A stretch of DNA of 64,000 nt from the IMG/VR virus record IMGVR_UViG_3300008267_000012; one strand, written 5' to 3'. Positions 1 through 64,000 of the stretch are shown in pieces. Source of the DNA: a virus (Duplodnaviria; Caudoviricetes). The position numbers were made by a program, and so were the translations under genes. Numbering within the stretch: position 1 is the first letter of the stretch; the number at the start of each line of letters is the position of its first letter. The notes under the pieces are model-generated. The model saw only the letters and a program-made list of their open reading frames with translations, did not search any database and had not been told where the DNA came from.

Positions 1-1446
1 ATCATTCCTTTGAAATTCATCAATATATTGTTGTCTTGTTTCAACATCTACATCTCCTGTAAATAATCTTGAATTTTCAGGTGAATATTCATAAACCTTT
101 TTTAAGGTTGATTTAAATTCATCAAATATGATGAGTTTTTGCCCTTCTTCATTATATGATTTAATTATATCAGATAAATAATTGATTTTCAATGATGAAG
201 TGTATTGTCTTAACTTTTGTAAGACAGTTAAGAAATGCATTTTATCACTTAGATTATCTGATACTTCAAGTTTTGATAAATCCATTGTCTTTAATCCACT
301 TTCAATATCATCATATTCATCAAATTGTTCATCTGACATATCAATGAAGACTTCATTAATAAGAAGAGATGGTAAATCTTTTAAAACATCAGTTTTCTTT
401 ACTCTAAACATTACTCCATCCATTTTATTGAATAGAATATCTAAACTAATGTCTTTATGTGATTCGTAACCAAATCTACCTTTTATCATTCCGCAGAAAT
501 TCTCATAATAGAATCTTTTACTCTTAATTTGATAGGGAGAAAGCAAATGAAGTTGTGTATAGAGTTCAGTTACCCTTGATGGCATTGGAGTGCCTGTAAG
601 TAGGAAAATGAATGGAAAATCAATGGTTTTAATTGTGTAAAGAAGATTCTTTGTTTGGTTTGCCTTTTCATTCTTAATATTTTGAGATTCATCCAAAATA
701 ATTGCGTCAAAATTTGGAAAAGGTTTTTTAAATTTCCTTTCAAATGAATTTTTAAATACACCTGGTCTATCTCTAAAGAAATTATAATTTACAATAATAT
801 ATTTTGCATCCTTAATTTCACAATCATTTTTTTTATATCCAACTATATGAACTTTTTTATGTTTTGTGAATTTTTTAATTTCATTTTGATAATTGAATTT
901 AAGACTGTTGGGAACAACTACTAATACCTTTTTAATATCTTTTGACATTTCACAGGCAAGGATACTTGTGATTGATTTACCACAGCCTTGTTCAAATCCA
1001 AGCATTGCCTTTTTTCTGAACAAAAGAAAATCAGCACCTATACATTGATAATTGAATGGATTGATTCCTTCTTCTAAGAATTTTTTATAATTCTTTAAAT
1101 CAACTTCTCTATCTAATTTTTTTATTTTCTTAGAATGGTCATCTAATTTTTCTTCATCAGATTTATTTTTTTCTTTGTCTTTATTTTCTTCTAAGAGTTT
1201 ATCTTTTACTTTGATAAAATCATTCCTATCCTCAAATGAATTAAATTTAAAGAATATATTTTTATCACCTTTATAGGATTTAATAATATCAAATAAATCT
1301 AAACAATGAACTTCCCAAGAGTTATCTGATTTTTCAAACTTTGAGTGTTCATATTGTTTAATTCTTTGAATTAAATCAAGTAAATAAGGAAAAGATAGGG
1401 AGAAGAATCTTGACCTCCCTATCCTTTTTACTTTAATATTAATCAT
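1..1446 (-). CDS. SNF2/SWI2-family (DEAD/DEAH-like SF2) helicase, 3' end truncated by window edge
   Basis: Manual translation from ATG at 1446 is open to base 1. It shows motif I GFEQGCGKS, LVVVPNSLKFN (Ia), IILDESQNIKN (II), LLTGTPMPSRVTELY (III), FRVKKTDVLKDLP and TVLQKLRQ, plus the start of the helicase-C domain. Absent from the ORF track because there is no stop inside the window. Confidence 0.92.
   Translation of the reverse strand, partial: MINIKVKRIGRSRFFSLSFPYLLDLIQRIKQYEHSKFEKSDNSWEVHCLDLFDIIKSYKGDKNIFFKFNSFEDRNDFIKVKDKLLEENKDKEKNKSDEEKLDDHSKKIKKLDREVDLKNYKKFLEEGINPFNYQCIGADFLLFRKKAMLGFEQGCGKSITSILACEMSKDIKKVLVVVPNSLKFNYQNEIKKFTKHKKVHIVGYKKNDCEIKDAKYIIVNYNFFRDRPGVFKNSFERKFKKPFPNFDAIILDESQNIKNEKANQTKNLLYTIKTIDFPFIFLLTGTPMPSRVTELYTQLHLLSPYQIKSKRFYYENFCGMIKGRFGYESHKDISLDILFNKMDGVMFRVKKTDVLKDLPSLLINEVFIDMSDEQFDEYDDIESGLKTMDLSKLEVSDNLSDKMHFLTVLQKLRQYTSSLKINYLSDIIKSYNEEGQKLIIFDEFKSTLKKVYEYSPENSRLFTGDVDVETRQQYIDEFQRND
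1390..1429 (-). terminator. Intrinsic-terminator-like hairpin inside the 5' end of the SNF2 ORF
   Basis: GATAGGGAG (1394-1402) / CTCCCTATC (1415-1423) perfect 9-bp stem, followed by TTTTCCTTATTT on the minus strand and CTTTTT on the plus strand. Confidence 0.55.
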
Positions 1447-1448
1447 TT

Positions 1449-2072
1449 TTAATTTCCTTGAGCCTTTTTCCTTTGAAGAGTCTCAAATAATATTTCTTTT
1501 GCTTTTTCTTTAATTACATCTCTAAAAACAGATTCCATCATAACTTTTAATCTATCTTTTGAAAAAATTTCTTTAAAAAGAATTTTTGTTACTTCTTCAG
1601 TAACCATTTGTCTAATATCTTTTTCGTTTAATGAAACAGATGATTGCGGTATATTTTCTTCTTTTTTATATTCCTTTGCTTCGTTAATAAAATCTTGATA
1701 TTGTGTTTCAATTCTTTTATTTTCAATAATAGGCATTGCTTGTGGTCTATTTCCTGATAATAAAGACATAATTTCATCAGGAGATACTTGTCTTTTACTC
1801 ATACCAATTTTATCTGCCTTTGTTTTTGCTAAAATTTCAGAAATTGGAACTTGTCTTTCTTTTTGCTCAACCATAGGTTGAGATTGTTTTTGTTGTTTTA
1901 CAGGTGTAATTTTTTTTGCTTTAACAACACCATTATTTGTTTCCATTGAATCAGCAACTTCGTTGATTTTCTTAATCTTATTCAACCAAGCCTCTGATAA
2001 TTGTGCAGTATTATCAGTTGGTCTTTCTACACCACCTAATACCTTTAGTGCTTTTAATCCTACTTGACTCAT
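1449..2072 (-). CDS. Hypothetical protein (207 aa)
   Basis: Intact ORF, tightly packed between neighbours; no recognisable motif. Confidence 0.7.
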   Translation of the reverse strand: MSQVGLKALKVLGGVERPTDNTAQLSEAWLNKIKKINEVADSMETNNGVVKAKKITPVKQQKQSQPMVEQKERQVPISEILAKTKADKIGMSKRQVSPDEIMSLLSGNRPQAMPIIENKRIETQYQDFINEAKEYKKEENIPQSSVSLNEKDIRQMVTEEVTKILFKEIFSKDRLKVMMESVFRDVIKEKAKEILFETLQRKKAQGN

Positions 2073-2091
2073 AATATTATAATACGTTTTT

Positions 2092-2604
2092 TTATTTCTT
2101 TTTATTTATAGTGAAAATGGTTGTAACATCGGTCAATGCCTTGTTAAACAGTTTGTTTAGTTTTGGTCTATTAGCAGCAATAAAAGCATCACTTGTATCA
2201 ATATTTTGAATAGTATATTTAAAATCACTAATACCATCTAAACGAAACATTCTCCATCTAACTTTATCGTGTGGAGTTGCATCAATTGCATTTAATGTTT
2301 TTGATGTTATATTTTTTAACCAACCATAAATTACTCTATTTCCCCATTTATTTGTACCAAGAGCAAAAATTTCAACATCTCTATAACCTTTAACACCACC
2401 ACTAGGGTCATCAGGTGCTTCATAATTAAATTTGCACACAGGAATACCCTTCCTTCTTCTGTTGAATTTCATAGCATTTATTATTTTTCCCTCAATGTCT
2501 GAACCTGATGGTTTTTCTGTATCTAACCTAGTGTCTTGTTCGGTAATGAGTTTTTTTAATAATAAATGCTCTAAGTATAATAATTTACTTTTGGTACTAA
2601 GCAT
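2092..2604 (-). CDS. Stand-alone WYL-domain protein
   Basis: Pattern FNYE...YRDVEIFALG...VIYGW...WRMFRLDGISD matches the WYL fold (R-x-F-R-L-D-x-I). ATG at 2604 overlaps the upstream TAA (TAATG); the track's start at 2616 is TTG. Confidence 0.75.
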   Translation of the reverse strand: MLSTKSKLLYLEHLLLKKLITEQDTRLDTEKPSGSDIEGKIINAMKFNRRRKGIPVCKFNYEAPDDPSGGVKGYRDVEIFALGTNKWGNRVIYGWLKNITSKTLNAIDATPHDKVRWRMFRLDGISDFKYTIQNIDTSDAFIAANRPKLNKLFNKALTDVTTIFTINKKK

Positions 2605-2948
2605 TAGGAATTCCAAGTAACATTATATTCATTTCCTGGTCTGTACTTATTTTGTGCAAGTGTACCTGGTGAGTCAGAACCTATTCTTGCTCTTATATCA
2701 TCTTTTCCACCAACATTGAAAATTGCATCTTGGTAGGATGCAGGTGGTTGTGCAGGTTCTTTACCATGATTATCACCATTTATACCTTCTGAGTATACAT
2801 ATGGGTGATTTTTAGTGTATGGGTTATTGATATTAATTTTATCATACCCAATTGGTGCAATTTGTTGAAGTTCAACTCTTCTTACATTACCAATTGTTTT
2901 TATTGGACTATTTGATGGTTGAATTGGGGTTGGGGTTGGGGTTGCCAT
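2604..2948 (-). CDS. Hypothetical protein, Pro-rich N-terminus (possible virion protein)
   Basis: Intact ORF in the operon downstream of the CTATTTATA motif at 3181-3189. Confidence 0.6.
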   Translation of the reverse strand: MATPTPTPIQPSNSPIKTIGNVRRVELQQIAPIGYDKININNPYTKNHPYVYSEGINGDNHGKEPAQPPASYQDAIFNVGGKDDIRARIGSDSPGTLAQNKYRPGNEYNVTWNS

Positions 2949-2965
2949 ATTAATTTAATTTAATT

Positions 2966-3169
2966 TTATTCTCCGATTTGATTTTCTAATTTGTTAAGTT
3001 CATCATCAAGTAGATTTTTAACATAACCAACTGTATTATCTTTTATTGTTTCATTCATTGTTTTTTTGTTTTCGCTAAAAGTACGGTTTTTCTGACCTTT
3101 GAAATTCAAAAGATAATCAAGTCTTTTTGCATTATAATCTGTGGAATTATATGATTTAAACTTTTTCAT
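2966..3169 (-). CDS. Small hypothetical protein (67 aa)
   Basis: ATG lies 11 nt after the CTATTTATA motif. Confidence 0.6.
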   Translation of the reverse strand: MKKFKSYNSTDYNAKRLDYLLNFKGQKNRTFSENKKTMNETIKDNTVGYVKNLLDDELNKLENQIGE

Positions 3170-3180
3170 AGTTATTTTAT

Positions 3181-3189
3181 TATAAATAG
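3181..3189 (-). promoter_or_regulatory. Putative late promoter CTATTTATA
   Basis: Exact motif 11 nt upstream of ATG 3169; recurs before many structural genes. Confidence 0.65.
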
Positions 3190-3201
3190 ATACTTTTAAA
3201 A

Positions 3202-3210
3202 CTATTTACA
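3202..3210 (+). promoter_or_regulatory. Putative late promoter variant CTATTTACA (divergent partner)
   Basis: One mismatch to the consensus, 5 nt upstream of ATG 3216. Confidence 0.5.
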
Positions 3211-3215
3211 ATAAA

Positions 3216-4001
3216 ATGATTCCAAAAGGTGCTAAATATGGTAATAAAGTTTTTATAGGTAAATCAGGAGAAGAAAGAGTTAGAGAACTTTTAGATGATA
3301 CTGATGCAAAAACTGTTTTTTTACCTGAATCAATTTCTATAATTGATTTAGATGCGGAAATTGTTAATGTACTTAATTATGGTGCATTATCTGTAACATC
3401 TGATTCAAGAAAAGAAAGAGTTCCTGCTTTTTTATTTGGTGCTGAAAAATGGAGTGAGTTTTCTAAAACTTGGCAATATACTGATGATGATAAAAATCTA
3501 ATATTTCCAATTATTACTATTCGTAAGACAGAAACTAAGTTTGGTTCTAGATTAGGTGAAAATAGACACTTTATTTCTAATCAAAAAACTTATGAATATA
3601 CAAGAGTTCCTGTAAGAGATGCTAATAATGGTGTTGTTGGATATGAAATATATAAAATACCAAATCCAACACCAATTGATATTACATATGAAATAAGAAT
3701 GTTTAGTGATTTCTCAAGAGATATGAATAAATTTGATGAGAAATTTATGCGTCAATTTCAAGACAGACAATTTTATATCAATGTTAAAGGTCATTATATG
3801 CCTGTATTTTTAGTATCAAGTTCTGATGAATCAGAAACGGATATTGAAAAAGCAAATTACTTAATAAAAATACATAATATAAATCTAAGAGGTTTTATTC
3901 TTGATGAGAATGATTTTGAAATTGTTCGTGCTAATCAAAGAATAGTAAAAATTACGGAAATAAACGGTAAGGAAGTAGGTAGAGATAATTATCAATTATA
4001 A
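3216..4001 (+). CDS. Tail completion/terminator-like protein (T4 gp15/gp3-like)
   Basis: LIFPIITIRKT...PTPIDITYEIRMFS...MNKFDEKF...YINVKGHYMPV...INLRGFIL resembles tail sheath stabiliser/terminator proteins, by recall only. Confidence 0.5.
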   Translation: MIPKGAKYGNKVFIGKSGEERVRELLDDTDAKTVFLPESISIIDLDAEIVNVLNYGALSVTSDSRKERVPAFLFGAEKWSEFSKTWQYTDDDKNLIFPIITIRKTETKFGSRLGENRHFISNQKTYEYTRVPVRDANNGVVGYEIYKIPNPTPIDITYEIRMFSDFSRDMNKFDEKFMRQFQDRQFYINVKGHYMPVFLVSSSDESETDIEKANYLIKIHNINLRGFILDENDFEIVRANQRIVKITEINGKEVGRDNYQL

Positions 4002-4002
4002 T

Positions 4003-4521
4003 ATGAATACTTATTATTTAGATATCTTTTTAAAAAAAACCTATAAAAATTTAGGTCTATTTGATATTGCTGACCCAAATGCAACTATAAATGGTACACT
4101 AAGTGCATCAACAGTTATAGTACCAACATCTCCAACAATACCAATAATACAACCAAGAAATGTTTATGTAACAGGCACAACAAAGAGTAGATTAAACGAA
4201 GTTAAATCATACGATAAAATTAATCCTTATAAAGTTGGTGTTAAAGGTGTGACAGGTGTAACATCAGAATATGTAGAATATATAATTGATGATATTTATT
4301 ATAAAACATTTTTATCAGGTGAATCAACTTATTTTGAATTTAGAAAAATGAGTGACACATTAGACCAAAAAATTATTATTGCTAACGAAAATTTAGTATC
4401 AATTGATATCAAAAAAACTTTAAATGCAATGGTTATTGATAGAAGTAATATGTCAATTTATGATTACTTTAGTAAAATAAATAATTGCAGTAGTCTTGAT
4501 GATATAATGGAAATTTTTTAA
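4003..4521 (+). CDS. Putative structural protein
   Basis: Intact ORF, co-oriented with tail genes, contains TG/SG motifs typical of the virion proteins here. Confidence 0.55.
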   Translation: MNTYYLDIFLKKTYKNLGLFDIADPNATINGTLSASTVIVPTSPTIPIIQPRNVYVTGTTKSRLNEVKSYDKINPYKVGVKGVTGVTSEYVEYIIDDIYYKTFLSGESTYFEFRKMSDTLDQKIIIANENLVSIDIKKTLNAMVIDRSNMSIYDYFSKINNCSSLDDIMEIF

Positions 4522-4522
4522 T

Positions 4523-4531
4523 CTATTTAAA
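4523..4531 (+). promoter_or_regulatory. Putative late promoter variant CTATTTAAA
   Basis: One mismatch to the consensus, 11 nt upstream of ATG 4543. Confidence 0.4.
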
Positions 4532-4542
4532 GAAAAACATAA

Positions 4543-5448
4543 ATGGCATTAGGTGTTGCAAATATTATAAAACCAGCAACTGTTGATTTAGCAGATGTTG
4601 AAGTATTATATTCATTTACCCCAGATAGGATAACTAAACCAACTAACTTTACAAAAGTTCCAATAACTAATGATATTCTTGAACCAAGATATATTAATAG
4701 TAACTCAGATGTACCTTTACAAGGTATGTATTTATTAAAACTTAATAGTACTGTTTTTACTTCAGTTGGTTTTTATACAATTATTATTAGACCAAAACAA
4801 ATTACAGTCACAATTTTAGATTGTGGTGTATTATCTCAATTACCCGACCAAAAAGGTATTGTTCTTGATACAAATGAACAAGCAATCTCTGAATTGGGTT
4901 CAAAATTAGTACCAGGTGGATTATCAGGTTATAGAATAGAATATCTTGATGATAATGGTTTATTGGTAAATAACCTTTTTACAACTGTTTCTTTCTCAAA
5001 TCGTTGTGAACCTATTAGTCAAGCATCACAATCAACAACTCAAAAATCAATAGTTTATAGGTTAAATGATGTAGGTAGTCTTTTATATCTTTCAGTTACA
5101 CCTGCAACTAGCCCATCAATAAAACCAAATGCATTTCCTTATATTGGTATTGCAGGTCAAAAAATAATTATGTCAAATACTTATTTTGACCAACAAGTAA
5201 TTGATATTGAATTAAGTGAATATGATTTAAAGAAAATTGCTCTTCTTGTTAATGGTGAGAGAACACTTAATGTTGAAACAGGTATTGAAAATATTTATGA
5301 TGATAGTAAAAATATTTTAGCACAATCAACTTTATATGATATTAAGGATGAATTTCAAAATCCTTTATATAAAGTTAAGCAAAATAATACTGATATTAAT
5401 CAAAGTGAAACTTGGACTAGTATTACTGATGGTGTTGTGAATCAATAG
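4543..5448 (+). CDS. Putative structural protein (beta-rich)
   Basis: Intact 301-aa ORF ending in TAG; its 3' end overlaps the convergent NUDIX gene by 26 nt. Confidence 0.6.
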   Translation: MALGVANIIKPATVDLADVEVLYSFTPDRITKPTNFTKVPITNDILEPRYINSNSDVPLQGMYLLKLNSTVFTSVGFYTIIIRPKQITVTILDCGVLSQLPDQKGIVLDTNEQAISELGSKLVPGGLSGYRIEYLDDNGLLVNNLFTTVSFSNRCEPISQASQSTTQKSIVYRLNDVGSLLYLSVTPATSPSIKPNAFPYIGIAGQKIIMSNTYFDQQVIDIELSEYDLKKIALLVNGERTLNVETGIENIYDDSKNILAQSTLYDIKDEFQNPLYKVKQNNTDINQSETWTSITDGVVNQ

Positions 5449-6355
5449 ATTCTTGGTTAGCAACCATTATATCATGAACCCTTTTTATCATCTCCATTAA
5501 ATTTGGAACGGTATCGTAATTTTTTATTTCATCACTATTAACCCACATATAACCTGTGTGTTCGTCATTTAATTTAATCTTATCGCTATTCGTTACTTTT
5601 GAAACAAATACATATAAAAATGTACTATCTTCAATAGTTGAATATACAAGTTTTGGTTTCTTTAATGTTAAATTTGTTTCTTCTTTTGCTTCTCTGATTA
5701 TACACTCTTCAGGAATTTCATTTTCTTCAACACCACCACCAATTAAAGCAAACTTACCTGCCATCCAATTATCGTTTTCTGACCTTCTTACCAATAATAA
5801 TTTATTCTCTTCGTTAAATACAATACATACACAAGCAAATTTTAATTTAATTGGTAAATTTAAATCTAGGTTTTCACTTTCCATAATTGCTCTTGGTTTT
5901 AAATCTTTAATCATGTTTTTAACTTTTGGCATTTCAGGGGCTTTTACAAAATCTTTTGTATGTGTTTTTCTAAACTGATTTGAAAAACCACCAAACTTAG
6001 TTTTTACTTTTTTACTTCTTTGAATTGGATTTCTTAAACTTTTTAATTGGTTTTCAACCCAAATTTTCATTTTATCCCCACCTAAAAACATTAAATCATT
6101 TTTCTTTTGTTGTCTTTGTAATTCTCTTTCCTCTGCTTTTAAATCAACATCCGTTTCTTCAGCACTATCAAATATACCTTTAATTCTTTTTAAATTTTCA
6201 TAAGATAAAAATTTGGTTCTCACAATATTCTTCCCCTTTTGTTTTGTTGATGCAGGAGTATTTTTATTTTTAATTAAACGGAAATTAATCTCATCAATAA
6301 CATGTTGAGGAACTTTGTAATAGGTATTTTTACCGCTTAATTTTGAATTAGCCAT
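5423..6355 (-). CDS. NUDIX hydrolase fused to an uncharacterised basic N-terminal domain
   Basis: Nudix box GGGVEENEIPEECIIREAKEETNL; LLLVRR...W...GKFALIGG; EHTGYMWV. The N-terminal ~165 aa are Lys-rich. Confidence 0.88.
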   Translation of the reverse strand: MANSKLSGKNTYYKVPQHVIDEINFRLIKNKNTPASTKQKGKNIVRTKFLSYENLKRIKGIFDSAEETDVDLKAEERELQRQQKKNDLMFLGGDKMKIWVENQLKSLRNPIQRSKKVKTKFGGFSNQFRKTHTKDFVKAPEMPKVKNMIKDLKPRAIMESENLDLNLPIKLKFACVCIVFNEENKLLLVRRSENDNWMAGKFALIGGGVEENEIPEECIIREAKEETNLTLKKPKLVYSTIEDSTFLYVFVSKVTNSDKIKLNDEHTGYMWVNSDEIKNYDTVPNLMEMIKRVHDIMVANQESIDSQHHQ

Positions 6356-6873
6356 TAAAAACTATCAATTAGTCTACTATTTTTATTCATTATTTTTTTA
6401 CACAATTTGTGTTTAGCCTCTTGTGGTAATTCTTCAATATTTATATTTTTAATTAATTCAGAAAATAAATTAAATATTGCTTTTAATTTACTCGGTTCTT
6501 CAGGAATTAATTTTACTATATTTTCAATAGAAGATACTAAATCATCATTTTCAAAATGTGTGTCATCAACTAAATCACCGTTTAAATCATCATCTTTTGA
6601 AAGAATTGAATCTTCTGATACAATACCTAAGAATAATCCTGGAGGTGCTAAAATAGATGACCTTTGCGTTGCATTTGCCATTTGTCTAGCAACTCTATCT
6701 GAAGTGTTAACAACATATATTTCAGCATTACCCATAGGTGAATCACCAATTTCAGGAATAGTATATGTATCATCTAAAATACCTTCTTCAATTTCTTTTT
6801 TTGGTTTTTTATCTTTTGATTCAACCGTTTTATTTGCTAACTCAGCTATTTTTTTTAACTTATCCTCTTTCAT
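6355..6873 (-). CDS. Hypothetical acidic protein
   Basis: Intact ORF; its stop overlaps the NUDIX start (TAATG); preceded by CTATTTATA. Confidence 0.65.
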   Translation of the reverse strand: MKEDKLKKIAELANKTVESKDKKPKKEIEEGILDDTYTIPEIGDSPMGNAEIYVVNTSDRVARQMANATQRSSILAPPGLFLGIVSEDSILSKDDDLNGDLVDDTHFENDDLVSSIENIVKLIPEEPSKLKAIFNLFSELIKNINIEELPQEAKHKLCKKIMNKNSRLIDSF

Positions 6874-6888
6874 TAGATAACTATTTTA

Positions 6889-6897
6889 TATAAATAG
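6889..6897 (-). promoter_or_regulatory. Putative late promoter CTATTTATA within a 9-bp inverted repeat (6878-6900)
   Basis: TAACTATTT-ATATA-AAATAGTTA ends 4 nt before ATG 6873. Confidence 0.65.
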
Positions 6898-6907
6898 TTA
6901 TTTTGTT

Positions 6908-6937
6908 TTAAATGTAAGGTTCATAAGGTGGATATGG
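6908..6937. repeat. 30-bp repeat copy 1 (29/30 identical to 7912-7941)
   Basis: Coding strand CCATATCCACCTTATGA(A/C)CCTTACATTTAA closes both paralogues. Confidence 0.85.
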
Positions 6938-7900
6938 TCTTCTCCATCTATTTAAAGGTCCAAGTTTTAAATTTAATTTAGCAAGACCAGCTCCAGCATC
7001 TGGTGTATTCTCTGTTGTTGTATATGCATATTTTGTTGTTAATTTTGGATATGTTAAATTTATTGTGCTTGATGAACTATTTCCACCAAATTTTTGATAC
7101 ATTGGTATATAAAACAATATATCAGATTGATTAATATTAGGTGTATCAGTTTCTCCTTCAAATAAATGCCAATAATTATCATATTTATACATTTTTTGTG
7201 CAAATAATTCAAATTCAGTAGGTGTCATAGTTGTTTTTGCCATACCAAAATTATGTACATTCATATTCATACCCATAGCTTGAATAGCACCACCGAACCC
7301 ACCTTTATAAAGAAATTTAATATTATTTAAATATATAAACGGTAAGCCGTATACGGCACTTGGATGAACTTTCTTATAATTATTCATATATGTTGTAAAT
7401 GCACTTATTTGATTAAAATTTTTACTAGGTTCTTTATAAACCAATAAATTAAAACTACTTATACCTGTGCTTGCGGTTGATGGAACTATCCTAACATTAC
7501 TTTCTGTAACCCCTGGAATTAAATCTCTATAAGGTATTGAAGACCATGAACTACCACCTAAATTTAATGACATATATGGTGGTTGTATACCCGATGCTTC
7601 AAAAGTGACTGTAAAAGATGATTGAGTTATACTATAATAAGAAAGTCCATCTGTTGTAAAAAAATAACCTGCATTTAAATTAGTACCACCTGTACTAAGA
7701 TTTAAAATATTAAATCTTGCCCAAAAAATAAAACCTTCTGTTTCAAGAATTTTTTCATTATTAAAACCATTTAAAAATATAGCGCATCTATCTATAACAT
7801 TTGCTCCGCTTATAGCATAAACACTACCAAAACCGTTTTTATAACCTACACCTTCTTGTGTTGCTCCTGAATTGTATAATAATCCTACAAAATTTTCCAT
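6908..7900 (-). CDS. Putative virion adhesin/receptor-binding protein A (C-terminal PYPPYEPYI)
   Basis: Beta/aromatic-rich 330 aa; shares N-terminal YKxGFGS and C-terminal GPxNxW++PYPPY(E/D)PYI with the next ORF. Confidence 0.55.
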   Translation of the reverse strand: MENFVGLLYNSGATQEGVGYKNGFGSVYAISGANVIDRCAIFLNGFNNEKILETEGFIFWARFNILNLSTGGTNLNAGYFFTTDGLSYYSITQSSFTVTFEASGIQPPYMSLNLGGSSWSSIPYRDLIPGVTESNVRIVPSTASTGISSFNLLVYKEPSKNFNQISAFTTYMNNYKKVHPSAVYGLPFIYLNNIKFLYKGGFGGAIQAMGMNMNVHNFGMAKTTMTPTEFELFAQKMYKYDNYWHLFEGETDTPNINQSDILFYIPMYQKFGGNSSSSTINLTYPKLTTKYAYTTTENTPDAGAGLAKLNLKLGPLNRWRRPYPPYEPYI

Positions 7901-7911
7901 AATATTAATTT

Positions 7912-7941
7912 TTAAATGTAAGGGTCATAAGGTGGATATGG
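7912..7941. repeat. 30-bp repeat copy 2
   Basis: See 6908-6937. Confidence 0.85.
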
Positions 7942-8958
7942 TTTTTTCCATATGTTATATGGACCTTTATATACTGAAGCAGATTGTGTTGGTTGATTTG
8001 CTTGATAATTTGTTGTACCTGTTGATACAAAATCTGCTATAGGTGATTGTAAATTTGCTGCGGATACATTACCTAAAACTAGTTCAATATAAAATTTTTT
8101 ACTAGGATTATAATAATCTCTAATATCTTTTCCCTCTTTTAAATATAATGGAAAATAATAAACTGCATTAGTTGGATTAACACTATATGCTGTTGGTAAT
8201 AAATGTATATAATTATCAACTCTATGTAATTCAGTAACTAAATTATCAATATATGTTGTTGTTAATCCTGTGTCAAGTTTAAAAACAGAATTATTAAATA
8301 CATACATTGGTACTGTTCTACTAAAAGGAAACGCAGTGCCAAAACTTCCACCAAAATAAATATCATTAAATGTAACTGATGATAATTGATTTAATGGTAT
8401 TCTAGCAGTATTTCCATCATAAATAACACTTCCAGCATTTGTAAGTGTTTTAAGTTCACCATTCATATAAAATCTATATGAGGATGCTGCTGTAAAAGGA
8501 CCTTCATTTTTATATAATGTAAAATTATATACTTTATTTCTATATATTTGATTAGTTGGAACTATAGCATTATAAGCTAGAATTATACCGCCCTGTCCTC
8601 CTTCATTAGCAATAAAGTTAAAATAAACATATCTTCCATTTTGAAAATTAAAGTTCATATGGAGTATATTTGTGATTGGTCCATCACCTCTATAAACTAC
8701 AGTAGGTGCATTAGTAACTCCACCATATATATCAGAACCAGTTACAGCTTCAGGTAATATTCTATATGTCCATATAAAAGGTTCATTTGCTAAAATTGTT
8801 TTACTTATACCACTAATTCTTGGTGTACGATTTTGATAAAATGTTTTTGCTGTATATGCACTATCTCCACCAACCCCTGCGAAAAGAAAACTTATACTTC
8901 CAACTCTTAAAGCACTTCCAAAACCACTTTTATATTGTAATCCTAAATTATTTGGCAT
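7912..8958 (-). CDS. Putative virion adhesin/lectin-like (LamG/ConA-like) protein B (C-terminal PYPPYDPYI)
   Basis: YRFYMNGELK and DIYFGGSFG are ConA/LamG-like strands; termini paralogous to 6908-7900. Confidence 0.55.
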   Translation of the reverse strand: MPNNLGLQYKSGFGSALRVGSISFLFAGVGGDSAYTAKTFYQNRTPRISGISKTILANEPFIWTYRILPEAVTGSDIYGGVTNAPTVVYRGDGPITNILHMNFNFQNGRYVYFNFIANEGGQGGIILAYNAIVPTNQIYRNKVYNFTLYKNEGPFTAASSYRFYMNGELKTLTNAGSVIYDGNTARIPLNQLSSVTFNDIYFGGSFGTAFPFSRTVPMYVFNNSVFKLDTGLTTTYIDNLVTELHRVDNYIHLLPTAYSVNPTNAVYYFPLYLKEGKDIRDYYNPSKKFYIELVLGNVSAANLQSPIADFVSTGTTNYQANQPTQSASVYKGPYNIWKKPYPPYDPYI

Positions 8959-8959
8959 A

Positions 8960-10015
8960 TTAATTTAATATCTCAATTGTTGTATTTGTAATACCAATTG
9001 TACTACCTGGATTGGTAGTAATTCCTGATAATTGTATATAATATTGTTTTGTTGTATCTAAAGTTATAGTTGCCCCTGTTGCTAAATCTTGATACCCACC
9101 ATTATTCATTAAATAACCATGTACATTTATTAAACCACTAGTTCCAATATCTCTACAAACAAAATCAATTTCAGTTGAGAATGTCTTAGTTGCTGTTCCT
9201 GATGCTTGAATTGTTGATGAAAAAATTACTGTGGATGTGTTTGCGGTATCTATTAATCTTAAACCTAATGTAATAGCTTCTGAACTTGGTACTAGATTAT
9301 ATCCCTTTGCTTTAAATCTGACAGTCTTACCTTTAACTAAAAAATTAGGAGGTAAAGTTCTTGTTCCAATAAATGTTGTATATGAACTATATTCAGGTAA
9401 TAAGTTTCTAGAAGTGCTTGATGCTGTGAAACTTGATATAATTGAATAAATACTAGCCGAATTTATTTCATCAATTCCATTATGTGGATTTTTATATTGT
9501 TGTTGTTGATTATCATATGGAAATACCATAGGTACAGCATATGTGTTACCTAATGTACTTGTTGCGTTTCCTACAACAGTATATGCTGAAATTTGTTGAA
9601 ATTTTGCAAAAGTAACAGAATTATCTTCATAGCAATTTGTTCGTGTTTGACTCCAAACAAGTGTTGAACCACTTCTATTTAAAACTGTGTCTAATACAGT
9701 TGCTTGAAATGAACCAGTAAGACCTGATGTTGATTGTGGTCTACCAATAACTGATGTTGATAAGCCTGTTATTATTGCTGCTGAACCTCCTGATACATTA
9801 TTTACTACAGTTGCAGGTTGTCCTGAAATAACAAAAACATCACCTTGTTTATAAACTGTAGTTGAACCAGCACCTGTAATATTATTAAAGAAAAATTCTG
9901 TTGTTGATGCTGAAATATAATTATTTATACCATTACCAATAAACTGAATACCCCCAATAGAACCTCCTCCTCCACTACCTTTTATATTTTGTAATTGATG
10001 TCCTGCTACTGCCAT
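8960..10015 (-). CDS. Tail fibre-like protein (family with shared C-terminal domain ...EILN)
   Basis: Gly/Ser/Thr-rich; C-terminal domain GKTVRFKAKG...TIEILN is homologous to those of 11897-13309 and 13325-14686. Confidence 0.6.
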   Translation of the reverse strand: MAVAGHQLQNIKGSGGGGSIGGIQFIGNGINNYISASTTEFFFNNITGAGSTTVYKQGDVFVISGQPATVVNNVSGGSAAIITGLSTSVIGRPQSTSGLTGSFQATVLDTVLNRSGSTLVWSQTRTNCYEDNSVTFAKFQQISAYTVVGNATSTLGNTYAVPMVFPYDNQQQQYKNPHNGIDEINSASIYSIISSFTASSTSRNLLPEYSSYTTFIGTRTLPPNFLVKGKTVRFKAKGYNLVPSSEAITLGLRLIDTANTSTVIFSSTIQASGTATKTFSTEIDFVCRDIGTSGLINVHGYLMNNGGYQDLATGATITLDTTKQYYIQLSGITTNPGSTIGITNTTIEILN

Positions 10016-10028
10016 TTATATATTTTTA

Positions 10029-10037
10029 TATAAATAG
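10029..10037 (-). promoter_or_regulatory. Putative late promoter CTATTTATA
   Basis: 13 nt upstream of ATG 10015; overlaps the 9-bp inverted repeat ATTTATATA-AAAA-TATATAAAT (10014-10035) whose 3' arm covers AT of the ATG. Confidence 0.6.
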
Positions 10038-10039
10038 TC

Positions 10040-10486
10040 TTAATCTAAAATTGACAAAAGATGATTTGGTTTGGTTTTCCACCATTCCTTTTCATTCATA
10101 ATAAACCCGATTGATTGAAAACAATTAACACTTAACTTATTATGATTTATATCTAATAAATACTTTAAATATCTTGCATTATAGTTTGCTCCTAATAACT
10201 TATTAAATCTTTCTTTTACACCAATAGTGACTTTAAATCTTTTAACTAATAACTTTCTTTGAAGAGTTTGTTGTTCTTCAATAAACTTATCAACTGTTTT
10301 TGAAACAATGAATCCTGAAGCTATAGCTTCGCAAACAAATAATTTACCATTAAAATCTCTTATTAAAAGACAATGATTGTATTTTGATTTTAAAAAAAAT
10401 CTTATTAAAAAGTAAAAGATTTTATTAAAGATTGAAATACCTTTTTCATTTCTAACAAATACAATATCCCAATCTTTAAACTGCAT
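10040..10486 (-). CDS. Permuted papain-like amidase (YiiX/YaeF, peptidase C92 / NlpC-P60 permuted)
   Basis: DIVFVR...SKYNH(His)CLL...FVCEA...LGANYN...VNC(Cys)FQSIG: His-before-Cys order of the permuted NlpC/P60 family. Confidence 0.7.
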   Translation of the reverse strand: MQFKDWDIVFVRNEKGISIFNKIFYFLIRFFLKSKYNHCLLIRDFNGKLFVCEAIASGFIVSKTVDKFIEEQQTLQRKLLVKRFKVTIGVKERFNKLLGANYNARYLKYLLDINHNKLSVNCFQSIGFIMNEKEWWKTKPNHLLSILD

Positions 10487-10487
10487 T

Positions 10488-10898
10488 TTAAATCCATGTT
10501 ACAATTTGTGCAATATTATAATCGTTAAATCTTTGATATGAATCTGCTCTTGATATCATTTGTTCCGATAAATCATCAATTGCAATAGGATTTGCAGCAA
10601 TAACATTGATAAAATAATTAGCTTCTCCAATAGCATTTGGAAATGATGAATCAACATAATCCCCTGTTGCAGGGTCAACCCATGTTGAATTATCTGCCCT
10701 TAATTTAAAAATATAATCAGGAATTAAAGAGTATGGTTCATCAATACCATTTTCTTCCTTATAATGCTTTACTAAAACTCTAAAATCAACATAAACTAAA
10801 CTAGGATGATTGTATTCATCTGTTATAATATTTGCCCTTTTTGCTTTTCTTTTTATTGTGTTGTCTAGTGGGTGATTTGTTATATTTATTAAGTCCAT
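10488..10898 (-). CDS. Hypothetical protein (possible fibre assembly partner)
   Basis: Intact ORF with CTATTTATA upstream. Confidence 0.6.
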   Translation of the reverse strand: MDLINITNHPLDNTIKRKAKRANIITDEYNHPSLVYVDFRVLVKHYKEENGIDEPYSLIPDYIFKLRADNSTWVDPATGDYVDSSFPNAIGEANYFINVIAANPIAIDDLSEQMISRADSYQRFNDYNIAQIVTWI

Positions 10899-10906
10899 AA
10901 TTTTAT

Positions 10907-10915
10907 TATAAATAG
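10907..10915 (-). promoter_or_regulatory. Putative late promoter CTATTTATA
   Basis: 8 nt upstream of ATG 10898. Confidence 0.6.
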
Positions 10916-10918
10916 TAT

Positions 10919-11893
10919 TTATGAATAATTACCATTATATACAATTGGTTCATTAGGTTTATTACGAAAATTATATTTATGTAAAAAATAATTATGCATT
11001 CTTCTAACACCATTAAGGTCTAATGCTTCACCATCACTAAGAATAACTTCATTTAATTCAGATTGAAAACCTGACCCAGAAGCTTGAGACCCACCAAATC
11101 CATAAAACGTATATCCTAGCATACTTGCTGACCTAAATATTGGTAATGTAACACCTGACATTGCAGTATTTGTATTATTTCCACTAGTTATTAAATTATC
11201 ATTTATGTAACAAAAAAAGTTCCTATTATTATCTAATACAAATGTTGCTGAAAAATATCTACCGCTATTTTTAGTATTTAAACCATCTACATCTATATTT
11301 ATAATTTGTAGACCACCAACATATACATTAATATTAACAACAGGAAGATAACCTGATTCCAAACCACCTGTCACACCTAAACCATTATCAGGTGTAGTTA
11401 TGAATGAAAATCTAGCTGCCGTTAATACTGTAGTACCAAAATTTGCAATATTTGATTTAGTACCAGTGCTAGTAAGTCTAAAAAAGGCACTAAATGTAAA
11501 AGCTGTTTTATTTGTACTTTGATAACCTGAAAGAGTTCTTAGAGCAGCTTGTGCTTGTGCTGTATTACCAGCATTACATACATGTGAATTTTTATTTGTA
11601 TTTATTGTATTGGCAGAAAAAAAACTAGAATTATTAATAGTAGCACTTGTTGGGTTAACTGGATTTCTTAGGTCATATAGTGGGTAATTTTGCACTTTAT
11701 TCCTCACATATCTAATAACATCACCATTATTAATAGGTATTGTGCCACCACTATCACTATATAATGTACTTCTATCATTAAAATCCCACCAAATAGTTAA
11801 TCCACTTTGAAATAATTGTTGAGGTGTATAAATAGGTGATATAAAATTATTGGATATCATTGTATATGAATTTCCTGAAATATCTGTTAACAT
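10919..11893 (-). CDS. LamG/concanavalin-A-like adhesin domain protein
   Basis: WWDFNDRSTLYSDSGG...GDVIRY N-terminal motif, FTFSAFFR, FFCYINDNL, SELNEVIL...MHNYFLHKY C-terminal motif. Confidence 0.65.
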   Translation of the reverse strand: MLTDISGNSYTMISNNFISPIYTPQQLFQSGLTIWWDFNDRSTLYSDSGGTIPINNGDVIRYVRNKVQNYPLYDLRNPVNPTSATINNSSFFSANTINTNKNSHVCNAGNTAQAQAALRTLSGYQSTNKTAFTFSAFFRLTSTGTKSNIANFGTTVLTAARFSFITTPDNGLGVTGGLESGYLPVVNINVYVGGLQIINIDVDGLNTKNSGRYFSATFVLDNNRNFFCYINDNLITSGNNTNTAMSGVTLPIFRSASMLGYTFYGFGGSQASGSGFQSELNEVILSDGEALDLNGVRRMHNYFLHKYNFRNKPNEPIVYNGNYS

Positions 11894-11896
11894 ATT

Positions 11897-13309
11897 TTAA
11901 TTTAAAATTTCTAAAGTTGATTCATTAATTATTATTGAACTGCCTGAATCGGCTACATCAAATTGTACAGTACAATCAAATACTTGATTTGTTGTTGTTG
12001 TTATTGTTTGATTTTGAGAATATATACCAAATATAACAGGGTCTCCACCAATTGTTGATGGTGGGGCTGTGGGGAATACTATTTTTCCACTACCAAAAAT
12101 TAATCCTGAATTTCTTACCGTAAAAGTAGAATCAATCTCAATATCCCCATCATAAGGATTTATTGACCCAAAAAAACTAATAGTTGATGAACTAGAAATT
12201 ATCGTTGAACCAAGTTTTATTCTAACAATTAGCGTAGTATCAACATTTTGTATAGATATTGTACCTCTAGCATTAAATCTATATTTTCTACCTATTGCTA
12301 ATTCAGGATTATAAGAATTATTTGATGCAAGTAATGTTGTAGTTCCTGTTAAAACTGAGGATATAATTGATGTTTGTGTTGTTGTATTTGAAATTGTTAA
12401 AGATGATAAAGCATTAAATATACCAAATGAATTTATATATCTTGGTTTATTAATACTACTATCATTAATTGATAATGTTCCACCGCTATCTACAAAAATT
12501 ATTTTAGATGGACTGCCTGATTCACCTGTAAATGAGTTGTTATTATAACTAAATAAAAATTCAGTAGTTGTACCACCACGTTGCATTTTTAATTCATTTG
12601 AATTTGTATACCATATAGAACCATCTGATGGAGATATTGGTTCTGTTGGTGATGGTGCAAATTTTATCGTTGTAAGACCTGTTGTTGATGGTGCAAGAAA
12701 GGCAAGTCTTGTATTGGTAACCTGACTTGAAGCTGCTAAATTTAAAGTGCCAATTGTTGTGTTAATATTTCCTGATGCTCCACCACCAAAAATTGTAAGT
12801 CTACCTGATGCTGTTGTGTACATTAAATTTATTGAAGTATTTGTAGGTGCTAATCTAACAAGCGTATTTGCTGTTATTGCCGATGTTGTGCCTATACCTG
12901 CTGAGTTAAATAATGCAGATGTAAAACCATTTGCTCCTGATATAGTTCTTGAGAAAAGTGTTGTTCCTGTTATTCCTGTATAAACTTTAGCACCACCACC
13001 TTGATTTGAAACTGTATTTACAACTGTTCTGCCTCTAACAACTACTATTTCACCATCATCATTTATAGATATACCAACTTCATTTCCACCTGATAAATTA
13101 TAAAATGCTAATGTATCATTTGATGATACTGTTGTTGTTAAACCGCAAAAAACTCCTGTTCCTGTTCCAACATTCCTACCGCTTATAATTATACCACTAC
13201 CACCTCCTGATGAAGTTGCTGATATTGCATAACTATTTCCTGAAGGATAAATAGTGATATTTGGTCCTGCTGTAAATAAATTCCCTAATTGTCTATAACT
13301 TAATGGCAT
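11897..13309 (-). CDS. Tail fibre-like protein, paralogue of 13325-14686
   Basis: N-terminus MPLSYRQLGNLFTAGPNITIYPSG vs MPISFRQAGNLFVAGPNIVIYPSG; GxNVGTG repeats; C-terminal GRKYRFNARG...TLEILN. Confidence 0.7.
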   Translation of the reverse strand: MPLSYRQLGNLFTAGPNITIYPSGNSYAISATSSGGGSGIIISGRNVGTGTGVFCGLTTTVSSNDTLAFYNLSGGNEVGISINDDGEIVVVRGRTVVNTVSNQGGGAKVYTGITGTTLFSRTISGANGFTSALFNSAGIGTTSAITANTLVRLAPTNTSINLMYTTASGRLTIFGGGASGNINTTIGTLNLAASSQVTNTRLAFLAPSTTGLTTIKFAPSPTEPISPSDGSIWYTNSNELKMQRGGTTTEFLFSYNNNSFTGESGSPSKIIFVDSGGTLSINDSSINKPRYINSFGIFNALSSLTISNTTTQTSIISSVLTGTTTLLASNNSYNPELAIGRKYRFNARGTISIQNVDTTLIVRIKLGSTIISSSSTISFFGSINPYDGDIEIDSTFTVRNSGLIFGSGKIVFPTAPPSTIGGDPVIFGIYSQNQTITTTTNQVFDCTVQFDVADSGSSIIINESTLEILN

Positions 13310-13315
13310 CTTAAC

Positions 13316-13324
13316 TATAAATAG
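13316..13324 (-). promoter_or_regulatory. Putative late promoter CTATTTATA in an 8-bp inverted repeat (13311-13328)
   Basis: TTAACTAT-TT-ATAGTTAA ends 1 nt before ATG 13309. Confidence 0.65.
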
Positions 13325-14686
13325 TTAATTTAAATACTCTAGCGTTGCTTCATTAATAAGTATATTATTTCCTGAGTTGTCAAATTGCAATGTAAGGTCA
13401 AATATTTTATCTGTTGTTGTATCTATTGTTACTTCACCCAGTGAAGTTATTGGTGCAATTGGTGAGGTAGATAAAGTTAAAAATGCTGCATCTGTTAACA
13501 TTTTACCACTACCAATAGCCTTTCCTGATGCACCTTGGGTTCTAATTGTGAATGTACAATCAATTTCAAAAAAACTACCATTTATATTAGTTTGTAATGC
13601 CGTTGTTGCACTTGCAATTAGAACAGAACCTAATTTTAATTTAGATGTTAAATTACCTGCACTAGCATCTGAGTTTATATTACCTCTAGCATTAAATCTA
13701 TATTTTTTACCTGTTAGTAATTGTGGTGTTGAAACATGTAATGAACTATTTAATATATTTGTACCTATTAAAACAGTAGTACCTGTATTAATTACACTCA
13801 ATTCAGATGTTCCTGATATCGTTGTTGATGTAATTGAATTAAATATACCTAAAGGTGTGAAAAAAACATTTTGAGTATTTATAGTACCAGCTGAATCCGC
13901 AATTAATACTCTGTTATTTGTTAATCCTGTAAATATGGCATTATTATTTCTAAATAAAAATGGTGTAAGTGTATTAACCCCATTAAAATTTGTACTACCT
14001 TTATAAAACCATAATGTATTACCTGTTGATACATATTGTATATCACCATTCCTAACACTACCAAAACCTATTGTTGTTGATAATGGAATAGTTAATGGTG
14101 TAACAGCAGATGTTGCAGGTGCTAGTAAAAGTCTTGTATCTGTTATTGTTTGTGGTGTTGAAAAACCAATAGCCATACTTCCTGTTGTTGTATCAACTTG
14201 AAAAAAATCACTTGTACTTAAAGCACCGCCTGTTCCTGCAATAACAACTCTATCTGCCGTTAAAGTTGATGAGGGTCTTACAAGAACTAAGTTTCCTGAT
14301 TCAACAGCTTCAATACCATTAGCACCTGATATTGTTCTTGATAATAAAGCACCTGCTGTAACTGCTGATGCAACTGCTATACCTGCACCTAAGTTTGTTA
14401 CTGCACTTACACCATTAATAGAACCTGTTGTTGCTGAAAAAACAATATCATTTCCTGATAAGTAAACACCTGTATTTGCACCTGCTTTTATGGTTCTAAA
14501 AACTAAATTACTGCTTGAAACAGAAGAAAAGACACCAACCCCTGTTCCAACATTTGTTCCGCTTATAATTGAACCAGTTCCACCACTTGATGAACCTGAA
14601 ATAGCATATGTATCTCCTGAAGGATAAATAACAATATTTGGTCCTGCTACAAATAAATTTCCTGCTTGTCTAAAACTTATTGGCAT
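13325..14686 (-). CDS. Tail fibre-like protein, paralogue of 11897-13309
   Basis: See paralogue; ends ...ATLEYLN. Confidence 0.7.
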   Translation of the reverse strand: MPISFRQAGNLFVAGPNIVIYPSGDTYAISGSSSGGTGSIISGTNVGTGVGVFSSVSSSNLVFRTIKAGANTGVYLSGNDIVFSATTGSINGVSAVTNLGAGIAVASAVTAGALLSRTISGANGIEAVESGNLVLVRPSSTLTADRVVIAGTGGALSTSDFFQVDTTTGSMAIGFSTPQTITDTRLLLAPATSAVTPLTIPLSTTIGFGSVRNGDIQYVSTGNTLWFYKGSTNFNGVNTLTPFLFRNNNAIFTGLTNNRVLIADSAGTINTQNVFFTPLGIFNSITSTTISGTSELSVINTGTTVLIGTNILNSSLHVSTPQLLTGKKYRFNARGNINSDASAGNLTSKLKLGSVLIASATTALQTNINGSFFEIDCTFTIRTQGASGKAIGSGKMLTDAAFLTLSTSPIAPITSLGEVTIDTTTDKIFDLTLQFDNSGNNILINEATLEYLN

Positions 14687-17600
14687 TAGATATAATTGTT
14701 TATATTTGTTTGAAAATACTTTTGAATGTCATTGTTATATGTGAATGTAATACTATCATATGTTGAACCACTAATTACAGCATCTAGTCCACCTTCAGTT
14801 TTTAATGTTGCGCTATTTTGAAATGTTACTGTTACACCTGTATTTGCAAAAAACTTAATTGATGGTGTATATGCACTTATACTTACATCTGAAGTAATTG
14901 AAGTTACAGTTACTGATGCAGTCGCTGAAGTTATAGTTATTTTATCATATAAATAAAAACCATCAACTTGTGCAACTTGAGATGTTACAGGAATATTTCT
15001 AGTTAATAATGTTTTACTTAATACTTCATTTATACTACTATTTGTCCAAGAAGAATAGGTTACACCATCATATCTTAAAATATTGTAATCACTTACACCT
15101 GTAAGTCTTACATTATGTAATTCATCAAGTTCATATCCATTATCAACTTTAACATAGATTTTTCCGTTATTAGCATGTGCATATTCAACATAACCAATAA
15201 TAACCGTATGATTTGGTGCTTGTGGTTTAATATTGGTTATTTGTCCTGCTGTTGTTGGTGATAAATATAGAACATCACCATCATTCCAAGTTTCTCCTTG
15301 CAAAGAGCCTGTTGTATTAATTTTTTGTAATAAACCAACAGTAATAATAAATCCTTCTTGGTTTGTTGCTATATCTTCAGCAACAAGACCTAAAGTACCT
15401 GCTGAGTTAGCATCATTATCACCTTTTGCTAATTTAACTGATAATCTTTGTCCTGCTGCTCCTCCAATAACTACGGCATGATAACTTGAGCCTGATAAAT
15501 CTATGAGTGGTGTTGTTTTATTTACTACTCTAGTAATTAATCCTTGATTTAATTTACTTTTAACAACACCTCCTTTTAATCCCAATTCTAATGTACCATC
15601 AGTATCATTCCAATTTAATCTAGCTATTTGTGATGTAACAGTTGCACCTGTATTAAAATCAATATAATCAGTATATAAACTTGTTGATGAAATTGATGTT
15701 GCTGATAATGTGTTTGTTAAGATTGTGTCTGATGTGATTGATGTTGCGGAAATTTCATTTACTAAGATTGTGGTTGCTGATATACCACTTAAAAAGACTG
15801 TTTCACCTGATACAGTACCACCACTTACTGAAAGATAAGGTAAAGATTCTTTACTGATAAAATCAAATCCTGTTGTACCATTTCCAACCATTAATTGGTC
15901 AAGGCCAGTAGAAACATAACCAACAGGGATTTGACTATTACCATTTGGTGGTATTAAGGTAACTTTAGCATTATTCCCTGACCCAACATTGGTATGAACA
16001 GGTATAATATCTATTGTGGCATTTGCCCATGTCGGATTATTATCTTCAAATGTTATTGATGCTGCTGTCCATAAACTACCTGCACTATTACCACTATTAA
16101 TAATTGTTAAAGATTTATCTTGTTGAATAGTTAAATCACCTGTTAATGTTCCACCGCTTATTGGTAAATAATCACCTGATAAGGTACTTCCTGTTCCACC
16201 TGTTGCAGTACTAACAAATACTAATGTACCATTACTTTCAGTAATTTGCATTCCTGTTCCTGCGGATAGTGTTCTATAAACTAAATTATTATTAGTTACA
16301 GAAGAAATAACTGAATAATCACCAGTTCCTGCTGAAACAATATCCGTAATACCTGTAAATGATGTTGAACCTGTTCCACCGCTACCTGTGCTATTAATAA
16401 TTAAATAACCAGGTGATGTTGTATCATCTATTGTAATATTTGTACCTTCAAGTAATGCTTTAAATGTTACCGTTCTACCTGTTGTTGATGCTGAACTAAT
16501 ATCTTCAATAAGTGATTGTCCACCAAAAGTTGTATCTACACTAATAATATCGGTAATTGTGGTTGTGGTTAAAGCACTTAATGCTTTAAAGGTATTAATA
16601 TTTTCTTGATAAAATACAGTACCTGCTTTGCTTCTTTTTTGATATGTAATTATCTCATCATAGTTACCATCTATTGGATGTGTATCTTCTAATTCATTTC
16701 TAATAGTTGAACTATGAACAAAATTAAATAAATAACCTGCTAAAGGTTTAAAAGTTAATTTATAAGTTTGATTATAATTTTGTATAGCATTTATTGAAAA
16801 TGTTGAAGTTGCTGCTGAAATATTAAATACACCAAAATGATTATAATTTGTTAAATCTAAAGTATTACTTGGTACATTTAAATTTGTTTCAAGTTGATTT
16901 ACATCAGATGTAACTAATTTACTATTGAAACTATAATTTGCTAATGTCCTATTAACTAATCCAAAATCAGTTGATATATCACAATTTCTAAATTGTGTAT
17001 TTGTAAATGTAGCTGCTGAAATTAAGACATTATTTCTAATGTTTGTATTATCAAGTATAAAGTTTGTATCATCAAAAGATGAAACAAGTCTTGCATTATT
17101 ATCAAATGTATTTCCTGAAATAATACCTCTAAAGTTCATTATCTCAGCAACTGAGTTATTTATAACTCTATTATTTAATACTTGATTTTTTCTACCCCAA
17201 GGAAATACATCAATTGCTGATTTACCTTCTACAGTATTACCAACTGAATCTACTCTTTTTGTGATTGTATCACTTGTAAAGTCATATTCAATATAATCAT
17301 TAACTGTAATATAACCATATCTTTGAGTAAAGTCTCTTGATAATAAAGATAAATTTGTTAATGTATTATTAAAAGTTGTATTTGCTGTTACTTTATAGTG
17401 ATTATTATTATAAATTGCAGTTTCATTAGTTACCAAACTTTGACCACTATATGCAATACCTGAACTACCTAAAGGCGTAGCTGATACATCTGTATAGTCA
17501 CCAATATCATAATAATCTGGATTTAAAGTAATTAATGTGCCATTTTTTGATATTTTATTTGTATCAATTGCATTTACAATAACATATCCAAATGTTCCTG

Positions 17601-19125
17601 CACCTTCATTAATCCTACCTGAAACAATTCTATATTGTTTACCAATCTGAAGAGTTGAACCTGTTATTTTATCTGTTAATTGGGAGTATGTAACATCTTC
17701 ATATAATGTAACTATTGTTGCAGATGATGATGATGCACTAAATATTATTAAATCACCTGATTCAATAATAGAAAGATTTGTAGGTGTAGCAGAAGATAAT
17801 CTTCTAAATTGTAATTCATTTACTGATTTAGTATAAAAAACACCTGCACCACCTGCGCCAACATTTGCTCCTGTTGTTGAACCTGATGTATCACTATAAA
17901 CAGTTAATTTACCATCAACTAAAGTAACACTTGTACCGCCAGCACCTTGAATTGGGTATAAAAAATATGTTGTTCCTGTTTTCCCACTAATAAGACTTGT
18001 ACCACCTGTAAGTGATACTATGTCTGTAATTACACTTGTTCCTGAAAAATCTAAACCTATTGTAATTAAACCATCAGTTTCAGTTATTGTAATGCCTGTA
18101 CTACCTGTTAATGCCTTTACAAGCAAACTATTACTTGTGATTGATGAAATAAAGTTTGTTCCACCTGTAAATAATGTTAAACCTGTAATTATTTCAAATT
18201 GAGGTTTAAATTTAGTACCATCAAATTTTAATATTTGTCCACTACCTGTTGTTCCTGTTGTTTCAATTTCAACATTTGTAACAAATAATCGTTTATTTGC
18301 ATATGTATCACCTGCATTAGTTACATTAAAAGCATTTGCTCTATTTAAATCATCTGCTCCATAACCAACAATAAAATAATCTGTTAAGTTATCAACATTG
18401 TATTTTCCAACAACAGTTTGAGCATATCCTGATGCTATTGTATCATAACCAAAAGCATTTGAGTTATACCCATATGCTCTTGAATTTACGCCTGTTGCAA
18501 ATGAAAAATCACCTGCACCTGCTGAATTTGCACCACCTGCTGCTCTTTGAATACCTGTACCTGCCCCATTATTATAATAGACAAAAACAGTTTCAGCAGT
18601 TGTTTGTATAGTTGTAGAACCTGTTCCACCTGTAAAATTTACAGGAACAGATATAATACCAACTTCAAGTTCACCATTTAATAAATTTGGTACTGTTGGG
18701 TTTGTTGTTGTAACACCTTCTCTAATAAATACAGTTGGGCTACCTGCTGTAATATAAACTAAATCAAATCTACTTCCACCTGTTTGTCCTGAATTAATGG
18801 TTATATATTCAAAATTATGTGTATATATCGTACCATTTACATTATATGAACCTGCACCTACACTATATGTTAAACCTGATACATATGATAATAAAAATCC
18901 ATTAGAAATAACTGAACCTGAGAATGAACCAGGTAAACCAGGTCTAAATTTATTATTAGCATCATCATATAACAAAGCAGAACCAATTACAGCACCATCG
19001 GTATCAATTTCAATTGATTTTACATAGAATGCCTGAAGGATATTTGTTGTACCCGAAAATATTGCTGATGTACCTGAGTATTGTTTGAGTTGTCTTGAAT
19101 AATCAGGTCTAGTAAAGTATGCCAT
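14686..19125 (-). CDS. Large tail fibre/adhesin protein (1479 aa), mosaic
   Basis: YadA-like short motifs (SFATGVNSRAYGYNSNAFG), repeated ~40-aa fibre modules (LxFRxLSAGTGxxITE), a beta-helix-like segment, and a domain LGLVAEDIATNQEG...GDVLYLSPTTAG typical of fibre proteins. Confidence 0.75.
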   Translation of the reverse strand: MAYFTRPDYSRQLKQYSGTSAIFSGTTNILQAFYVKSIEIDTDGAVIGSALLYDDANNKFRPGLPGSFSGSVISNGFLLSYVSGLTYSVGAGSYNVNGTIYTHNFEYITINSGQTGGSRFDLVYITAGSPTVFIREGVTTTNPTVPNLLNGELEVGIISVPVNFTGGTGSTTIQTTAETVFVYYNNGAGTGIQRAAGGANSAGAGDFSFATGVNSRAYGYNSNAFGYDTIASGYAQTVVGKYNVDNLTDYFIVGYGADDLNRANAFNVTNAGDTYANKRLFVTNVEIETTGTTGSGQILKFDGTKFKPQFEIITGLTLFTGGTNFISSITSNSLLVKALTGSTGITITETDGLITIGLDFSGTSVITDIVSLTGGTSLISGKTGTTYFLYPIQGAGGTSVTLVDGKLTVYSDTSGSTTGANVGAGGAGVFYTKSVNELQFRRLSSATPTNLSIIESGDLIIFSASSSSATIVTLYEDVTYSQLTDKITGSTLQIGKQYRIVSGRINEGAGTFGYVIVNAIDTNKISKNGTLITLNPDYYDIGDYTDVSATPLGSSGIAYSGQSLVTNETAIYNNNHYKVTANTTFNNTLTNLSLLSRDFTQRYGYITVNDYIEYDFTSDTITKRVDSVGNTVEGKSAIDVFPWGRKNQVLNNRVINNSVAEIMNFRGIISGNTFDNNARLVSSFDDTNFILDNTNIRNNVLISAATFTNTQFRNCDISTDFGLVNRTLANYSFNSKLVTSDVNQLETNLNVPSNTLDLTNYNHFGVFNISAATSTFSINAIQNYNQTYKLTFKPLAGYLFNFVHSSTIRNELEDTHPIDGNYDEIITYQKRSKAGTVFYQENINTFKALSALTTTTITDIISVDTTFGGQSLIEDISSASTTGRTVTFKALLEGTNITIDDTTSPGYLIINSTGSGGTGSTSFTGITDIVSAGTGDYSVISSVTNNNLVYRTLSAGTGMQITESNGTLVFVSTATGGTGSTLSGDYLPISGGTLTGDLTIQQDKSLTIINSGNSAGSLWTAASITFEDNNPTWANATIDIIPVHTNVGSGNNAKVTLIPPNGNSQIPVGYVSTGLDQLMVGNGTTGFDFISKESLPYLSVSGGTVSGETVFLSGISATTILVNEISATSITSDTILTNTLSATSISSTSLYTDYIDFNTGATVTSQIARLNWNDTDGTLELGLKGGVVKSKLNQGLITRVVNKTTPLIDLSGSSYHAVVIGGAAGQRLSVKLAKGDNDANSAGTLGLVAEDIATNQEGFIITVGLLQKINTTGSLQGETWNDGDVLYLSPTTAGQITNIKPQAPNHTVIIGYVEYAHANNGKIYVKVDNGYELDELHNVRLTGVSDYNILRYDGVTYSSWTNSSINEVLSKTLLTRNIPVTSQVAQVDGFYLYDKITITSATASVTVTSITSDVSISAYTPSIKFFANTGVTVTFQNSATLKTEGGLDAVISGSTYDSITFTYNNDIQKYFQTNINNYI

Positions 19126-19128
19126 ATA

Positions 19129-19578
19129 TTAACAATTTGTAGTTGGTGTAATAAGTATATTTAGTTTATTGTTAATAGGTACAATTAATGTTTTTTCTTC
19201 ACCATCTTTTGTAAAAATAATCTTAAATTCACCAACATAAAATCCTGCTTTTGTTGTATGTTTCTTTTTAAATTTATATTGGATTGTAAAATCCATTAAT
19301 TCTCTACAATTATCCTCTTGATTTACAATTCTATTACTTAATGTATCTAAATTTACTAATGCTTCATCATTTAAAATAATATACTTATTATTTAAATCAA
19401 ACATTGAAAATGTAACTGAACAATTTTGAATTAATTCCAATAATTGATAATAATTTTCTGTTCTTATTGGTTTAATTTCCAATATAGGTAAATCGGTATT
19501 TTGTTTTATAACAAAATCTCTGTTTTTATCTGTTGTAAAATCAAAATAAGAAGAATTATCTAATTCAAAATCAAACAT
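19129..19578 (-). CDS. BppU-N-like baseplate/fibre adaptor protein, paralogue of 24371-24901
   Basis: FVIKQNTDLPILEIKP...SVTFSMFD...TIQYKF...TTKAGFYVGEFKIIF matches a BppU N-terminal-like pattern and aligns with the 24371 ORF. Confidence 0.6.
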   Translation of the reverse strand: MFDFELDNSSYFDFTTDKNRDFVIKQNTDLPILEIKPIRTENYYQLLELIQNCSVTFSMFDLNNKYIILNDEALVNLDTLSNRIVNQEDNCRELMDFTIQYKFKKKHTTKAGFYVGEFKIIFTKDGEEKTLIVPINNKLNILITPTTNC

Positions 19579-19588
19579 TATACTTTAA

Positions 19589-19597
19589 TATAAATAG
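19589..19597 (-). promoter_or_regulatory. Putative late promoter CTATTTATA
   Basis: 10 nt upstream of ATG 19578. Confidence 0.6.
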
Positions 19598-19600
19598 GAA

Positions 19601-19798
19601 TTAAGAAGCTTTATTTTTCCAAGCGTTAGTGTATTGTAAAAGGTCTTGCCTATTATATGTTTTAAGTAATTCATCCATAGCCTCAATTACTTCTTTTTGT
19701 GTAAATTCACATGCATCTTTAATATCATCAACCCAAGTGTTATTTTCAAGTGATGAAAGATATTTTTTATCGGATTTTCTCTGTATTTTCTTTACCAT
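19601..19798 (-). CDS. Small hypothetical protein (65 aa)
   Basis: Intact ORF; upstream CTACTTATA (19819-19827) and TTATTTATA (19830-19838) variants. Confidence 0.6.
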   Translation of the reverse strand: MVKKIQRKSDKKYLSSLENNTWVDDIKDACEFTQKEVIEAMDELLKTYNRQDLLQYTNAWKNKAS

Positions 19799-19841
19799 GA
19801 TTGTAATTATTTATTTACTATAAGTAGTTTATAAATAATAA

Positions 19842-19872
19842 ACCCATCCAAATTTTTAATATTCGGATGGGT
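19842..19872 (-). terminator. Putative intrinsic terminator after the YadA-like fibre gene
   Basis: ACCCATCC...GGATGGGT 8-bp GC-rich stem followed by TTATTATTT on the minus strand, 21 nt after stop 19894. Confidence 0.6.
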
Positions 19873-19893
19873 CATTATATATGTTAAAATAGT

Positions 19894-22800
19894 TTAGTCG
19901 TTTGGTATGAATGTTATTTGATTAACTTCATGGTATACTACACCTGCTCTATTTATTGCATATGCTCTAGCATATATATAATTACCAAGTTCATTATTAA
20001 AATCAACATTATATGTACCACTACCTATTATATTACCAAATATATTACCAAAATTTAGTTTATTATCAGCAATTGTTGGATTTGGTGTCAATGACCAAAC
20101 AATACCAAACTCTGTAACTGTTGAACTACCTGAACTTGCTAATGTAACATCAAAATCAACTGTACCATTTCCATTTACCGTATAATCATCTAAATAGACA
20201 GTTGGTTTAAATCCAACATAACTTTTTATTTCTATTGTTGTATTAAATAATAAACCATCATAATTATAATTATTTGCCCCATCATATGCACTAGCCGAAA
20301 GATAAACAAAATCATCAATTTTACTTTCTGAATAAATAGCTGAAAAAAGTGATAGAGATACAAACGGATAAAAATCATAAGGTGTTAATTGTGAAGTAAC
20401 AATAGATGTTTTTTCTCTTGGGAATGTTTGATTTCCACCACTAAAATATGCACCATATGCACCTTCTCCACCAAATGGATTAAGTACCCAAACAATTTCA
20501 TCATCAAAACTATTTTCTAAAACATTAACTACTAGCGTTGGTGCTTCTACTGTTAATAAAGAACCGTTTGACCAATTTGTTGGATATCTTCCTGTTGCTA
20601 CAAATTGTTCTTCTGTTTGATTATTGGTTGCTCCAATATTTAAGAAATCATCACCTGCTACATAAGAAAGTATTTTGTATGTTTCTCCAACAATTAATCC
20701 TTGATATGGTAAAGATGTTATGTTTTGTGGTGGTATGTGTGTTAATAATGCTCTATATGTTCTATAACCATTATCAAATCTACCTTCTACATTTACACTA
20801 TTTTCGTTAATGTAGAAAATATCGCTTTTATTTTCATATGTACCATTACCAACAACCATTAATGAATCAGTATTTCCTGATTTATTAAATTTACCTGATG
20901 CATGTTGATAATCCTTTGTTGTTATTGTTCCCAAACCTTCAGCATGTGAATAATTACCTAATGTTAGTGTACCACTACCTTCTGTGTGCGAACCTGTACC
21001 AAGAGCCTGTGTTGCTATACCTTCAGCATGTGATGCATCACCAATTGAGTAAGTAGCACCTCTTGGATTAATATTGTATGGCAAATAAATATAAGAAGAA
21101 CCATTCAATGTTAAATTATCAAATACTACGGTTGTATATCCTGACTCAAATGTTGATGCTGATATTGTAGCTATAACTCCACCATAAGTATTACTATCCT
21201 GTCTATCATCAAATATGATTGGACTACTAGCTACGAAAACATCTGTTAAGTCTTGCGTTTCATTTTCATTTAATACTGCAATACCATTTACTACATTTGT
21301 ACTTCTATATCCTCTAGCACCTGCTAAATTCATTATACCTTCTGTATGTGATGCCATACCAGCTGCAATTGCACCACCCATGCCTGTAGAACCTTCAGCA
21401 TGGGAATAATCACCAATTGATTGTGTATTATAACCTTCTGAATGTGACCCTGTACCAATTGCTCCTGTACTATCGCCTTCAGCATGTGAATTTGAACCAA
21501 ATGTTGTTGTTCTATATCCTTCTGCATGTGAATTTGAACCAAATGTTTGTGTTTCACTACCTTCAGCATGTGATGCAAATCCAAATCTTTCATAATTATT
21601 TCCATCGGGCCATGTTTGCTCATTTTCTATTCTAGAAAATCTTGGATTATAAATATAAATATCTTCACCAATTAAATATGATGAAAATGCTGAACCTGCT
21701 GTTATAAATGTATTAGTACCATCAAAACCTAGTGTTGTTGACCCTAAATTATTATATTCAATAGTTGTTTGAGTTTTATAATAGTATTTTAAATCACCAG
21801 GATTAAGATTGTAAAAAGATATTGAATTTGTTAAATCACCAAAACCACTATCTAATCTTAAAGTTGTTGCATCAACTACATTCGCAGGAATTGCATTTAT
21901 ACCTGCTTTTGTATTTTCACCTTCAGCATGTGAATTATCATGATTAGCTTGTGTTTCAGAACCTTCAGCATGTGATGCAGTACCTGCTGCTTGTGTTATT
22001 ACACCTTCAGCATGTGAATGATTACCTAATGCAGCAGTTTTTCTACCTTCTGAATGTGAATTATTACCAATTGCAACAGTAAAAGAACCTTCTGAATGAC
22101 TGTAATAATAATTATCAGAATCTAATCTAAAAAGTACACCAATATCGTTTAAATTACCATTTAAACCACAAAATACATTACTACTAATATTTGATGCACT
22201 TCCTAATGTCATTGTTTTAGCAGTATAATCTATGGATTTAATATATGTTCTTGTCAATTGATTATAATTTCCACCTGCACTTCTAACATAAGCAACAAGA
22301 TTACCTACATTAAAGTTTGCAGTATTTGTAACTGTGATAGTTTCAGTATTTCCATCAACTGCTGTTATATAAGTATAGTAAGTTGGTGTAAATGTTGCAC
22401 TACCTTCAGCATGTGAACCTTCACCTAAAGCAAATGTTTCATAACCTTCGGCATGTGAATATACACCATGTGCCTCTGAATAATATCCTTCAGCATGTGA
22501 TGCATAATTATATGCTTTTGTGTTACTACCTTCGGAATGTGATGCAAATCCATCTGAAAATGTTGAATCACCTTCAGCATGTGAAAATCCTCCTATTGCC
22601 ATCGTTCCTATACCTTCAGGATGTGAACCTTCACCTAAAGCTATTGTAAATGCACCTTCAGAATGTGAACTCTCACCTCCTGCAATAGTAAAGTATCCTT
22701 CAGAATGTTGATTATTAGTGAATGGAATTATATGAGTTGATTCAAGTGAAGCGCAAGCAATTAATGCTTCAGTTGTATTTATACTAGTATTTTGAAGATA

Positions 22801-24048
22801 TATTGTATATGTCTGTGCTGATGGAATATATGTTGTTGATGAGATTGAAAAATAAGAACGACCATATTCATCATCATAAGCTGAATCATCTAATATAATA
22901 TATTCTCTATTATCTTTTTCTATAATTATAAAATCATTTTGTTGATTTGAATCAATATTTTCTATGGTGATTGCACCATTAATAATACTTGAACTATAAA
23001 ATGCTCTTAAACCTGTTTGAGTATATCCACCTTCAGCATGTGAATAATCACTAAGTGCATTTACACTTACACCTTCAGCAGTAGAATATGTACCTACTGT
23101 GCTTGAACCAAAACCTTCAGTAAAATAATAAGTTGTTTCTAAAGATGTTGAAAAAACAAGTATTGATTTATCGTTATCAATATCATAAATTATATCCGTT
23201 ATGGTTGGTAAATCATAATAGTATTTATTTAAGCTAAAAGAATCAGGTCCATTTGAAATATAAAAACTAGTTGTTTGAATTGGTAATTCAGGTATTAAAC
23301 TTGAAAAATCACCATTTAATGTAAATGCTGATGTTGTAGATGAAAATAAACTTGGTGTTATAAACTGATTATTATATGAAGAATCTGTATAACTAAATTC
23401 AAAATAATTAATAGAACCTGAACCTATAATATTTACTGCTGTACCTGTATAAACTGCAAAGTCAGAAGCTTGATTAAAACCACTACCACTTATAGTACCT
23501 CCACTTGAAGGTCCAAATGACCAATTAAGATAATGTCTTTCATAAACAGGTAATGTTTGTCCTGATGGTGGTCCTGCAATAACTTTACCATTAATTTGCC
23601 AAGCATTACCAATACCAAACATTTCAGAAATCTGAATTGTTGCACTATTTGATGCATTACCTGCATATGTTATTTGTAATAAAGCATTTTTAGGGGATTG
23701 TTGTAATGCAGCCCACCAAGTATTTCTACTTGTAGATGATGTATCACCGTTATTTACTTTAATTTTTAATAAATTATTTGGATTTAATGTATTACTAGTT
23801 AATCCTGAAAATAATTCAATATTAAAATACATATCACTTGGAGTAGGTTTATTACCAGGTGTTATTGGTTCACCTAATAACCAAATATATCCTTGATTTG
23901 AACTTGTTCCTCCACTACTTATTACTGTTGTTTCGCCAACATAAATTGTTGTTGCACAAAGTACACCAACAAATTTTACATCACTATTAATTTCTAAACT
24001 TGTATCAGGAGTTGCTGTTTGTATTGAATTTACCTTTAGTACGCTCAT
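19894..24048 (-). CDS. Trimeric adhesin-like fibre with ~24 YadA-head-like 14-aa SH(A/S/T)EG repeats and four inserted domains
   Basis: Repeats such as ASHAEGSETQTFGS counted by eye; terminal YQHASGKFN...LMVVGNG neck-like motif; C-terminal FN3-like SSGSSTVTEFGIVWS...YARAYAIN. Confidence 0.8.
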   Translation of the reverse strand: MSVLKVNSIQTATPDTSLEINSDVKFVGVLCATTIYVGETTVISSGGTSSNQGYIWLLGEPITPGNKPTPSDMYFNIELFSGLTSNTLNPNNLLKIKVNNGDTSSTSRNTWWAALQQSPKNALLQITYAGNASNSATIQISEMFGIGNAWQINGKVIAGPPSGQTLPVYERHYLNWSFGPSSGGTISGSGFNQASDFAVYTGTAVNIIGSGSINYFEFSYTDSSYNNQFITPSLFSSTTSAFTLNGDFSSLIPELPIQTTSFYISNGPDSFSLNKYYYDLPTITDIIYDIDNDKSILVFSTSLETTYYFTEGFGSSTVGTYSTAEGVSVNALSDYSHAEGGYTQTGLRAFYSSSIINGAITIENIDSNQQNDFIIIEKDNREYIILDDSAYDDEYGRSYFSISSTTYIPSAQTYTIYLQNTSINTTEALIACASLESTHIIPFTNNQHSEGYFTIAGGESSHSEGAFTIALGEGSHPEGIGTMAIGGFSHAEGDSTFSDGFASHSEGSNTKAYNYASHAEGYYSEAHGVYSHAEGYETFALGEGSHAEGSATFTPTYYTYITAVDGNTETITVTNTANFNVGNLVAYVRSAGGNYNQLTRTYIKSIDYTAKTMTLGSASNISSNVFCGLNGNLNDIGVLFRLDSDNYYYSHSEGSFTVAIGNNSHSEGRKTAALGNHSHAEGVITQAAGTASHAEGSETQANHDNSHAEGENTKAGINAIPANVVDATTLRLDSGFGDLTNSISFYNLNPGDLKYYYKTQTTIEYNNLGSTTLGFDGTNTFITAGSAFSSYLIGEDIYIYNPRFSRIENEQTWPDGNNYERFGFASHAEGSETQTFGSNSHAEGYRTTTFGSNSHAEGDSTGAIGTGSHSEGYNTQSIGDYSHAEGSTGMGGAIAAGMASHTEGIMNLAGARGYRSTNVVNGIAVLNENETQDLTDVFVASSPIIFDDRQDSNTYGGVIATISASTFESGYTTVVFDNLTLNGSSYIYLPYNINPRGATYSIGDASHAEGIATQALGTGSHTEGSGTLTLGNYSHAEGLGTITTKDYQHASGKFNKSGNTDSLMVVGNGTYENKSDIFYINENSVNVEGRFDNGYRTYRALLTHIPPQNITSLPYQGLIVGETYKILSYVAGDDFLNIGATNNQTEEQFVATGRYPTNWSNGSLLTVEAPTLVVNVLENSFDDEIVWVLNPFGGEGAYGAYFSGGNQTFPREKTSIVTSQLTPYDFYPFVSLSLFSAIYSESKIDDFVYLSASAYDGANNYNYDGLLFNTTIEIKSYVGFKPTVYLDDYTVNGNGTVDFDVTLASSGSSTVTEFGIVWSLTPNPTIADNKLNFGNIFGNIIGSGTYNVDFNNELGNYIYARAYAINRAGVVYHEVNQITFIPND

Positions 24049-24066
24049 CTTTTTTTCTTTAATTAG

Positions 24067-24369
24067 TTATAATATTGTTAAAACTGAATTTTGAGGTACA
24101 CTTATTGTTACCCCTGACGCTAATGTTATTGTTGGTCCAATTATCAAAGCATTTGAATTTTGAGGTATTTGAATACTTTCTGTATAAACCTGTGGATTAC
24201 TATAAAAATTGGCTGAAACATTCATAAATGGTTCAGCAGTTGCTAAAGTATTGGCTAAATTATCAACTGTGACATTATAAGTTGAATTACCTTCTTGTGC
24301 AGGTAACGCAGTATTTAATGTTGGTGTAATTAAATTGGGTAATTGGGTAATTGTTTTTCCTGTTATCAT
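24067..24369 (-). CDS. Small structural/fibre-associated protein
   Basis: GKTITQLP...TYNVTVDNL and ALIIGPTITLASGVTISVP motifs are common in phage fibre-associated proteins. Confidence 0.55.
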   Translation of the reverse strand: MITGKTITQLPNLITPTLNTALPAQEGNSTYNVTVDNLANTLATAEPFMNVSANFYSNPQVYTESIQIPQNSNALIIGPTITLASGVTISVPQNSVLTIL

Positions 24370-24370
24370 T

Positions 24371-24901
24371 TTATGTAAATTTTAAGTATTGATTTTCACC
24401 AACTTTTATATACTCATTACCAATCCCTGTTAAGATTGCATCATATATATCCACTTCAATCGGTGGAGGTTGTGGAGGTTGTGGTGCATTTGTTTGTGTA
24501 ATTGTTGATGTTTTTGTAAATGATGGTAAAACTTCAATATCAAGCTGATAACTCAATGGTATAACTATTGTCTTTTGCTCACCATATTTTTCAAAAATAA
24601 TTTTAAACTCACCCTTATATTTACCTGGTTTTGAAGTATCCTTTTTGGTAAATTTATATTGAATTGTAAAGTCAATAATTTCTCTGCAAGTATCTTCTTG
24701 ATTTAATTGTGTATTAGTTTTTGTTTCAACATTTACAATAGCACTTTTATCATGTACCTTATAACATCCTCTATTATCAACCATTGAAAATAAAACAGTA
24801 GCATTCTGAATTATATCCACTAATTCATAAAAATTCCTACCTTTATAAGGTTTTAATTCCAATATTGGTAGTTCGCTATTTTGTTTTATTGAAAAATCCA
24901 T
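24371..24901 (-). CDS. BppU-N-like baseplate/fibre adaptor protein
   Basis: FSIKQNSELPILELKP...TVLFSMVD...TIQYKFTKKDTSKPGKYKGEFKIIF; paralogue of 19129-19578. Confidence 0.6.
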   Translation of the reverse strand: MDFSIKQNSELPILELKPYKGRNFYELVDIIQNATVLFSMVDNRGCYKVHDKSAIVNVETKTNTQLNQEDTCREIIDFTIQYKFTKKDTSKPGKYKGEFKIIFEKYGEQKTIVIPLSYQLDIEVLPSFTKTSTITQTNAPQPPQPPPIEVDIYDAILTGIGNEYIKVGENQYLKFT

Positions 24902-27900
24902 TTATTTAAGTTTTCTAAAGCCGTATCTATCAGAGAAGTAATTATAGTTCTTTTTAATTTCAGGGAATGGTAAATCAATATCATACATTCTAAGTCTTTG
25001 TATCTTTCCATAGAATGAACCATCAAAATTCTCTTCAATAACAGATTTAATTCCTCTATTGTATAATATTTCAGTACTGATAGTATAAGAAGTTGTTCCT
25101 GTAAGGTCAACTACATCATATTCACGGAATGAAATATCATCAAAGTAAAAGTTATAGTAAGATGTTATTGCTGTTGAATTTTCAAACTTAATAATAGGTG
25201 TATAAGATGTATATGCATTTATTTCGCTTGGTGTTACAAAATCAATTGATAAATAAGTCCATGTATTTGCAGAACTAATTGTATTATAAGTTGTAGTTGT
25301 TAATACCTCAATTTCAGAATCTAATGGATTAGTAAAATCAAAATAAATACCCTTTTCTTCATTTGGTAAAAATCCATTATCATCATAAAAATAACCACTT
25401 AATATATATCTCTTTTTAGGTTTTATTTCTAAAGGATTTTCAAATATTAATAAATTATTTGTTAATGAAGTAAATGTGGTTGCTGTTGATGATGTAATAG
25501 AATCAGGTATTAAATTATACTCACTAAAAGTATAGTTATCAATAAAGAATTTATAACTTTCTGTTATTGCTGTAATATTACCTACTTTTATAACAGGAGT
25601 ATAAATTGTAAATGATGATAATACTTCAGGTGTTGTAAACTCAACACTTAAATCAACCCAAGCATTTGATAAAACACTATCATTATATGTGATTGATGTT
25701 AAGATAATATTTTCACCTGATAATGTAGGTTCAAAATCAAAATAAATATTCTTTGATTCTCCACTTAAATAACTATTATTATCGTAGAATTTAGTTGAAA
25801 CTGTATATTTTTTAGCAGGATTAATATTTATATCTTCAAATTTAAAGATATTATCCGTTAAGGATGAATATGTTAAGCCTGTAACAATATCTTGTTCATA
25901 TAATTTAAAATCATCAAACTTAAATCCATAAATTGATGGGAAGCAATCACCAAAATCAACATTTACACCTAATGTATAAGAAGTTGCTCCTGTGATTATT
26001 GATGGTGTTTTAATTTCTGTTCTAAGTGTATACCAAGTATTGAAAGAATCTGAATTTGTGTATGCTGTTTTTCCAAGAAGTTCATGTTCTGAATCTAAAT
26101 TCAAGAAATCTATATCAACATACTTGTATGTACTTGTAAAACTAAAGAAATCATTAAATCTTGTTTCAAGAATATATACTTTACTTGGATTTATTGGTTT
26201 TTGGTCAGTAAAAGTAAAGATTGTATTAGATGGTGAATTAAATGTATTACCTGTAAGGTCGGTATTTCTTACATTTAAAATAAATGCAGATGGATTACCA
26301 ACTTCACTAAATGGTAGTGTTTCTAATGTTCCATCAACTAAATCAATTGTAATACCTGATGTAATTCCAACTGTATGTCCACTATCTTCAAATTCACCAA
26401 AATTAGCATCATTTAATGTTAATGTGTTTGATGTATATTGAGTTATAACAAGTGGTGGTAATGCAAGTTTAAGTGAACTATTTCCTGAGAAATATTGCTC
26501 TGTTGATACTTCTAGTATTGAATTTATTGTTTCGCTTGATACATTTTCAGTTGAGGATTCAAATGTTTTACTATAGCCTGTATTATAAACATAACTAAAT
26601 CCTGTTAATGAAAGCACAGGTAATAAATTATATTCTTCAGTATAAATATCATCAAAATAAAACTTATAACTTTGATTTATACCTGATGGATTATCAACAA
26701 ATACATATGGTGTATATGATGTGTTACCTGTTATTTGTGTTGGTGTATTAAATTCAATTTTTAAATCATTCCAAACACCTGAAGTTGTTGATGTTGTGTA
26801 AGTTAAGGATGAAACAAATATATGTTCAGAATCTAATGGTGGTAAGAATCCTATATAAACACCTTTTGTTTCTCCTGTATTGTAACTATTATCATCAAAA
26901 AATTTAGCACTAACAGCATATTTTTTATTAATTTCAGGTGTAAAACTTGATAATGTCAATAATGAATTTGTTATTGAACTAAATGTAAAAGATGTAAATC
27001 CACTTAAAGGATAATTTGTAATTGTAAAATTATCAAAATAAAATTTATAATTTGAACTTATTCCACTCTTATTATATAATTTTGCAACAGGAGTATATGT
27101 TGTAGAGCCTGTTAAAGCACTAGGAGTTATAAACTCCAATGATAAATCAACCCAAGTTTGAGAAGAAGTTGTAGTAGTATATGTTAAAGATGATATAATT
27201 ATATTCTCAGAGTCTAATCCGTTAAGAATTTCTAGTATTACACCCTTTTCTTCATTTGGTAAATAACTATTGTCATCATAAAATTGAGTATTTAGGGAAT
27301 ATTTTGTATCGCTTGTTATTGTAAACGAACTAAAATTAACTAAAATATCTGTTGTTGATGACAATGTAAATGAAGTATAAGTATCAATCGTTTCATATGA
27401 TAAATAATAGTTATCAAAGAAAAAATTATAACCTTGATTATTAATAGTTAAAGATGTAACAGTCTCACCGCTTGTTCCACCTGTAAAAATTAAAGTTGTT
27501 GATGATGGTTCAGCTAATTCATTTTCATAATCAATACTTGTTGAAAATTTATAAATACTATTACCAGTCATTATTGGTGGTGTTTTAAACACATATCTTA
27601 ATTTTGTCCAAGTATTTGCTGATGTTGTAGATGTATATGTTTCAGCGGATAAAATAAGAATTTCAGGGTCTAATGTAGGAATCGTATCTAAATAAATACT
27701 TTTATTTGAACCTGTCCAAGTTTGTGCAATATTTTGTGTATATGCTGAATAATTAATTACATCTCCACTAGCATTTGTTCCTGTATAAGCAGTTACAAAT
27801 ACAGTTTGACCTGTAGCCGTATAGTCATATGTGTAACCTTCATAATAATAATATGCGTTTGGTAATAATGTAATATTATTTACAAAATAAAATAAGTTTT

Positions 27901-30900
27901 TATCAATACTAAAGAATGGAGCATAGCTATCTTGTTGTGGATATGGTGCAACTCTAAGACTTACTGAACCACTTAATACAGGATATACTTCATAAAAATA
28001 TGCTGCCGTATTATTTGTGTTAATTCCATTGGATAAAAATTCAAATGTACCACTATTACCATTTGTAATAACATTACCTGTGTAGACAGTAAGACCTGTA
28101 GTTACTGTGATACCTGAAGCATCACCAAATAATTTCAATGATGTTGAACTTGTAAAATATTGATTTGAAAATTGTTCTGTGCTTGATGTTAAAGTTGCTG
28201 CACTTATTTCTGTTGTAAATCCACTTATACTACCTTCAAAATCATATAATATTGTACCTGCTGAAACATATTCATATATTGTTTTAGTGGATGATGATGA
28301 GGCAGATAAAATTAATGAACTCAATCCTGAAAAAGTTTGAGCAGTTGTTGATGTAATTACGACATCTAAGACATCTGTAGTTACACCGCTAATACTAGTT
28401 TCAAAATCAATTGTATATGAAGAGTTAAAAAAATATGTATAACTTGTTGCATAACCAGTTAAATAGGTTATTGATGTAATTGGGTCAAGAGGTTTTAATT
28501 TTAAAGAATAATTACCTGAATGTGTAAGTGCTGTGCTTGAGTCTATTATAATATCAATAACATCACTTGTAATACCTGTTATATTATTTTCAAAAGTTCC
28601 ATTATCACCATTTAAGAAATAATTTGTATTTCCTGATACATTGTATTGTTCAAATACAAAATCATCAAAAATAAATTTATAATCAATTGAAATACCTGTT
28701 GGATTTACAAATTTAATTACAGGTAAATAACTTGTATTTCCTGTTATTACGGATGGACTTAGAAAGTCTAATTGTAAATCAGTCCAAGTTTGACTTGGTG
28801 TTGTTGTCGTATATGTTAAAGAAGATATAACTATATTTTCAGAATCTAATCCACCTGAGAATGTTAAATAAACACCTTTAGTTTCTCCTGAATTATAACT
28901 ATTGTCATCGTAAAATTTACCTTTGTAAACGTATTTCCTATCAGGAATAATATTTACAGGATTAAATATCAATAAGTTATCACCTGTTGCGCTAAATGTA
29001 AGTCCTGATGTTGAAATAACAGTTTCTAAAATGCTAGGTGAATATTCAATTACTGAGATTTCATCAAAATAAAATTTATAATCATTAACTAAATCAAATA
29101 TAAAACCAACTTCAATAGATGGTAGATAATTTGTAATACCTGTAATTGCTGATGGAGTTGTAAATTCTAATTTTAAATCAACCCATTTTCTTTTTTCAAC
29201 AGTATTGTCATATGTTACTGCTGTTAATACTGTATTTTCAGGGTCTAATCCACCTTGAAAACTTAAAAATACTGATTTGTTATTACCTGTAAAACTATTA
29301 TCATCATAAAACTTAGCAGTATAAATATATCTAGAATTTGGATTAACTGTTATACCTGTTGTACCAAACATTGGTGTTGGTAAAGTATTAATTAATAACA
29401 AATTATTAGTATCCGATGTGTATGATAATGTAGATGCGCTAGAATTACTTAATTTAAGTGTTGTTTCACATTGATATGGATGGTCAGCACTTATTTCAAG
29501 TAATCCATTATAGACTTCAGTAATTACATTTCCAGCTTGATAAATATCATTTATTAAATTTGTACTTGCACTAATGGTTGTTGAACTAACTACTGTGGTT
29601 GGATTTACATTCATTAATAAGACAGAATTATCTTGAGATAAAACCGTACTAAATAAATTATATAAAACATCGGTAGTTGCACCTGTTGTCGCAGCACTAA
29701 GAGTATTTGTATCGCCATATTCTATTTGACTCGTACCACCTGTTATTTGCACATCGTATTCATCAAATGTAAAACTATCAAAATATAATTCATAAAATCT
29801 TGTTCCTGCCGTTAAATCTTCAATTTTTACAGCAGGTGTATATGCCGTTAAACCTGTAATAACTTGTGGAGTTTGAAATTCAAAAATTATATTAGACCAG
29901 GTATTTGGTAAGTCCTCAGTTGTTAAATATGTATGTGATGTGATTACGGTTATTTCTGAATCTAAATTTTCAATAAACCCAAGAGATATTTCATTTATAT
30001 AACAATTAAAGCTATCATGGTCATATAAATTAGCTGCATAAATATATCTTTTATTAGGATTTATTGAAATTGGTTGTGTGAATCTTAATAGATTATCTGT
30101 TATTGAACTAAATGTAGATGCTGTATAGTCATTATAAGTTAATAATAATGAACCACTTCCTGAATAAACTTGAGTTGAACTGCTTAATAATAAACTATTT
30201 ACTAAATCTGTACTTACATTATTAATTGCGGTTTCAAATGTACCAAAATCACCATCATTAAATAAAGTTTGACCTGTTACTAATGTGTAAGAGTAGCCAC
30301 TTAAATTTTCAATACTGTAACCACTTTGATAAATAAAATCTCTACCTGTAATAATATTTTCAGTTACAGTTGCTGATGAGAATGCATCAACATATGAATG
30401 TTTTAATCCCCAAGTACCCCCACCCCAATTTATTGTATATGGAATTCCAATTTGTCTATCAGCATCAATGCTTAATGGTCTTAACCAAAAGAATTCTTCT
30501 GTGTTATCAACTTCATGAAATAATTTACCATTTACATAAATCTTAAAGAATCCATCTCTTCTTGAAACACAATCAATTAAATTATCACCTTCAAAATCTT
30601 TAATTTTTTTACAATATCTAAAGGTGGTAACAATATTTGTCCAACCTGTAGTTAATATTGGATTATCACTTTTATATTCAGTTACAAAGCCTGATGTTAC
30701 TAAATATCTTAATGATATTGTTTTATCATCGTTGAATTTTAAACCTGCTGCATTATATTCAATATCAGGTAAATAACTATTTGTATCATATGTTATTTTT
30801 GATGTATCATCATTTGCCCCTGAAAATGCAATATTGAATTTATTTTCAGATTTAGCACCTAAATATAAAAAGAAACCATCTGTAAATGAATTAATATTAT

Positions 30901-31351
30901 CAAAAGTATCTTGGTCAATATATAACCAAGTATCTATTGTAAACCCATTTTCTGTTCTATATTTTCCAAGTTGAAAATATTTATCATGTAATTTAAAATA
31001 AGTGCTTAAATAACCTCCTGATAATTCAAATGAATTACCTTCATTACCTGAATTTGTTGTTATTTGTGGGAATGTAGTATTTCCCTCACCATCGTTATAT
31101 CCTAATCTTTGAAAGATTAAATTTCTATCTCTTCTTGTAAAAGTTTTTGTTTGTGTTAAAGATGTTGCAAGACCAAAATCGTACATTGTTTGACCATATC
31201 CTGTTAAAGTAAGGTCGGACAAAATATAATTTTCCCAAAATGTTAAACTAGTTACAGAAAATCCTGCATTATTGTCAAACGACTTTATATTTGAAATGTC
31301 AAAATCAAATATAATGTTATCTTTGGTAAGTCCTGTATTATTGAATATCAT
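24902..31351 (-). CDS. Giant virion protein (2149 aa): split LamG domain containing nine nested CBM4/9-like modules
   Basis: LamG N-part (FTIDTWLY, GWTNIVTTF, FKIYVNGKL, INWGGG) and LamG C-part (FYGKIQRLRMY...EIKKNY) flank nine A-halves (GxFE...SGxxSLxL) and nine B-halves (xxKKY...FYDDNS...W..L..EF.TP...F.FDDF). Confidence 0.85.
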   Translation of the reverse strand: MIFNNTGLTKDNIIFDFDISNIKSFDNNAGFSVTSLTFWENYILSDLTLTGYGQTMYDFGLATSLTQTKTFTRRDRNLIFQRLGYNDGEGNTTFPQITTNSGNEGNSFELSGGYLSTYFKLHDKYFQLGKYRTENGFTIDTWLYIDQDTFDNINSFTDGFFLYLGAKSENKFNIAFSGANDDTSKITYDTNSYLPDIEYNAAGLKFNDDKTISLRYLVTSGFVTEYKSDNPILTTGWTNIVTTFRYCKKIKDFEGDNLIDCVSRRDGFFKIYVNGKLFHEVDNTEEFFWLRPLSIDADRQIGIPYTINWGGGTWGLKHSYVDAFSSATVTENIITGRDFIYQSGYSIENLSGYSYTLVTGQTLFNDGDFGTFETAINNVSTDLVNSLLLSSSTQVYSGSGSLLLTYNDYTASTFSSITDNLLRFTQPISINPNKRYIYAANLYDHDSFNCYINEISLGFIENLDSEITVITSHTYLTTEDLPNTWSNIIFEFQTPQVITGLTAYTPAVKIEDLTAGTRFYELYFDSFTFDEYDVQITGGTSQIEYGDTNTLSAATTGATTDVLYNLFSTVLSQDNSVLLMNVNPTTVVSSTTISASTNLINDIYQAGNVITEVYNGLLEISADHPYQCETTLKLSNSSASTLSYTSDTNNLLLINTLPTPMFGTTGITVNPNSRYIYTAKFYDDNSFTGNNKSVFLSFQGGLDPENTVLTAVTYDNTVEKRKWVDLKLEFTTPSAITGITNYLPSIEVGFIFDLVNDYKFYFDEISVIEYSPSILETVISTSGLTFSATGDNLLIFNPVNIIPDRKYVYKGKFYDDNSYNSGETKGVYLTFSGGLDSENIVISSLTYTTTTPSQTWTDLQLDFLSPSVITGNTSYLPVIKFVNPTGISIDYKFIFDDFVFEQYNVSGNTNYFLNGDNGTFENNITGITSDVIDIIIDSSTALTHSGNYSLKLKPLDPITSITYLTGYATSYTYFFNSSYTIDFETSISGVTTDVLDVVITSTTAQTFSGLSSLILSASSSSTKTIYEYVSAGTILYDFEGSISGFTTEISAATLTSSTEQFSNQYFTSSTSLKLFGDASGITVTTGLTVYTGNVITNGNSGTFEFLSNGINTNNTAAYFYEVYPVLSGSVSLRVAPYPQQDSYAPFFSIDKNLFYFVNNITLLPNAYYYYEGYTYDYTATGQTVFVTAYTGTNASGDVINYSAYTQNIAQTWTGSNKSIYLDTIPTLDPEILILSAETYTSTTSANTWTKLRYVFKTPPIMTGNSIYKFSTSIDYENELAEPSSTTLIFTGGTSGETVTSLTINNQGYNFFFDNYYLSYETIDTYTSFTLSSTTDILVNFSSFTITSDTKYSLNTQFYDDNSYLPNEEKGVILEILNGLDSENIIISSLTYTTTTSSQTWVDLSLEFITPSALTGSTTYTPVAKLYNKSGISSNYKFYFDNFTITNYPLSGFTSFTFSSITNSLLTLSSFTPEINKKYAVSAKFFDDNSYNTGETKGVYIGFLPPLDSEHIFVSSLTYTTSTTSGVWNDLKIEFNTPTQITGNTSYTPYVFVDNPSGINQSYKFYFDDIYTEEYNLLPVLSLTGFSYVYNTGYSKTFESSTENVSSETINSILEVSTEQYFSGNSSLKLALPPLVITQYTSNTLTLNDANFGEFEDSGHTVGITSGITIDLVDGTLETLPFSEVGNPSAFILNVRNTDLTGNTFNSPSNTIFTFTDQKPINPSKVYILETRFNDFFSFTSTYKYVDIDFLNLDSEHELLGKTAYTNSDSFNTWYTLRTEIKTPSIITGATSYTLGVNVDFGDCFPSIYGFKFDDFKLYEQDIVTGLTYSSLTDNIFKFEDININPAKKYTVSTKFYDNNSYLSGESKNIYFDFEPTLSGENIILTSITYNDSVLSNAWVDLSVEFTTPEVLSSFTIYTPVIKVGNITAITESYKFFIDNYTFSEYNLIPDSITSSTATTFTSLTNNLLIFENPLEIKPKKRYILSGYFYDDNGFLPNEEKGIYFDFTNPLDSEIEVLTTTTYNTISSANTWTYLSIDFVTPSEINAYTSYTPIIKFENSTAITSYYNFYFDDISFREYDVVDLTGTTSYTISTEILYNRGIKSVIEENFDGSFYGKIQRLRMYDIDLPFPEIKKNYNYFSDRYGFRKLK

Positions 31352-31362
31352 TCTATTTTATA

Positions 31363-31371
31363 TATAAATAG
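31363..31371 (-). promoter_or_regulatory. Putative late promoter CTATTTATA in an 8-bp inverted repeat (31351-31373)
   Basis: TTCTATTT-ATATATA-AAATAGAA, whose 3' arm includes the A of ATG 31351. Confidence 0.65.
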
Positions 31372-31404
31372 AAAAATATTCAAAAAATGACGTAAGTATT
31401 TGAT

Positions 31405-33975
31405 TTAATTTTGTAATTCTATAAAAGAATTTCCATTCTCATCTTTATCAACCATAATAAGGTAATCAGGATTGATTATATCGCCATATGCATGTTCAAT
31501 AATTAAAATTTTATCAATATCTTGTTTAACTTTATTCATAAGATTTATAAAGTTAATTGCGTTTCTTTCAGAGAGTTTTCCAAATAGTTCATCAAGAAGA
31601 AGAATATTTGGTCTTGACCTATTATTCATAAATCTTAATGCAAGTCTAAGACAAATACAAGCAAATACTCTTTCCATTCCTGAACCTGAAATAACATTTT
31701 GAATAATTTCAGGAGTGTCTTTCTTTGACATTTGAAAAAAGAGTTCACTATCAAAGAAAACATTAAAGTCAATATCTTCTGTATATCCTTGAAGATACAT
31801 ATTTACTTTTGGAATTAATTTCTTTAATAATGTACTTGGAATGCCTTCTCTGTGAATGCAGTTTTGATATTCTTCTCTGATTAATTCTTGTCTTTGCTGT
31901 TCTAAATACTTTGTAATTGTATCTTTATAGTTTTTAATTTCATTTTCAGCAAATTCAATCTTATATTTAAAATCATTTACTTCTTTTTTCAATGATTCTT
32001 TATCATTTTTAAATTCATTGACTTTTGATTTATATGTATCAATTTTTGATTGAATTTTATTATTCTCTTGAATATAAACTATATTAATATCATATCTTTT
32101 TAGAATATCATTTTTTTGAAAGATTTTTAAGTCAATATTTTCAATATGCATTGGAATATTATCATATTCCTGTTTGAATTTATTTCTTTTTTCAATCTCT
32201 TTAATAATTAATTCAATCTTTGTAATCTTTTCTTTTACCTTAGTGATTGCTACACTTTCTTTTTTAATCTCATCCTCAAAACCTTTTATTAATGACCTTT
32301 TACTTTCAGTCATTAATTCTTTATCTTTAATTTCTTCTTTATATTTATCAATATTTTTATTGATTGCTTTTAAATCTAGTTCATATTTCTTTTTATATGA
32401 CTCTTTTTTAATCTCACCTTTGAATTTTTCAATATTAGATTTTAGTTTATCAACTTTTACTTTGATTGATTCAATTGCATCCTCATCTTTTAAACGATTA
32501 CAACTAGGACAAACTTTACTATCTTCTAATGAGGAAATTTCCCTTTCAATTAAATCAATTTGTCTTTCTAAACCAAGTCTATCATTATCAATTTGAGAAT
32601 CAACTTTTGTTATTGCAAGATTTTCTTTATGGATATATCCATTTATTACTGCAATATCATTTGTAATGGTATTAATTTCTTTATTTAAGTCTTTTATTTG
32701 GTCATTCTTAGAAATTAACCAACCATTGAATGAATTTGATTTTTCCTTTAATGAATTATAAAGTTCTTCATCTAAAACAAACTTATTAAGTTCCTCAATT
32801 TGTTTTAAAAGGTCTTTTTGTGACCTTTTCTTTTCTTCTTTATCATTAATAAGTTTATTAATCTCATCTTTAATTTGATTAATATTTAGATTCGTTAATT
32901 TGGAATCAATTGGTTTTAATGTCTTAATTGTATTCTCAACATGAAGTTCACCATTTGAAATCCTTTCATTTAGAGTATTAATTTTATCTTCCCTATCTTC
33001 TATTTGAGTTTTATAATCCTCAATATAAACTTTTGCATCATCAATAAGTTGATTATACCTATCAACAGATATATTTAAAAGACTTTCTTTTTTATATTCA
33101 TTTTTCTTATAGGCTTTGAATACTTCAAGTTTCTTTTCAAATATATCAAGACCAGTATCTCTAAGAATTGAATCTAAGAATTTAGCATGGTCGGTTGTAA
33201 GAATATCATTTAAAGTATCAGCATTAATTAAGGATTTTGTGATAAATTCATCAAAATCCCCAATTGAATGTTCAATTAACTTTTGAGTATTAGTTTTATC
33301 CTGTTCTGAAAGATTATTTTCATCAATTATCTCACCATTTGAGTCTAATTTATTGAAATAGGTCTTTGTTGAGCATGAGGTAATCTCTGTATGTGTTTTA
33401 TCCCATTTTCTTTCAGTTCTTCTTCTAATGGCATAATCTTCACCATTGATTTCAACGATTAACTGAACTTCTGAATAATCTTTTTTGTTATTGTTGTTGA
33501 TAAATTTATTATCTCTGTTCTTCTCTTTTTTGAGAGTATCAAAGGTAGTACCATAAAGACCATATGTAATAGAGTTTAAAATGTTTGAGTTATGAACTGC
33601 AATGTTATTGGCATAATATTCACCAATACCTTCAACTTGAATATCTACTAAGTCAATAGTGGTTTGTGGGCATGTTGAAATTCTAAAAATATTTTCAATT
33701 CCATCTTTAGTTTTGACTTTAATGAAAGACCATTCATTTTTAATTTCATCAAATGATTTAAAAAGACCTAAATCTGTTCTAATAAGATGGTCTTTTGAAA
33801 CGGATAATCTTTTTCCTTTTTCCGTTTCTAATGTCCAATATTGGGAATCTTTTGAAGTGACATCATAGGCAAGAATTTTTGAATACCCACATGGGGTTTC
33901 AACCTCAATGTTTAATTCAAGAAGTAAGTCTTTTAATATTCTAAGATTTTCAATCTTTATCTGTTTCTCTGTCAT
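31405..33975 (-). CDS. sbcC: C-terminal half of fractured Rad50/SbcC (gp46-like) ATPase, fused behind IntC of a split intein
   Basis: After ...YYANNIAVHN the sequence resumes S-NILNSITYGLYG. It has Q-loop region, Zn-hook CPSC, coiled coil, signature SGSGME, Walker B ILLLDE and H-loop IIEH. ATG at 33975; the track's 33999 start is TTG. Confidence 0.93.
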   Translation of the reverse strand: MTEKQIKIENLRILKDLLLELNIEVETPCGYSKILAYDVTSKDSQYWTLETEKGKRLSVSKDHLIRTDLGLFKSFDEIKNEWSFIKVKTKDGIENIFRISTCPQTTIDLVDIQVEGIGEYYANNIAVHNSNILNSITYGLYGTTFDTLKKEKNRDNKFINNNNKKDYSEVQLIVEINGEDYAIRRRTERKWDKTHTEITSCSTKTYFNKLDSNGEIIDENNLSEQDKTNTQKLIEHSIGDFDEFITKSLINADTLNDILTTDHAKFLDSILRDTGLDIFEKKLEVFKAYKKNEYKKESLLNISVDRYNQLIDDAKVYIEDYKTQIEDREDKINTLNERISNGELHVENTIKTLKPIDSKLTNLNINQIKDEINKLINDKEEKKRSQKDLLKQIEELNKFVLDEELYNSLKEKSNSFNGWLISKNDQIKDLNKEINTITNDIAVINGYIHKENLAITKVDSQIDNDRLGLERQIDLIEREISSLEDSKVCPSCNRLKDEDAIESIKVKVDKLKSNIEKFKGEIKKESYKKKYELDLKAINKNIDKYKEEIKDKELMTESKRSLIKGFEDEIKKESVAITKVKEKITKIELIIKEIEKRNKFKQEYDNIPMHIENIDLKIFQKNDILKRYDINIVYIQENNKIQSKIDTYKSKVNEFKNDKESLKKEVNDFKYKIEFAENEIKNYKDTITKYLEQQRQELIREEYQNCIHREGIPSTLLKKLIPKVNMYLQGYTEDIDFNVFFDSELFFQMSKKDTPEIIQNVISGSGMERVFACICLRLALRFMNNRSRPNILLLDELFGKLSERNAINFINLMNKVKQDIDKILIIEHAYGDIINPDYLIMVDKDENGNSFIELQN
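33589..33975 (-). mobile_element. IntC fragment (~129 aa) of an atypically split mini-intein
   Basis: IKIENL, VETPCG, block B VSKDH, KTKDG, block F LVDIQV, block G YYANNIAVHN followed by Ser+1 (33586-33588). No endonuclease domain. Confidence 0.92.
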
Positions 33976-34525
33976 TTTCAAGTAATGGAAAAATTTCAAT
34001 AATATTATTTACCCTATTGTTATGATTCTCATACTTCTTTTCAGGGTCAAATAAAATAATTTTTGTATTATCAAAAGATAATTCTGATAGTTTAGGATTT
34101 GCAGTTAGTATATAATCAAAATCATCATCAATGTAGTCTACAAATCTATTGTAGAATCTAATTTCATCAAAATAAAATCCTGCTGAAAAGTTTGATATAT
34201 AGAAAGCAGTTAAGTTTCTAAATTTATGTCCTTCTCTTGATATCATTACTATCTTATACCCATTTTCGGATAGTTCAGGATAAATTTGATTTAACTGTGC
34301 AATCAATTCTTTTGATGGTAATGTTGATTTAGCAAACAATTCATAGGAATATTGATACAAGAATTCTTCTAACTCATTACCTTCAAAATTAAATGAAAGT
34401 AATGGATTGAATGGGTCAATTGGATAACCTACTGACCTATCAGCAAACTCAATTTGATAGTATTGTTGAAATTTTTTGATAAAATCCCTTAAAATTCCGT
34501 TTACTTCTATTGCAAAAGTTTTCAT
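33950..34525 (-). CDS. HAD-superfamily 5'-nucleotidase-like protein with degenerate catalytic motif
   Basis: FAIEVNGILRDF in place of the canonical DxDGVLxDF; IVMISRE (motif II); YILTANP. Its 3' end overlaps the IntC-sbcC start by 26 nt. Confidence 0.6.
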   Translation of the reverse strand: MKTFAIEVNGILRDFIKKFQQYYQIEFADRSVGYPIDPFNPLLSFNFEGNELEEFLYQYSYELFAKSTLPSKELIAQLNQIYPELSENGYKIVMISREGHKFRNLTAFYISNFSAGFYFDEIRFYNRFVDYIDDDFDYILTANPKLSELSFDNTKIILFDPEKKYENHNNRVNNIIEIFPLLENDRETDKD

Positions 34526-34529
34526 ATGA

Positions 34530-34537
34530 CAAATATA
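34530..34537 (-). promoter_or_regulatory. Bacteroidota-type -7 promoter box TATATTTG
   Basis: Matches TAnnTTTG; 4 nt upstream of ATG 34525. Confidence 0.6.
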
Positions 34538-34577
34538 AAAAAAATTATCGTATTATATTATCAAATTCAATAAAAAA

Positions 34578-35651
34578 ATGGATAAATTAGAAAAATTAAA
34601 CCAATTATTTAGTGATATTGAAAATAAAAATTTCAATATTTACTTGTATGTTCCTTCTATTCCTGAGAATGTATACTCAATGGCGGTTGAAGAAATATAT
34701 AACATTTGTTATCTCTTAAAAAGGAATAACTATAATGCTTTTCTTATTACAGGTGAAGATGAAAAAGAGCCTGAATATAAGATTCCTTTATATCTATCTG
34801 AAGAACTAAGGTCTTTACCGCATCTCTCACCAAAAAAAGACAATATCAGCGTTTCTCCAAGCGATGTAATGATTGTACCTGAGTTTTTTGTAAATGTAAT
34901 GCATCAAATTTCAGAAGCAAAGATTCAATGTGAAAAGATTGTTCTTTGTCAATCACAAACATATATGCTTGATTCTCTTCCACCAAATCATACTTGGGCG
35001 GCATGGGGATTCAATACAATTATTACAACTTCTGAACAGTTAAAGGAATTTATTCAAAGAAATTCAAGAGTAAATTATAATATTGAATCATATACTATTG
35101 GTATTCCTGATTATTTTAAACCTAAAAAAATCAAAAAACCAATTATTATGTATTTTTCAAGAGAGGATAGTGTAATTAAAAGATTATCAAAGATTTTCTT
35201 TATGAAATATCCTGAACTTTCTTGGGTATTGTTTGAAAGAGTTCAAGGTGGTGAACCATTTATCACAAGAGAAAAACTTGCTGAAAAAATGGGTGAAATT
35301 CCTGTTCTTCTTTGGCTTGATAAGGATGCAGGTTTTGGTACACTTCCACTTGAAGCAATGAAAAGTGGTGCTGTAGTTGTAGGTATGATTCCTGAACTTG
35401 AAAAGGATTATACTAAAGCTGATGATACAGCAGTTTGGTCAAATTCACTTGAAGTGCTTGCTGAACAACTTGGTGTTATTATTAAAGAATGGATGGTTGA
35501 TAATATCCCAACTAATGTTTATGAAAATATGCAAAAAGTTTCAAATCAGTTTACAACTGAAAATCATGAAAAAACACTAATTCAAGCTTTTTCAAACATC
35601 GTTGAAAATAGAAAAAATTTAATTAATCAAGCAATAGAAAATGAAAAATAA
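34578..35651 (+). CDS. GT-B fold glycosyltransferase (GT4-like)
   Basis: DVMIVPEFF, AGFGTLPLEAMKSGAVVVG; paralogue of 48294-49247. Confidence 0.75.
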   Translation: MDKLEKLNQLFSDIENKNFNIYLYVPSIPENVYSMAVEEIYNICYLLKRNNYNAFLITGEDEKEPEYKIPLYLSEELRSLPHLSPKKDNISVSPSDVMIVPEFFVNVMHQISEAKIQCEKIVLCQSQTYMLDSLPPNHTWAAWGFNTIITTSEQLKEFIQRNSRVNYNIESYTIGIPDYFKPKKIKKPIIMYFSREDSVIKRLSKIFFMKYPELSWVLFERVQGGEPFITREKLAEKMGEIPVLLWLDKDAGFGTLPLEAMKSGAVVVGMIPELEKDYTKADDTAVWSNSLEVLAEQLGVIIKEWMVDNIPTNVYENMQKVSNQFTTENHEKTLIQAFSNIVENRKNLINQAIENEK

Positions 35652-36447
35652 TACCTTAGAAAATTTAACAGTAATTATTCCACTTAATAAGTTGGAGAAT
35701 GAATTGGATACTCAATTGTTTAATGTAGCGATTGAATCTATCTTTACACAAAAGAGTGATATCGTTCCAAGCGAAGTAATTATTATTACAAACAAAGAAA
35801 CTAAAGAACAAATTAAAACAGATAGACCTGTTAGTTTTGTTTTGAATGATGAAACTTCTAATAATTATCAAAGTCAAATTAACAAAGCTGTAAAAGAAGT
35901 TAAAACTTCATTTTTTATGATTTTGGATGGTGATGATGAATTTACACCAATTTATTTTGAAAATGTATCAGACCATATGGAAGAAATGTCAAATGTTGAT
36001 ATGTTCCTACCAATTGTTGCAGATGTTACATTAGATAAAAAGATTCATCGCTATATTAATGAAATCAATTGGGCAAAAGATGTAACAAATGATAAACATG
36101 GTTATCTTACAATGGAAACATTGATGAATTACAATCTTGTTTCAATTAATGGTGCTGTAATTAGAAAAGAAAAATTTGAAGAAGCAGGTGGTTTGAAAGA
36201 ATCAATGAAGCTTACTTTTGTTTATGAATTCTTAATGAGATTTACTAACATTGATGGTATTACATATACTATACCTAAGATTGGTTATCTAAGAAAAATA
36301 AACAGAGAAAATTGTTATTTAGCTGAAATGTCAAAAATGGATGGTGATGAAGTTAATTTTTGGTGGGGTTTGGCTAAAAAAGAATATGTTTGGCCTCATG
36401 ATAGAAATAAAACCTATGTAAAGAAAGAAGAAACACCTGTTATTTAA
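35641..36447 (+). CDS. GT-A fold glycosyltransferase (GT2-like)
   Basis: LTVIIPL, QINKAV, FMILDGDD (DxD), GGLKESM, YEFLMRF. Confidence 0.8.
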   Translation: MKNNTLENLTVIIPLNKLENELDTQLFNVAIESIFTQKSDIVPSEVIIITNKETKEQIKTDRPVSFVLNDETSNNYQSQINKAVKEVKTSFFMILDGDDEFTPIYFENVSDHMEEMSNVDMFLPIVADVTLDKKIHRYINEINWAKDVTNDKHGYLTMETLMNYNLVSINGAVIRKEKFEEAGGLKESMKLTFVYEFLMRFTNIDGITYTIPKIGYLRKINRENCYLAEMSKMDGDEVNFWWGLAKKEYVWPHDRNKTYVKKEETPVI

Positions 36448-36449
36448 TA

Positions 36450-37244
36450 ATGACTGAAAATAAAAAGGGTAGACGTGGTAGAAAAGCTAAACCAGGGTCT
36501 ATAAAAGAGTATTTTACTGACGATACAGAAAAGGCTATTATTAAATATAATAGCCCTGACTGTTCGTTAGAAGAAAAAAATGAGATTTATGAGAAACAAA
36601 TTCATAAGGCTCTAAAAAAACTTGCTTATTTTACCGCTAAATCATACTTCCTTTATTTTTCAAAGCGTTATACGATAGAAGATATGGAAAATGACCTTCT
36701 GATTTTTGCCTTCAATAATCTTCATATGTTTAATCCTGAAAAGATTAATAAACATGGTGTAAAATCAAAGGCATTTTCCTATTTCTCTACAATTTGTAAA
36801 AACGAAGCAAAACACATATCTGAAAGAAACTTTAATCAAGATAAATCTAGTGATGATGTTGTAGAAAATCTTGATTTATTTGAAAGAGATTTATCATTAT
36901 CATATTACATTGATGAAAACTTAGATGATTATACCGATACTAACTATATTAAAATAGTTTTTTTGGGTATGTGTAATGAAATTAAAAACAAAATAGAAAC
37001 AGATAAATTATTAAAAGAAATTGATGTTAATATTGGTTATTCATTAATCTCAATAATTGAAAACTTTAAGTATATTAATGAACCAACTGAATCAAAAATG
37101 AGTTTATTTTTTATCAATAATAGAGTTATTGATATGATTTGTGAAATCACAGAAAATAGATATAAAAAACAAGACATTAAAAAATCACTTAAAACATTTA
37201 AATGTGTCTATACAAAACTCAAAGATGAATATATGAATAATTAA
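36450..37244 (+). CDS. T4 gp55-like late-transcription sigma factor
   Basis: YFTDDTEKAIIKYN...EDMENDLLIFAFNNLHMFNPEK...SKAFSYFSTICKN resembles the gp55 region-2 pattern FDPEKS..FAYFTxI..N, by recall. Confidence 0.65.
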   Translation: MTENKKGRRGRKAKPGSIKEYFTDDTEKAIIKYNSPDCSLEEKNEIYEKQIHKALKKLAYFTAKSYFLYFSKRYTIEDMENDLLIFAFNNLHMFNPEKINKHGVKSKAFSYFSTICKNEAKHISERNFNQDKSSDDVVENLDLFERDLSLSYYIDENLDDYTDTNYIKIVFLGMCNEIKNKIETDKLLKEIDVNIGYSLISIIENFKYINEPTESKMSLFFINNRVIDMICEITENRYKKQDIKKSLKTFKCVYTKLKDEYMNN

Positions 37245-37253
37245 CTATTTATC
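37245..37253 (+). promoter_or_regulatory. Putative late promoter variant CTATTTATC
   Basis: 15 nt upstream of ATG 37269; overlapping inverted repeats, one (TTATCTA/TAGATAA) covering the A of the ATG. Confidence 0.45.
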
Positions 37254-37268
37254 TATAAATAATAGATA

Positions 37269-37571
37269 ATGGATGAGTTTAATATTTATGATGGGTTTAT
37301 AGACGACAATAGATTCTCAACACTACCATACTTTAAAATAGATGAGAGTGATACTGATATTTATATTGAATGGAATGTTGGTAATCGTTTAGATAGATTA
37401 GCATATACCTATTATCAGAACGCAGCATTGGGTAAATTCATATTAATGGCAAATCCCCAATACCTATCCGAAGGGGATTTAGATATTGGGGATATTTTAA
37501 GAATACCCATGCCAAAAGAAGATATGTTTGCCATACTAAGAAATAGAATTGAACTCTCAAGGAAGTTCTAA
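37269..37571 (+). CDS. LysM-like baseplate wedge / tail-X-like protein
   Basis: GNRLDRLAYTYYQNAALGKFILMANP...LDIGDILRIP. Confidence 0.75.
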   Translation: MDEFNIYDGFIDDNRFSTLPYFKIDESDTDIYIEWNVGNRLDRLAYTYYQNAALGKFILMANPQYLSEGDLDIGDILRIPMPKEDMFAILRNRIELSRKF

Positions 37572-37808
37572 TCTAACTCCAAGATATCTGTTCTTGATAA
37601 ATTCTATAAATGCTTTTCCTGTTGAGTCTGCATCCTGTAGTTTAAAGTAATCTTCAGGTTTAACATTATCATATTGATATCTTAGATTACCCTTTACGAA
37701 AGTTACATATAAGGTATTGTTAGATGTATCATAAGTAGATGATACAATGTTTGATGAATCATACGTTGCTTCAACGATTCCATCTTCTTGTTTAACACTA
37801 GTTGTCAT
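37557..37808 (-). CDS. KTSC domain protein
   Basis: SSNIVSSTYD..NNTLYVTF..G..YQYDNV...Y..L..ADSTGKAF...IK..Y is the KTSC consensus. Confidence 0.88.
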   Translation of the reverse strand: MTTSVKQEDGIVEATYDSSNIVSSTYDTSNNTLYVTFVKGNLRYQYDNVKPEDYFKLQDADSTGKAFIEFIKNRYLGVRLELP

Positions 37809-38905
37809 AAATTTAGTAATTCTTCGTGTAGTTCTGATATATTATCAAAAGTTTTATTGTTTTCTATATTAAATTTTGTTTTTAATTCTTCAATTAAGTT
37901 TTCACTTGGTCTTTGAACCTCCATTAAAACATCGGTTCTACCCTTTCTTTTAATAGCATCATCAATTTTATCAAGTTCATTAGTTGTTATAATAAATATA
38001 ATATCATTTGGTGTATATATACCATCTAATACGTTTAAAATACAAGAAAGTGAAATTTTAACATCAGAATCTTTCTTTTCTTCCTTTCTGTTGATATCAT
38101 CTAATAAACAATCAATATCTTCAAATAATACAATTGATTTCTTTGGTCTATCAGAAATCAATGCAATAAGATTTGCATCTGTCATATCTTTAGATAAGTT
38201 AATTGCCATTATATCTCTTTTTGTATAATTAGATATACCTAATGATAATGATGATTTTCCTGTTCCTGGAGGACCATAAAAAAGATATGTTCTTTTATAT
38301 CTAATTCCATACTTATCATATTTTTCTTTTGATGAATTAAACCTATCTAAATCCTTTTTAAGGAACTCTGATACATTATTGTCAAGATAAATATTGTCAA
38401 ATGTCTTATTTATAACCTTACCTGCACATCTAATTTCACCATTAAAGTTATAAAAATACTTTATATATTTATTACCATAGTTATTATCAACATAATTCAT
38501 TAATTCTTTCAAAATAGACTTATTCCTACAAAAAATCATAAACATATGTTTATTATTCTTATATGGTGTCATACTATTTTGAATATTTTCAGCATTTTTC
38601 AACACTAAGAACCTATTTCCTTTAAATTTAAAATAAATAAATCCTGAATTATAAAACATGTTAACATCAAAGTTATCTGAACTTATAAAGTTATCATATA
38701 ATGTTCTATAATAAAGATTTTTAATAGACTCTTGTTTTTCAGATAAAACAAAGTTTTGAAATGAATAAAAGAAAAAAGAACTCTCTTCAATCTTCATTGA
38801 ACAAATGAGTCTATCTCTTAATGTTGTTAAAACAAAAAGAAAGAATTGTTTGAAGTAAACTAATGTACCTCCAAGAATGAGTGTTATTAATACTGTTTTA
38901 TCCAT
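37805..38905 (-). CDS. BCS1-like AAA+ ATPase with N-terminal hydrophobic anchor
   Basis: Walker A GPPGTGKS, Walker B IVLFEDIDC, sensor TTN, Arg finger RKGRTD; hydrophobic N-terminus VLITLILGGTLVYF. Confidence 0.85.
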   Translation of the reverse strand: MDKTVLITLILGGTLVYFKQFFLFVLTTLRDRLICSMKIEESSFFFYSFQNFVLSEKQESIKNLYYRTLYDNFISSDNFDVNMFYNSGFIYFKFKGNRFLVLKNAENIQNSMTPYKNNKHMFMIFCRNKSILKELMNYVDNNYGNKYIKYFYNFNGEIRCAGKVINKTFDNIYLDNNVSEFLKKDLDRFNSSKEKYDKYGIRYKRTYLFYGPPGTGKSSLSLGISNYTKRDIMAINLSKDMTDANLIALISDRPKKSIVLFEDIDCLLDDINRKEEKKDSDVKISLSCILNVLDGIYTPNDIIFIITTNELDKIDDAIKRKGRTDVLMEVQRPSENLIEELKTKFNIENNKTFDNISELHEELLNL

Positions 38906-40243
38906 TTATTTTAAAAATTCAGGTAAATATCCAAGTTTATTTATTATTTCTTCTTCGTTAAATCTAATATTGATTTTTGTTTCGGGATGAACGCATTTAC
39001 CAACCTGATTTTCTCCGTAGATTTGAATAATTCCATTCTTATCTGTTAAATCAAGTTCATATCTTTCACCATGCGATTTAAAGTTATCAAGTACAATCTT
39101 TTTAACTTTCCAATCATAGAATTGATTCTCCACATCTTTTTCAATCAATGATGTTATTTCATTATCAAGTGATAAAACATCCTTTATAAAGTCTTCTTGA
39201 TGGTTTTTAGCTTTCAAAAAGTTTATAAACTCCTGTCTTACACTATCATCATTGTTTAAATCAATTGTTTCATCAAATTCTTTAATCTTTAAAGATTTAT
39301 TTAGAATCTTAGATTTATCAAATTTAATAGTGGCGAATTCGCCATATTTAGATTCTAAATGTTTCTTAATCTTTTGTTTATTTTCAACATTAAATGTTGA
39401 ATATTGGTCCATCCAATGAATCTTAATATGATTATGTTTTCCAACATTTTTAAGTTCAATATCTAGATTTTGATAATCATAATCTTCATTGATATAGATA
39501 TTAAAGTATTTATAATCTGAGATTATTTCTTTCTTTTCAAAAGTTTTTGCTTCAATATCCCATAAAAGATAACCATGAAAAGCATTATCACCTTCACCGT
39601 AATTGGTACAATATAATGACGATGGGTAAGCAAAAAACTCTCTTCCATTTTTTTGATATGATTGTTGGAGATGTATATCTCCTGCCATTACAATATCACC
39701 TTTAAAATCAGCAAGAGAAACAATATTACTATCGGTATGGTATTGTCCATTTTGTAGATAACATCCATTAATTGGGTCATGGAAAAGGTCAATATAATAC
39801 TTATTATTATTGCGCTTTTCTTCATTGAATTCAAGCCAAGGGGATTTTCTATCAGGGTGATACCAAACAGCGAAAACAATATTATCAAGTTCAAAAAAAC
39901 CTGTTGAATCATAGTAGTGTATATTAGGATTGTTAATAATCTCAACAAGCATCTTGATTGATGACATTCTGTTGAGATTTGATTTCATTATATCGTGATT
40001 ACCATCAATAATAACCACAGGTGCTATCATAGCACAAGAAGTCAAAAAATCTCCTGCAAGGACATTGATTTCATTAAAAGGTTTTACATAGTTGTGGAAT
40101 AGGTCACCTACAATTACAATCAAATCAGGTCTGTCCTTGATTAGGGATTTAATTGTAAGACTTGAGATATGTTTTTGCTCTGCTAATCTGTCCAAATTAT
40201 TTTGGAAGTGGATATCAGCAAGATGAGCTATTTTCTGAATCAT
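38906..40243 (-). CDS. sbcD: Mre11/SbcD (gp47-like) nuclease fused to the first ~40 aa of Rad50/SbcC and the IntN fragment
   Basis: Phosphoesterase motifs ADIH, VGDLFH, DGNHD, FHDP, AGDIH, YPSS; then WKVKKIVLDNFKSHG...IYGENQVGK (Rad50 beta1 plus Walker A up to Lys), then CVHPETKINIRF...stop. Confidence 0.93.
   Translation of the reverse strand: MIQKIAHLADIHFQNNLDRLAEQKHISSLTIKSLIKDRPDLIVIVGDLFHNYVKPFNEINVLAGDFLTSCAMIAPVVIIDGNHDIMKSNLNRMSSIKMLVEIINNPNIHYYDSTGFFELDNIVFAVWYHPDRKSPWLEFNEEKRNNNKYYIDLFHDPINGCYLQNGQYHTDSNIVSLADFKGDIVMAGDIHLQQSYQKNGREFFAYPSSLYCTNYGEGDNAFHGYLLWDIEAKTFEKKEIISDYKYFNIYINEDYDYQNLDIELKNVGKHNHIKIHWMDQYSTFNVENKQKIKKHLESKYGEFATIKFDKSKILNKSLKIKEFDETIDLNNDDSVRQEFINFLKAKNHQEDFIKDVLSLDNEITSLIEKDVENQFYDWKVKKIVLDNFKSHGERYELDLTDKNGIIQIYGENQVGKCVHPETKINIRFNEEEIINKLGYLPEFLK
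38909..38995 (-). mobile_element. IntN fragment (29 aa, Cys1) of an atypically split intein
   Basis: CVHPETKINIRFNEEEIINKLGYLPEFLK starts immediately after Walker A GK; block A pattern C-V-x-x-x-T-x-I. Confidence 0.88.
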
Positions 40244-40247
40244 AATA

Positions 40248-40255
40248 CAAATATA
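40248..40255 (-). promoter_or_regulatory. Bacteroidota-type -7 promoter box TATATTTG
   Basis: 4 nt upstream of ATG 40243, inside the inverted repeat AATCATA/TATGATT (40238-40260). Confidence 0.6.
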
Positions 40256-40260
40256 TGATT

Positions 40261-41157
40261 TTATGGGTTCATATTATCATAAATTTTATTAATTTTATTT
40301 TCCAATAACTCAAATTTAGAACCTACTTCAATTGGTTCATCCCATTTGTTATGCCAATGCCATGTAAAAGCACCATCAAAAAAATCTACATAACCAATAT
40401 TCTTAAATGCATAATCTAGTGTTGTATTTTCAAAACCCCATTCAGAATTAAACCAAACTCCTGGTAATACAAATAAATCATTTTTATTGATATTGGAGTA
40501 TAATCTATTACCCCAAGAAGTTGTATTTTTATTTGGTGGTATTTTTTTAAGTATTTCTAAAAATTCTAATGATAAACTAGATTCTTTTTCTAATCTCATT
40601 ACTGCACCATTCATAGTAATATTAGGTTCAAAGTCACTAAATCCTGATGTTCCCCATTGATAAAGGAATTCTAAATTATTCAATGGTCTCATATTTCTTA
40701 ATACTAAAACATCCATATCAATGTAAAAACCACCGTATTTATAAAGTATTAAAAGTCTAAAAACATCACCCTCTAAATAACATAAATCATCATATATATT
40801 TTCATTTTTTAGATAAATACAATCTTCTAAAATTGTATCTTTTATTTCATCATATAAATTCCAATTTTTTAAATTTACATATTTTGAAACTTCTTTAAAA
40901 AATATATTTTCACTTAAATCAACATTTGACCATAAATTAATTTCTAAATTTTCTAGTTCATTAGAATGTGATGTTATAATTGATTTTAAAACAGCTAATT
41001 GTTTTCTACCAAATTCTCTAGGTACTCTCCAAAAACAATGAAAAACTAGTTTATTTTTATTGTCATTATTTATATTTTTAGCATACTCTAAAGATTTTAA
41101 ATAACTAACCTTATCGGGCTTATATAAATTTATATTATTATCTATTAGTTTTAACAT
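40261..41157 (-). CDS. GT32-like (alpha-1,4-glycosyltransferase, DxD sugar-binding) protein
   Basis: DVFRLLILYKYGGFYIDMDVLVLR, NGAVM, FTWHWHN. Likely ATG at 41157. Confidence 0.85.
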   Translation of the reverse strand: MLKLIDNNINLYKPDKVSYLKSLEYAKNINNDNKNKLVFHCFWRVPREFGRKQLAVLKSIITSHSNELENLEINLWSNVDLSENIFFKEVSKYVNLKNWNLYDEIKDTILEDCIYLKNENIYDDLCYLEGDVFRLLILYKYGGFYIDMDVLVLRNMRPLNNLEFLYQWGTSGFSDFEPNITMNGAVMRLEKESSLSLEFLEILKKIPPNKNTTSWGNRLYSNINKNDLFVLPGVWFNSEWGFENTTLDYAFKNIGYVDFFDGAFTWHWHNKWDEPIEVGSKFELLENKINKIYDNMNP

Positions 41158-41914
41158 TTTTAATTTTATTAATAATTTCTTTAGTATAAACACTATCTTT
41201 TATTTGATGACTATGGAATGTATAAATTTTTACAGGGATATTATAATTTATATATTTATCATTTATTTCATCATCTGTTAGTTTATTACTTATATATGCA
41301 TCAATTGTTTCAGAAAATCCATTAGGTAAATAGTTATATCCTATATCATAATCAACTTTATATTTAGTTAATAAACAATTAATAATCATTTCATCATTTC
41401 CCAAAATATAATCTCTTTTATTCATTTCATCAAATACCTCTTTAAAAAACCATTTATTTTTATTACTAAAAAGATAAGATGCATAAACATAACTCATTCT
41501 AGGTAATTCAGATGTAAAAATATTTACATGCTGCATCATAACATCTCTTGCTGATTCAAAAGCATTATGTGGATGCTTTGAAAATAAAGGAAAATCTGAA
41601 TTTATAATTTTATCTAAATTTTCTTCAAAAATATTATCTATTTTTTCTGTTACAATCATATCCGTATCAAGTATTAACCCAATATCATAATCACAATCAA
41701 TAGTTGAAAATATTTTTTGTTTACATATTTCATAATATGATTCATTATTTATTTGAATTGGTTTTATCTTTACTCTATCATTATTTGATTTATATATGAA
41801 ATTTATACTGTAAACAGTAATGTCATATTTAGAAAATTCTAAAACGGATTCAACTAAATTATCTAATATTGATACCCAATTTGATGTACAAAATGTTACA
41901 AAACCTTTTTTCAT
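41138..41914 (-). CDS. GT-A nucleotide-diphospho-sugar transferase
   Basis: GFVTFC, LILDTDMIV (DxD), NDEMIIN, YNYL, FHSH. Confidence 0.7.
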   Translation of the reverse strand: MKKGFVTFCTSNWVSILDNLVESVLEFSKYDITVYSINFIYKSNNDRVKIKPIQINNESYYEICKQKIFSTIDCDYDIGLILDTDMIVTEKIDNIFEENLDKIINSDFPLFSKHPHNAFESARDVMMQHVNIFTSELPRMSYVYASYLFSNKNKWFFKEVFDEMNKRDYILGNDEMIINCLLTKYKVDYDIGYNYLPNGFSETIDAYISNKLTDDEINDKYINYNIPVKIYTFHSHQIKDSVYTKEIINKIKNVKTNR

Positions 41915-42507
41915 TTATATTTTTTAAATATCATTAACGTATTTTTAACATGGCTACCATTTGGTATATATGTAACATTACCAAATTCATCATATTTATA
42001 TACAGGTAAAGTTTCTCTCAATTCTAATGATTCTTTTTCTAGAAACTTAAAACCAATTTTATCAAAAGCATTAATCCAATAATCAGCATTTTGACAATTA
42101 ACATGATGATATCCAGGTTGCCCAGGAACTGCATGTGTCATTGCAACAATATTACAATATTCAAATGTTTTCATGAAATTAGGCATATATTGTTCCTCAA
42201 CATGTTCAACAAATTCACAACACCAAGCTAAATCATAATTTTTTTCAGGTATAAATTCCATTTCAACATAATCATGTATTTTGATGAAGTTTTTTACAGA
42301 TGAAGCTTCAATTGCTGGTAAATAACCTTCCACACCAATACCTTCTATATTTTTATCAAGAAAATATTTTAATGAATGTCCTGCTCCACACCCTACATCA
42401 ATAAATGTTTTAGGATTGTACCATTCAATTAATTTATCCCAAACTTGAGGTGACCAAGTACCAATATCATTTTCAATGATGCAACCGCCTAGATAATTTT
42501 TTTCCAT
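41911..42507 (-). CDS. Class I SAM-dependent methyltransferase
   Basis: FIDVGCGAG, YDLAWCCEFVEHV, PGQPGYHHVN. Confidence 0.85.
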   Translation of the reverse strand: MEKNYLGGCIIENDIGTWSPQVWDKLIEWYNPKTFIDVGCGAGHSLKYFLDKNIEGIGVEGYLPAIEASSVKNFIKIHDYVEMEFIPEKNYDLAWCCEFVEHVEEQYMPNFMKTFEYCNIVAMTHAVPGQPGYHHVNCQNADYWINAFDKIGFKFLEKESLELRETLPVYKYDEFGNVTYIPNGSHVKNTLMIFKKYK

Positions 42508-42533
42508 ATTTTTTTGTTTGACTAGTAATATTA

Positions 42534-43307
42534 TTATAATACGATTTTTTCTTTAATAAAGTTTGTCCAATATGAAATTTTTAATTTATCCATATTCCAA
42601 TCTTTATTTATAATTTCTATATATTTTTTATTTAAAAATTCTTCATTTATTTCACTCCAATCATTAATAAAAAGAATTGGTAAATCAATAAATAATTCAT
42701 ACGCTCTATGGTATTTAACAATTGGTATACTACCCATATATAATGTTTCCCATAACCTATGTGTATCTATTCCATTTCCTCTTGGACAAATTACAAATTT
42801 TGATGATTTTATTTCTTGTAGAAACTTTTTACGACCATCAATCGTATTATTAATATTTCCAACACATACCCATTCAATATTATTAAACATATCAAAAATA
42901 TATTTTCTTTTATAAAATGTATTAACATTAAAATTCATGTATAATAATATTTTTTTGTCTATTTTCTGATTCATAATATCAATCATTATATCCCTATTTC
43001 CATATATTTTATGTAAATCAGAATCATCACAATAATTTGTTATACCAAGTGGTAGACCAAAAACATTTACAGAATCAGTATCTTTATTTATGCAAAATAT
43101 TTTTTTAAATTTATTTGCTATATTATCATCAATTGGATAATCTGAATGACCAATAAAACAAATATCATCAATTTTTTTTGGATGTACATGTCCTCTCCAA
43201 TAAAACTGCCCAATGTGAAAATAATCAGTCTTAATATAACAAATATTATTTTCATTACAAAATGAAAGATAATTATCTGTAGAAATTATATCATCAATGC
43301 ATATCAT
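42534..43307 (-). CDS. Exostosin-like (GT47) glycosyltransferase
   Basis: SSKFVICPRGNGIDTHRLWETLYMGSIPIV...LPILFINDWSEI. Confidence 0.8.
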   Translation of the reverse strand: MICIDDIISTDNYLSFCNENNICYIKTDYFHIGQFYWRGHVHPKKIDDICFIGHSDYPIDDNIANKFKKIFCINKDTDSVNVFGLPLGITNYCDDSDLHKIYGNRDIMIDIMNQKIDKKILLYMNFNVNTFYKRKYIFDMFNNIEWVCVGNINNTIDGRKKFLQEIKSSKFVICPRGNGIDTHRLWETLYMGSIPIVKYHRAYELFIDLPILFINDWSEINEEFLNKKYIEIINKDWNMDKLKISYWTNFIKEKIVL

Positions 43308-44220
43308 TAATTAATTGTTTAAAATATTCAATTGATGTCAATTTAGTGTTTTTTCTATTTCCTATTATAAATGGTTCAATTTCATTTAATTCATTTGGGC
43401 ATGATAATATAAAACCATCATATTGAAATGTTTCATTATCATAATCACATGAACAAAGTATTTTATATTTATTTTCCTTTAGAAAATTAATACAGTTATT
43501 ATGTAATTCATTACTGTGTGTTGATAAAAATATATATTTTATTTTTTTATTTATTAAAAGTTCTTTTATTTGATTTAACATTTCAAATTCATATCCTTGT
43601 ATATCAGAATGTAATATATCTATATATTTTATATCCTTTTGTGTAACAAAATTTAAAAGATTGATACCATTAAACCCTATAAATCCTTGACTAAAATCAC
43701 CTTCCACATTATTTAATTTAAAATTTTCAATACCTGCGGATAAACATTTTTCATCAGAATCTATACAATATGTTTTCCCATTTATTATATTCTTTAAAAA
43801 CCATATTGAATAAAAAGCCCAATAACTACCAAGTTCAATCATAATACCATCTTCTTTTATATTTTGTATAACTTTACTAAATGCTCTTTCTTCCGATGGT
43901 TCATGTACTCCTTTATTTAAAATTAATATATCACTAAAATCATTATAATAACATTTATTATAAACTTTTATATTATTATGTAATGTAATTATATTATTAT
44001 CTAGATTGCCTGAAAATTCTGACCTTTTAATAAATAAATTATTTGGGTCGGAAATAACATCTCTAAACCTATCTATAAATGTTTCTCCTTTTATATTTTC
44101 TGTATCAGTCTCTAAAATTTTAAAAATTTCATCATTAAAATACTCATCACCAAATGATTTTTCATCATTTATAATTCCATTATTATTTAATAATATTCTA
44201 ATTTCTTTATAAATATCCAT
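43294..44220 (-). CDS. FkbM-like methyltransferase
   Basis: GVHEPSEE, MIELGSYWAFYSIWF, IDILHSDIQGYE. Confidence 0.7.
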   Translation of the reverse strand: MDIYKEIRILLNNNGIINDEKSFGDEYFNDEIFKILETDTENIKGETFIDRFRDVISDPNNLFIKRSEFSGNLDNNIITLHNNIKVYNKCYYNDFSDILILNKGVHEPSEERAFSKVIQNIKEDGIMIELGSYWAFYSIWFLKNIINGKTYCIDSDEKCLSAGIENFKLNNVEGDFSQGFIGFNGINLLNFVTQKDIKYIDILHSDIQGYEFEMLNQIKELLINKKIKYIFLSTHSNELHNNCINFLKENKYKILCSCDYDNETFQYDGFILSCPNELNEIEPFIIGNRKNTKLTSIEYFKQLINDMH

Positions 44221-44225
44221 ATTTA

Positions 44226-44849
44226 TTATTTATTTAATACTAAATTAACACCATTATCTATCAAAATATTGTTAATACCAAATTTATTGCAATAAGTAAT
44301 TATTTCATTTTTAACCTCAATCATATTGTTATATTCTATTATTAGTAATTCAACTTCCATATCATTAAGATTCATCTGTTTTAAAATAAGTAAATCCATG
44401 CCCTCAATATCTATTGATATGTAGTCAAATTTTTTAATCGGCATTTCTTCGTATAAAGTATTAAAATCTACACAATCTATTTCAAATTTTGAAAATGAAA
44501 ACCCCCTACTTGAGTCTTGATAATTAGATTCAACAATTGTTGATAATAAATCAGTATCTCCTCTTCCAAAATGATTTAAATTGTGATAAAAGGTGGTTTT
44601 ACCAATTTTATCGGAAAGACACTTATTTAAACAATAAATATTTTTATTATTTTCATGTTCTTTTACTAATTTTTCAAAAGCAATGTGTGATGCTTCTATC
44701 AACACACCTGACCAACCTTCTTCTATAAAAAGAAGTGAATTGCTTATGGTTCTTCCATCATTTGCTCCTATGTCAAGAAGATTTCCTTTTTTATTTTTAA
44801 AAAATTCTAAAATTTTTAAATCTTCTCCGTATTGTGAATAACTTTTCAT
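44226..44849 (-). CDS. FkbM-family methyltransferase
   Basis: YSQYGED, LLDIGANDG..ISNS, GWSGVLIEA, FDYISIDIEGMD. Confidence 0.88.
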   Translation of the reverse strand: MKSYSQYGEDLKILEFFKNKKGNLLDIGANDGRTISNSLLFIEEGWSGVLIEASHIAFEKLVKEHENNKNIYCLNKCLSDKIGKTTFYHNLNHFGRGDTDLLSTIVESNYQDSSRGFSFSKFEIDCVDFNTLYEEMPIKKFDYISIDIEGMDLLILKQMNLNDMEVELLIIEYNNMIEVKNEIITYCNKFGINNILIDNGVNLVLNK

Positions 44850-44859
44850 ATTTTTTATA

Positions 44860-45489
44860 TTATTTAATTTTATTTCTCAAATTTGATTCATATTTATATT
44901 CTGAACCTTGCCCTATGATAGTTGGTTCGGTCCAATAATATATTAAATTTAAATCTTTTTTTATTATATTTAAATGCCAATCAATTGGTGCATTAAATGG
45001 TAATGTTTTTAGTATTTTATTTATACATTTAATATTTATAATATAACCACATACACTTCTACTTGAATTTGCTTCGTAAATATAATTATTTTCTTCTATT
45101 TCATTTATATGTAAATTACAACAATCTGACAAAAAACAGATGTCAAATTTAACATTTTGTAATTGACTTAAAATATTTTCAAATATATTAAAATTATCTT
45201 TAAAAACCGCATCATCTTCTATTATTAAACAATTTTTATAGCCATTATTTAATATTTTTTGGTAAACATTAAAATGATTAATTGATACACATATTTCACC
45301 AATCGTTAATTTTCTATTCCAAATTGAATAATTTTCTTGATAAAAATCATTAATATTATAATTTAAATCTGTCTCATTATTACTTATTATATATTCATAT
45401 GGTATTTTTAAATTATTAATAATTGAATCAATATATTTTTTTCTTTCATAAAGTGGTTCATAATGTATAATAAAAATTTTATCTATCAT
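44860..45489 (-). CDS. GT25-like glycosyltransferase
   Basis: IFIIH...ERK, GEICVSINH, LIIEDDA, CGYII, PIDW. Confidence 0.8.
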   Translation of the reverse strand: MIDKIFIIHYEPLYERKKYIDSIINNLKIPYEYIISNNETDLNYNINDFYQENYSIWNRKLTIGEICVSINHFNVYQKILNNGYKNCLIIEDDAVFKDNFNIFENILSQLQNVKFDICFLSDCCNLHINEIEENNYIYEANSSRSVCGYIINIKCINKILKTLPFNAPIDWHLNIIKKDLNLIYYWTEPTIIGQGSEYKYESNLRNKIK

Positions 45490-46169
45490 ATTATTTTAAA
45501 ATTTAATTTTGAATGTGGGTTATATCCTCTATTTATATTGTTTTTTAAATTTACATGAAAAAAAATATTATTATTTCTTAATTCTAAAGAATCAAAAATT
45601 AATCTGAATGAACTATCAATAAAATGACTTTCAACACTATTTTGCATTAAATAACAATAATCAAAACTATTTTCTGTATAACCTAATATTGGTTTTATTA
45701 CTTTTAAATCTTTATTTAATATATGTGATTCATCAATATTATAATTTCTACTTTTATCATCATGTATAAAAATGTAATCATTTTCTTTAACATTAAATTT
45801 TTTAAATAATTTAATTTCATTATCAATATCTCTATCAACTTTAAATGAAGACCATCTTTTTTCAAAAGGTATGTTATTTTGTAGGTAAAAACTATCATCA
45901 AATTCTACAGAATTTGGATGTTTCATAAACCCAGCTATAATTAATTCATCTTTTTTTAAATTATTTTCTATAATAAAATTTTGAGTAAAAGTATCGTCTC
46001 CAACTATAAAATCTAGATTTTTTAAATCTCTATACATAAATTTTACAGTTTTTAAATTATGTGGTTTAACAAACATCATATAGTTATCATTAGAATTAAT
46101 TAATGTTCTAACTAAACCATTACAAATAATGTGGTCACCAAGTCCTAAATGATGGTATATGTATTTCAT
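45486..46169 (-). CDS. Putative glycosyltransferase (GLGD motif)
   Basis: HHLGLGDHIICNG, YIFIHDD, HFIDSSF; located in the glycan cluster. Confidence 0.5.
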   Translation of the reverse strand: MKYIYHHLGLGDHIICNGLVRTLINSNDNYMMFVKPHNLKTVKFMYRDLKNLDFIVGDDTFTQNFIIENNLKKDELIIAGFMKHPNSVEFDDSFYLQNNIPFEKRWSSFKVDRDIDNEIKLFKKFNVKENDYIFIHDDKSRNYNIDESHILNKDLKVIKPILGYTENSFDYCYLMQNSVESHFIDSSFRLIFDSLELRNNNIFFHVNLKNNINRGYNPHSKLNFKII

Positions 46170-46846
46170 TATTTACTTAATAAATATCTTTTTAATGATT
46201 CTTTATATTCAATTATTTCATTATCGTTTTCATCATAAACCTGACCAACAAATTCATAATCCACTCTTTCACTAGGAAAATCAAACGATGCACTCTCAAA
46301 TTTAAAAATATCATCATGTGTTATTGAATTATACCTAATAATAGGATAAATTACATCTCTAAGAAAGTTTTGGTCAACTTGCCAATAATCACCTTTTGTA
46401 TATTCTTCTATAAGTTTTTTAATATTTGTAATTGCACCTTTTCTAGCACCCCACATACCACCCAAAATAGGTACACCATGACTTGGATGGTCTCTCATAA
46501 TATGAAACTTTTGTTTAGTTGATAACCATTCATCAATTGCTAGTTTTTCTCTCATTGAAAGTCTTGAATCTGTATCTCTACTAATTAATACATCTACGTC
46601 TTCATCATCAATAGGTAAAAATCTCCAAAACATACCTTCCCAATTTCCATTTTCACCCATTTCAATAATATGTGTGTTATCAAAAGATTTTAATTCATCA
46701 ACAATATTGCTTGGTGTTGATTTACCAACATAAAAATAGCAAACCCAATCAGGAAATAGTTCTTTTGCTAATTGAGCATTCTTAATTGCTCCAACTGTAT
46801 ATTTTGGATTATCTCCCCAAACACTAAATCCTATTACTTTTTTCAT
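46169..46846 (-). CDS. Putative GT-A glycosyltransferase
   Basis: FSVWG..PKY..GA..NA, MFWRFLP, LISRDTDSR (DxD), FHIMRDHP.H..PILGGMWG, DQ.FL. Confidence 0.65.
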   Translation of the reverse strand: MKKVIGFSVWGDNPKYTVGAIKNAQLAKELFPDWVCYFYVGKSTPSNIVDELKSFDNTHIIEMGENGNWEGMFWRFLPIDDEDVDVLISRDTDSRLSMREKLAIDEWLSTKQKFHIMRDHPSHGVPILGGMWGARKGAITNIKKLIEEYTKGDYWQVDQNFLRDVIYPIIRYNSITHDDIFKFESASFDFPSERVDYEFVGQVYDENDNEIIEYKESLKRYLLSK

Positions 46847-47502
46847 ATAAAATTATTTTCTTTTCTATTGATAAAATTTTCTTTATCTATATTGTTAAAA
46901 GAGTCATTTTTTACTTGGACATCATCCCATTGTTCCCCTTTCCAAACAGGATGTTCATGTTTAATAATTACTTGTGGAATATATGTTTGTTTATTTAATG
47001 ATTGAGCAACTTCGGTAAATTCATTATCACACCAAAGTGATATATATGAAGGATGATAAATATATCCAAACCTATCATAATATTTTTTACCCAAAATACA
47101 TAAAGTATTTAGATTTCTTGCTTGATAACCATCATTAAACCAAAGAACTCCATCTGTATCAGGATAATGTTTCATCATCATTGCTCTGATAATCATATCA
47201 TATCCTTCAAATTGAGGAATCATATCATCTGAAGCTAAAAGAAGAATATTAAAATCTTCATTTTCAAGATTTGCATTAATTGCTTCAATCTTTGATTTGT
47301 TATCAGAAAAGTGATAATCTAAATTTTTATATGTTTTTAGTTTTGAAATTACTTCATCATTATTCATTGATAAATCATCATTATCACAAGATACAACAAC
47401 TTTATAATTATCAGTATCCTCAAGATAATTAATATATAAATCTAGAACTTGAAAAAATTTATCTTTTCTACCTCTAGTTGGAAACTTTATCAATAACTTC
47501 AT
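46843..47502 (-). CDS. Putative GT-A (GT2-like) glycosyltransferase
   Basis: LIKFPTRGR, KIEAINA, LLASDDM, SLWCDNEF, IIKHEHP. Confidence 0.7.
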   Translation of the reverse strand: MKLLIKFPTRGRKDKFFQVLDLYINYLEDTDNYKVVVSCDNDDLSMNNDEVISKLKTYKNLDYHFSDNKSKIEAINANLENEDFNILLLASDDMIPQFEGYDMIIRAMMMKHYPDTDGVLWFNDGYQARNLNTLCILGKKYYDRFGYIYHPSYISLWCDNEFTEVAQSLNKQTYIPQVIIKHEHPVWKGEQWDDVQVKNDSFNNIDKENFINRKENNFI

Positions 47503-48292
47503 TACTTATTTTAAAAATTGGTTTAATTTCCTGTAATGGTCCATTAATTTCAGTAAAATTGAATTTATTAAAATTCATGACTGTACCATCAATATACATT
47601 TCATTTAAATCTTCATTTGTATATGTTTTAATTATATTTTTAACTAATTTACTATTTTTATATGATGAAATAGTCATATCGTGTCTGATAAAGTTTGATA
47701 AAAATACTTTGAACAAAGTTAAATTTGAATACTCTAAAAGTTCACAAAGTTCTTTAATATATTCAGTTTTAAAAATATGTCCATTTAGTGATATTAATTG
47801 TGAATAATCATTTGTACTATCAGAAAGTTTCCAACATATTACAGGTTCAATTAAATCAATATCATAATAAAAATTATGTGTATTATAATTATTTAATTTA
47901 TTTAATTTTTTTGTTGTATATGAATTAACTGTATTTAAACCTAAACTTAATGAAAAACAATTTGCTTCTGTTAACATAAAAATATTATGTAACTCATCAT
48001 TATTCAATTTAAAAGAGTTATATATAATATCATTATCAGTTAAAAATGTAGTATAATTTGAATCTTCAAATAGTGATATTAAATCTTGTTTAAGTGATTC
48101 TTCTTTTTTAAAATTAAATTTTGGATATTTTTTAATTAACAAATCATATCCTTTTTGAAAATAATCATTTGATGGTTTATAAAGAATATTTAACTTATAA
48201 TCTTCAACATCAAAATTCAATAAAATAGATTCAAGCAACAAATCAAGTTGCATTGGTCTATCCTTTGAAAATATAATACAGTTTAATAACAT
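47474..48292 (-). CDS. Putative GT2-like glycosyltransferase
   Basis: IIFSKDRPMQLDLLLES, TTFLTDNDIIY, LISLNGHIF. Likely ATG at 48292; the track's 48310 start is TTG. Confidence 0.6.
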   Translation of the reverse strand: MLLNCIIFSKDRPMQLDLLLESILLNFDVEDYKLNILYKPSNDYFQKGYDLLIKKYPKFNFKKEESLKQDLISLFEDSNYTTFLTDNDIIYNSFKLNNDELHNIFMLTEANCFSLSLGLNTVNSYTTKKLNKLNNYNTHNFYYDIDLIEPVICWKLSDSTNDYSQLISLNGHIFKTEYIKELCELLEYSNLTLFKVFLSNFIRHDMTISSYKNSKLVKNIIKTYTNEDLNEMYIDGTVMNFNKFNFTEINGPLQEIKPIFKISNEVIDKVSN

Positions 48293-48293
48293 T

Positions 48294-49247
48294 TTATTTA
48301 AAAGTTTCAAATATCTCTAAAATACGTTTTTTTTCTTGTTCTTCATTATATTCAGATGAAGTATTTATTTCATGAAGACATAAAGCATCATACTCATAAC
48401 CATCAAGAAAAATATTTAATTGTTCAGTAAGTTTATCTGCAAGTGTATGATAATCACCATTTTGACACCAAAATCCATTATTATCTCTCACATATTCTTT
48501 ATTCCCAATGTTTGAGAATCCAACAACATGAGTATTACAAGCCATTGCTTCTAACGGAAGTGTGCCAAATCCTGCAATTTCATCCGTATAAAGACAAAAA
48601 GCACAATCAGAAAGTTCAGATGCAAATTGTTGTTTTGACATTCCTTTTAATTCAACAAATTGAACATTTTTTAGTCTTTTATCACTTGATTTAACAATAT
48701 TAATAAGATTATGTGTATTCATTTGTTGTGTGTTTGACCTTGAGGATGAAAAACAAACTCTGAATGCTTTATCTAAATTTGATTTAAATATTGGACTTAT
48801 AGATTGTTTATATTGGTCAACTTCAACTCCTAGCATATATTTTTGGATATATTCGGTAATACCTTGAGATACACTTATTACTCTTTCAATACCTGATTCT
48901 TTCCAAGATTTTGGTTGTGGCATTGAGGTATAGATGTAAATCCAACTCTGTGCAAGAACCGTTCTTTTGCACTTCATATTCTTCGTAGAATCAATCAAAT
49001 TGCCAAATCCTTCAGGTATTATTAAAAGGTCTTCTGCATTGATTCTAAGGTTTCCTAGACCGTTAATTCTAAATTTTGGAATGTGAGAAATACTAAACTC
49101 CATCCAAGTTGGGTTAAACTCTGCATCACCTTCATAAATAAGGACAACTTCATATCCATTATCAGCAAGAATTTTTGCCTGTTTAAATAAAACACCCATA
49201 CCTCCTGATGGGGAGTTCATATTTGGGCAATAATAATAAACTTTCAT
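48294..49247 (-). CDS. GT-B fold glycosyltransferase (GT4-like), paralogue of 34578-35651
   Basis: PSGGMGVL, DLLIIPEGF, AGFGTLPLEAMAC...VVG. Confidence 0.8.
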   Translation of the reverse strand: MKVYYYCPNMNSPSGGMGVLFKQAKILADNGYEVVLIYEGDAEFNPTWMEFSISHIPKFRINGLGNLRINAEDLLIIPEGFGNLIDSTKNMKCKRTVLAQSWIYIYTSMPQPKSWKESGIERVISVSQGITEYIQKYMLGVEVDQYKQSISPIFKSNLDKAFRVCFSSSRSNTQQMNTHNLINIVKSSDKRLKNVQFVELKGMSKQQFASELSDCAFCLYTDEIAGFGTLPLEAMACNTHVVGFSNIGNKEYVRDNNGFWCQNGDYHTLADKLTEQLNIFLDGYEYDALCLHEINTSSEYNEEQEKKRILEIFETFK

Positions 49248-49252
49248 ATTCC

Positions 49253-49260
49253 CAAATATA
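49253..49260 (-). promoter_or_regulatory. Bacteroidota-type -7 promoter box TATATTTG
   Basis: 5 nt upstream of ATG 49247, inside TTCCCA/TGGGAA inverted repeat (49249-49266). Confidence 0.6.
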
Positions 49261-49271
49261 TGGGAAATTTT

Positions 49272-49949
49272 TTAATTAAACCTTGGATTCTGTACTTCTT
49301 TATCTGATGCTTCAATACCCCATGCACTAACAATTAAATAACCTTCTTTTACAGGTTGTAATACAATTGGGTCTTCTTTTACAATATCAATCAATTTATG
49401 ACCTTGGACTCTTGCATTTTTCATATTTAATTGGTCCTTTGTAGCAATGATTAAAAGAGTTGTACCTGCTACATATTCAGATTCCTTGCTATACGAATGT
49501 GGAAGGTCAATTTTATCAACTTTAAAGTTAATAATTTCTTTTTGATTTGTTTCGGGGATACCACCAATAAATCTATCAACATTAGTTAAAAGTAAACTGT
49601 ATTTATTACAAATTCTAATAACAGAATCTTCATTAATAAATTTATTAAATGGATATTTAAATGAATAATATTCAATTGTTGATTTAATTTTCTTTGAATC
49701 TTCAATTTTTCTCATTTCTTCTTTAAAAGAAGATATATTTTTTTCATTATTGAAACCTAAATTGATTAGATTTTGATAATCTTGTACTTTTGATTCATCA
49801 ATAGGTGTTTCTAACACAGCTTTGGCTTCATTAAGTAGTAAATCATGTGCAGAATAAACTTCATTATGAATATCTTCAATTAATTCTACATTTGATTTCT
49901 CATCAAACATGGGGTCTAATTTAACATTTTTAGGAAGAATGGTTCTCAT
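49272..49949 (-). CDS. Hypothetical protein
   Basis: Intact 225-aa ORF; C-terminal DPIVLQPVKEGYLIVSAWG; no function assigned. Confidence 0.7.
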   Translation of the reverse strand: MRTILPKNVKLDPMFDEKSNVELIEDIHNEVYSAHDLLLNEAKAVLETPIDESKVQDYQNLINLGFNNEKNISSFKEEMRKIEDSKKIKSTIEYYSFKYPFNKFINEDSVIRICNKYSLLLTNVDRFIGGIPETNQKEIINFKVDKIDLPHSYSKESEYVAGTTLLIIATKDQLNMKNARVQGHKLIDIVKEDPIVLQPVKEGYLIVSAWGIEASDKEVQNPRFN

Positions 49950-49967
49950 ATTAATTCTTTTATGTAA

Positions 49968-50339
49968 TTAGTAAGTTTCAATAAAAATGTTTAAATATAG
50001 TATTATTAATTCTTCATCATAACCATAAAGAACTCTCTTATGTTTTGATATAAATTCATCAAATTTAAATACTAATTTTATCTCATTTATGAAGTTATTT
50101 CTACCATAAAGTTCAAAAAATAAATCATAAATAAAATTAATAAGTCTTCTTGCATTTTTTATAAGTTTTCTATTATAAAAATTATCATAAATATATTGAT
50201 GCATTGATTGAAGTTTCAATGCTACATGTTGATTTGGTAAATCAAGCATTAAATCCTCTTTCCATCTTTGTAAAGCAAGAACACCCTCTTTTGTTGAGGG
50301 TGTCTTTGCTCTATAAAAATATTGATTGGTATCAATCAT
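49968..50339 (-). CDS. Hypothetical protein
   Basis: Intact ORF coupled to dnaB by an ATGA overlap. Confidence 0.6.
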   Translation of the reverse strand: MIDTNQYFYRAKTPSTKEGVLALQRWKEDLMLDLPNQHVALKLQSMHQYIYDNFYNRKLIKNARRLINFIYDLFFELYGRNNFINEIKLVFKFDEFISKHKRVLYGYDEELIILYLNIFIETY

Positions 50340-51790
50340 AAAGATTTTAACAAATCAATCTCTGATTTTGCTGCTCTAGTTTCAACAAGAAGTTGTCTTG
50401 TTTCTTGAACCTCATCATAATCGGTATCAATAATCTCATCATCATCAAATTCTTCAATAACAGAACCTGTAGGTGATGTAAGTTCAAACCTCATATAAGC
50501 GGTATCAAAAGTTGAATCCTCAAAAATATGACCTGATGGTGAAATATTTGATTTAGCAAGGTGGAAAGTTGCACGATTGTGATTTCTATCATCGGAATCA
50601 CGACCAATGGTAAGTACAACCTGCGCCTTTTTAACCTTTGCAACAGAACCACCTGAATCATTCAAGTCAAGAGTTTTCTTGTTATTAGATTCTTTCTTTG
50701 CTTGTGTTGCAGTCCATCCGCAGATATCAAATTCAACAAGCATATCAAGAATACCTGCTACAACTTCTTTCTCACCTTGATATGGATTATTCTGATTTGA
50801 AAGATGTGATATCATTTCATCAACATAATCAATATTAATGATATCAAATTTATAACCAACTTTTTGTTGATACTTGATAATCCAATTTTTCAACTTAGGT
50901 ACAGTCATTTCATTGGATGGGAAGCGCATAATCTTAATTAAGCCAAGATTTTTTGATTTAATCTTTGTAATTGCATCTTTTGCCTTTTGTGTTGCGGTTT
51001 CTGGGTCTTTTTGTGCATCTTTAAAGCTTAGACCTGTGAGTGCAGTTGAAACAAGAAGTTTTACATCCCTAATTTCATTCTCGCCAAAGATTACATGGAG
51101 AACCTTTTTACCTTGTTTGAAAGCATTTACAGAGAAGTTGGTAAGGATTGTGGATTTACCGACACCTTGACCTGCCAAAATCATCCCTAATTTGCCTTTT
51201 GGAAGACCTGTAATAATTTTATCAAGTTCTGCTAGACCTGTGGGTATAAAATCCCTATAACGCTGTGTGAAGAGAGTTTCATCAAAGTCTTCAACATCAT
51301 CAGGGTCATTATCTTCCGTACCGATGTTAATAATTTTACGAATTTTTTCAAGAACTTTATCAAGCGATACTAAATCATTGTTTTCAACAATATTCTTTAT
51401 ATCACTTTCTGATAAGTTTTTAAGTTCTTGTACTTGAATAAATCCATTTGTAGTCTTTTTGATAAATTCAAAGTCATTTCTTTCTTTGCCATCAAGAAGA
51501 TTTTTATAATCCTTATGGATTGTGGATAACTCATTTATCCAAGCATCTTTTTGTTCTTTTGTATGATTTGTGTTTGCTTTAATAATTTCACCAATGTTAC
51601 GCAATGTTGGAAGAGTATTGTATTCTTCTACATATTGTTTAATGAGTGAAAATATAATTTTGTGCTTTTCCTCTGAAAAGTGTTGTGATTCTAATTTTAG
51701 AACCACATCCTTTGGGAAGTCGCTATAAAAAATATGAAATAAAATTCTTCTCTGATGTCTATCAGAGCCTAACGAAAGCATGTTACGCAT
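50336..51790 (-). CDS. dnaB: Replicative DNA helicase (DnaB / T4 gp41-like)
   Basis: FIPTGLAELD, Walker A AGQGVGKS, IINIDYVDEM, WTATQA, HLAKS; no intein. Confidence 0.92.
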   Translation of the reverse strand: MRNMLSLGSDRHQRRILFHIFYSDFPKDVVLKLESQHFSEEKHKIIFSLIKQYVEEYNTLPTLRNIGEIIKANTNHTKEQKDAWINELSTIHKDYKNLLDGKERNDFEFIKKTTNGFIQVQELKNLSESDIKNIVENNDLVSLDKVLEKIRKIINIGTEDNDPDDVEDFDETLFTQRYRDFIPTGLAELDKIITGLPKGKLGMILAGQGVGKSTILTNFSVNAFKQGKKVLHVIFGENEIRDVKLLVSTALTGLSFKDAQKDPETATQKAKDAITKIKSKNLGLIKIMRFPSNEMTVPKLKNWIIKYQQKVGYKFDIINIDYVDEMISHLSNQNNPYQGEKEVVAGILDMLVEFDICGWTATQAKKESNNKKTLDLNDSGGSVAKVKKAQVVLTIGRDSDDRNHNRATFHLAKSNISPSGHIFEDSTFDTAYMRFELTSPTGSVIEEFDDDEIIDTDYDEVQETRQLLVETRAAKSEIDLLKSL

Positions 51791-51806
51791 TTATTGTTAA
51801 TAAAAA

Positions 51807-52607
51807 TTAGTTGTACGAATATTCCATTTTAAGGAGTTTCTTTTTCTCTTCTTGTGAGAGAACTTTTAAATCATTATAAGAAATTTCATGTTTGTTCATT
51901 ATCTCACAATCAAGATATTGTGTATCAATATCAGCTTTCTTAATATGATTTTTAATAGCATTACAAATTTCAGAATTAGCTTTAATGAATTCTTCAGAAA
52001 GAATTGCATCAGGATTAAAGTTAAATACCGTAAACTTTCTTTGAATAATATAATTATCATTCAAATATAATGAAAAATCAAACTGAAGTTCCTCAACAAA
52101 TTCAATTTGTTTAATCTTTGCAAAAGGAATAGTTGATTTGGCTTTTACATCAATAATTGATTCATTTGTAACCTGTATATTTTTCTTATAAAACAATTCA
52201 GTTGTATTATCTCTCAATGAAACAACAATCATATACTTATCATCAATCTTACTAAGATTATTATCAATTGTTTGTTTATTGATATTTCTATCTTTAATTG
52301 ATGATGTTGAAGTCTTATGTCTTTCCTTCAAATATTGAAATCTGTAATTAATTTTTTTATCCCTTAAATCATCAATATTGATTGTAATAGGGTTGTTTTC
52401 CCTATTAAACCCAACATAATATTCATTTGATAATCTTTGCGTTGGAACTGACAAAATTTTCTGTAATACTTTTCTAATTTCAGGAACAAGGTCTTTGATA
52501 TTAACTGTTTGTCTAATAATTGGATTATAGCAATCAGCATCAAAAATTCTTTCCGAAATCATTTTATCTCTGTAAGAGATAGAAAACTTAAAATAATTTT
52601 TATTCAT
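51807..52607 (-). CDS. Hypothetical protein with an internal duplicated motif
   Basis: FKFSISYRDKMISERIFDADCYNP vs FDFSLYLNDNYIIQRKFTVFNFNP. Confidence 0.65.
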   Translation of the reverse strand: MNKNYFKFSISYRDKMISERIFDADCYNPIIRQTVNIKDLVPEIRKVLQKILSVPTQRLSNEYYVGFNRENNPITINIDDLRDKKINYRFQYLKERHKTSTSSIKDRNINKQTIDNNLSKIDDKYMIVVSLRDNTTELFYKKNIQVTNESIIDVKAKSTIPFAKIKQIEFVEELQFDFSLYLNDNYIIQRKFTVFNFNPDAILSEEFIKANSEICNAIKNHIKKADIDTQYLDCEIMNKHEISYNDLKVLSQEEKKKLLKMEYSYN

Positions 52608-52628
52608 TTTTAAATGTTTATTCTTAAA

Positions 52629-53708
52629 TCAAATATGCATGTTTTTTTTGAAAAAATCCTTTTCTCTGATAATAACAGGATAAAAAGGTTCATGAAATTT
52701 TATAAAATCTGCATTATAATTTTCAAGATACGCATCTTCTGTCAACATCTTTAATAAATTCTCTTCACCTCTACCATTTGGGTCTAATGGTTCTTCCGCT
52801 ACAAGTGCTAATTCTGCCATTGCTTCTTTAGTAAGGAATGGTTCAAGTAAATTAATTATTTTATAATTTAGTTTGTATTGGTCTAAACCTACTTTACCAA
52901 ATGTTTTGAAAATACCTTCAGTAATATTTTCAAGAACTTTAAGAGGTTTCTTTTTATTGGCGATTCTATCTTCATTTATTTGTCTAGCCTCCTTAATAAT
53001 CGTTGCTGCTTTAACTTTTTCAGTTTGGATTTTCGGAAAATGTTTGAGAAGAGTACTTTCACCCAAACCATCAACCCCACTAATATTATCAGAGTCATCC
53101 CCACACATAGTTTTAATAATTGTAAGATTAGAGTAGTGATGTTTGAAAAGAAGGTAGTAATTTTTTTTGGTAACATTCTGTTTTAAATTAGCAATATAAA
53201 CAGAGACGTTATCATATTCTAAAAGTTGACAAATATCCCTATCGTTAGTATAAATAGTAATATTCTCTTTATCATGATACTTTTGACAATAATATGCAAT
53301 CATATCATCTGATTCAATTTGGTCAACTTGTACTTGACGAATGAATAACTCCTCAAGATAGTTTTTAACCCTAATCATTTGCCAAAGATATGATTCTTTC
53401 TCCTGTTGTTGTTTTTTAATTTCAGCAGGAGTTAAGTCAATCTTTTTATACCATTCTTTTCCTTCACGATTAGCTTTATATTCTCTGTAAATATCATATC
53501 TAAGTTTACCCCCATTCTCACCATCCCAAAACACAATAACTTTATTAATATTTTGGGAACGGATGAGACTTCGGGTTTGCATTATAAACTGATAAAGACC
53601 ACCTATATGTCTACTTCCATTAAATGTATGCTTTGCACCATTAAATGACCGCTTCATTAAGTAATTACCATCAATCAATAATGTATTTACAGAGAATTTA
53701 TAGACCAT
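52629..53708 (-). CDS. 5'-3' exonuclease / flap nuclease (T4 RNase H / PolI N-terminal-like)
   Basis: LLIDGNYL, VFWDG, YREYKANR, IESDDMIA, TNDRD, MCGDDSDNISGVDGLGE. Confidence 0.92.
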   Translation of the reverse strand: MVYKFSVNTLLIDGNYLMKRSFNGAKHTFNGSRHIGGLYQFIMQTRSLIRSQNINKVIVFWDGENGGKLRYDIYREYKANREGKEWYKKIDLTPAEIKKQQQEKESYLWQMIRVKNYLEELFIRQVQVDQIESDDMIAYYCQKYHDKENITIYTNDRDICQLLEYDNVSVYIANLKQNVTKKNYYLLFKHHYSNLTIIKTMCGDDSDNISGVDGLGESTLLKHFPKIQTEKVKAATIIKEARQINEDRIANKKKPLKVLENITEGIFKTFGKVGLDQYKLNYKIINLLEPFLTKEAMAELALVAEEPLDPNGRGEENLLKMLTEDAYLENYNADFIKFHEPFYPVIIREKDFFKKNMHI

Positions 53709-54772
53709 TATTCATCATTATCTTTTGTATTATCCTGGACACGCACAACTTGTACATCATCACCACCTTCTTCACCAATTTCGGATAATAATTCAGATAA
53801 ATGATTCTTTTTAAATTCTTCAAGGTCGGATTCTAATACAAGACCATAGCTTGTTGAAAGAATCTTACCTTCAAATGAAATATTTGAAACGTGGTTCTTA
53901 ACAATTTTAATTGGTGAAAGAATTCCAAGAGCAGTTGTTTTCTTATTCTTGGTAATGTTAATCTTTTCAACACCTCTTGCCTTAGTACCACCCATATGAA
54001 TGATAAGTCTGCTCATTGAGTAAACAGCCTCACCACCTTTGTGTCTAAGAACACCCTGACCACCTGCTTGTGAATCAAACCATACTTTTTGAACAGCAAC
54101 AGCAGTAGCAGTATATTTTTTACTTACTTTTCTTGTAGATGGAATCCTGTGGTGAAAAATACCTTTGAATGCTTGTTCCATTGCGCCTGCATTCCACATA
54201 TTATTACTTTCTTTATCTTTCTCTTTTGCTGTAAGAGTTTTACGAGAATCAACAGAACCAAAACTATCAATACAAAAGATTACATCCATTTGAAGTTCAT
54301 CTTTTTCTTGTGAATCAATAATATTATTGATAAACTCTGAAATATCTTCAATTGAGGGTGCTGAAAAATCTTTATTATATTTCTTACCATAATTCTGAAC
54401 TAAATAATCAGAATCAACATAAATATAGTCACCGTTAAAGTCAAATCCCATCTTTGTAAGGTGGTCTTTCTTCATGGCATTCTCAGTATCAATGATTACA
54501 GGTAGGAAACCATTCTGTTGTGCTGATACTGCTGCTTCATAAACAATAGTAGACTTACCTGTATCAGAGTAGCCTCTAACAAGTGTAAGTTCACACAATG
54601 GAATACCTTCCAAACCTGTAATTTCTTGATATCCTTTGCTAAGTGGAAGCCATTGCAAAGGTTTTTGTTCTTCATCATTAATTTTAAATTTTTCTTTAAA
54701 ATCTGACAAAGAAAAACTCTTCTTTTTTATTGGTTTTTTTTCTTCGGAGTCATTTACTAATGTTCTACCCAT
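53708..54772 (-). CDS. recA: RecA/UvsX-like recombinase
   Basis: GIPLCELTLVRGYSDTGKS, VIIDTENA, IFCIDSFGS, KGGEAVY. Confidence 0.9.
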   Translation of the reverse strand: MGRTLVNDSEEKKPIKKKSFSLSDFKEKFKINDEEQKPLQWLPLSKGYQEITGLEGIPLCELTLVRGYSDTGKSTIVYEAAVSAQQNGFLPVIIDTENAMKKDHLTKMGFDFNGDYIYVDSDYLVQNYGKKYNKDFSAPSIEDISEFINNIIDSQEKDELQMDVIFCIDSFGSVDSRKTLTAKEKDKESNNMWNAGAMEQAFKGIFHHRIPSTRKVSKKYTATAVAVQKVWFDSQAGGQGVLRHKGGEAVYSMSRLIIHMGGTKARGVEKINITKNKKTTALGILSPIKIVKNHVSNISFEGKILSTSYGLVLESDLEEFKKNHLSELLSEIGEEGGDDVQVVRVQDNTKDNDE

Positions 54773-54804
54773 GATATATAATATTTAATAAAATTATTAT
54801 TTAT

Positions 54805-54862
54805 AAAAAAAGTACGACAACAGTAATTACAGAGGGGAGGGGTGTAATTACCGTGTCGTACT
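54805..54862 (-). terminator. Long hairpin plus U-tract between ssb and recA
   Basis: AGTACGACA-CG-GTAATTACA-CCCCTCCCCTC-TGTAATTAC-TGT-TGTCGTACT-TTTTTT on the minus strand. Confidence 0.75.
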
Positions 54863-54874
54863 CTAAACCCTTAA

Positions 54875-55753
54875 CTAGAAGGGCAAGTCATCATCCTCAT
54901 CTTCAACTGTAGAAACTACAGGTGATTTAGCGGTTACTTTTGCTGTTGGTTTTTGTTCCTCAACAGGAGGTGGTGACATTTCAAAGTCTGCATCAGTATC
55001 ATCTTCATCAACGAAGATTTGAGACTGATTTAATGAATTATTCATAGATGCAGACTTATTTTCTCCAATATCATATGTTGCACTATTAACTGCTTCATTG
55101 ATAAGTTCAATTTCTTTCAAAAAGAAATCTTGTTGTTTTTTTCTATTGTCAATGGTTACCATTTCACCATCAACTTTCTTGGTTACTTCAAAAGAAGGAA
55201 TATCTTTTGCATTATATTTCCAATCAACTCTTGTTGAATCTTCCATATAAAGACTAAAGTTTTTACTTCCTGCAACCCAATTTTTTGCACACCTAATTGC
55301 AAGATTGAATCTTTTGGTTTCTGTTTTATCTACACTTTGTGAAATGTATAGTTTAACATAACCAAGTTTATCATTTGCTGCTAACCAAGCAAGTGAATTC
55401 ACAAATCCAAAGATGTATGTACTTACTCTTTTATCAGGTGATGTAAATGGTAGGTCAAGTACAAAGATTTCACCACTATCATCGGTGAATTCAAAATTCA
55501 CTTTTGGATTTGGTACTTTTGTTCCATCTGTTCTCGTAATTACATTATCAAGAATAGGTGTTACTTTAGTCAAAAATCCATAAAAAGGTTTAGGATAGTT
55601 GTTTTGGTCAACCATCGGAATCTTTTCATACTGACCTTCATTGTTTTTCTTGTTTACAACAAAAAATTTTGCTGTAATCTTGTTGTCATTTGACTTTGTT
55701 GAACCCAATGACATGTAGGTTCGGTTTTTTCTAGCTATCGTTTCAAAACCCAT
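54875..55753 (-). CDS. Single-stranded DNA-binding protein (putative)
   Basis: Acidic C-terminal tail ending EDEDDDLPF; adjacent to recA, exonuclease and helicase. Confidence 0.65.
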   Translation of the reverse strand: MGFETIARKNRTYMSLGSTKSNDNKITAKFFVVNKKNNEGQYEKIPMVDQNNYPKPFYGFLTKVTPILDNVITRTDGTKVPNPKVNFEFTDDSGEIFVLDLPFTSPDKRVSTYIFGFVNSLAWLAANDKLGYVKLYISQSVDKTETKRFNLAIRCAKNWVAGSKNFSLYMEDSTRVDWKYNAKDIPSFEVTKKVDGEMVTIDNRKKQQDFFLKEIELINEAVNSATYDIGENKSASMNNSLNQSQIFVDEDDTDADFEMSPPPVEEQKPTAKVTAKSPVVSTVEDEDDDLPF

Positions 55754-55796
55754 AATGTTAAAAATTTAAATTGTTAAAAATTAGTTATTGTTTAAA

Positions 55797-55804
55797 CAAA
55801 TATA
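55797..55804 (-). promoter_or_regulatory. Bacteroidota-type -7 promoter box TATATTTG
   Basis: 43 nt upstream of the ssb ATG; a CTATTTATA motif lies just upstream at 55815-55823. Confidence 0.55.
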
Positions 55805-55814
55805 TATGTTTTTT

Positions 55815-55823
55815 TATAAATAG
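55815..55823 (-). promoter_or_regulatory. Putative late promoter CTATTTATA
   Basis: Exact motif in the intergenic region upstream of ssb. Confidence 0.45.
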
Positions 55824-55853
55824 TCCGTTTTTAGCGGAAAAAAAATAAAAATT

Positions 55854-57839
55854 TTAGTTAGTTATCCTGAACTTCACATAGTTAGAGTTTGGATATTGAA
55901 ATCCATTCTTATCCAATCCCCTAACTTCAATTGTATAATCATGTGAAATAAACCAAGAAAAGTCAACTTCGGCAAAATATTCATCATTAACTTTTGATGC
56001 TTTAGTAAATGGAATCACATCAATTTGATTCTTGCCTTGATTAACAAAAATTCTAAATTCAATATCACCAATAATATTTTTTAAAATCTTTGTCTGAATT
56101 AATCTTTTTGCTTTAAAAATTATTCTTTTTAAACCTGCTTTTTTAGTTATTATATCATTTTGTTTAATACCAACAACATTAATAAATACTTCTGTTGAAT
56201 AAATTAATGAATCATCATTTAAATCTGGTCTTGAAATATTAAATTCTCTTTCTATAACTTTGTTTTTACCATTTTGTGTATAATACCATTTGGTATAGAA
56301 TATTTCTTGGTCCTGATAGTTATCTGAATCAATATAAAATGGTGTTCTATAATTAGAATAATTTAATCTTGTAAATGCAGTTGTTGCTGTTGTTGAATAT
56401 ATAATCTCATCATTTGAATCAATTATTTCAAATTTATTAATAGATGTTACAGGTGCTTGTGAAATAAAATAAAAATTGCTAGTTTCATCAAATTTCAAAC
56501 AACAATTTTCATCAATAACCCTATCATCATATAAAGTTTCTAAATATGGTTCAAAGAATGTTTGTGTATATTTTGAAAAGAATGTAACAACATTTTTAGT
56601 TTCTGCTGTTAATGATTCAGTATTTGCTGAATACGCAATACAAATACCATTATTTGGTTGTCCTGAAAATAATATTCCATTTACATAATCAGTAATATCA
56701 ACTTCAATATCTTCATTACCAATTTCAAATCTTTGTGTTGTTAATATTGATAGATTTGTTGCTCTTGCATCATATGTATATGATGTTTCAACCTTTGTTG
56801 AAAAATCAAAATTATCAAAAAAGAAATTATAATTATCTGTAACTCCGCTAGTTCCATCAATTTTAACAGATACTGTATATGATGTATTACCTGTAAATCC
56901 AGTTGGAACTGTAAATTTATATTCTAAATCATTCCAAACACCTGCATTAAATGCTGAAGTATATTCAATTGTTGAATTTAATGTAATTTCAGGGTCTAAA
57001 GTAGGTGATACATCAAGATAAATTCTTTTATAGTCGCAAGTATAACTGCTTAAATCAAGAACTTTACCTGTAATATAATAAGATGTAATTGATGTAAGAT
57101 TCCCTGATATTGTTATAGGTGTATTAAGTGTAAAAAGAGTATTTGTTGGAGAATAAAATGAATAATTTAATGGGTCTACATTTGATAAATGTAAAGAATT
57201 AAGTCCACTATAAAAATATAATGTAGAAGATGTTAAAATGCTGTTTGTGGTATCACTTGTAATACCTGTTATATTTAATTCAAATGTTCCAAAATCACCA
57301 TCAATGATTTGATTTGGTGTATTTCCTGTTGTTATACCTGTTAATGTAATAATATCATCAATATAATCCGTATCATGTAAAAATACACCTGGTTGTACCC
57401 AACTTATTTGTGGATTTTTTCTATTAAACCAATTTGCTGCTGATTTATTAAGTTCTACTTCTCTGAATAATCTATCATTATAAACATAGTCATAACCTGT
57501 TCCTTCATCAAAAGATTCTTCAAGTTTAATAAATGCTAAATCAAATCCACTTGCTCTTTTTGCTGTTAAAAAATCAACACCAATATATCCATCATTCAAT
57601 GCAATGCAGTTTTTTATTTTTAAAACATGTGATTGTATTGTATTTTGATTTAATATATTAGTTGTTAGTTTTTCTTTTAATTTATCTAAGTCAATATTAA
57701 AAACATAGCGACTAACTTCTGTAGTAGCTGTATTAAAACTATTACCATAGGATAGTTCAATAATAGGATTTCTTGAATTGTTAGTATAAGAATTCCTTAT
57801 TAAAGTTGCTTGGTTTTTTAAATATGACCTGAATATCAT
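55854..57839 (-). CDS. Putative virion structural protein carrying one inserted CBM-like module
   Basis: Contains DGDFGTFE...SGLNSLHL...YYITGKVLD...WNDLEYKFTVP...FTGNTSY...FFDNFDF, homologous to the repeats of 24902-31351. Confidence 0.7.
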   Translation of the reverse strand: MIFRSYLKNQATLIRNSYTNNSRNPIIELSYGNSFNTATTEVSRYVFNIDLDKLKEKLTTNILNQNTIQSHVLKIKNCIALNDGYIGVDFLTAKRASGFDLAFIKLEESFDEGTGYDYVYNDRLFREVELNKSAANWFNRKNPQISWVQPGVFLHDTDYIDDIITLTGITTGNTPNQIIDGDFGTFELNITGITSDTTNSILTSSTLYFYSGLNSLHLSNVDPLNYSFYSPTNTLFTLNTPITISGNLTSITSYYITGKVLDLSSYTCDYKRIYLDVSPTLDPEITLNSTIEYTSAFNAGVWNDLEYKFTVPTGFTGNTSYTVSVKIDGTSGVTDNYNFFFDNFDFSTKVETSYTYDARATNLSILTTQRFEIGNEDIEVDITDYVNGILFSGQPNNGICIAYSANTESLTAETKNVVTFFSKYTQTFFEPYLETLYDDRVIDENCCLKFDETSNFYFISQAPVTSINKFEIIDSNDEIIYSTTATTAFTRLNYSNYRTPFYIDSDNYQDQEIFYTKWYYTQNGKNKVIEREFNISRPDLNDDSLIYSTEVFINVVGIKQNDIITKKAGLKRIIFKAKRLIQTKILKNIIGDIEFRIFVNQGKNQIDVIPFTKASKVNDEYFAEVDFSWFISHDYTIEVRGLDKNGFQYPNSNYVKFRITN

Positions 57840-58528
57840 TAGGTGTTTTTAATAATATCTTTAATTTGTGTATCACTAATTTCAGGATTTCTATAAACAC
57901 CTGAAGTCATACCCTTTTCGTTTTGATTATATTGTTTATCACCATAATATAATGAACCATTTACTAAATCAGTTCTACCATGCTTGGCAAAATATTCATT
58001 CCAATAATCTTCAATTGATTGCGCTCCTGTTGTAGTACTTATCATTTGATTTAGTGATTCAAGTGGTGTTGCAGGTGTTAATTTATCAACTCTTTGAGAA
58101 AGTTCACCAACTTTATTATTCATTTGGTCAACATTAGAAGTAATTTCATCTGTCTTTTGATTTAACACTTGAAGTATTTTAACTGAATCATTAATATATT
58201 GAGTTAAATTATCAATTTTAGATGAGTGAATCTTTAATAAATCAGATGCAGTATCTTCAAATCCTTGATTATCTGATGTATCAACATCAATAGTTGCTTT
58301 ATTTTCAATTGGTTCTTGCATTTCAGGTTGTTCAGCACCTTGCTCTTCGGGTTTATTACCATCAAGAGCATCACCTAATTCACCAAAAACATCACCTCCT
58401 GTTGTTTCATCTTCAGCAGGTGTTTCATCTTGCTCTTCAAGACCTCTTTTTACTTGGAATTCAAGTAAATATCTAAAACGGTCATATGTTTGGGTTTTTT
58501 TATTTCTAATCCTCATATTATTGCTCAA
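57839..58528 (-). CDS. Hypothetical acidic coiled-coil protein
   Basis: Intact ORF, acidic linker and heptad-like segment. Confidence 0.65.
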   Translation of the reverse strand: MSNNMRIRNKKTQTYDRFRYLLEFQVKRGLEEQDETPAEDETTGGDVFGELGDALDGNKPEEQGAEQPEMQEPIENKATIDVDTSDNQGFEDTASDLLKIHSSKIDNLTQYINDSVKILQVLNQKTDEITSNVDQMNNKVGELSQRVDKLTPATPLESLNQMISTTTGAQSIEDYWNEYFAKHGRTDLVNGSLYYGDKQYNQNEKGMTSGVYRNPEISDTQIKDIIKNT

Positions 58529-58721
58529 ATCTAACTTCTTTTAATAGTTGTCTACCATCGGTAGTGACATATTTTTTATTTAGTACTTCAGTATGTTCAA
58601 ACAAGCCATCCCTAACTTTTACAACCACTTCATTTTCTTGTTCTTGTTTTAGATTATTTTCTTCACTTGAAGAAATAATATCAGAAAGTTTTTTGTTGAA
58701 ATCTGTGTTTTCCATAATCAC
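58518..58721 (-). CDS. Small hypothetical protein (67 aa)
   Basis: Intact ORF; CTAATTATA (one mismatch to the late motif) at 58731-58739. Confidence 0.6.
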   Translation of the reverse strand: MIMENTDFNKKLSDIISSSEENNLKQEQENEVVVKVRDGLFEHTEVLNKKYVTTDGRQLLKEVRFEQ

Positions 58722-58735
58722 TTATTTTCTTATAA

Positions 58736-59380
58736 TTAGTGATTATTTTTGTCTTTTAAATAAATAAAATATGGAATTGTTTTTTCTATTAAAAAAGAAT
58801 CTTGACCTAAAAATAGATTTGTAAAATAATTAAATATTTTATTGTCAGAATCATTATAGTAATTCATATCTTTTACAAAACCAATGTAATCATCAATCTT
58901 AATAAGATTAAACCAAAAAAACTCATTCAAATTTATAATGTATATTTTTTTATTATCACTAGAATAACAATATAACATTTTGTTCAATTGATAATAAGTA
59001 TCAATATTTAGACTTTTTAAATATTTTAATAACTCACCTTCATTATAAAGTTTTTTAAAAAAAATGTCAACTATATCAAAATCAATTAGTTTTAAATAAA
59101 TATTGTGAATGTTTAAGATAAAATCTTCATACTTTTTCAAAAACTCAGATAGATATTCTTCAGGAGAATAACACCAATAAATATTTTTCTCAATATGATT
59201 ATTGTCTAAATCAATTTGGTTTGGGTATAGTTCTTTTGCTTTGTTAATACCAATAATAAGCAATGGTTTGTCATGCTTAATTTCATTAACAAATGAAAAC
59301 TTTTTTGTAAGTGGATAATGAGAATAGGTTGATAAATAAGGGTTTAATTCCTCAATACCATATAAATATGCCAATTTCAT
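58736..59380 (-). CDS. Hypothetical protein
   Basis: Intact ORF; likely ATG at 59380 (the track's 59389 start is TTG inside the promoter box). Confidence 0.65.
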   Translation of the reverse strand: MKLAYLYGIEELNPYLSTYSHYPLTKKFSFVNEIKHDKPLLIIGINKAKELYPNQIDLDNNHIEKNIYWCYSPEEYLSEFLKKYEDFILNIHNIYLKLIDFDIVDIFFKKLYNEGELLKYLKSLNIDTYYQLNKMLYCYSSDNKKIYIINLNEFFWFNLIKIDDYIGFVKDMNYYNDSDNKIFNYFTNLFLGQDSFLIEKTIPYFIYLKDKNNH

Positions 59381-59386
59381 ATTCCG

Positions 59387-59394
59387 CAAATCTA
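59387..59394 (-). promoter_or_regulatory. Bacteroidota-type -7 promoter box TAGATTTG
   Basis: 6 nt upstream of ATG 59380, inside TTCCG/CGGAA inverted repeat (59382-59399). Confidence 0.55.
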
Positions 59395-59425
59395 CGGAAA
59401 GATTTTCTAAGTTGGTGACTTTTTT

Positions 59426-62400
59426 TTAAGTTGTTAAAACATTTTGACCATTCCAAGTATCTTTCAAACTAAATAAAAAGTTTACATAATCAATATAATC
59501 ATCTAATGTCATTAATTCAATATGTAAATGTATTCCTGAACTAGTTGGACCAACAGTATCTTGTATTGCTAGTCTTTGTCCTTTTTTAAAGGTATCTCCT
59601 GTTTTTATAAATGCACCACTCCAATGTAAAAATACACATGTTTTAGTACCTGTTGTATCAATTAAACACATAACTGGATTACCATCATTACCTTTTGGGT
59701 CAACAAGAACTGCTTTCCCATCAAATGGTGCAGGAAATGGTACTTTAGCTGAATTTTTACTCTTTAATGTTAAATCAATAACCATGTGGTCATAGTTTTC
59801 ATTTCTTGTTTTTATGACCGAATAGTTACTTTCGTTTGAATAGTTTCCAAGATAACCTGATGCTCTATATGCAACTTTATATATCAAATCACCTGCCGAA
59901 ACAATCTTGTGTTTCTTTAATAATGTAGGACTGTGGTGATGTTTTAGCTCGTAGTAAGATTTTTTACCACATGAAGTAGAATCACAAATACTATCAAATT
60001 TCCTACTTGCTGGTAAACCTTGCCTAACTTTTGTTACATCTTCTCCATCAACTTCTTTTACATCAATCTCAGATTGAATTCTTCTATATGCATTATTTTT
60101 AATAAAATCAATAAGTTCTTGGTCAACAATAGGATTAACATCTTTTTTAAGTCTATATCCTTTAAATGTAGTTTCAAGTCTTTGAGTATCAGAGTCTATT
60201 GAATGTGAAACATTGTAAATAATATATAATCCTTCAAATATTGGAATAAATTTTTCATAATAATATTGAGTTGGTTGAATACCCATATTGCCATATGGTA
60301 TTTTAATAGTTGAAGAATAACTTTGTTTTTGATAAACATTCAATAATGATTGACCCTTTGGTATTGCAAAAGAATTGTTTGCTTGATTAATAATATCTGA
60401 TTGAATTCTTAAACCTTCATCAGTATTTTTTAATGATTCTGTTGAATGTTGAAAGTTTGAAAATACCATTTGGTTTTGTAAACCTGTATATTTAACTAAA
60501 AATGCATTTAATCCTGTACCAAAATCAGGAGGAATATTATCTTCTTTAATACTATCGTCAGTTATGTCATAACCTCTTACTGTTGATGGATTGCTTGACA
60601 AACCACCAACATACATACCAATAAATAATGGTTTTGTTACTGTTGATACATCATAATTTATATCAAATAATTTATTATAATTTTCTGATGTTGTTAAAAA
60701 TCCTTGAAATGGATAAAACCAAAAATTATTATCCGATAGTAATCTTGAAATTGCACTAAGAATACTAACATTTGAATCATTAATATCATTGAGCATTGTT
60801 TTCATATCCAAAACACATCTTTTTGAGATATCATTATATGCTCTATCAACAAATTTAAAGTCATCTCTTAATGTAAGTTGATGTTGACCACTTTGCCTTT
60901 TATGTAAATAACTTTCGTAAATTACTTGAAATGTTTTATATGTTGATAGTTTAATATCATTGTCTTTAAGACTTGATTCAAATGCACTAAATTTATCATC
61001 AACTTTTTTATCATTTATTTTAACATTTTCATTGATTTTTTTAACCAAAAGTTTTAAATAATGTAAATAAACATAATCAGGAATTGTGTTTAAAGCAAAT
61101 CCTGTATTGGTAAGTGATGTACTAAGATTTAGATTTTTTGGTGATGCTCTAAAATCATTAATACTAACATACATTGGTTTATAAAATTCATCTAAAACCA
61201 AATTATAATCAATTGAATTAGCAAAAGCAGGGTCTATTGTTATTTCATATGTATCTGTTTGTCCAGGTATTTTACTAATTTTATAATGAAAGTTATTACT
61301 AAATTCTTGCCACATATTTAGTATTTGCTTTTCAAAGGTTGAATTTTTGATTATGTTTAAACCTTTTATTATTTTTGCTTCATATCCTGAAGGATACAAT
61401 GTAACAGAAGCTAATGCACCAAGAATAATTAATCCACCTTTTGGAATTTGATTTAAACTTAAATATTTAGCACCATTAATTAATTTTGTAAAGTAAAATG
61501 TAGCATCTACTGGTGTACCTCCTGGACTATTTTGATTTCCAGGTATATTATATGAATCAACATATAATTTTTGTATTTTATTAGTTTTTTGAAATGTTTT
61601 CTTTACGGAATTTTCAAGGTCATAATCATAATCACTTTCTTTATTATTTTCCTCTAATTTATCATCTTTTGTAAATAAAACATTATCTACAGTAAATGTG
61701 CAATTATTTTTACTTGATAAATCTTTTATATATTTTGTTATTATATCCTCTGAACTACTATCTGTAATAGGTGTTGGTGGAACATTTGTTATTGTAATAT
61801 AATCTGCGTCTGCTTTTCTAATATCTAAAACAGAATCTGTAATTGGGGTTTTTTGTGTTGATATTTCAGAATTTACATATTGTGTAAAATAATAATTTGC
61901 ATCTGTAGGATTTTCTGAACTACCATTAAGTTGTGTTTCTAAAGTTTTAAACCATGTTTTTAAATTATCTTCAGTTGCAATTGAATGTGCAATATTTCTT
62001 GCTTCAAACTGAATATAACTTAAAAATATATTTTTAGCAATTTCTTCAGTAAAAACATTATCTTTACTAGTAAAAAATCCTATTATTGATTTAAAAAATG
62101 ATGTATCATCGGAATTTCCAAAATCCCATTTTGATGCTTTAGCAGGATAAGTGGTATTTGAAAAATCAATTAAAGGTATTGTTATATTACCTAATAATAT
62201 GAATCTTTGATAAATTAACCTTGCTAAATTATTTGTATTTGTATTATTAAAATAAATATTGTCAATTGTTACCGCTTCATTTTTAGTATATATTTCTCTT
62301 GGATTATATGGTATATATTTTGAAGACCCATTCTCATTTTTTTCGTTTACAATTTCTGAAATATAATTATTTCTAATTGCCCAAAAAAAGGCATCAATAA

Positions 62401-63961
62401 ACTGATTTACAAATCTTACTTCGGGCCATTGTTTAAACGCATCAAGTTCACCTGGAAAAACAATAGTTTGTGCGCCTGTTACGGCATCCGTTTTAACAAC
62501 TGTTGGAAATGGTATGCTATCTCTTATATTGTTTTTATTTCTAGTTGTATCAATTTTTGCTTCTTCTGCTATTGCATAAACTTTATCAAGTAGTTTATTA
62601 TAATCATTTAATATAATATCAAACACACTACCAACAGTAAGTCTTGTTGAACCTAAGTATTTAGTTATTAAATTTTTTAACCTATTCTCTAGATTAGAAG
62701 CATATCTTTCTGAACTAGTAATTATATCAAGTTCTAATTTTTGTCTTTCTTTTTCAGCAAGAGAGAAATCTATTTTGGTTCTTATGTCTGTTTGAAAACC
62801 ATTAACATTAAAAAAATTACCATCAGGAATTAGTAAATTACGAGTTATTGGAGGTTGACTTTTTAATGCTATATTAATTGTATTAACATTTGTTGTAATA
62901 ATTCTGTTAATTAAGGCAATATCAGTACTTTCTAAATTCCCTAATGCGTTTATGGGTGTTGCTACTGGTCCACTAAATTGAGGAACAAAATAAACAACAT
63001 CACTTTTTTGGTTTGTTGCATCAATATAATTAACTTGTATTCTGTCTTTTACAGGTTGCGCTAATGCTTTAAAATCAGCATCATCATCAAACCAAGTCTG
63101 TATTGTTTCTTTTGTTTTTGTTCTAAATAAACTTACAGTATTTATTAAACTTTGTAATGTATCTCTCTTCTTTTCTAATTCAGTAATATTTTCTTTTTCT
63201 TGTTCTGATTGTATTTGTGAATCTACTTTTGTAAATAATTTTTTGATATTTATCATTAGTTCATGAAAACTTTGAATATCAGTATCGTTTACATTTACTT
63301 TTTTATTCTCTAAATATGGAACAGCCATTAAATATAATAATGGTACATCTGCTAATGCAGAAAATTTATTACCAACAAATTTACTTGTTATAATAAAGTT
63401 ACCATTATCATCAATTGAAATATCATCCCTTGTTTTTAATAATTCATAAGTAACTTTTGGGCCAAACCCACCTTTTAATGTCAATTCAAAAATTGGATAA
63501 GGTAATTGAAACATTTGGGCAAACTTACTGTCAAAGTTGGAAAGAACATTACCCCTTAAATCATAAAAAACTATAGTAACTACAGGTATTTTGTTTGCAT
63601 CATAAACAACTTCAATACTTTTAATTCCAAATCCTTCATAATCTTTATTCTTACCATTATTACCCATTAACTCATCTGTGTATCTTGTAGAAAAATACTC
63701 ATCAACAGATTCATCAGCATTTTTTCTAGTATGATATCCATATAGTCTTATTGTACCAACACTAGAACTTCTTTTAAAGTTTACTACATTATTTTCATCT
63801 ACTTCATAATAACCTTCAACTTTAGGTCTCATTTTGAGTTCAACAAAAGACCTTATTTCTTCAAAATCAGGAATCCTAATATTATTATCAGCGTTTCCTC
63901 TTACAAACCAACTTTGTTTCTTTAGTATTTCCTCATTAGGGTCTATTAAATTGATACTCAT
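59426..63961 (-). CDS. Baseplate hub-like protein (1511 aa) with C-terminal M23/LytM peptidase domain
   Basis: N-terminal FGIKSIEV...VTIVFYDLRG and late GNMGIQP...GLYIIYNVSHSI...TTFKGYR are hub-like; C-terminal HMVID (HxxxD), APFDGK, FLHW, GDTFKKGQRL, GIHLHIE (HxH). Confidence 0.75.
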   Translation of the reverse strand: MSINLIDPNEEILKKQSWFVRGNADNNIRIPDFEEIRSFVELKMRPKVEGYYEVDENNVVNFKRSSSVGTIRLYGYHTRKNADESVDEYFSTRYTDELMGNNGKNKDYEGFGIKSIEVVYDANKIPVVTIVFYDLRGNVLSNFDSKFAQMFQLPYPIFELTLKGGFGPKVTYELLKTRDDISIDDNGNFIITSKFVGNKFSALADVPLLYLMAVPYLENKKVNVNDTDIQSFHELMINIKKLFTKVDSQIQSEQEKENITELEKKRDTLQSLINTVSLFRTKTKETIQTWFDDDADFKALAQPVKDRIQVNYIDATNQKSDVVYFVPQFSGPVATPINALGNLESTDIALINRIITTNVNTINIALKSQPPITRNLLIPDGNFFNVNGFQTDIRTKIDFSLAEKERQKLELDIITSSERYASNLENRLKNLITKYLGSTRLTVGSVFDIILNDYNKLLDKVYAIAEEAKIDTTRNKNNIRDSIPFPTVVKTDAVTGAQTIVFPGELDAFKQWPEVRFVNQFIDAFFWAIRNNYISEIVNEKNENGSSKYIPYNPREIYTKNEAVTIDNIYFNNTNTNNLARLIYQRFILLGNITIPLIDFSNTTYPAKASKWDFGNSDDTSFFKSIIGFFTSKDNVFTEEIAKNIFLSYIQFEARNIAHSIATEDNLKTWFKTLETQLNGSSENPTDANYYFTQYVNSEISTQKTPITDSVLDIRKADADYITITNVPPTPITDSSSEDIITKYIKDLSSKNNCTFTVDNVLFTKDDKLEENNKESDYDYDLENSVKKTFQKTNKIQKLYVDSYNIPGNQNSPGGTPVDATFYFTKLINGAKYLSLNQIPKGGLIILGALASVTLYPSGYEAKIIKGLNIIKNSTFEKQILNMWQEFSNNFHYKISKIPGQTDTYEITIDPAFANSIDYNLVLDEFYKPMYVSINDFRASPKNLNLSTSLTNTGFALNTIPDYVYLHYLKLLVKKINENVKINDKKVDDKFSAFESSLKDNDIKLSTYKTFQVIYESYLHKRQSGQHQLTLRDDFKFVDRAYNDISKRCVLDMKTMLNDINDSNVSILSAISRLLSDNNFWFYPFQGFLTTSENYNKLFDINYDVSTVTKPLFIGMYVGGLSSNPSTVRGYDITDDSIKEDNIPPDFGTGLNAFLVKYTGLQNQMVFSNFQHSTESLKNTDEGLRIQSDIINQANNSFAIPKGQSLLNVYQKQSYSSTIKIPYGNMGIQPTQYYYEKFIPIFEGLYIIYNVSHSIDSDTQRLETTFKGYRLKKDVNPIVDQELIDFIKNNAYRRIQSEIDVKEVDGEDVTKVRQGLPASRKFDSICDSTSCGKKSYYELKHHHSPTLLKKHKIVSAGDLIYKVAYRASGYLGNYSNESNYSVIKTRNENYDHMVIDLTLKSKNSAKVPFPAPFDGKAVLVDPKGNDGNPVMCLIDTTGTKTCVFLHWSGAFIKTGDTFKKGQRLAIQDTVGPTSSGIHLHIELMTLDDYIDYVNFLFSLKDTWNGQNVLTT

Positions 63962-64000
63962 AAAATATTATATTCTATAATAAAAACTATTATAATTTTA

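Follow-up and report, generated by a model that had tools for sequence, protein, structure and literature searches.

A probable single-chain tree of nested jelly-roll domains in a protein of an uncultured large phage

Introduction

How might a single polypeptide be organised when it carries the two halves of a repeated domain in equal numbers, with several halves lying far from any obvious counterpart? The question is raised by P0001, a complete ORF (24902..31351, minus strand; 2149 aa plus a stop codon) from an uncultured large phage, found within a 64,000-nucleotide stretch of DNA (the window). A sequence-only reading had described P0001 as a set of nested, CBM-like beta-sandwich domains, each completed by an A-half and a B-half that can be distant in the chain, with new domains ‘budding’ from the A/B loop of their parent. 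The genome is phage-like, with PHROG/Pfam matches to SbcC-like, UvsX-like, DnaB-like helicase and exonuclease proteins; no annotation was found for the large ORFs neighbouring P0001.

Results

A single-sequence phmmer search, seeded with the contiguous unit at aa 360-545, returned 14 full or partial copies within P0001. Separate profile HMMs for the A-half (~45 aa) and the B-half (~125 aa) then gave nine B-halves and, in a first pass, seven clear A-halves (A1 and A4-A9). The degenerate A2 and A3, flagged previously as the least certain calls, prove to be real: each aligns to the pooled A profile in hhalign (P ~2e-4), and family-iterated HMMs recover the two in 12/12 orthologues (20-33 bits). 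No further A or B was found in P0001 at a domain E <= 0.01. The resulting order, A B A A B B A A A A B B B A A B B B, or ()(())(((()))(())) in bracket form, has nine opens and nine closes, exactly as had been proposed, with half boundaries that agree to within ~25 nt. All 12 full-length orthologues (69-87% identity; 2145-2164 aa) carry nine As and nine Bs, again in balanced order.

All features lie on the minus strand, and we describe them here in translation order, with pairings between separated halves being inferred. The array would comprise three top-level units. In unit 1, A1 (aa 363-404; 30140..30265; A-HMM 63 bits) is contiguous with B1 (aa 405-535; 29747..30139; B-HMM 173 bits), which closes it. 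The next would be opened by the degenerate A2 (aa 543-584; 29600..29725; hhalign P = 2e-4, iterated HMM 26 bits), with B3 (aa 778-906; 28634..29020; B-HMM 184 bits) as its inferred partner, and would carry unit 3, where the degenerate A3 (aa 595-636; 29444..29569; hhalign P = 2e-4, iterated HMM 27 bits) runs directly into B2 (aa 637-773; 29033..29443; B-HMM 163 bits); phmmer aligned aa 607-774 of this A3/B2 region to seed positions 18-177.

The last top-level unit would join A4 (aa 911-956; 28484..28621; A-HMM 74 bits) to B9 (aa 1952-2081; 25109..25498; B-HMM 179 bits), inferred to be its partner ~1000 aa downstream, and would carry two branches. The outer pair of one branch would be A5 (aa 975-1017; 28301..28429; A-HMM 30 bits, iterated 47 bits) with B6 (aa 1451-1576; 26624..27001; B-HMM 174 bits), enclosing A6 (aa 1036-1075; 28127..28246; A-HMM 10 bits, iterated 30 bits; hhalign E = 5e-7) with B5 (aa 1322-1449; 27005..27388; B-HMM 169 bits); both pairings are inferred. 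At the centre, at depth 4, sits the innermost unit, in which A7 (aa 1094-1140; 27932..28072; A-HMM 64 bits) is contiguous with B4 (aa 1142-1320; 27392..27928), a B-half with ~55 aa of loop insertions that is matched by the B-HMM in three collinear pieces (HMM positions 1-76, 35-105 and 79-120). In the other branch, A8 (aa 1588-1635; 26447..26590; A-HMM 74 bits) and its inferred partner B8 (aa 1824-1947; 25511..25882; B-HMM 172 bits; pLDDT ~85) would enclose the contiguous A9 (aa 1645-1694; 26270..26419; A-HMM 57 bits) and B7 (aa 1696-1823; 25883..26266; B-HMM 154 bits; pLDDT ~80). Counting the frame described below, this would make five levels of nesting.

A balanced string in P0001 alone is not decisive, because a random order of nine As and nine Bs is balanced with a probability of 4862/48620 = 0.1. 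Sequence comparison reveals a natural series of relatives, absent from the earlier reading, with 0, 1, 2, 3, 4 or 9 units; complete relatives show six array patterns, (), (()), (()()), ((())), ((())()) and the nine-unit form, and on this evidence it is the combination of equal counts and balanced strings across all six that is decisive. Between close relatives, entire A+B units are cleanly inserted or deleted exactly at the A/B junction, and loss of an A or a B alone was never seen among the indels in the relatives' alignment. Aligned with the four-unit protein P0013, P0015-type proteins are missing exactly A3+B1, and P0030 exactly A4+B3; the P0013/P0015 breakpoints coincide with the points where A ends (...SGTNSLRL) and B begins (TYSSLTNNLL). 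The single-unit P0035 matches P0013 in two blocks, aa 1-414 against aa 1-415 (80.5% identity) and aa 422-606 against aa 1006-1190 (89.7% identity), and the contiguous unit of P0035-37 shares 89-96% identity with the outer A and B of P0013, which lie 590 aa from each other.

More generally, halves split in one protein and contiguous as a domain in another share 84-96% identity. The indel segments consist of one or more whole A+B units, such that the inserts are complete domains, and the host-domain segments are contiguous where the insert is missing, both for the outer unit (P0035-37 versus P0013/P0015) and at the second level (P0015 versus P0013). Bracket pairs are, in other words, present or absent as whole A+B units, which supports the core of the original proposal, namely completion of a sandwich by distant segments through budding from the parental A/B loop. 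No P0001-clade relative with an intermediate unit number was found, and therefore a contiguous orthologue is lacking for all five split pairs of P0001; as far as the alignments go, contiguity of host segments without their insert holds for the relatives and for the P0001 frame, but not for those five split units.

To judge from these same comparisons, the whole array is itself an insert that splits a frame (aa 1 to ~345 plus aa 2083-2149) near the C-terminal strands of the latter. The N-terminal part (aa 1-345; 30317..31351) is present in every array pattern, and the C-terminal part (aa 2083-2149; 24905..25105; motif NFDGSFYGKIQRLRMYD...EIKKNYNYF) follows the last B in each of them. The two are contiguous in the frame-only relatives L008, L009 and L025, as compared with P0035 and P0001; aa 16-343 of L008 match aa 14-320 of P0001, and aa 362-398 match aa 2104-2140. 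The frame is probably a LamG/ConA-like jelly roll, albeit with no Pfam model at threshold: hmmscan against Pfam-A gave no PF13385 match in P0001 at E <= 1, and those in relatives are sub-threshold and cover profile positions 16-89 of 151 (P0037, 24.9 bits where the cut-off is 27.6, E = 2.5e-5; P0036, E = 8e-4; P0038, E = 1.7e-3). A precomputed PF13385 match is listed for P0037. In the AlphaFold model of P0013 the frame region has a pLDDT mostly <50, and yielded no usable structural match. Relatives of the frame occur commonly on contigs of jumbo phages, with 465 stretches in IMG/VR confirmed by tblastn. Insertion into a frame had not formed part of the earlier reading, and weak, partial B-like matches within the frame were the only extra signals in P0001.

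On the basis of predicted structures, A+B is one CBM4/CBM22-like jelly roll, with the N-terminal strands coming from the A-half and the remaining strands from the B-half. The predicted A9+B7 (model residues 47-239) superposes on nearly full CBM22, CBM16 and CBM4 chains (4xun_A, 4xuo_A, 1h6y_A, 2zex_A and 2y64_A; Z ~8.7-10.1, rmsd 3.0-3.8 Å, 130-147 residues aligned), with low pLDDT in the A-half regions. The units of P0013 give the same whole-CBM superposition, and for contiguous A+B overall, P0013 included, Z is 9-11 and rmsd 3.0-3.8 Å over 130-153 residues, with 4xup_E also matched; identity in these alignments is just 8-16%. In distant relatives a single contiguous unit matches profile positions 3-174 of 177, and A is placed directly before B in all single-unit relatives. 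The proposed CBM-like sandwich is supported by matches of contiguous A+B to complete, solved folds; no Pfam CBM family was detected in P0001 (hmmscan against Pfam-A, E <= 1) or in the single-unit relatives (E <= 0.1).

For the split halves, prediction gives a more uneven picture. An AlphaFold model of P0013 joined the outer A1 and B4 as one jelly roll across 590 residues, and of its 50 best structural matches, 16 extend from residues 354-359 to 1119-1123 (133-165 residues aligned, rmsd 3.0-3.9 Å, Z 8.4-9.7), the targets being single-domain CBM16, CBM4-2 and CBM-like cyclases. As B4 of P0013 alone amounts to 125 residues, A1 must contribute to the spanning match. The model is of low overall confidence (pLDDT 54, pTM 0.31), left the second split pair, A2–B2, unresolved, and is not independent of the indel evidence, because its alignment contained contiguous orthologues. 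For P0001, A4 and B9 predicted as two chains gave ipSAE values of 0.49, 0.45 and 0.51 against 0.01 for the best control, which is in the weak band by the tool's own calibration; the predicted interface is formed by almost the whole of A4 together with the first and last strands of B9. This score is not specific to the pair, since any A may fit any B. A8 was left unplaced (pLDDT 26-36), with B7 and B8 modelled confidently in its absence. At the level of prediction, then, completion by distant segments is supported in a low-confidence model for A1 and B4 of P0013 and weakly so for A4 and B9 of P0001, and is not resolved for A8 and B8 of P0001 or A2 and B2 of P0013.

Discussion

Synthesising these observations, we consider it likely that the single chain of P0001 forms a tree of jelly-roll domains, and that this tree arose by recursive domain insertion. 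A frame would have been interrupted by an array of nine CBM4/CBM22-like units, built up as complete new units were repeatedly inserted into the A/B loop of an existing one, and parental A and B would therefore be far apart in sequence yet fold together. The top level would consist of A1–B1, of A2–B3 carrying A3–B2, and of A4–B9 carrying both A5–B6 (with A6–B5 and then A7–B4 inside) and A8–B8 (with A9–B7 inside). Which halves pair in the five split units remains an inference, as does the antler-like shape that such pairings suggest.

Might the protein be no more than two kinds of ‘bead’ on a string, with autonomous B-half sandwiches and A-halves that serve as small independent modules or structured linkers? 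Equal numbers would then follow from duplication of blocks containing both. AlphaFold can be read in this way, as B7, B8 and the B-halves of P0013 reach pLDDT 65-89 with most A-halves unplaced, and A-halves are the less conserved, with A2 and A3 degenerate. We nevertheless find this quite improbable: solved CBM22, CBM4 and CBM16 structures align over A+B and not over B alone, A always comes directly before B in single-unit relatives, no indel removes either half by itself, the split outer halves of P0013 are orthologous to a contiguous domain and come together in the model, and A4 is predicted to dock extensively on B9. That last prediction, showing only that halves can complement in trans, is also compatible with an oligomer, for instance a trimeric fibre, in which A-halves complete the B-halves of another chain by 3D domain swapping, and intertwined oligomers are common among phage fibres. 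Swapping between chains would need no balanced order, however, yet every intact member of the family is balanced; in the P0013 model A1 and B4 come together in a single chain, and no coiled-coil or beta-helix trimerisation region was seen in the Pfam search or the AlphaFold models, all of which leaves intermolecular complementation very improbable in our view.

Pairing within one chain could also be sequential or crossing rather than nested (A5 with B4 and A7 with B6, for example), and in the sequence co-similarity tests the nested assignment is not preferred to others, with mirror-tree analysis failing to single it out (p = 0.11-0.22; rank 31/120 in a further test). Against this, Mantel r is -0.24 to -0.36 for the sequential assignment versus +0.24 to +0.39 for the nested one, and the level of conservation of an A-half correlates with that of the B-half assigned to it by nesting (Spearman 0.63), a coupling that ranks the nested assignment 7/120. 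A7–B4, A9–B7 and A3–B2 are, moreover, directly contiguous, just like single units, and the only mechanism documented in relatives, whole-unit indels at the A/B junction, yields nested orders only; we regard non-nested pairing as very improbable.

If P0001 is indeed such a tree of recursively inserted domains, its closest known analogue, by comparison of architecture, is the set of nested SBHM (sandwich-barrel hybrid motif) domains in Si3, the insertion in cyanobacterial RNA polymerase beta'. In both, on that reading of P0001, one small type of beta domain is recursively inserted into itself, and several domains are each built from distant chain segments. The crystal structure of Si3 has eight SBHMs, with SBHM-2 to SBHM-5 made from distant regions (PMC10895346), and an ECOD/AlphaFold analysis describes six-level nesting with bifurcating nodes (PMC13114784). 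The two differ in fold (SBHM versus CBM4/22-like jelly roll) and in host protein, the trigger loop of an essential enzyme as against a phage protein of unknown location. Unlike Si3, the P0001 family has graded relatives (0, 1, 2, 3, 4 and 9 units) whose 80-96% identical flanks document single indel steps, and one fixed loop takes all insertions.

CBM22, CBM4 and CBM16 (beta-jelly roll; Pfam CBM_4_9 clan) have the fold that contiguous A+B matches, but A+B is not a member of these families at the level of sequence. Their known CBMs are arranged in tandem or attached to enzymes, and no description of one nested inside another turned up in a limited literature search. The ‘evolved’ Dit/Tal of siphophages of lactic acid bacteria are adhesion proteins in which a loop of a different beta domain accommodates a CBM (PMC7533335, PMC9692632, PMC8540738). 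Such insertions, so far as is known, are single-level and heterotypic, and occur in well-defined baseplate proteins; those of P0001 would be homotypic, up to four deep and branched, in a protein of unknown virion location. P0035 also resembles viral ESM Atlas clusters (Uroviricota) carrying PF13385 and PF02018 (feature scores 0.96-0.97), a language-model likeness only, with no alignment; these Laminin_G_3 plus CBM_4_9 clusters, at 394-1235 aa, give no indication of nesting, unlike P0001.

As for function, P0001 probably serves as a multivalent appendage of the virion that binds glycans, adheres to the host or binds a receptor, for which there is no direct evidence; both glycan binding and involvement in host adhesion are inferred without binding or virion data. 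We can also imagine, though we think it rather unlikely, that the A/B loop is a dedicated ‘growth point’, where a recurrent, site-specific process at the DNA level drops whole unit cassettes into the same codon-level junction; candidates would be recombination or template switching between unit copies, either within a genome or between co-infecting phages. Were this so, these jumbo phages could enlarge, cut back and ‘re-tip’ a branched receptor-binding tree within short spans of evolutionary time, diversifying valency and host range in modular fashion by self-similar domain insertion, and not by tandem repeats or mutagenic retrohoming. Under recursive insertion, changes in valency and in the specificity of the tips would come from whole units being gained, lost or exchanged. 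The most variable unit of P0001 is the innermost, A7–B4, with A7 being hypervariable across orthologues (three allelic forms, mean identity 44%).

Repeat halves and their order

The subject of this analysis, P0001, is a protein of 2149 aa encoded on the minus strand (24902..31351), for which searches of Pfam and PHROGs returned no match. Using its first contiguous repeat (aa 360-545) as a seed, phmmer found 14 matches inside the protein, full or partial, with some covering only seed positions 1 to 45-60 and others only 46-180. Separate profile HMMs for the shorter A-half, written here as '(', and the longer B-half, written as ')', placed nine B-halves (at aa 405, 637, 778, 1142-1320, 1322, 1451, 1696, 1823 and 1952) and seven clear A-halves (at aa 363, 911, 975, 1038, 1097, 1588 and 1646). 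The other two A-halves, A2 and A3, are degenerate and both lie within the 100 residues separating B1 from B2; the sequence-only reading had flagged them as uncertain, and they prove to be real, each matching a pooled A profile with hhalign (P ~2e-4) and each being detected in 12/12 orthologues by HMMs iterated on the family. The counts are therefore equal, at nine A and nine B, and the order first read from the sequence, A B A A B B A A A A B B B A A B B B or ()(())(((()))(())), was recovered by HMM mapping, with the half boundaries reproduced to within ~25 nt. A random arrangement of 9+9 elements would be balanced with a chance of 1/10, such that the P0001 string alone is suggestive and not decisive.

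Contiguous A- and B-halves form a single jelly roll of CBM4/CBM22 type

When a profile of the contiguous unit was searched exhaustively against 1.84 billion representative proteins, only 12 were recovered, five of which (P0017 and P0019-22) carry one contiguous unit each, covering profile positions 3-174 of 177. In an AlphaFold2 model of P0001 aa 1585-1950 (A8 A9 B7 B8; alignment of 21 rows), model residues 47-239, corresponding to A9+B7, can be overlaid on complete CBM22, CBM16 and CBM4 modules (Z 9-10, rmsd 3.0-3.8 Å, 130-145 residues aligned). This span is close to the full length of the 145-165-residue CBM chains, and it follows that the A-half supplies the N-terminal strands of the jelly roll. 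The pLDDT is low across the A regions of this model, and a PDB-sequence profile search with the single-unit proteins gave only chance-level matches (E ~0.3).

Whole units are gained or lost at the A|B junction

The sequence-only reading had proposed comparing orthologues for gain or loss of whole bracket pairs, and close relatives do differ by clean, whole-unit indels. P0035, a relative with a single contiguous unit, aligns over aa 1-414 with aa 1-415 of the four-unit relative P0013 (80.5% identity), and then over aa 422-606 with P0013 aa 1006-1190 (89.7% identity). Aligned across the family, P0013 A1 (aa 365-410) and B4 (aa 997-1120), two halves that have 590 residues between them, share 89-96% identity with the one contiguous unit of P0035-37. 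At a second level, A3+B1 of P0013 (aa 475-676) are exactly missing from P0015-type proteins, the breakpoints falling where A2 ends and B2 starts; in the sibling branch, A4+B3 are exactly missing from P0030. A domain whose sequence runs unbroken in one protein, and recurs in another as two separate pieces of 84-96% identity, would almost certainly adopt the same fold in both. If the split halves fold like their contiguous orthologue, the intervening units must protrude as a loop at the A|B junction; insertions in the family all fall at this one fixed loop, and intermediate forms are extant.

All family members share a 'frame', made up of ~340 aa at the N-terminus and a ~65-aa tail at the C-terminus (...NFDGSF.G.IQ.LR.Y...EIKKNYNYF), with the variable array sitting between the two. 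HMM mapping, restricted to complete proteins, gave the patterns () for P0019-22 and P0035-38, (()) for P0018 and P0055, (()()) for P0015, P0029, P0031-33, P0053 and P0054, ((())) for P0030, ((())()) for P0013, P0014 and P0026-28, and the nine-unit form for P0001-12. The numbers of A- and B-halves are equal, and the string balanced, in 6/6 patterns. Four apparently unbalanced proteins were considered as counter-examples and rejected: P0016 (BBB) comes from a contig of 1.4 kb and starts at its base 5; P0034 and P0040 stop early and lack the tail of the frame, and are for that reason read as truncated (contig ends unchecked); and P0039 derives from a full-length gene carrying a frameshift. That gene (IMG/VR locus L004:8001-14437) is a complete nine-unit relative of P0001, with 70-77% identity, and shifts from frame 3 to frame 2 after aa 500, P0039 (500 aa) being its first part; the shift is either a sequencing error or the mark of a pseudogene.

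The metagenomic contig of P0016 (L002:5-1348) encodes units resembling B5 and B6 of P0001; within a B-half these pass into the C-terminal portion of a P0017-type unit, after which comes an FN3-like region. The contig arose either by natural recombination between the genes that carry these two unit types or through chimeric assembly.

Pairing within P0001

Word-index searches, the exhaustive profile search and an IMG/VR scan yielded no relative of the P0001 clade with an intermediate number of units, and tblastn found no match to P0001 in 50,697 deposited phage genomes. The alternative, that each A-half pairs sequentially with a B-half, was set against nested pairing in a mirror-tree (Mantel) test of A-A and B-B similarities within the protein, where nested pairing gave r = 0.24-0.39 (p = 0.11-0.22) and sequential pairing r = -0.24 to -0.36, values that do not single out the nested assignment. 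Cross-protein partner consistency, based on 12 reference units of known pairing, did not discriminate either (nested r = 0.07, rank 31/120). Coupling of conservation across the 12 orthologues (Spearman 0.63), in which the nested assignment ranked 7/120 and the most conserved pairs were A6/B5 and A5/B6, may favour nesting, but is suggestive only.

Structure prediction adds partial support. The full-length AlphaFold2 model of P0013 is poor (pLDDT 54, pTM 0.31) and only its outer pair is readable, through the ranges of its structural matches: 16 of the top 50 run from residues 354-359 to 1119-1123, with 133-165 residues aligned (rmsd 3.0-3.9 Å, Z 8.4-9.7), to single-domain CBM16, CBM4-2 and CBM-like cyclase targets. 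As B4 has only 125 residues, A1 must contribute to the match, and the model thus appears to close the outermost unit over 590 residues; contiguous orthologues were present in its alignment, however, and it is not independent of the indel evidence. The A2.B2 pair of P0013 remained unresolved. In the P0001 model of aa 1585-1950, A8 was unplaced or disordered (pLDDT 26-36), with B7 and B8 at ~80-85. When A4 and B9 were submitted to ESMFold2 as two chains, ipSAE values of 0.49, 0.45 and 0.51 were obtained, against 0.01 for the best control, with a predicted interface that takes in almost all of A4 and, on B9, the first and last strands. By the tool's own rating this prediction favours the pairing only weakly, and the test is not pair-specific, in that it cannot tell different A-halves apart.

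Taken together, the nesting proposed from the sequence-only reading is supported at the level of the family, through the relatives, but for P0001's own pairings the evidence is indirect; we consider it likely that P0001 itself forms the nested tree.

The frame as an outermost split domain

The IMG/VR scan identified 465 relatives through the N-terminal part of the frame (tblastn-confirmed stretches), many on contigs of 200-370 kb. Most of those examined (among loci L003-L081) are 570-850 aa in length; many are matched by the B-half HMM, often weakly, and few by the A-half HMM, consistent with one divergent unit each. A few, of 413-450 aa, consist of the frame only (L008, L009, L025, P0041 and P0042), with the tail beginning 15-25 residues after the N-terminal part. 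In L008 (413 aa), for example, aa 16-343 align with P0001 aa 14-320, and aa 362-398 with P0001 aa 2104-2140. Since the frame is contiguous in these proteins, the nine-unit array amounts to a ~1780-aa insertion into it, and P0001, with the frame included, has five levels of nesting. The frame is probably LamG/ConA-like: matches to PF13385 in relatives are sub-threshold (best 24.9 bits vs a cut-off of 27.6), and look-alike clusters in the Atlas are viral, with PF13385 and PF02018.

Comparison with known nested proteins

Domain insertion is common, occurring in ~20% of multidomain proteins, but recursive nesting is rare; the Dit and Tal proteins from phages of lactic acid bacteria carry single-level CBM insertions. 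To our knowledge, deep, branched, homotypic nesting has essentially one documented system, the Si3 insertion of RNA polymerase. Cyanobacterial Si3 contains eight SBHM domains, of which four are assembled from segments far apart in the chain (PMC10895346), and ECOD analysis describes six levels of nesting with bifurcating nodes (PMC13114784). The P0001 family is alike in principle, but differs in fold and viral origin, and in having a single fixed insertion loop and surviving intermediates; it would constitute a second, independent case. Its living relatives, with 0, 1, 2, 3, 4 or 9 units, are related by single indel steps with flanks up to 96% identical, and being one step apart they allow both the course of evolution and the loop that tolerates insertion to be read directly. 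For protein engineering, this points to a jelly-roll loop that accepts inserts from 200 to >1000 residues; for annotation, it cautions that repeat halves found out of order need not signify a scrambled or degenerate gene.

A hypervariable tip and likely function

The innermost A-half, A7 (27932..28072, minus strand; aa 1094-1140), exists among the 12 orthologues in three clearly distinct allelic forms, one of which has an insertion of 9-12 aa. Its mean identity is 44%, and the other segments all lie at 64-85%. A7 looks like a hot spot for recombination or diversification where the deepest branch ends. The CBM-like fold, the absence of an enzymatic domain, rapid change in unit number between close relatives and the hypervariable innermost unit lead us to suggest an adhesin: all four would suit a protein of adhesion or receptor binding that engages glycans multivalently, a function, with its ligand and virion location, that is inferred only. 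For phage biology this suggests a route to multivalent, rigidly branched, single-chain adhesins, with the most variable unit at the deepest tip.

Genomic context

The window appears to come from an uncultured phage with a large, AT-rich genome (~27% GC). Its genes include SbcC-like, metallophosphoesterase, AAA, DnaB/gp41-like helicase, UvsX-like and exonuclease genes, the helicase sharing at most 25% identity with its counterpart in any deposited phage, and synteny is retained in the P0013 contig. Neighbouring large ORFs of 1384 and 1479 aa are without annotation, and an Atlas search with the 1384-aa protein gave no usable match.

The phage has a second unit-bearing gene (55854..57839, minus strand), encoding a 661-aa protein close to P0017 with one contiguous A+B (A, aa 180-218; B, aa 226-347) within an otherwise different protein that lacks the frame. 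A 1511-aa protein (59426..63961, minus strand) carries an M23 peptidase domain at its C-terminus (Pfam E = 6.7e-6, just under the cut-off; phrog_7767, metallo-endopeptidase) and may be a virion-associated cell-wall hydrolase. Directly upstream of the P0001 gene lies an SbcC/Rad50-like ORF (31405..33999, minus strand), whose match to the PHROG model leaves out the N-terminal third; 5 kb from it is an SbcD-like Metallophos ORF (38906..40243, minus strand).

Follow-up and report, generated by a model that had tools for sequence, protein, structure and literature searches.

How could a phage obtain an active SbcD-SbcC (Mre11-Rad50) enzyme when the coding sequence breaks off inside the Walker A motif of the ATPase and resumes only several genes away? 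This question is raised by a locus in a 64,000-nucleotide stretch of viral DNA (IMG/VR record IMGVR_UViG_3300008267_000012; hereafter the window), which derives from an uncultured freshwater phage, probably a jumbo phage. Two genes of the window, here called the N-fragment and C-fragment genes (Table 1), together encode a single-chain SbcD-SbcC protein and the two pieces, IntN and IntC, of an intein. It is very likely that these pieces constitute a functional, naturally split class-1 intein with a short IntN, located between the Walker A Lys and Ser, whose association in vivo, splicing chemistry and separate transcription we infer.

The N-fragment matches Metallophos in Pfam (E 2.6e-12), the fused metallo-phosphoesterase phrog_35725 in PHROGs (profile positions 6-481 of 1376) and SbcD/Mre11 in the PDB, and the C-fragment matches the SbcC-like phrog_77 (E 2e-30), Pfam SbcC_Walker_B and PDB Rad50. 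IntN comprises the strand of block A, CVHPETKINI, which includes Cys1, and a conserved tail whose last residues are LGYLPEFLK; IntC carries SKDH at residues 60-63, DLVDIQVEG at 108-116 and VHN at 127-129, and is followed from Ser130 on by 727 aa of Rad50 (the C-extein). An earlier note on this DNA had described the first ORF as SbcD and the start of Rad50 running through GENQVGK into a 29-aa Cys-initiated tail and a stop, and the second as the rest of a mini-intein followed by Ser and the remainder of Rad50; both descriptions are confirmed to the residue. The open frame of the C-fragment extends to a TTG at 33999, and the ATG at 33975 (MTEKQ) is the start kept in all relatives.

Table 1. Coordinates of the split SbcD-SbcC locus in the window
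Feature	Position	Strand	Basis
C-fragment gene, 856 aa: IntC, then Rad50/SbcC remainder	31405..33975	-	ORF list
Rad50 C-lobe: signature SGSGME 31672-31689; Walker B ILLLDE 31588-31605; H-loop His 31486-31503	31486..31689	-	aligned to archaeal Rad50 3aux
Rad50 zinc-hook CPSC, C-fragment residues 489-492	32500..32511	-	sequence reading
Ser+1 codon TCA (Ser130): C-extein nucleophile that would supply the Ser/Thr of Walker A GK(S/T) once spliced	33586..33588	-	
IntC, 129 aa: N-terminal helix; block B S60-x-x-H63; block F D108/D111; block G H128-N129	33589..33975	-	
Interval of 4930 bp with seven unrelated genes	33976..38905	mixed	
191-aa ORF	33950-34525	-	
357-aa ORF	34578-35651	+	
GT2 glycosyltransferase	35641-36447	+	
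264-aa ORF	36450-37244	+	
100-aa ORF	37269-37571	+	
KTSC protein	37557-37808	-	
AAA+ ATPase	37805-38905	-	
N-fragment gene, 445 aa: SbcD/Mre11 nuclease, Rad50 N-terminus to Walker A, IntN	38906..40243	-	ORF list
IntN, 29 aa, Cys417 to Lys445, then TAA stop	38909..38995	-	
Walker A through its Lys, GENQVGK (residues 410-416), closing the N-extein	38996..39016	-	
SbcD/Mre11 calcineurin-like phosphoesterase domain, residues 4-191; motifs DIH, GDLFH, GNHD	39671..40234	-	

The exact junction can be read from an uninterrupted homologue of 1202 aa, which contains no intein and is encoded by the 735-kb megaphage LR756501 (L001:6001-9609). Lys416 of the N-fragment and Ser130 of the C-fragment align to its adjacent residues K413-T414, and the exteins abut exactly at GK/S, where the megaphage protein has Thr. 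The claim that joining the exteins restores a GENQVGK-S P-loop is upheld by this comparison, the arithmetic of the product (416 + 727 = 1143 aa) holds, and the distance of about 4.9 kb given for the two halves corresponds to a measured gap of 4930 bp. The motif set of the nuclease and the ABC-ATPase is all present (phosphoesterase motifs, Walker A and B, signature, H-loop and CxxC hook), with Walker A being whole solely once the two exteins are joined, so that, as had been proposed, neither protein alone possesses an intact ATPase site.

No Hint or Intein model of Pfam was detected in either whole fragment at E<=0.1, and family profiles were therefore needed. An HMM was built from contiguous homologous inteins and run over the 234 ORFs of the window, of which just two, the N-fragment (positions 1-28, E 4e-5) and the C-fragment (positions 32-163, E 2e-30), were matched, a result far beyond chance; thus, the intein search suggested by the earlier note fell below threshold with Pfam models but recovered both halves with this profile. 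Among PDB inteins, the IntC family profile matches gp41-1 (4e-16), VidaL (5e-13) and NrdJ-1 (6e-13), and the same profile matches 35 solved intein or Hint-type (BIL) chains. The AF2 model of IntC has a pLDDT of 94.7, and its top 39 matches in the Foldseek PDB at E<=1e-3 are all inteins or Hedgehog/Hint domains, with the best structural fit to VidaL (TM 0.81, rmsd 2.2). The features of a class 1 intein are found here, including the HINT fold, Cys1 directly after the N-extein, (T/S)xxH, the block F Asp, the block G His-Asn and Ser at +1. The layout is that of a naturally split intein: each half shares an ORF of its own with one extein, IntN ends at a stop codon, IntC starts from a conserved ATG, and the two add up to one complete domain. 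The break falls between blocks A and B, with an IntN of 29 aa and an IntC of 129 aa that includes block B, as in the atypically split class (short IntN, roughly 15-30 aa; IntC >100 aa) defined in PMC10189870. Block B of IntC has Ser where Thr is usual.

Trans-splicing would start from two precursors made from the two genes, one of 445 aa (SbcD, the start of Rad50 and IntN) and the other of 856 aa (IntC and the remainder of Rad50). The 29-aa IntN, providing Cys1 and the first beta-strand, would dock on IntC (blocks B, F and G) and complete the HINT fold, after which an N-S acyl shift at Cys417 and trans-esterification of the acyl group onto Ser+1 would be followed by cyclisation of Asn129 and an O-N shift, joining ...GENQVGK to SNILNS... 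in a 1143-aa enzyme with an intact P-loop. Prediction of the IntN-IntC complex gave a score of 0.60 versus 0.00 for the best control, scores of up to 0.60 being rated as weak support; in calibration, 51 of 78 solved complexes and 2 of 108 mismatched pairs attained the mark. We do not take this prediction by itself to indicate binding. The interface in this weakly supported prediction involves blocks A, B, F and G and Ser+1, and it would equally fit intein halves that do not splice but serve as a non-covalent docking module holding the two Rad50 pieces together. The split NrdA of phage Aeh1, whose assembly relies on interaction domains that originate from a mobile element, offers a precedent for such docking (PMC3045599). 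This explanation nevertheless appears quite unlikely, considering that residues required only for the chemistry (Cys1, the block B His, the His-Asn of block G and Ser+1) do not vary even between deeply diverged relatives, and that the 158-aa domain, if left unspliced between the Walker A Lys and Ser, would disrupt the P-loop, where the ATP phosphates and Mg2+ are bound.

Conservation of the proposed splicing residues was assessed across the family. Cys1 is invariant in 10 loci and 11 contiguous relatives, the block B His in 30 family members, and D108, D111, H128, N129 and Ser+1 across relatives, down to 40-53% extein identity. The dN/dS values are 0.13 for IntN and 0.20 for IntC versus 0.09 and 0.15 for the exteins; purifying selection acts on both halves of the intein, in which no catalytic residue has been lost. 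The interruption of the gene and the presence of unrelated genes between its halves might also suggest that sbcCD is broken and decaying, with the two ORFs representing non-functional remnants. We consider this extremely improbable because no relative has a disrupted copy of either ORF, each of the four segments has a dN/dS within 0.09-0.20, the enzyme motifs are all preserved, the split has been kept between lineages of just 40-53% identity, and SbcCD is near-universal in jumbo phages (PMC7824862). A second sbcC was not found in the fragments of 91, 129 and 170 kb that were examined. All the genomes are incomplete, CheckV estimating the contig of the window at 65% and the three related contigs at 30-52%, and another, intact sbcCD may lie elsewhere in the genome.

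Since the window comes from a metagenome-assembled contig, the separation could in principle be an assembly artefact or a chimera, the halves being adjacent in the real genome. However, the split and the intervening genes recur in at least seven independent metagenome contigs, including the relative at 40-53% identity, and because at least seven samples with different sequences independently gave assemblies in which the intervening genes stand, in this order, between N-fragment and C-fragment, the layout is not a misassembly and the separation is real. In addition, a Logan contig covers positions 31167-40600 without differences, a run from another study contains identical pieces across the g191/IntC boundary, and even adjacent halves would each keep their own stop or start codon; we give the artefact almost no credence. 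Searches of a phage GenBank collection, by megablast with the locus and by tblastn with IntC, returned no matches, and hence no deposited phage record in that collection has a close copy.

Both halves lie on the minus strand of one locus in N-to-C order, and their original orientation has been kept. Neither Pfam (to E<=5) nor PHROGs gave a nuclease or homing-endonuclease signal in the seven intervening genes, tblastn detected no remnant between the halves of the ORF that occupies this place in four relatives (best E 0.3), and a test for programmed excision or inversion revealed only short, imperfect AT-rich matches as repeats flanking the 4.9-kb interval. The block of four oppositely oriented genes between the halves argues for separate transcripts. 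A scan for promoters and terminators found 79 sites versus 72 expected and, the DNA being AT-rich (26% GC), was uninformative, and none of the RNA runs searched contains the stretch. Together with the conservation of the separation across the lineage, the oppositely oriented block would also suit a scheme in which splicing takes place and acts as a control point, such that, with the halves in different transcription units, active enzyme would appear only when both are expressed and end-processing would be temporally gated. We regard this as very improbable, given that the promoter scan lends it nothing and that in one relative (L014) the halves are adjacent with a 38-bp spacer, implying that separation is not required.

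The short-IntN split represents an already known class (VidaL, AceL-TerL, PolB16). VidaL has a very short IntN, and its family has reportedly been observed in other phage proteins. No structure fits IntC better than that of VidaL (PDB 6vgv/6vgw), which also matches strongly by profile and is likewise class 1 with Cys1; its alignment to IntC begins at the first residues of IntC and at about residue 21-23 of the VidaL chain in its fused form, which puts the break of both inteins in one place, between block A and the first helix. However, VidaL shares only about 20% identity with IntC and resides in another host protein, whereas the intein of the window has a 29-aa IntN with the extra LGYLPEFLK tail and Ser at +1. 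In cyanobacterial DnaE (Ssp/Npu), an essential DNA enzyme is produced from two distant genes and rejoined by trans-splicing. Its fold match to the IntC model is weak (Foldseek ranks 24-25), and it differs in its canonical split, cellular host and insertion site. The inteins gp41-1 and NrdJ-1 combine a long IntN with a short IntC, being split at the canonical position, and belong to other host proteins. They are phage-derived, come from metagenomes and are the closest solved inteins by IntC profile (PDB 6qaz, 8ubs). Uninterrupted fused SbcD-SbcC proteins of large phages (phrog_35725) have the same single-chain nuclease-ATPase architecture but in one ORF and with no intein; they are carried by Tenacibaculum phages PTm1/pT24, Chryseobacterium phage MA9V and megaphage LR756501, and identity to them is 25-37% over the N-fragment and, for LR756501, 29% over the C-extein.

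The locus also resembles the fractured genes of Dassa et al. 2009 (PMC2677866), in which a phage DNA-metabolism gene is divided into two same-strand genes at one locus with split-intein halves at the break, but it differs by having seven unrelated genes between the halves, four of them on the other strand, and no endonuclease. In the strict sense of that study, a fractured gene needs a homing-endonuclease gene between its halves; the name "fractured", used in the earlier note, thus fits the window with respect to the single locus and original orientation but not with respect to the endonuclease gene, whereas four relatives (L013, L019, L020 and L021) display the classic fractured layout, with a free-standing ORF of weak nuclease similarity between the halves. 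The hosts named in that study are gp41, IMPDH, DnaE, NrdA, NrdJ, ligase and terminase, with Rad50/SbcC not among them, and its split inteins include gp41-1 and NrdJ-1. In line with the earlier note, which knew of no described split intein in SbcC/gp46, a literature search for an intein or split intein in Rad50, SbcC or gp46, including a search within Dassa et al. 2009, found no description. The window therefore contains a conserved example of a known element type, in a host protein for which the literature searched yielded no description of it.

The arrangement is not unique and belongs to a large metagenomic family, in which clustering at 50% identity yields approximately 45 clusters of split Rad50 C-fragments and 11 contiguous ones. 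The latter (P0004, P0019 and nine others) are mini-inteins of 135-178 aa at the same GK/C...HN/S site, and the split point maps to a surface loop of variable length among them. It is a serious possibility, just short of an even chance, that environmental phages harbour a large and so far undescribed family of such inteins at the P-loop of Rad50/SbcC/gp46, atypically split and with at least four switches between contiguous and split forms, and that the window lineage has lost the homing endonuclease and fixed an obligate trans-splicing pair in two separate transcription units. A core phage enzyme could then be assembled only through splicing, possibly in a timing-dependent manner. Four states occur side by side in the family, namely contiguous mini-inteins, fractured genes whose halves flank a nuclease-like ORF, halves that are adjacent and halves that lie far apart, and this makes it possible to test directly the endonuclease invasion-and-loss model of how split inteins arose. 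If the proposed trans-splicing takes place, a near-universal core enzyme of large phages would hinge entirely on a post-translational event, and this dependence would have been kept through deep lineage divergence and after loss of the selfish endonuclease, offering a clear natural case of an intein turned into a fixed part of gene expression. Atypically split inteins with an IntN short enough for peptide synthesis are described as rare and valued in PMC10189870, and the Rad50 P-loop family may supply dozens of diverged, probably orthogonal candidate tools for protein engineering, namely many natural short-IntN inteins (17-32 aa) with Ser+1, each having a matched cis relative. In one relative (L010), IntN comprises only 17 aa.

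The two precursor genes lie in an AT-rich window (GC content about 26%) that makes up 64 kb at the 3′ end of a linear viral contig of 91 kb in IMG/VR, with an estimated completeness of 65% (CheckV). The N-fragment, which carries SbcD and the beginning of Rad50, aligns over its whole length with phrog_35725 (positions 6-481 of 1376), a profile of fused "metallo-phosphoesterase" proteins, and continues after the Walker A motif GENQVGK into a Cys-first tail of 29 residues (IntN) and a stop codon. In the C-fragment, residues 1-129 (IntC) are non-Rad50, and residues 130-848 match phrog_77 (SbcC-like, E 2e-30), the tail of phrog_35725, Pfam SbcC_Walker_B and archaeal Rad50 structures, with all the Rad50 motifs found (CPSC zinc hook, signature SGSGME, Walker B ILLLDE and H-loop). 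Apart from these last motifs, this is the anatomy that the earlier note had claimed for the two ORFs.

Features of the split SbcD-SbcC locus and its surroundings in the window
Feature	Position	Strand	Evidence or remark
N-fragment gene	38906-40243	-	445 aa
Calcineurin-like phosphoesterase domain	N-fragment residues 4-191		Pfam Metallophos, E 2.6e-12
Walker A GENQVGK	N-fragment residues 410-416
AAA+ ATPase, BCS1-like	37805-38905	-	phrog_7485, E 2.5e-58
KTSC-domain protein gene	after AAA+ gene	-
Four-gene block including GT2 glycosyltransferase	between the halves	+
191-aa ORF	26-nt overlap with C-fragment start	-
C-fragment gene	31405-33975	-	856 aa
IntC	33589-33975	-
C-extein	31408-33588	-
Gene of 2149-aa protein	24902-31351	-

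An uninterrupted homologue of 1202 aa is encoded by the 735-kb uncultured megaphage LR756501. Its residues 1-415 are aligned by the N-fragment and residues 414-1201 by the C-fragment from residue 130 onward, and these alignment ends place K416 on K413 and S130 (Ser+1) on T414; not one residue is lost or repeated. Joining of the exteins gives GENQVGK-S, a full Walker A, in a 1143-aa protein; the proposal that they restore the P-loop at this total length agrees with their exact abutment at K|T of the intein-free homologue.

A phmmer search of 1.84 billion representative proteins returned 57 matches to IntC, and a family profile made from 30 of them recognized the solved inteins gp41-1 (4e-16), VidaL (5e-13) and NrdJ-1 (6e-13), as well as 32 further solved chains, nearly all of which are inteins or intein-like Hint domains. 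The AlphaFold2 model of IntC (pLDDT 94.7) had strong Foldseek matches in the PDB to inteins or Hint domains exclusively, the best superposition being on VidaL (TM 0.81, rmsd 2.2 Å). Contiguous mini-inteins of 135-178 aa, all at the identical insertion site GK|C...HN|S, account for 11 of the 57 homologues; two are carried by SbcD-SbcC fusions (P0004 and P0019) and seven others by gp46-like proteins whose Walker A lies at around residue 40. When an HMM of these contiguous forms was run against the 234 six-frame ORFs of the window, only the N-fragment end (profile positions 1-28, E 4e-5) and the C-fragment start (positions 32-163, E 2e-30) were matched; part of the small IntN score is owed to the host motif, since the first five profile positions are Walker A extein. 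The non-Rad50 pieces are the halves of a single intein, as had been read from the sequence, and the contiguous-intein HMM, the IntC profile and the IntC fold all bear this out.

Short-IntN inteins have an atypical split site after block A (PMC10189870). Because the VidaL alignment opens at the first residues of IntC, the split site here is, judged by alignment, this atypical one. The AlphaFold2 model of the contiguous intein of P0004 (pLDDT 92.9) places the split point within a loop, past two short helices and ahead of the strand and helix that open IntC, in a region whose length among contiguous relatives lies anywhere between 0 and over 30 residues.

The split locus is conserved, under selection and no artefact. 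Six of the ten related IMG/VR loci recovered (L003, L004, L007, L008, L009 and L011) retain the gene order of the window, from the N-fragment through the same intervening genes to the C-fragment, with C-fragments 72-92% identical to that of the window, and the same arrangement is found in a distant relative, L010 (N-fragment 53% and C-fragment 40% identity), whose IntN has only 17 aa. Averaged over sequence pairs, dN/dS amounts to 0.085 in the N-extein and 0.126 in IntN, and to 0.200 in IntC and 0.153 in the C-extein; inside IntC, it is 0.10-0.15 in motif-bearing parts versus 0.43 in the central loop region. The sequence is also present in runs of several freshwater and lake studies: a Logan contig over 31167-40600, which may come from the source sample, shows zero differences, and a run of another study contains identical pieces, one crossing the boundary between the 191-aa ORF and IntC. 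Misassembly, which the earlier note had named as a possible refutation together with a second complete sbcC, is not borne out by this repeated layout and these independent pieces; as for the latter, a single Rad50-like gene and no second one was found in the 91-kb contig of the window and in each of the related 170-, 129- and 93-kb contigs, all of them genome fragments. With the completeness of the 170-kb fragment put at 52%, the phage would be a jumbo phage with a genome of roughly 300 kb.

Cys1, S60xxH63, D108, D111, H128, N129 and Ser+1 are invariant in the related loci, and His63, Asp108, Asp111, His128 and Asn129 remain so over 30 family members. Complex prediction for the intein halves gave a score of 0.60 versus 0.00 for the best control, a score of 0.60 or under being rated weak support; 51 of the 78 solved complexes used for calibration reach the tool's mark, as do 2 of the 108 mismatches. 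The predicted interface involves residues 414-428 and 437-444 of the N-fragment and, on the IntC side, residues 14-26, 57-64 (block B), 107-112 (block F), 120-128 and Ser130, which is consistent with a reconstituted HINT fold in which the conserved IntN tail packs on the N-terminal helix of IntC; the prediction is compatible with binding but is not proof of it. Such binding is also what the main rival assumes, namely that the halves have no splicing activity and merely dock the Rad50 pieces non-covalently; with the splicing residues invariant, we regard docking as improbable, and it is highly probable that the N- and C-fragments are a functional trans-splicing pair.

Naturally split inteins, atypical splits with a short IntN, P-loop insertion sites and fractured phage genes are all established, as are widely separated intein halves (cyanobacterial DnaE), and therefore the splicing mechanism here is not new. 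The earlier note named no described split intein in SbcC or gp46; our full-text literature searches, whose coverage is incomplete, found no description of an intein in Rad50, SbcC or gp46, so that "undescribed" is provisional, and tblastn found no IntC match in the GenBank phage collection. The host types named by Dassa et al. 2009 (PMC2677866) include none of the three. The same paper describes a freshwater SbcD-like gene from Lake Gatun that a Vsr-like ORF fractures "without a split intein", with 25 extra residues at the end of the upstream ORF and nine on the downstream ORF. Nine residues are incompatible with an IntC, whereas the 25-residue tail, as described there, lies within the 17-32 aa of atypical IntN in the present family, and this locus may thus be worth re-examining for an IntN. 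The present locus would add Rad50/SbcC as a host to known intein types; its practical interest lies in supplying split inteins with a short IntN.

Other states of the element occur in relatives. The halves are adjacent in L014 (38-bp spacer), and in two T4-like gp46 loci (L013 and L020) an N-fragment of 56 or 68 aa is followed by a free-standing ORF of 388 or 307 aa and then by IntC-gp46. Two loci of the SbcD-fusion type (L019 and L021) share this layout, and their N-fragments (ending ...LGYLPDFLK and ...LGFIPDELR) have the same end point as that of the window. The four inter-half ORFs are mutually homologous (E 1e-17 to 1e-70), and among the PHROGs they weakly match a family of Holliday-junction resolvases and one of homing endonucleases; the arrangement corresponds to the "fractured gene" of Dassa et al. 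2009 (PMC2677866). The maximum-likelihood tree, built on 55 intein sequences, has its 11 contiguous forms dispersed among split ones, well-supported branches alone requiring at least four changes between the states, and the clade of the window (with P0002, P0008 and P0027/L010) contains split forms only. Identity to the intein of the window is 30-41% in all family members except P0002 (50%), with extein identity of 19-52%, and among close relatives dS is about twice as high in IntC (1.21) as in the adjacent C-extein (0.57). This flat identity and doubled synonymous divergence suggest that the intein may move or evolve independently of its host gene, and hint at possible exchange or homing between Rad50 genes.

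The interval between the halves spans 4930 bp and seven genes, none of which showed nuclease likeness in domain and profile searches. Since the first base of the AAA+ gene directly follows the N-fragment stop codon, the two are probably co-transcribed and translationally coupled, and the plus-strand block would place the halves in two transcription units. No remnant of the relatives' inter-half ORF was found in the window, nor were flanking repeats suggesting programmed excision found around the interval. The interval is plastic: in L003 and L004 (11333-11941) some 600 additional bases separate the N-fragment from the AAA+ gene, in L009 (11336-11343) the AAA+ gene is missing entirely, and tblastn found only the four opposite-strand genes in L010.

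Beyond the interval, L014 (17514-18286) and L019 (6479-9430), both relatives with the split Rad50 intein, have large terminase genes (983 and 999 aa) with a LAGLIDADG_3 domain, which probably belongs to a second intein, this one in TerL and containing an endonuclease. Directly downstream of the contiguous-intein sbcCD gene of P0004 lies a free-standing GIY-YIG (LEM-3-like) endonuclease gene (L018, 7829-8284). In the window, many modules within the 2149-aa protein are similar to one another; its gene, syntenic in relatives, begins 53 nt downstream of the C-fragment.
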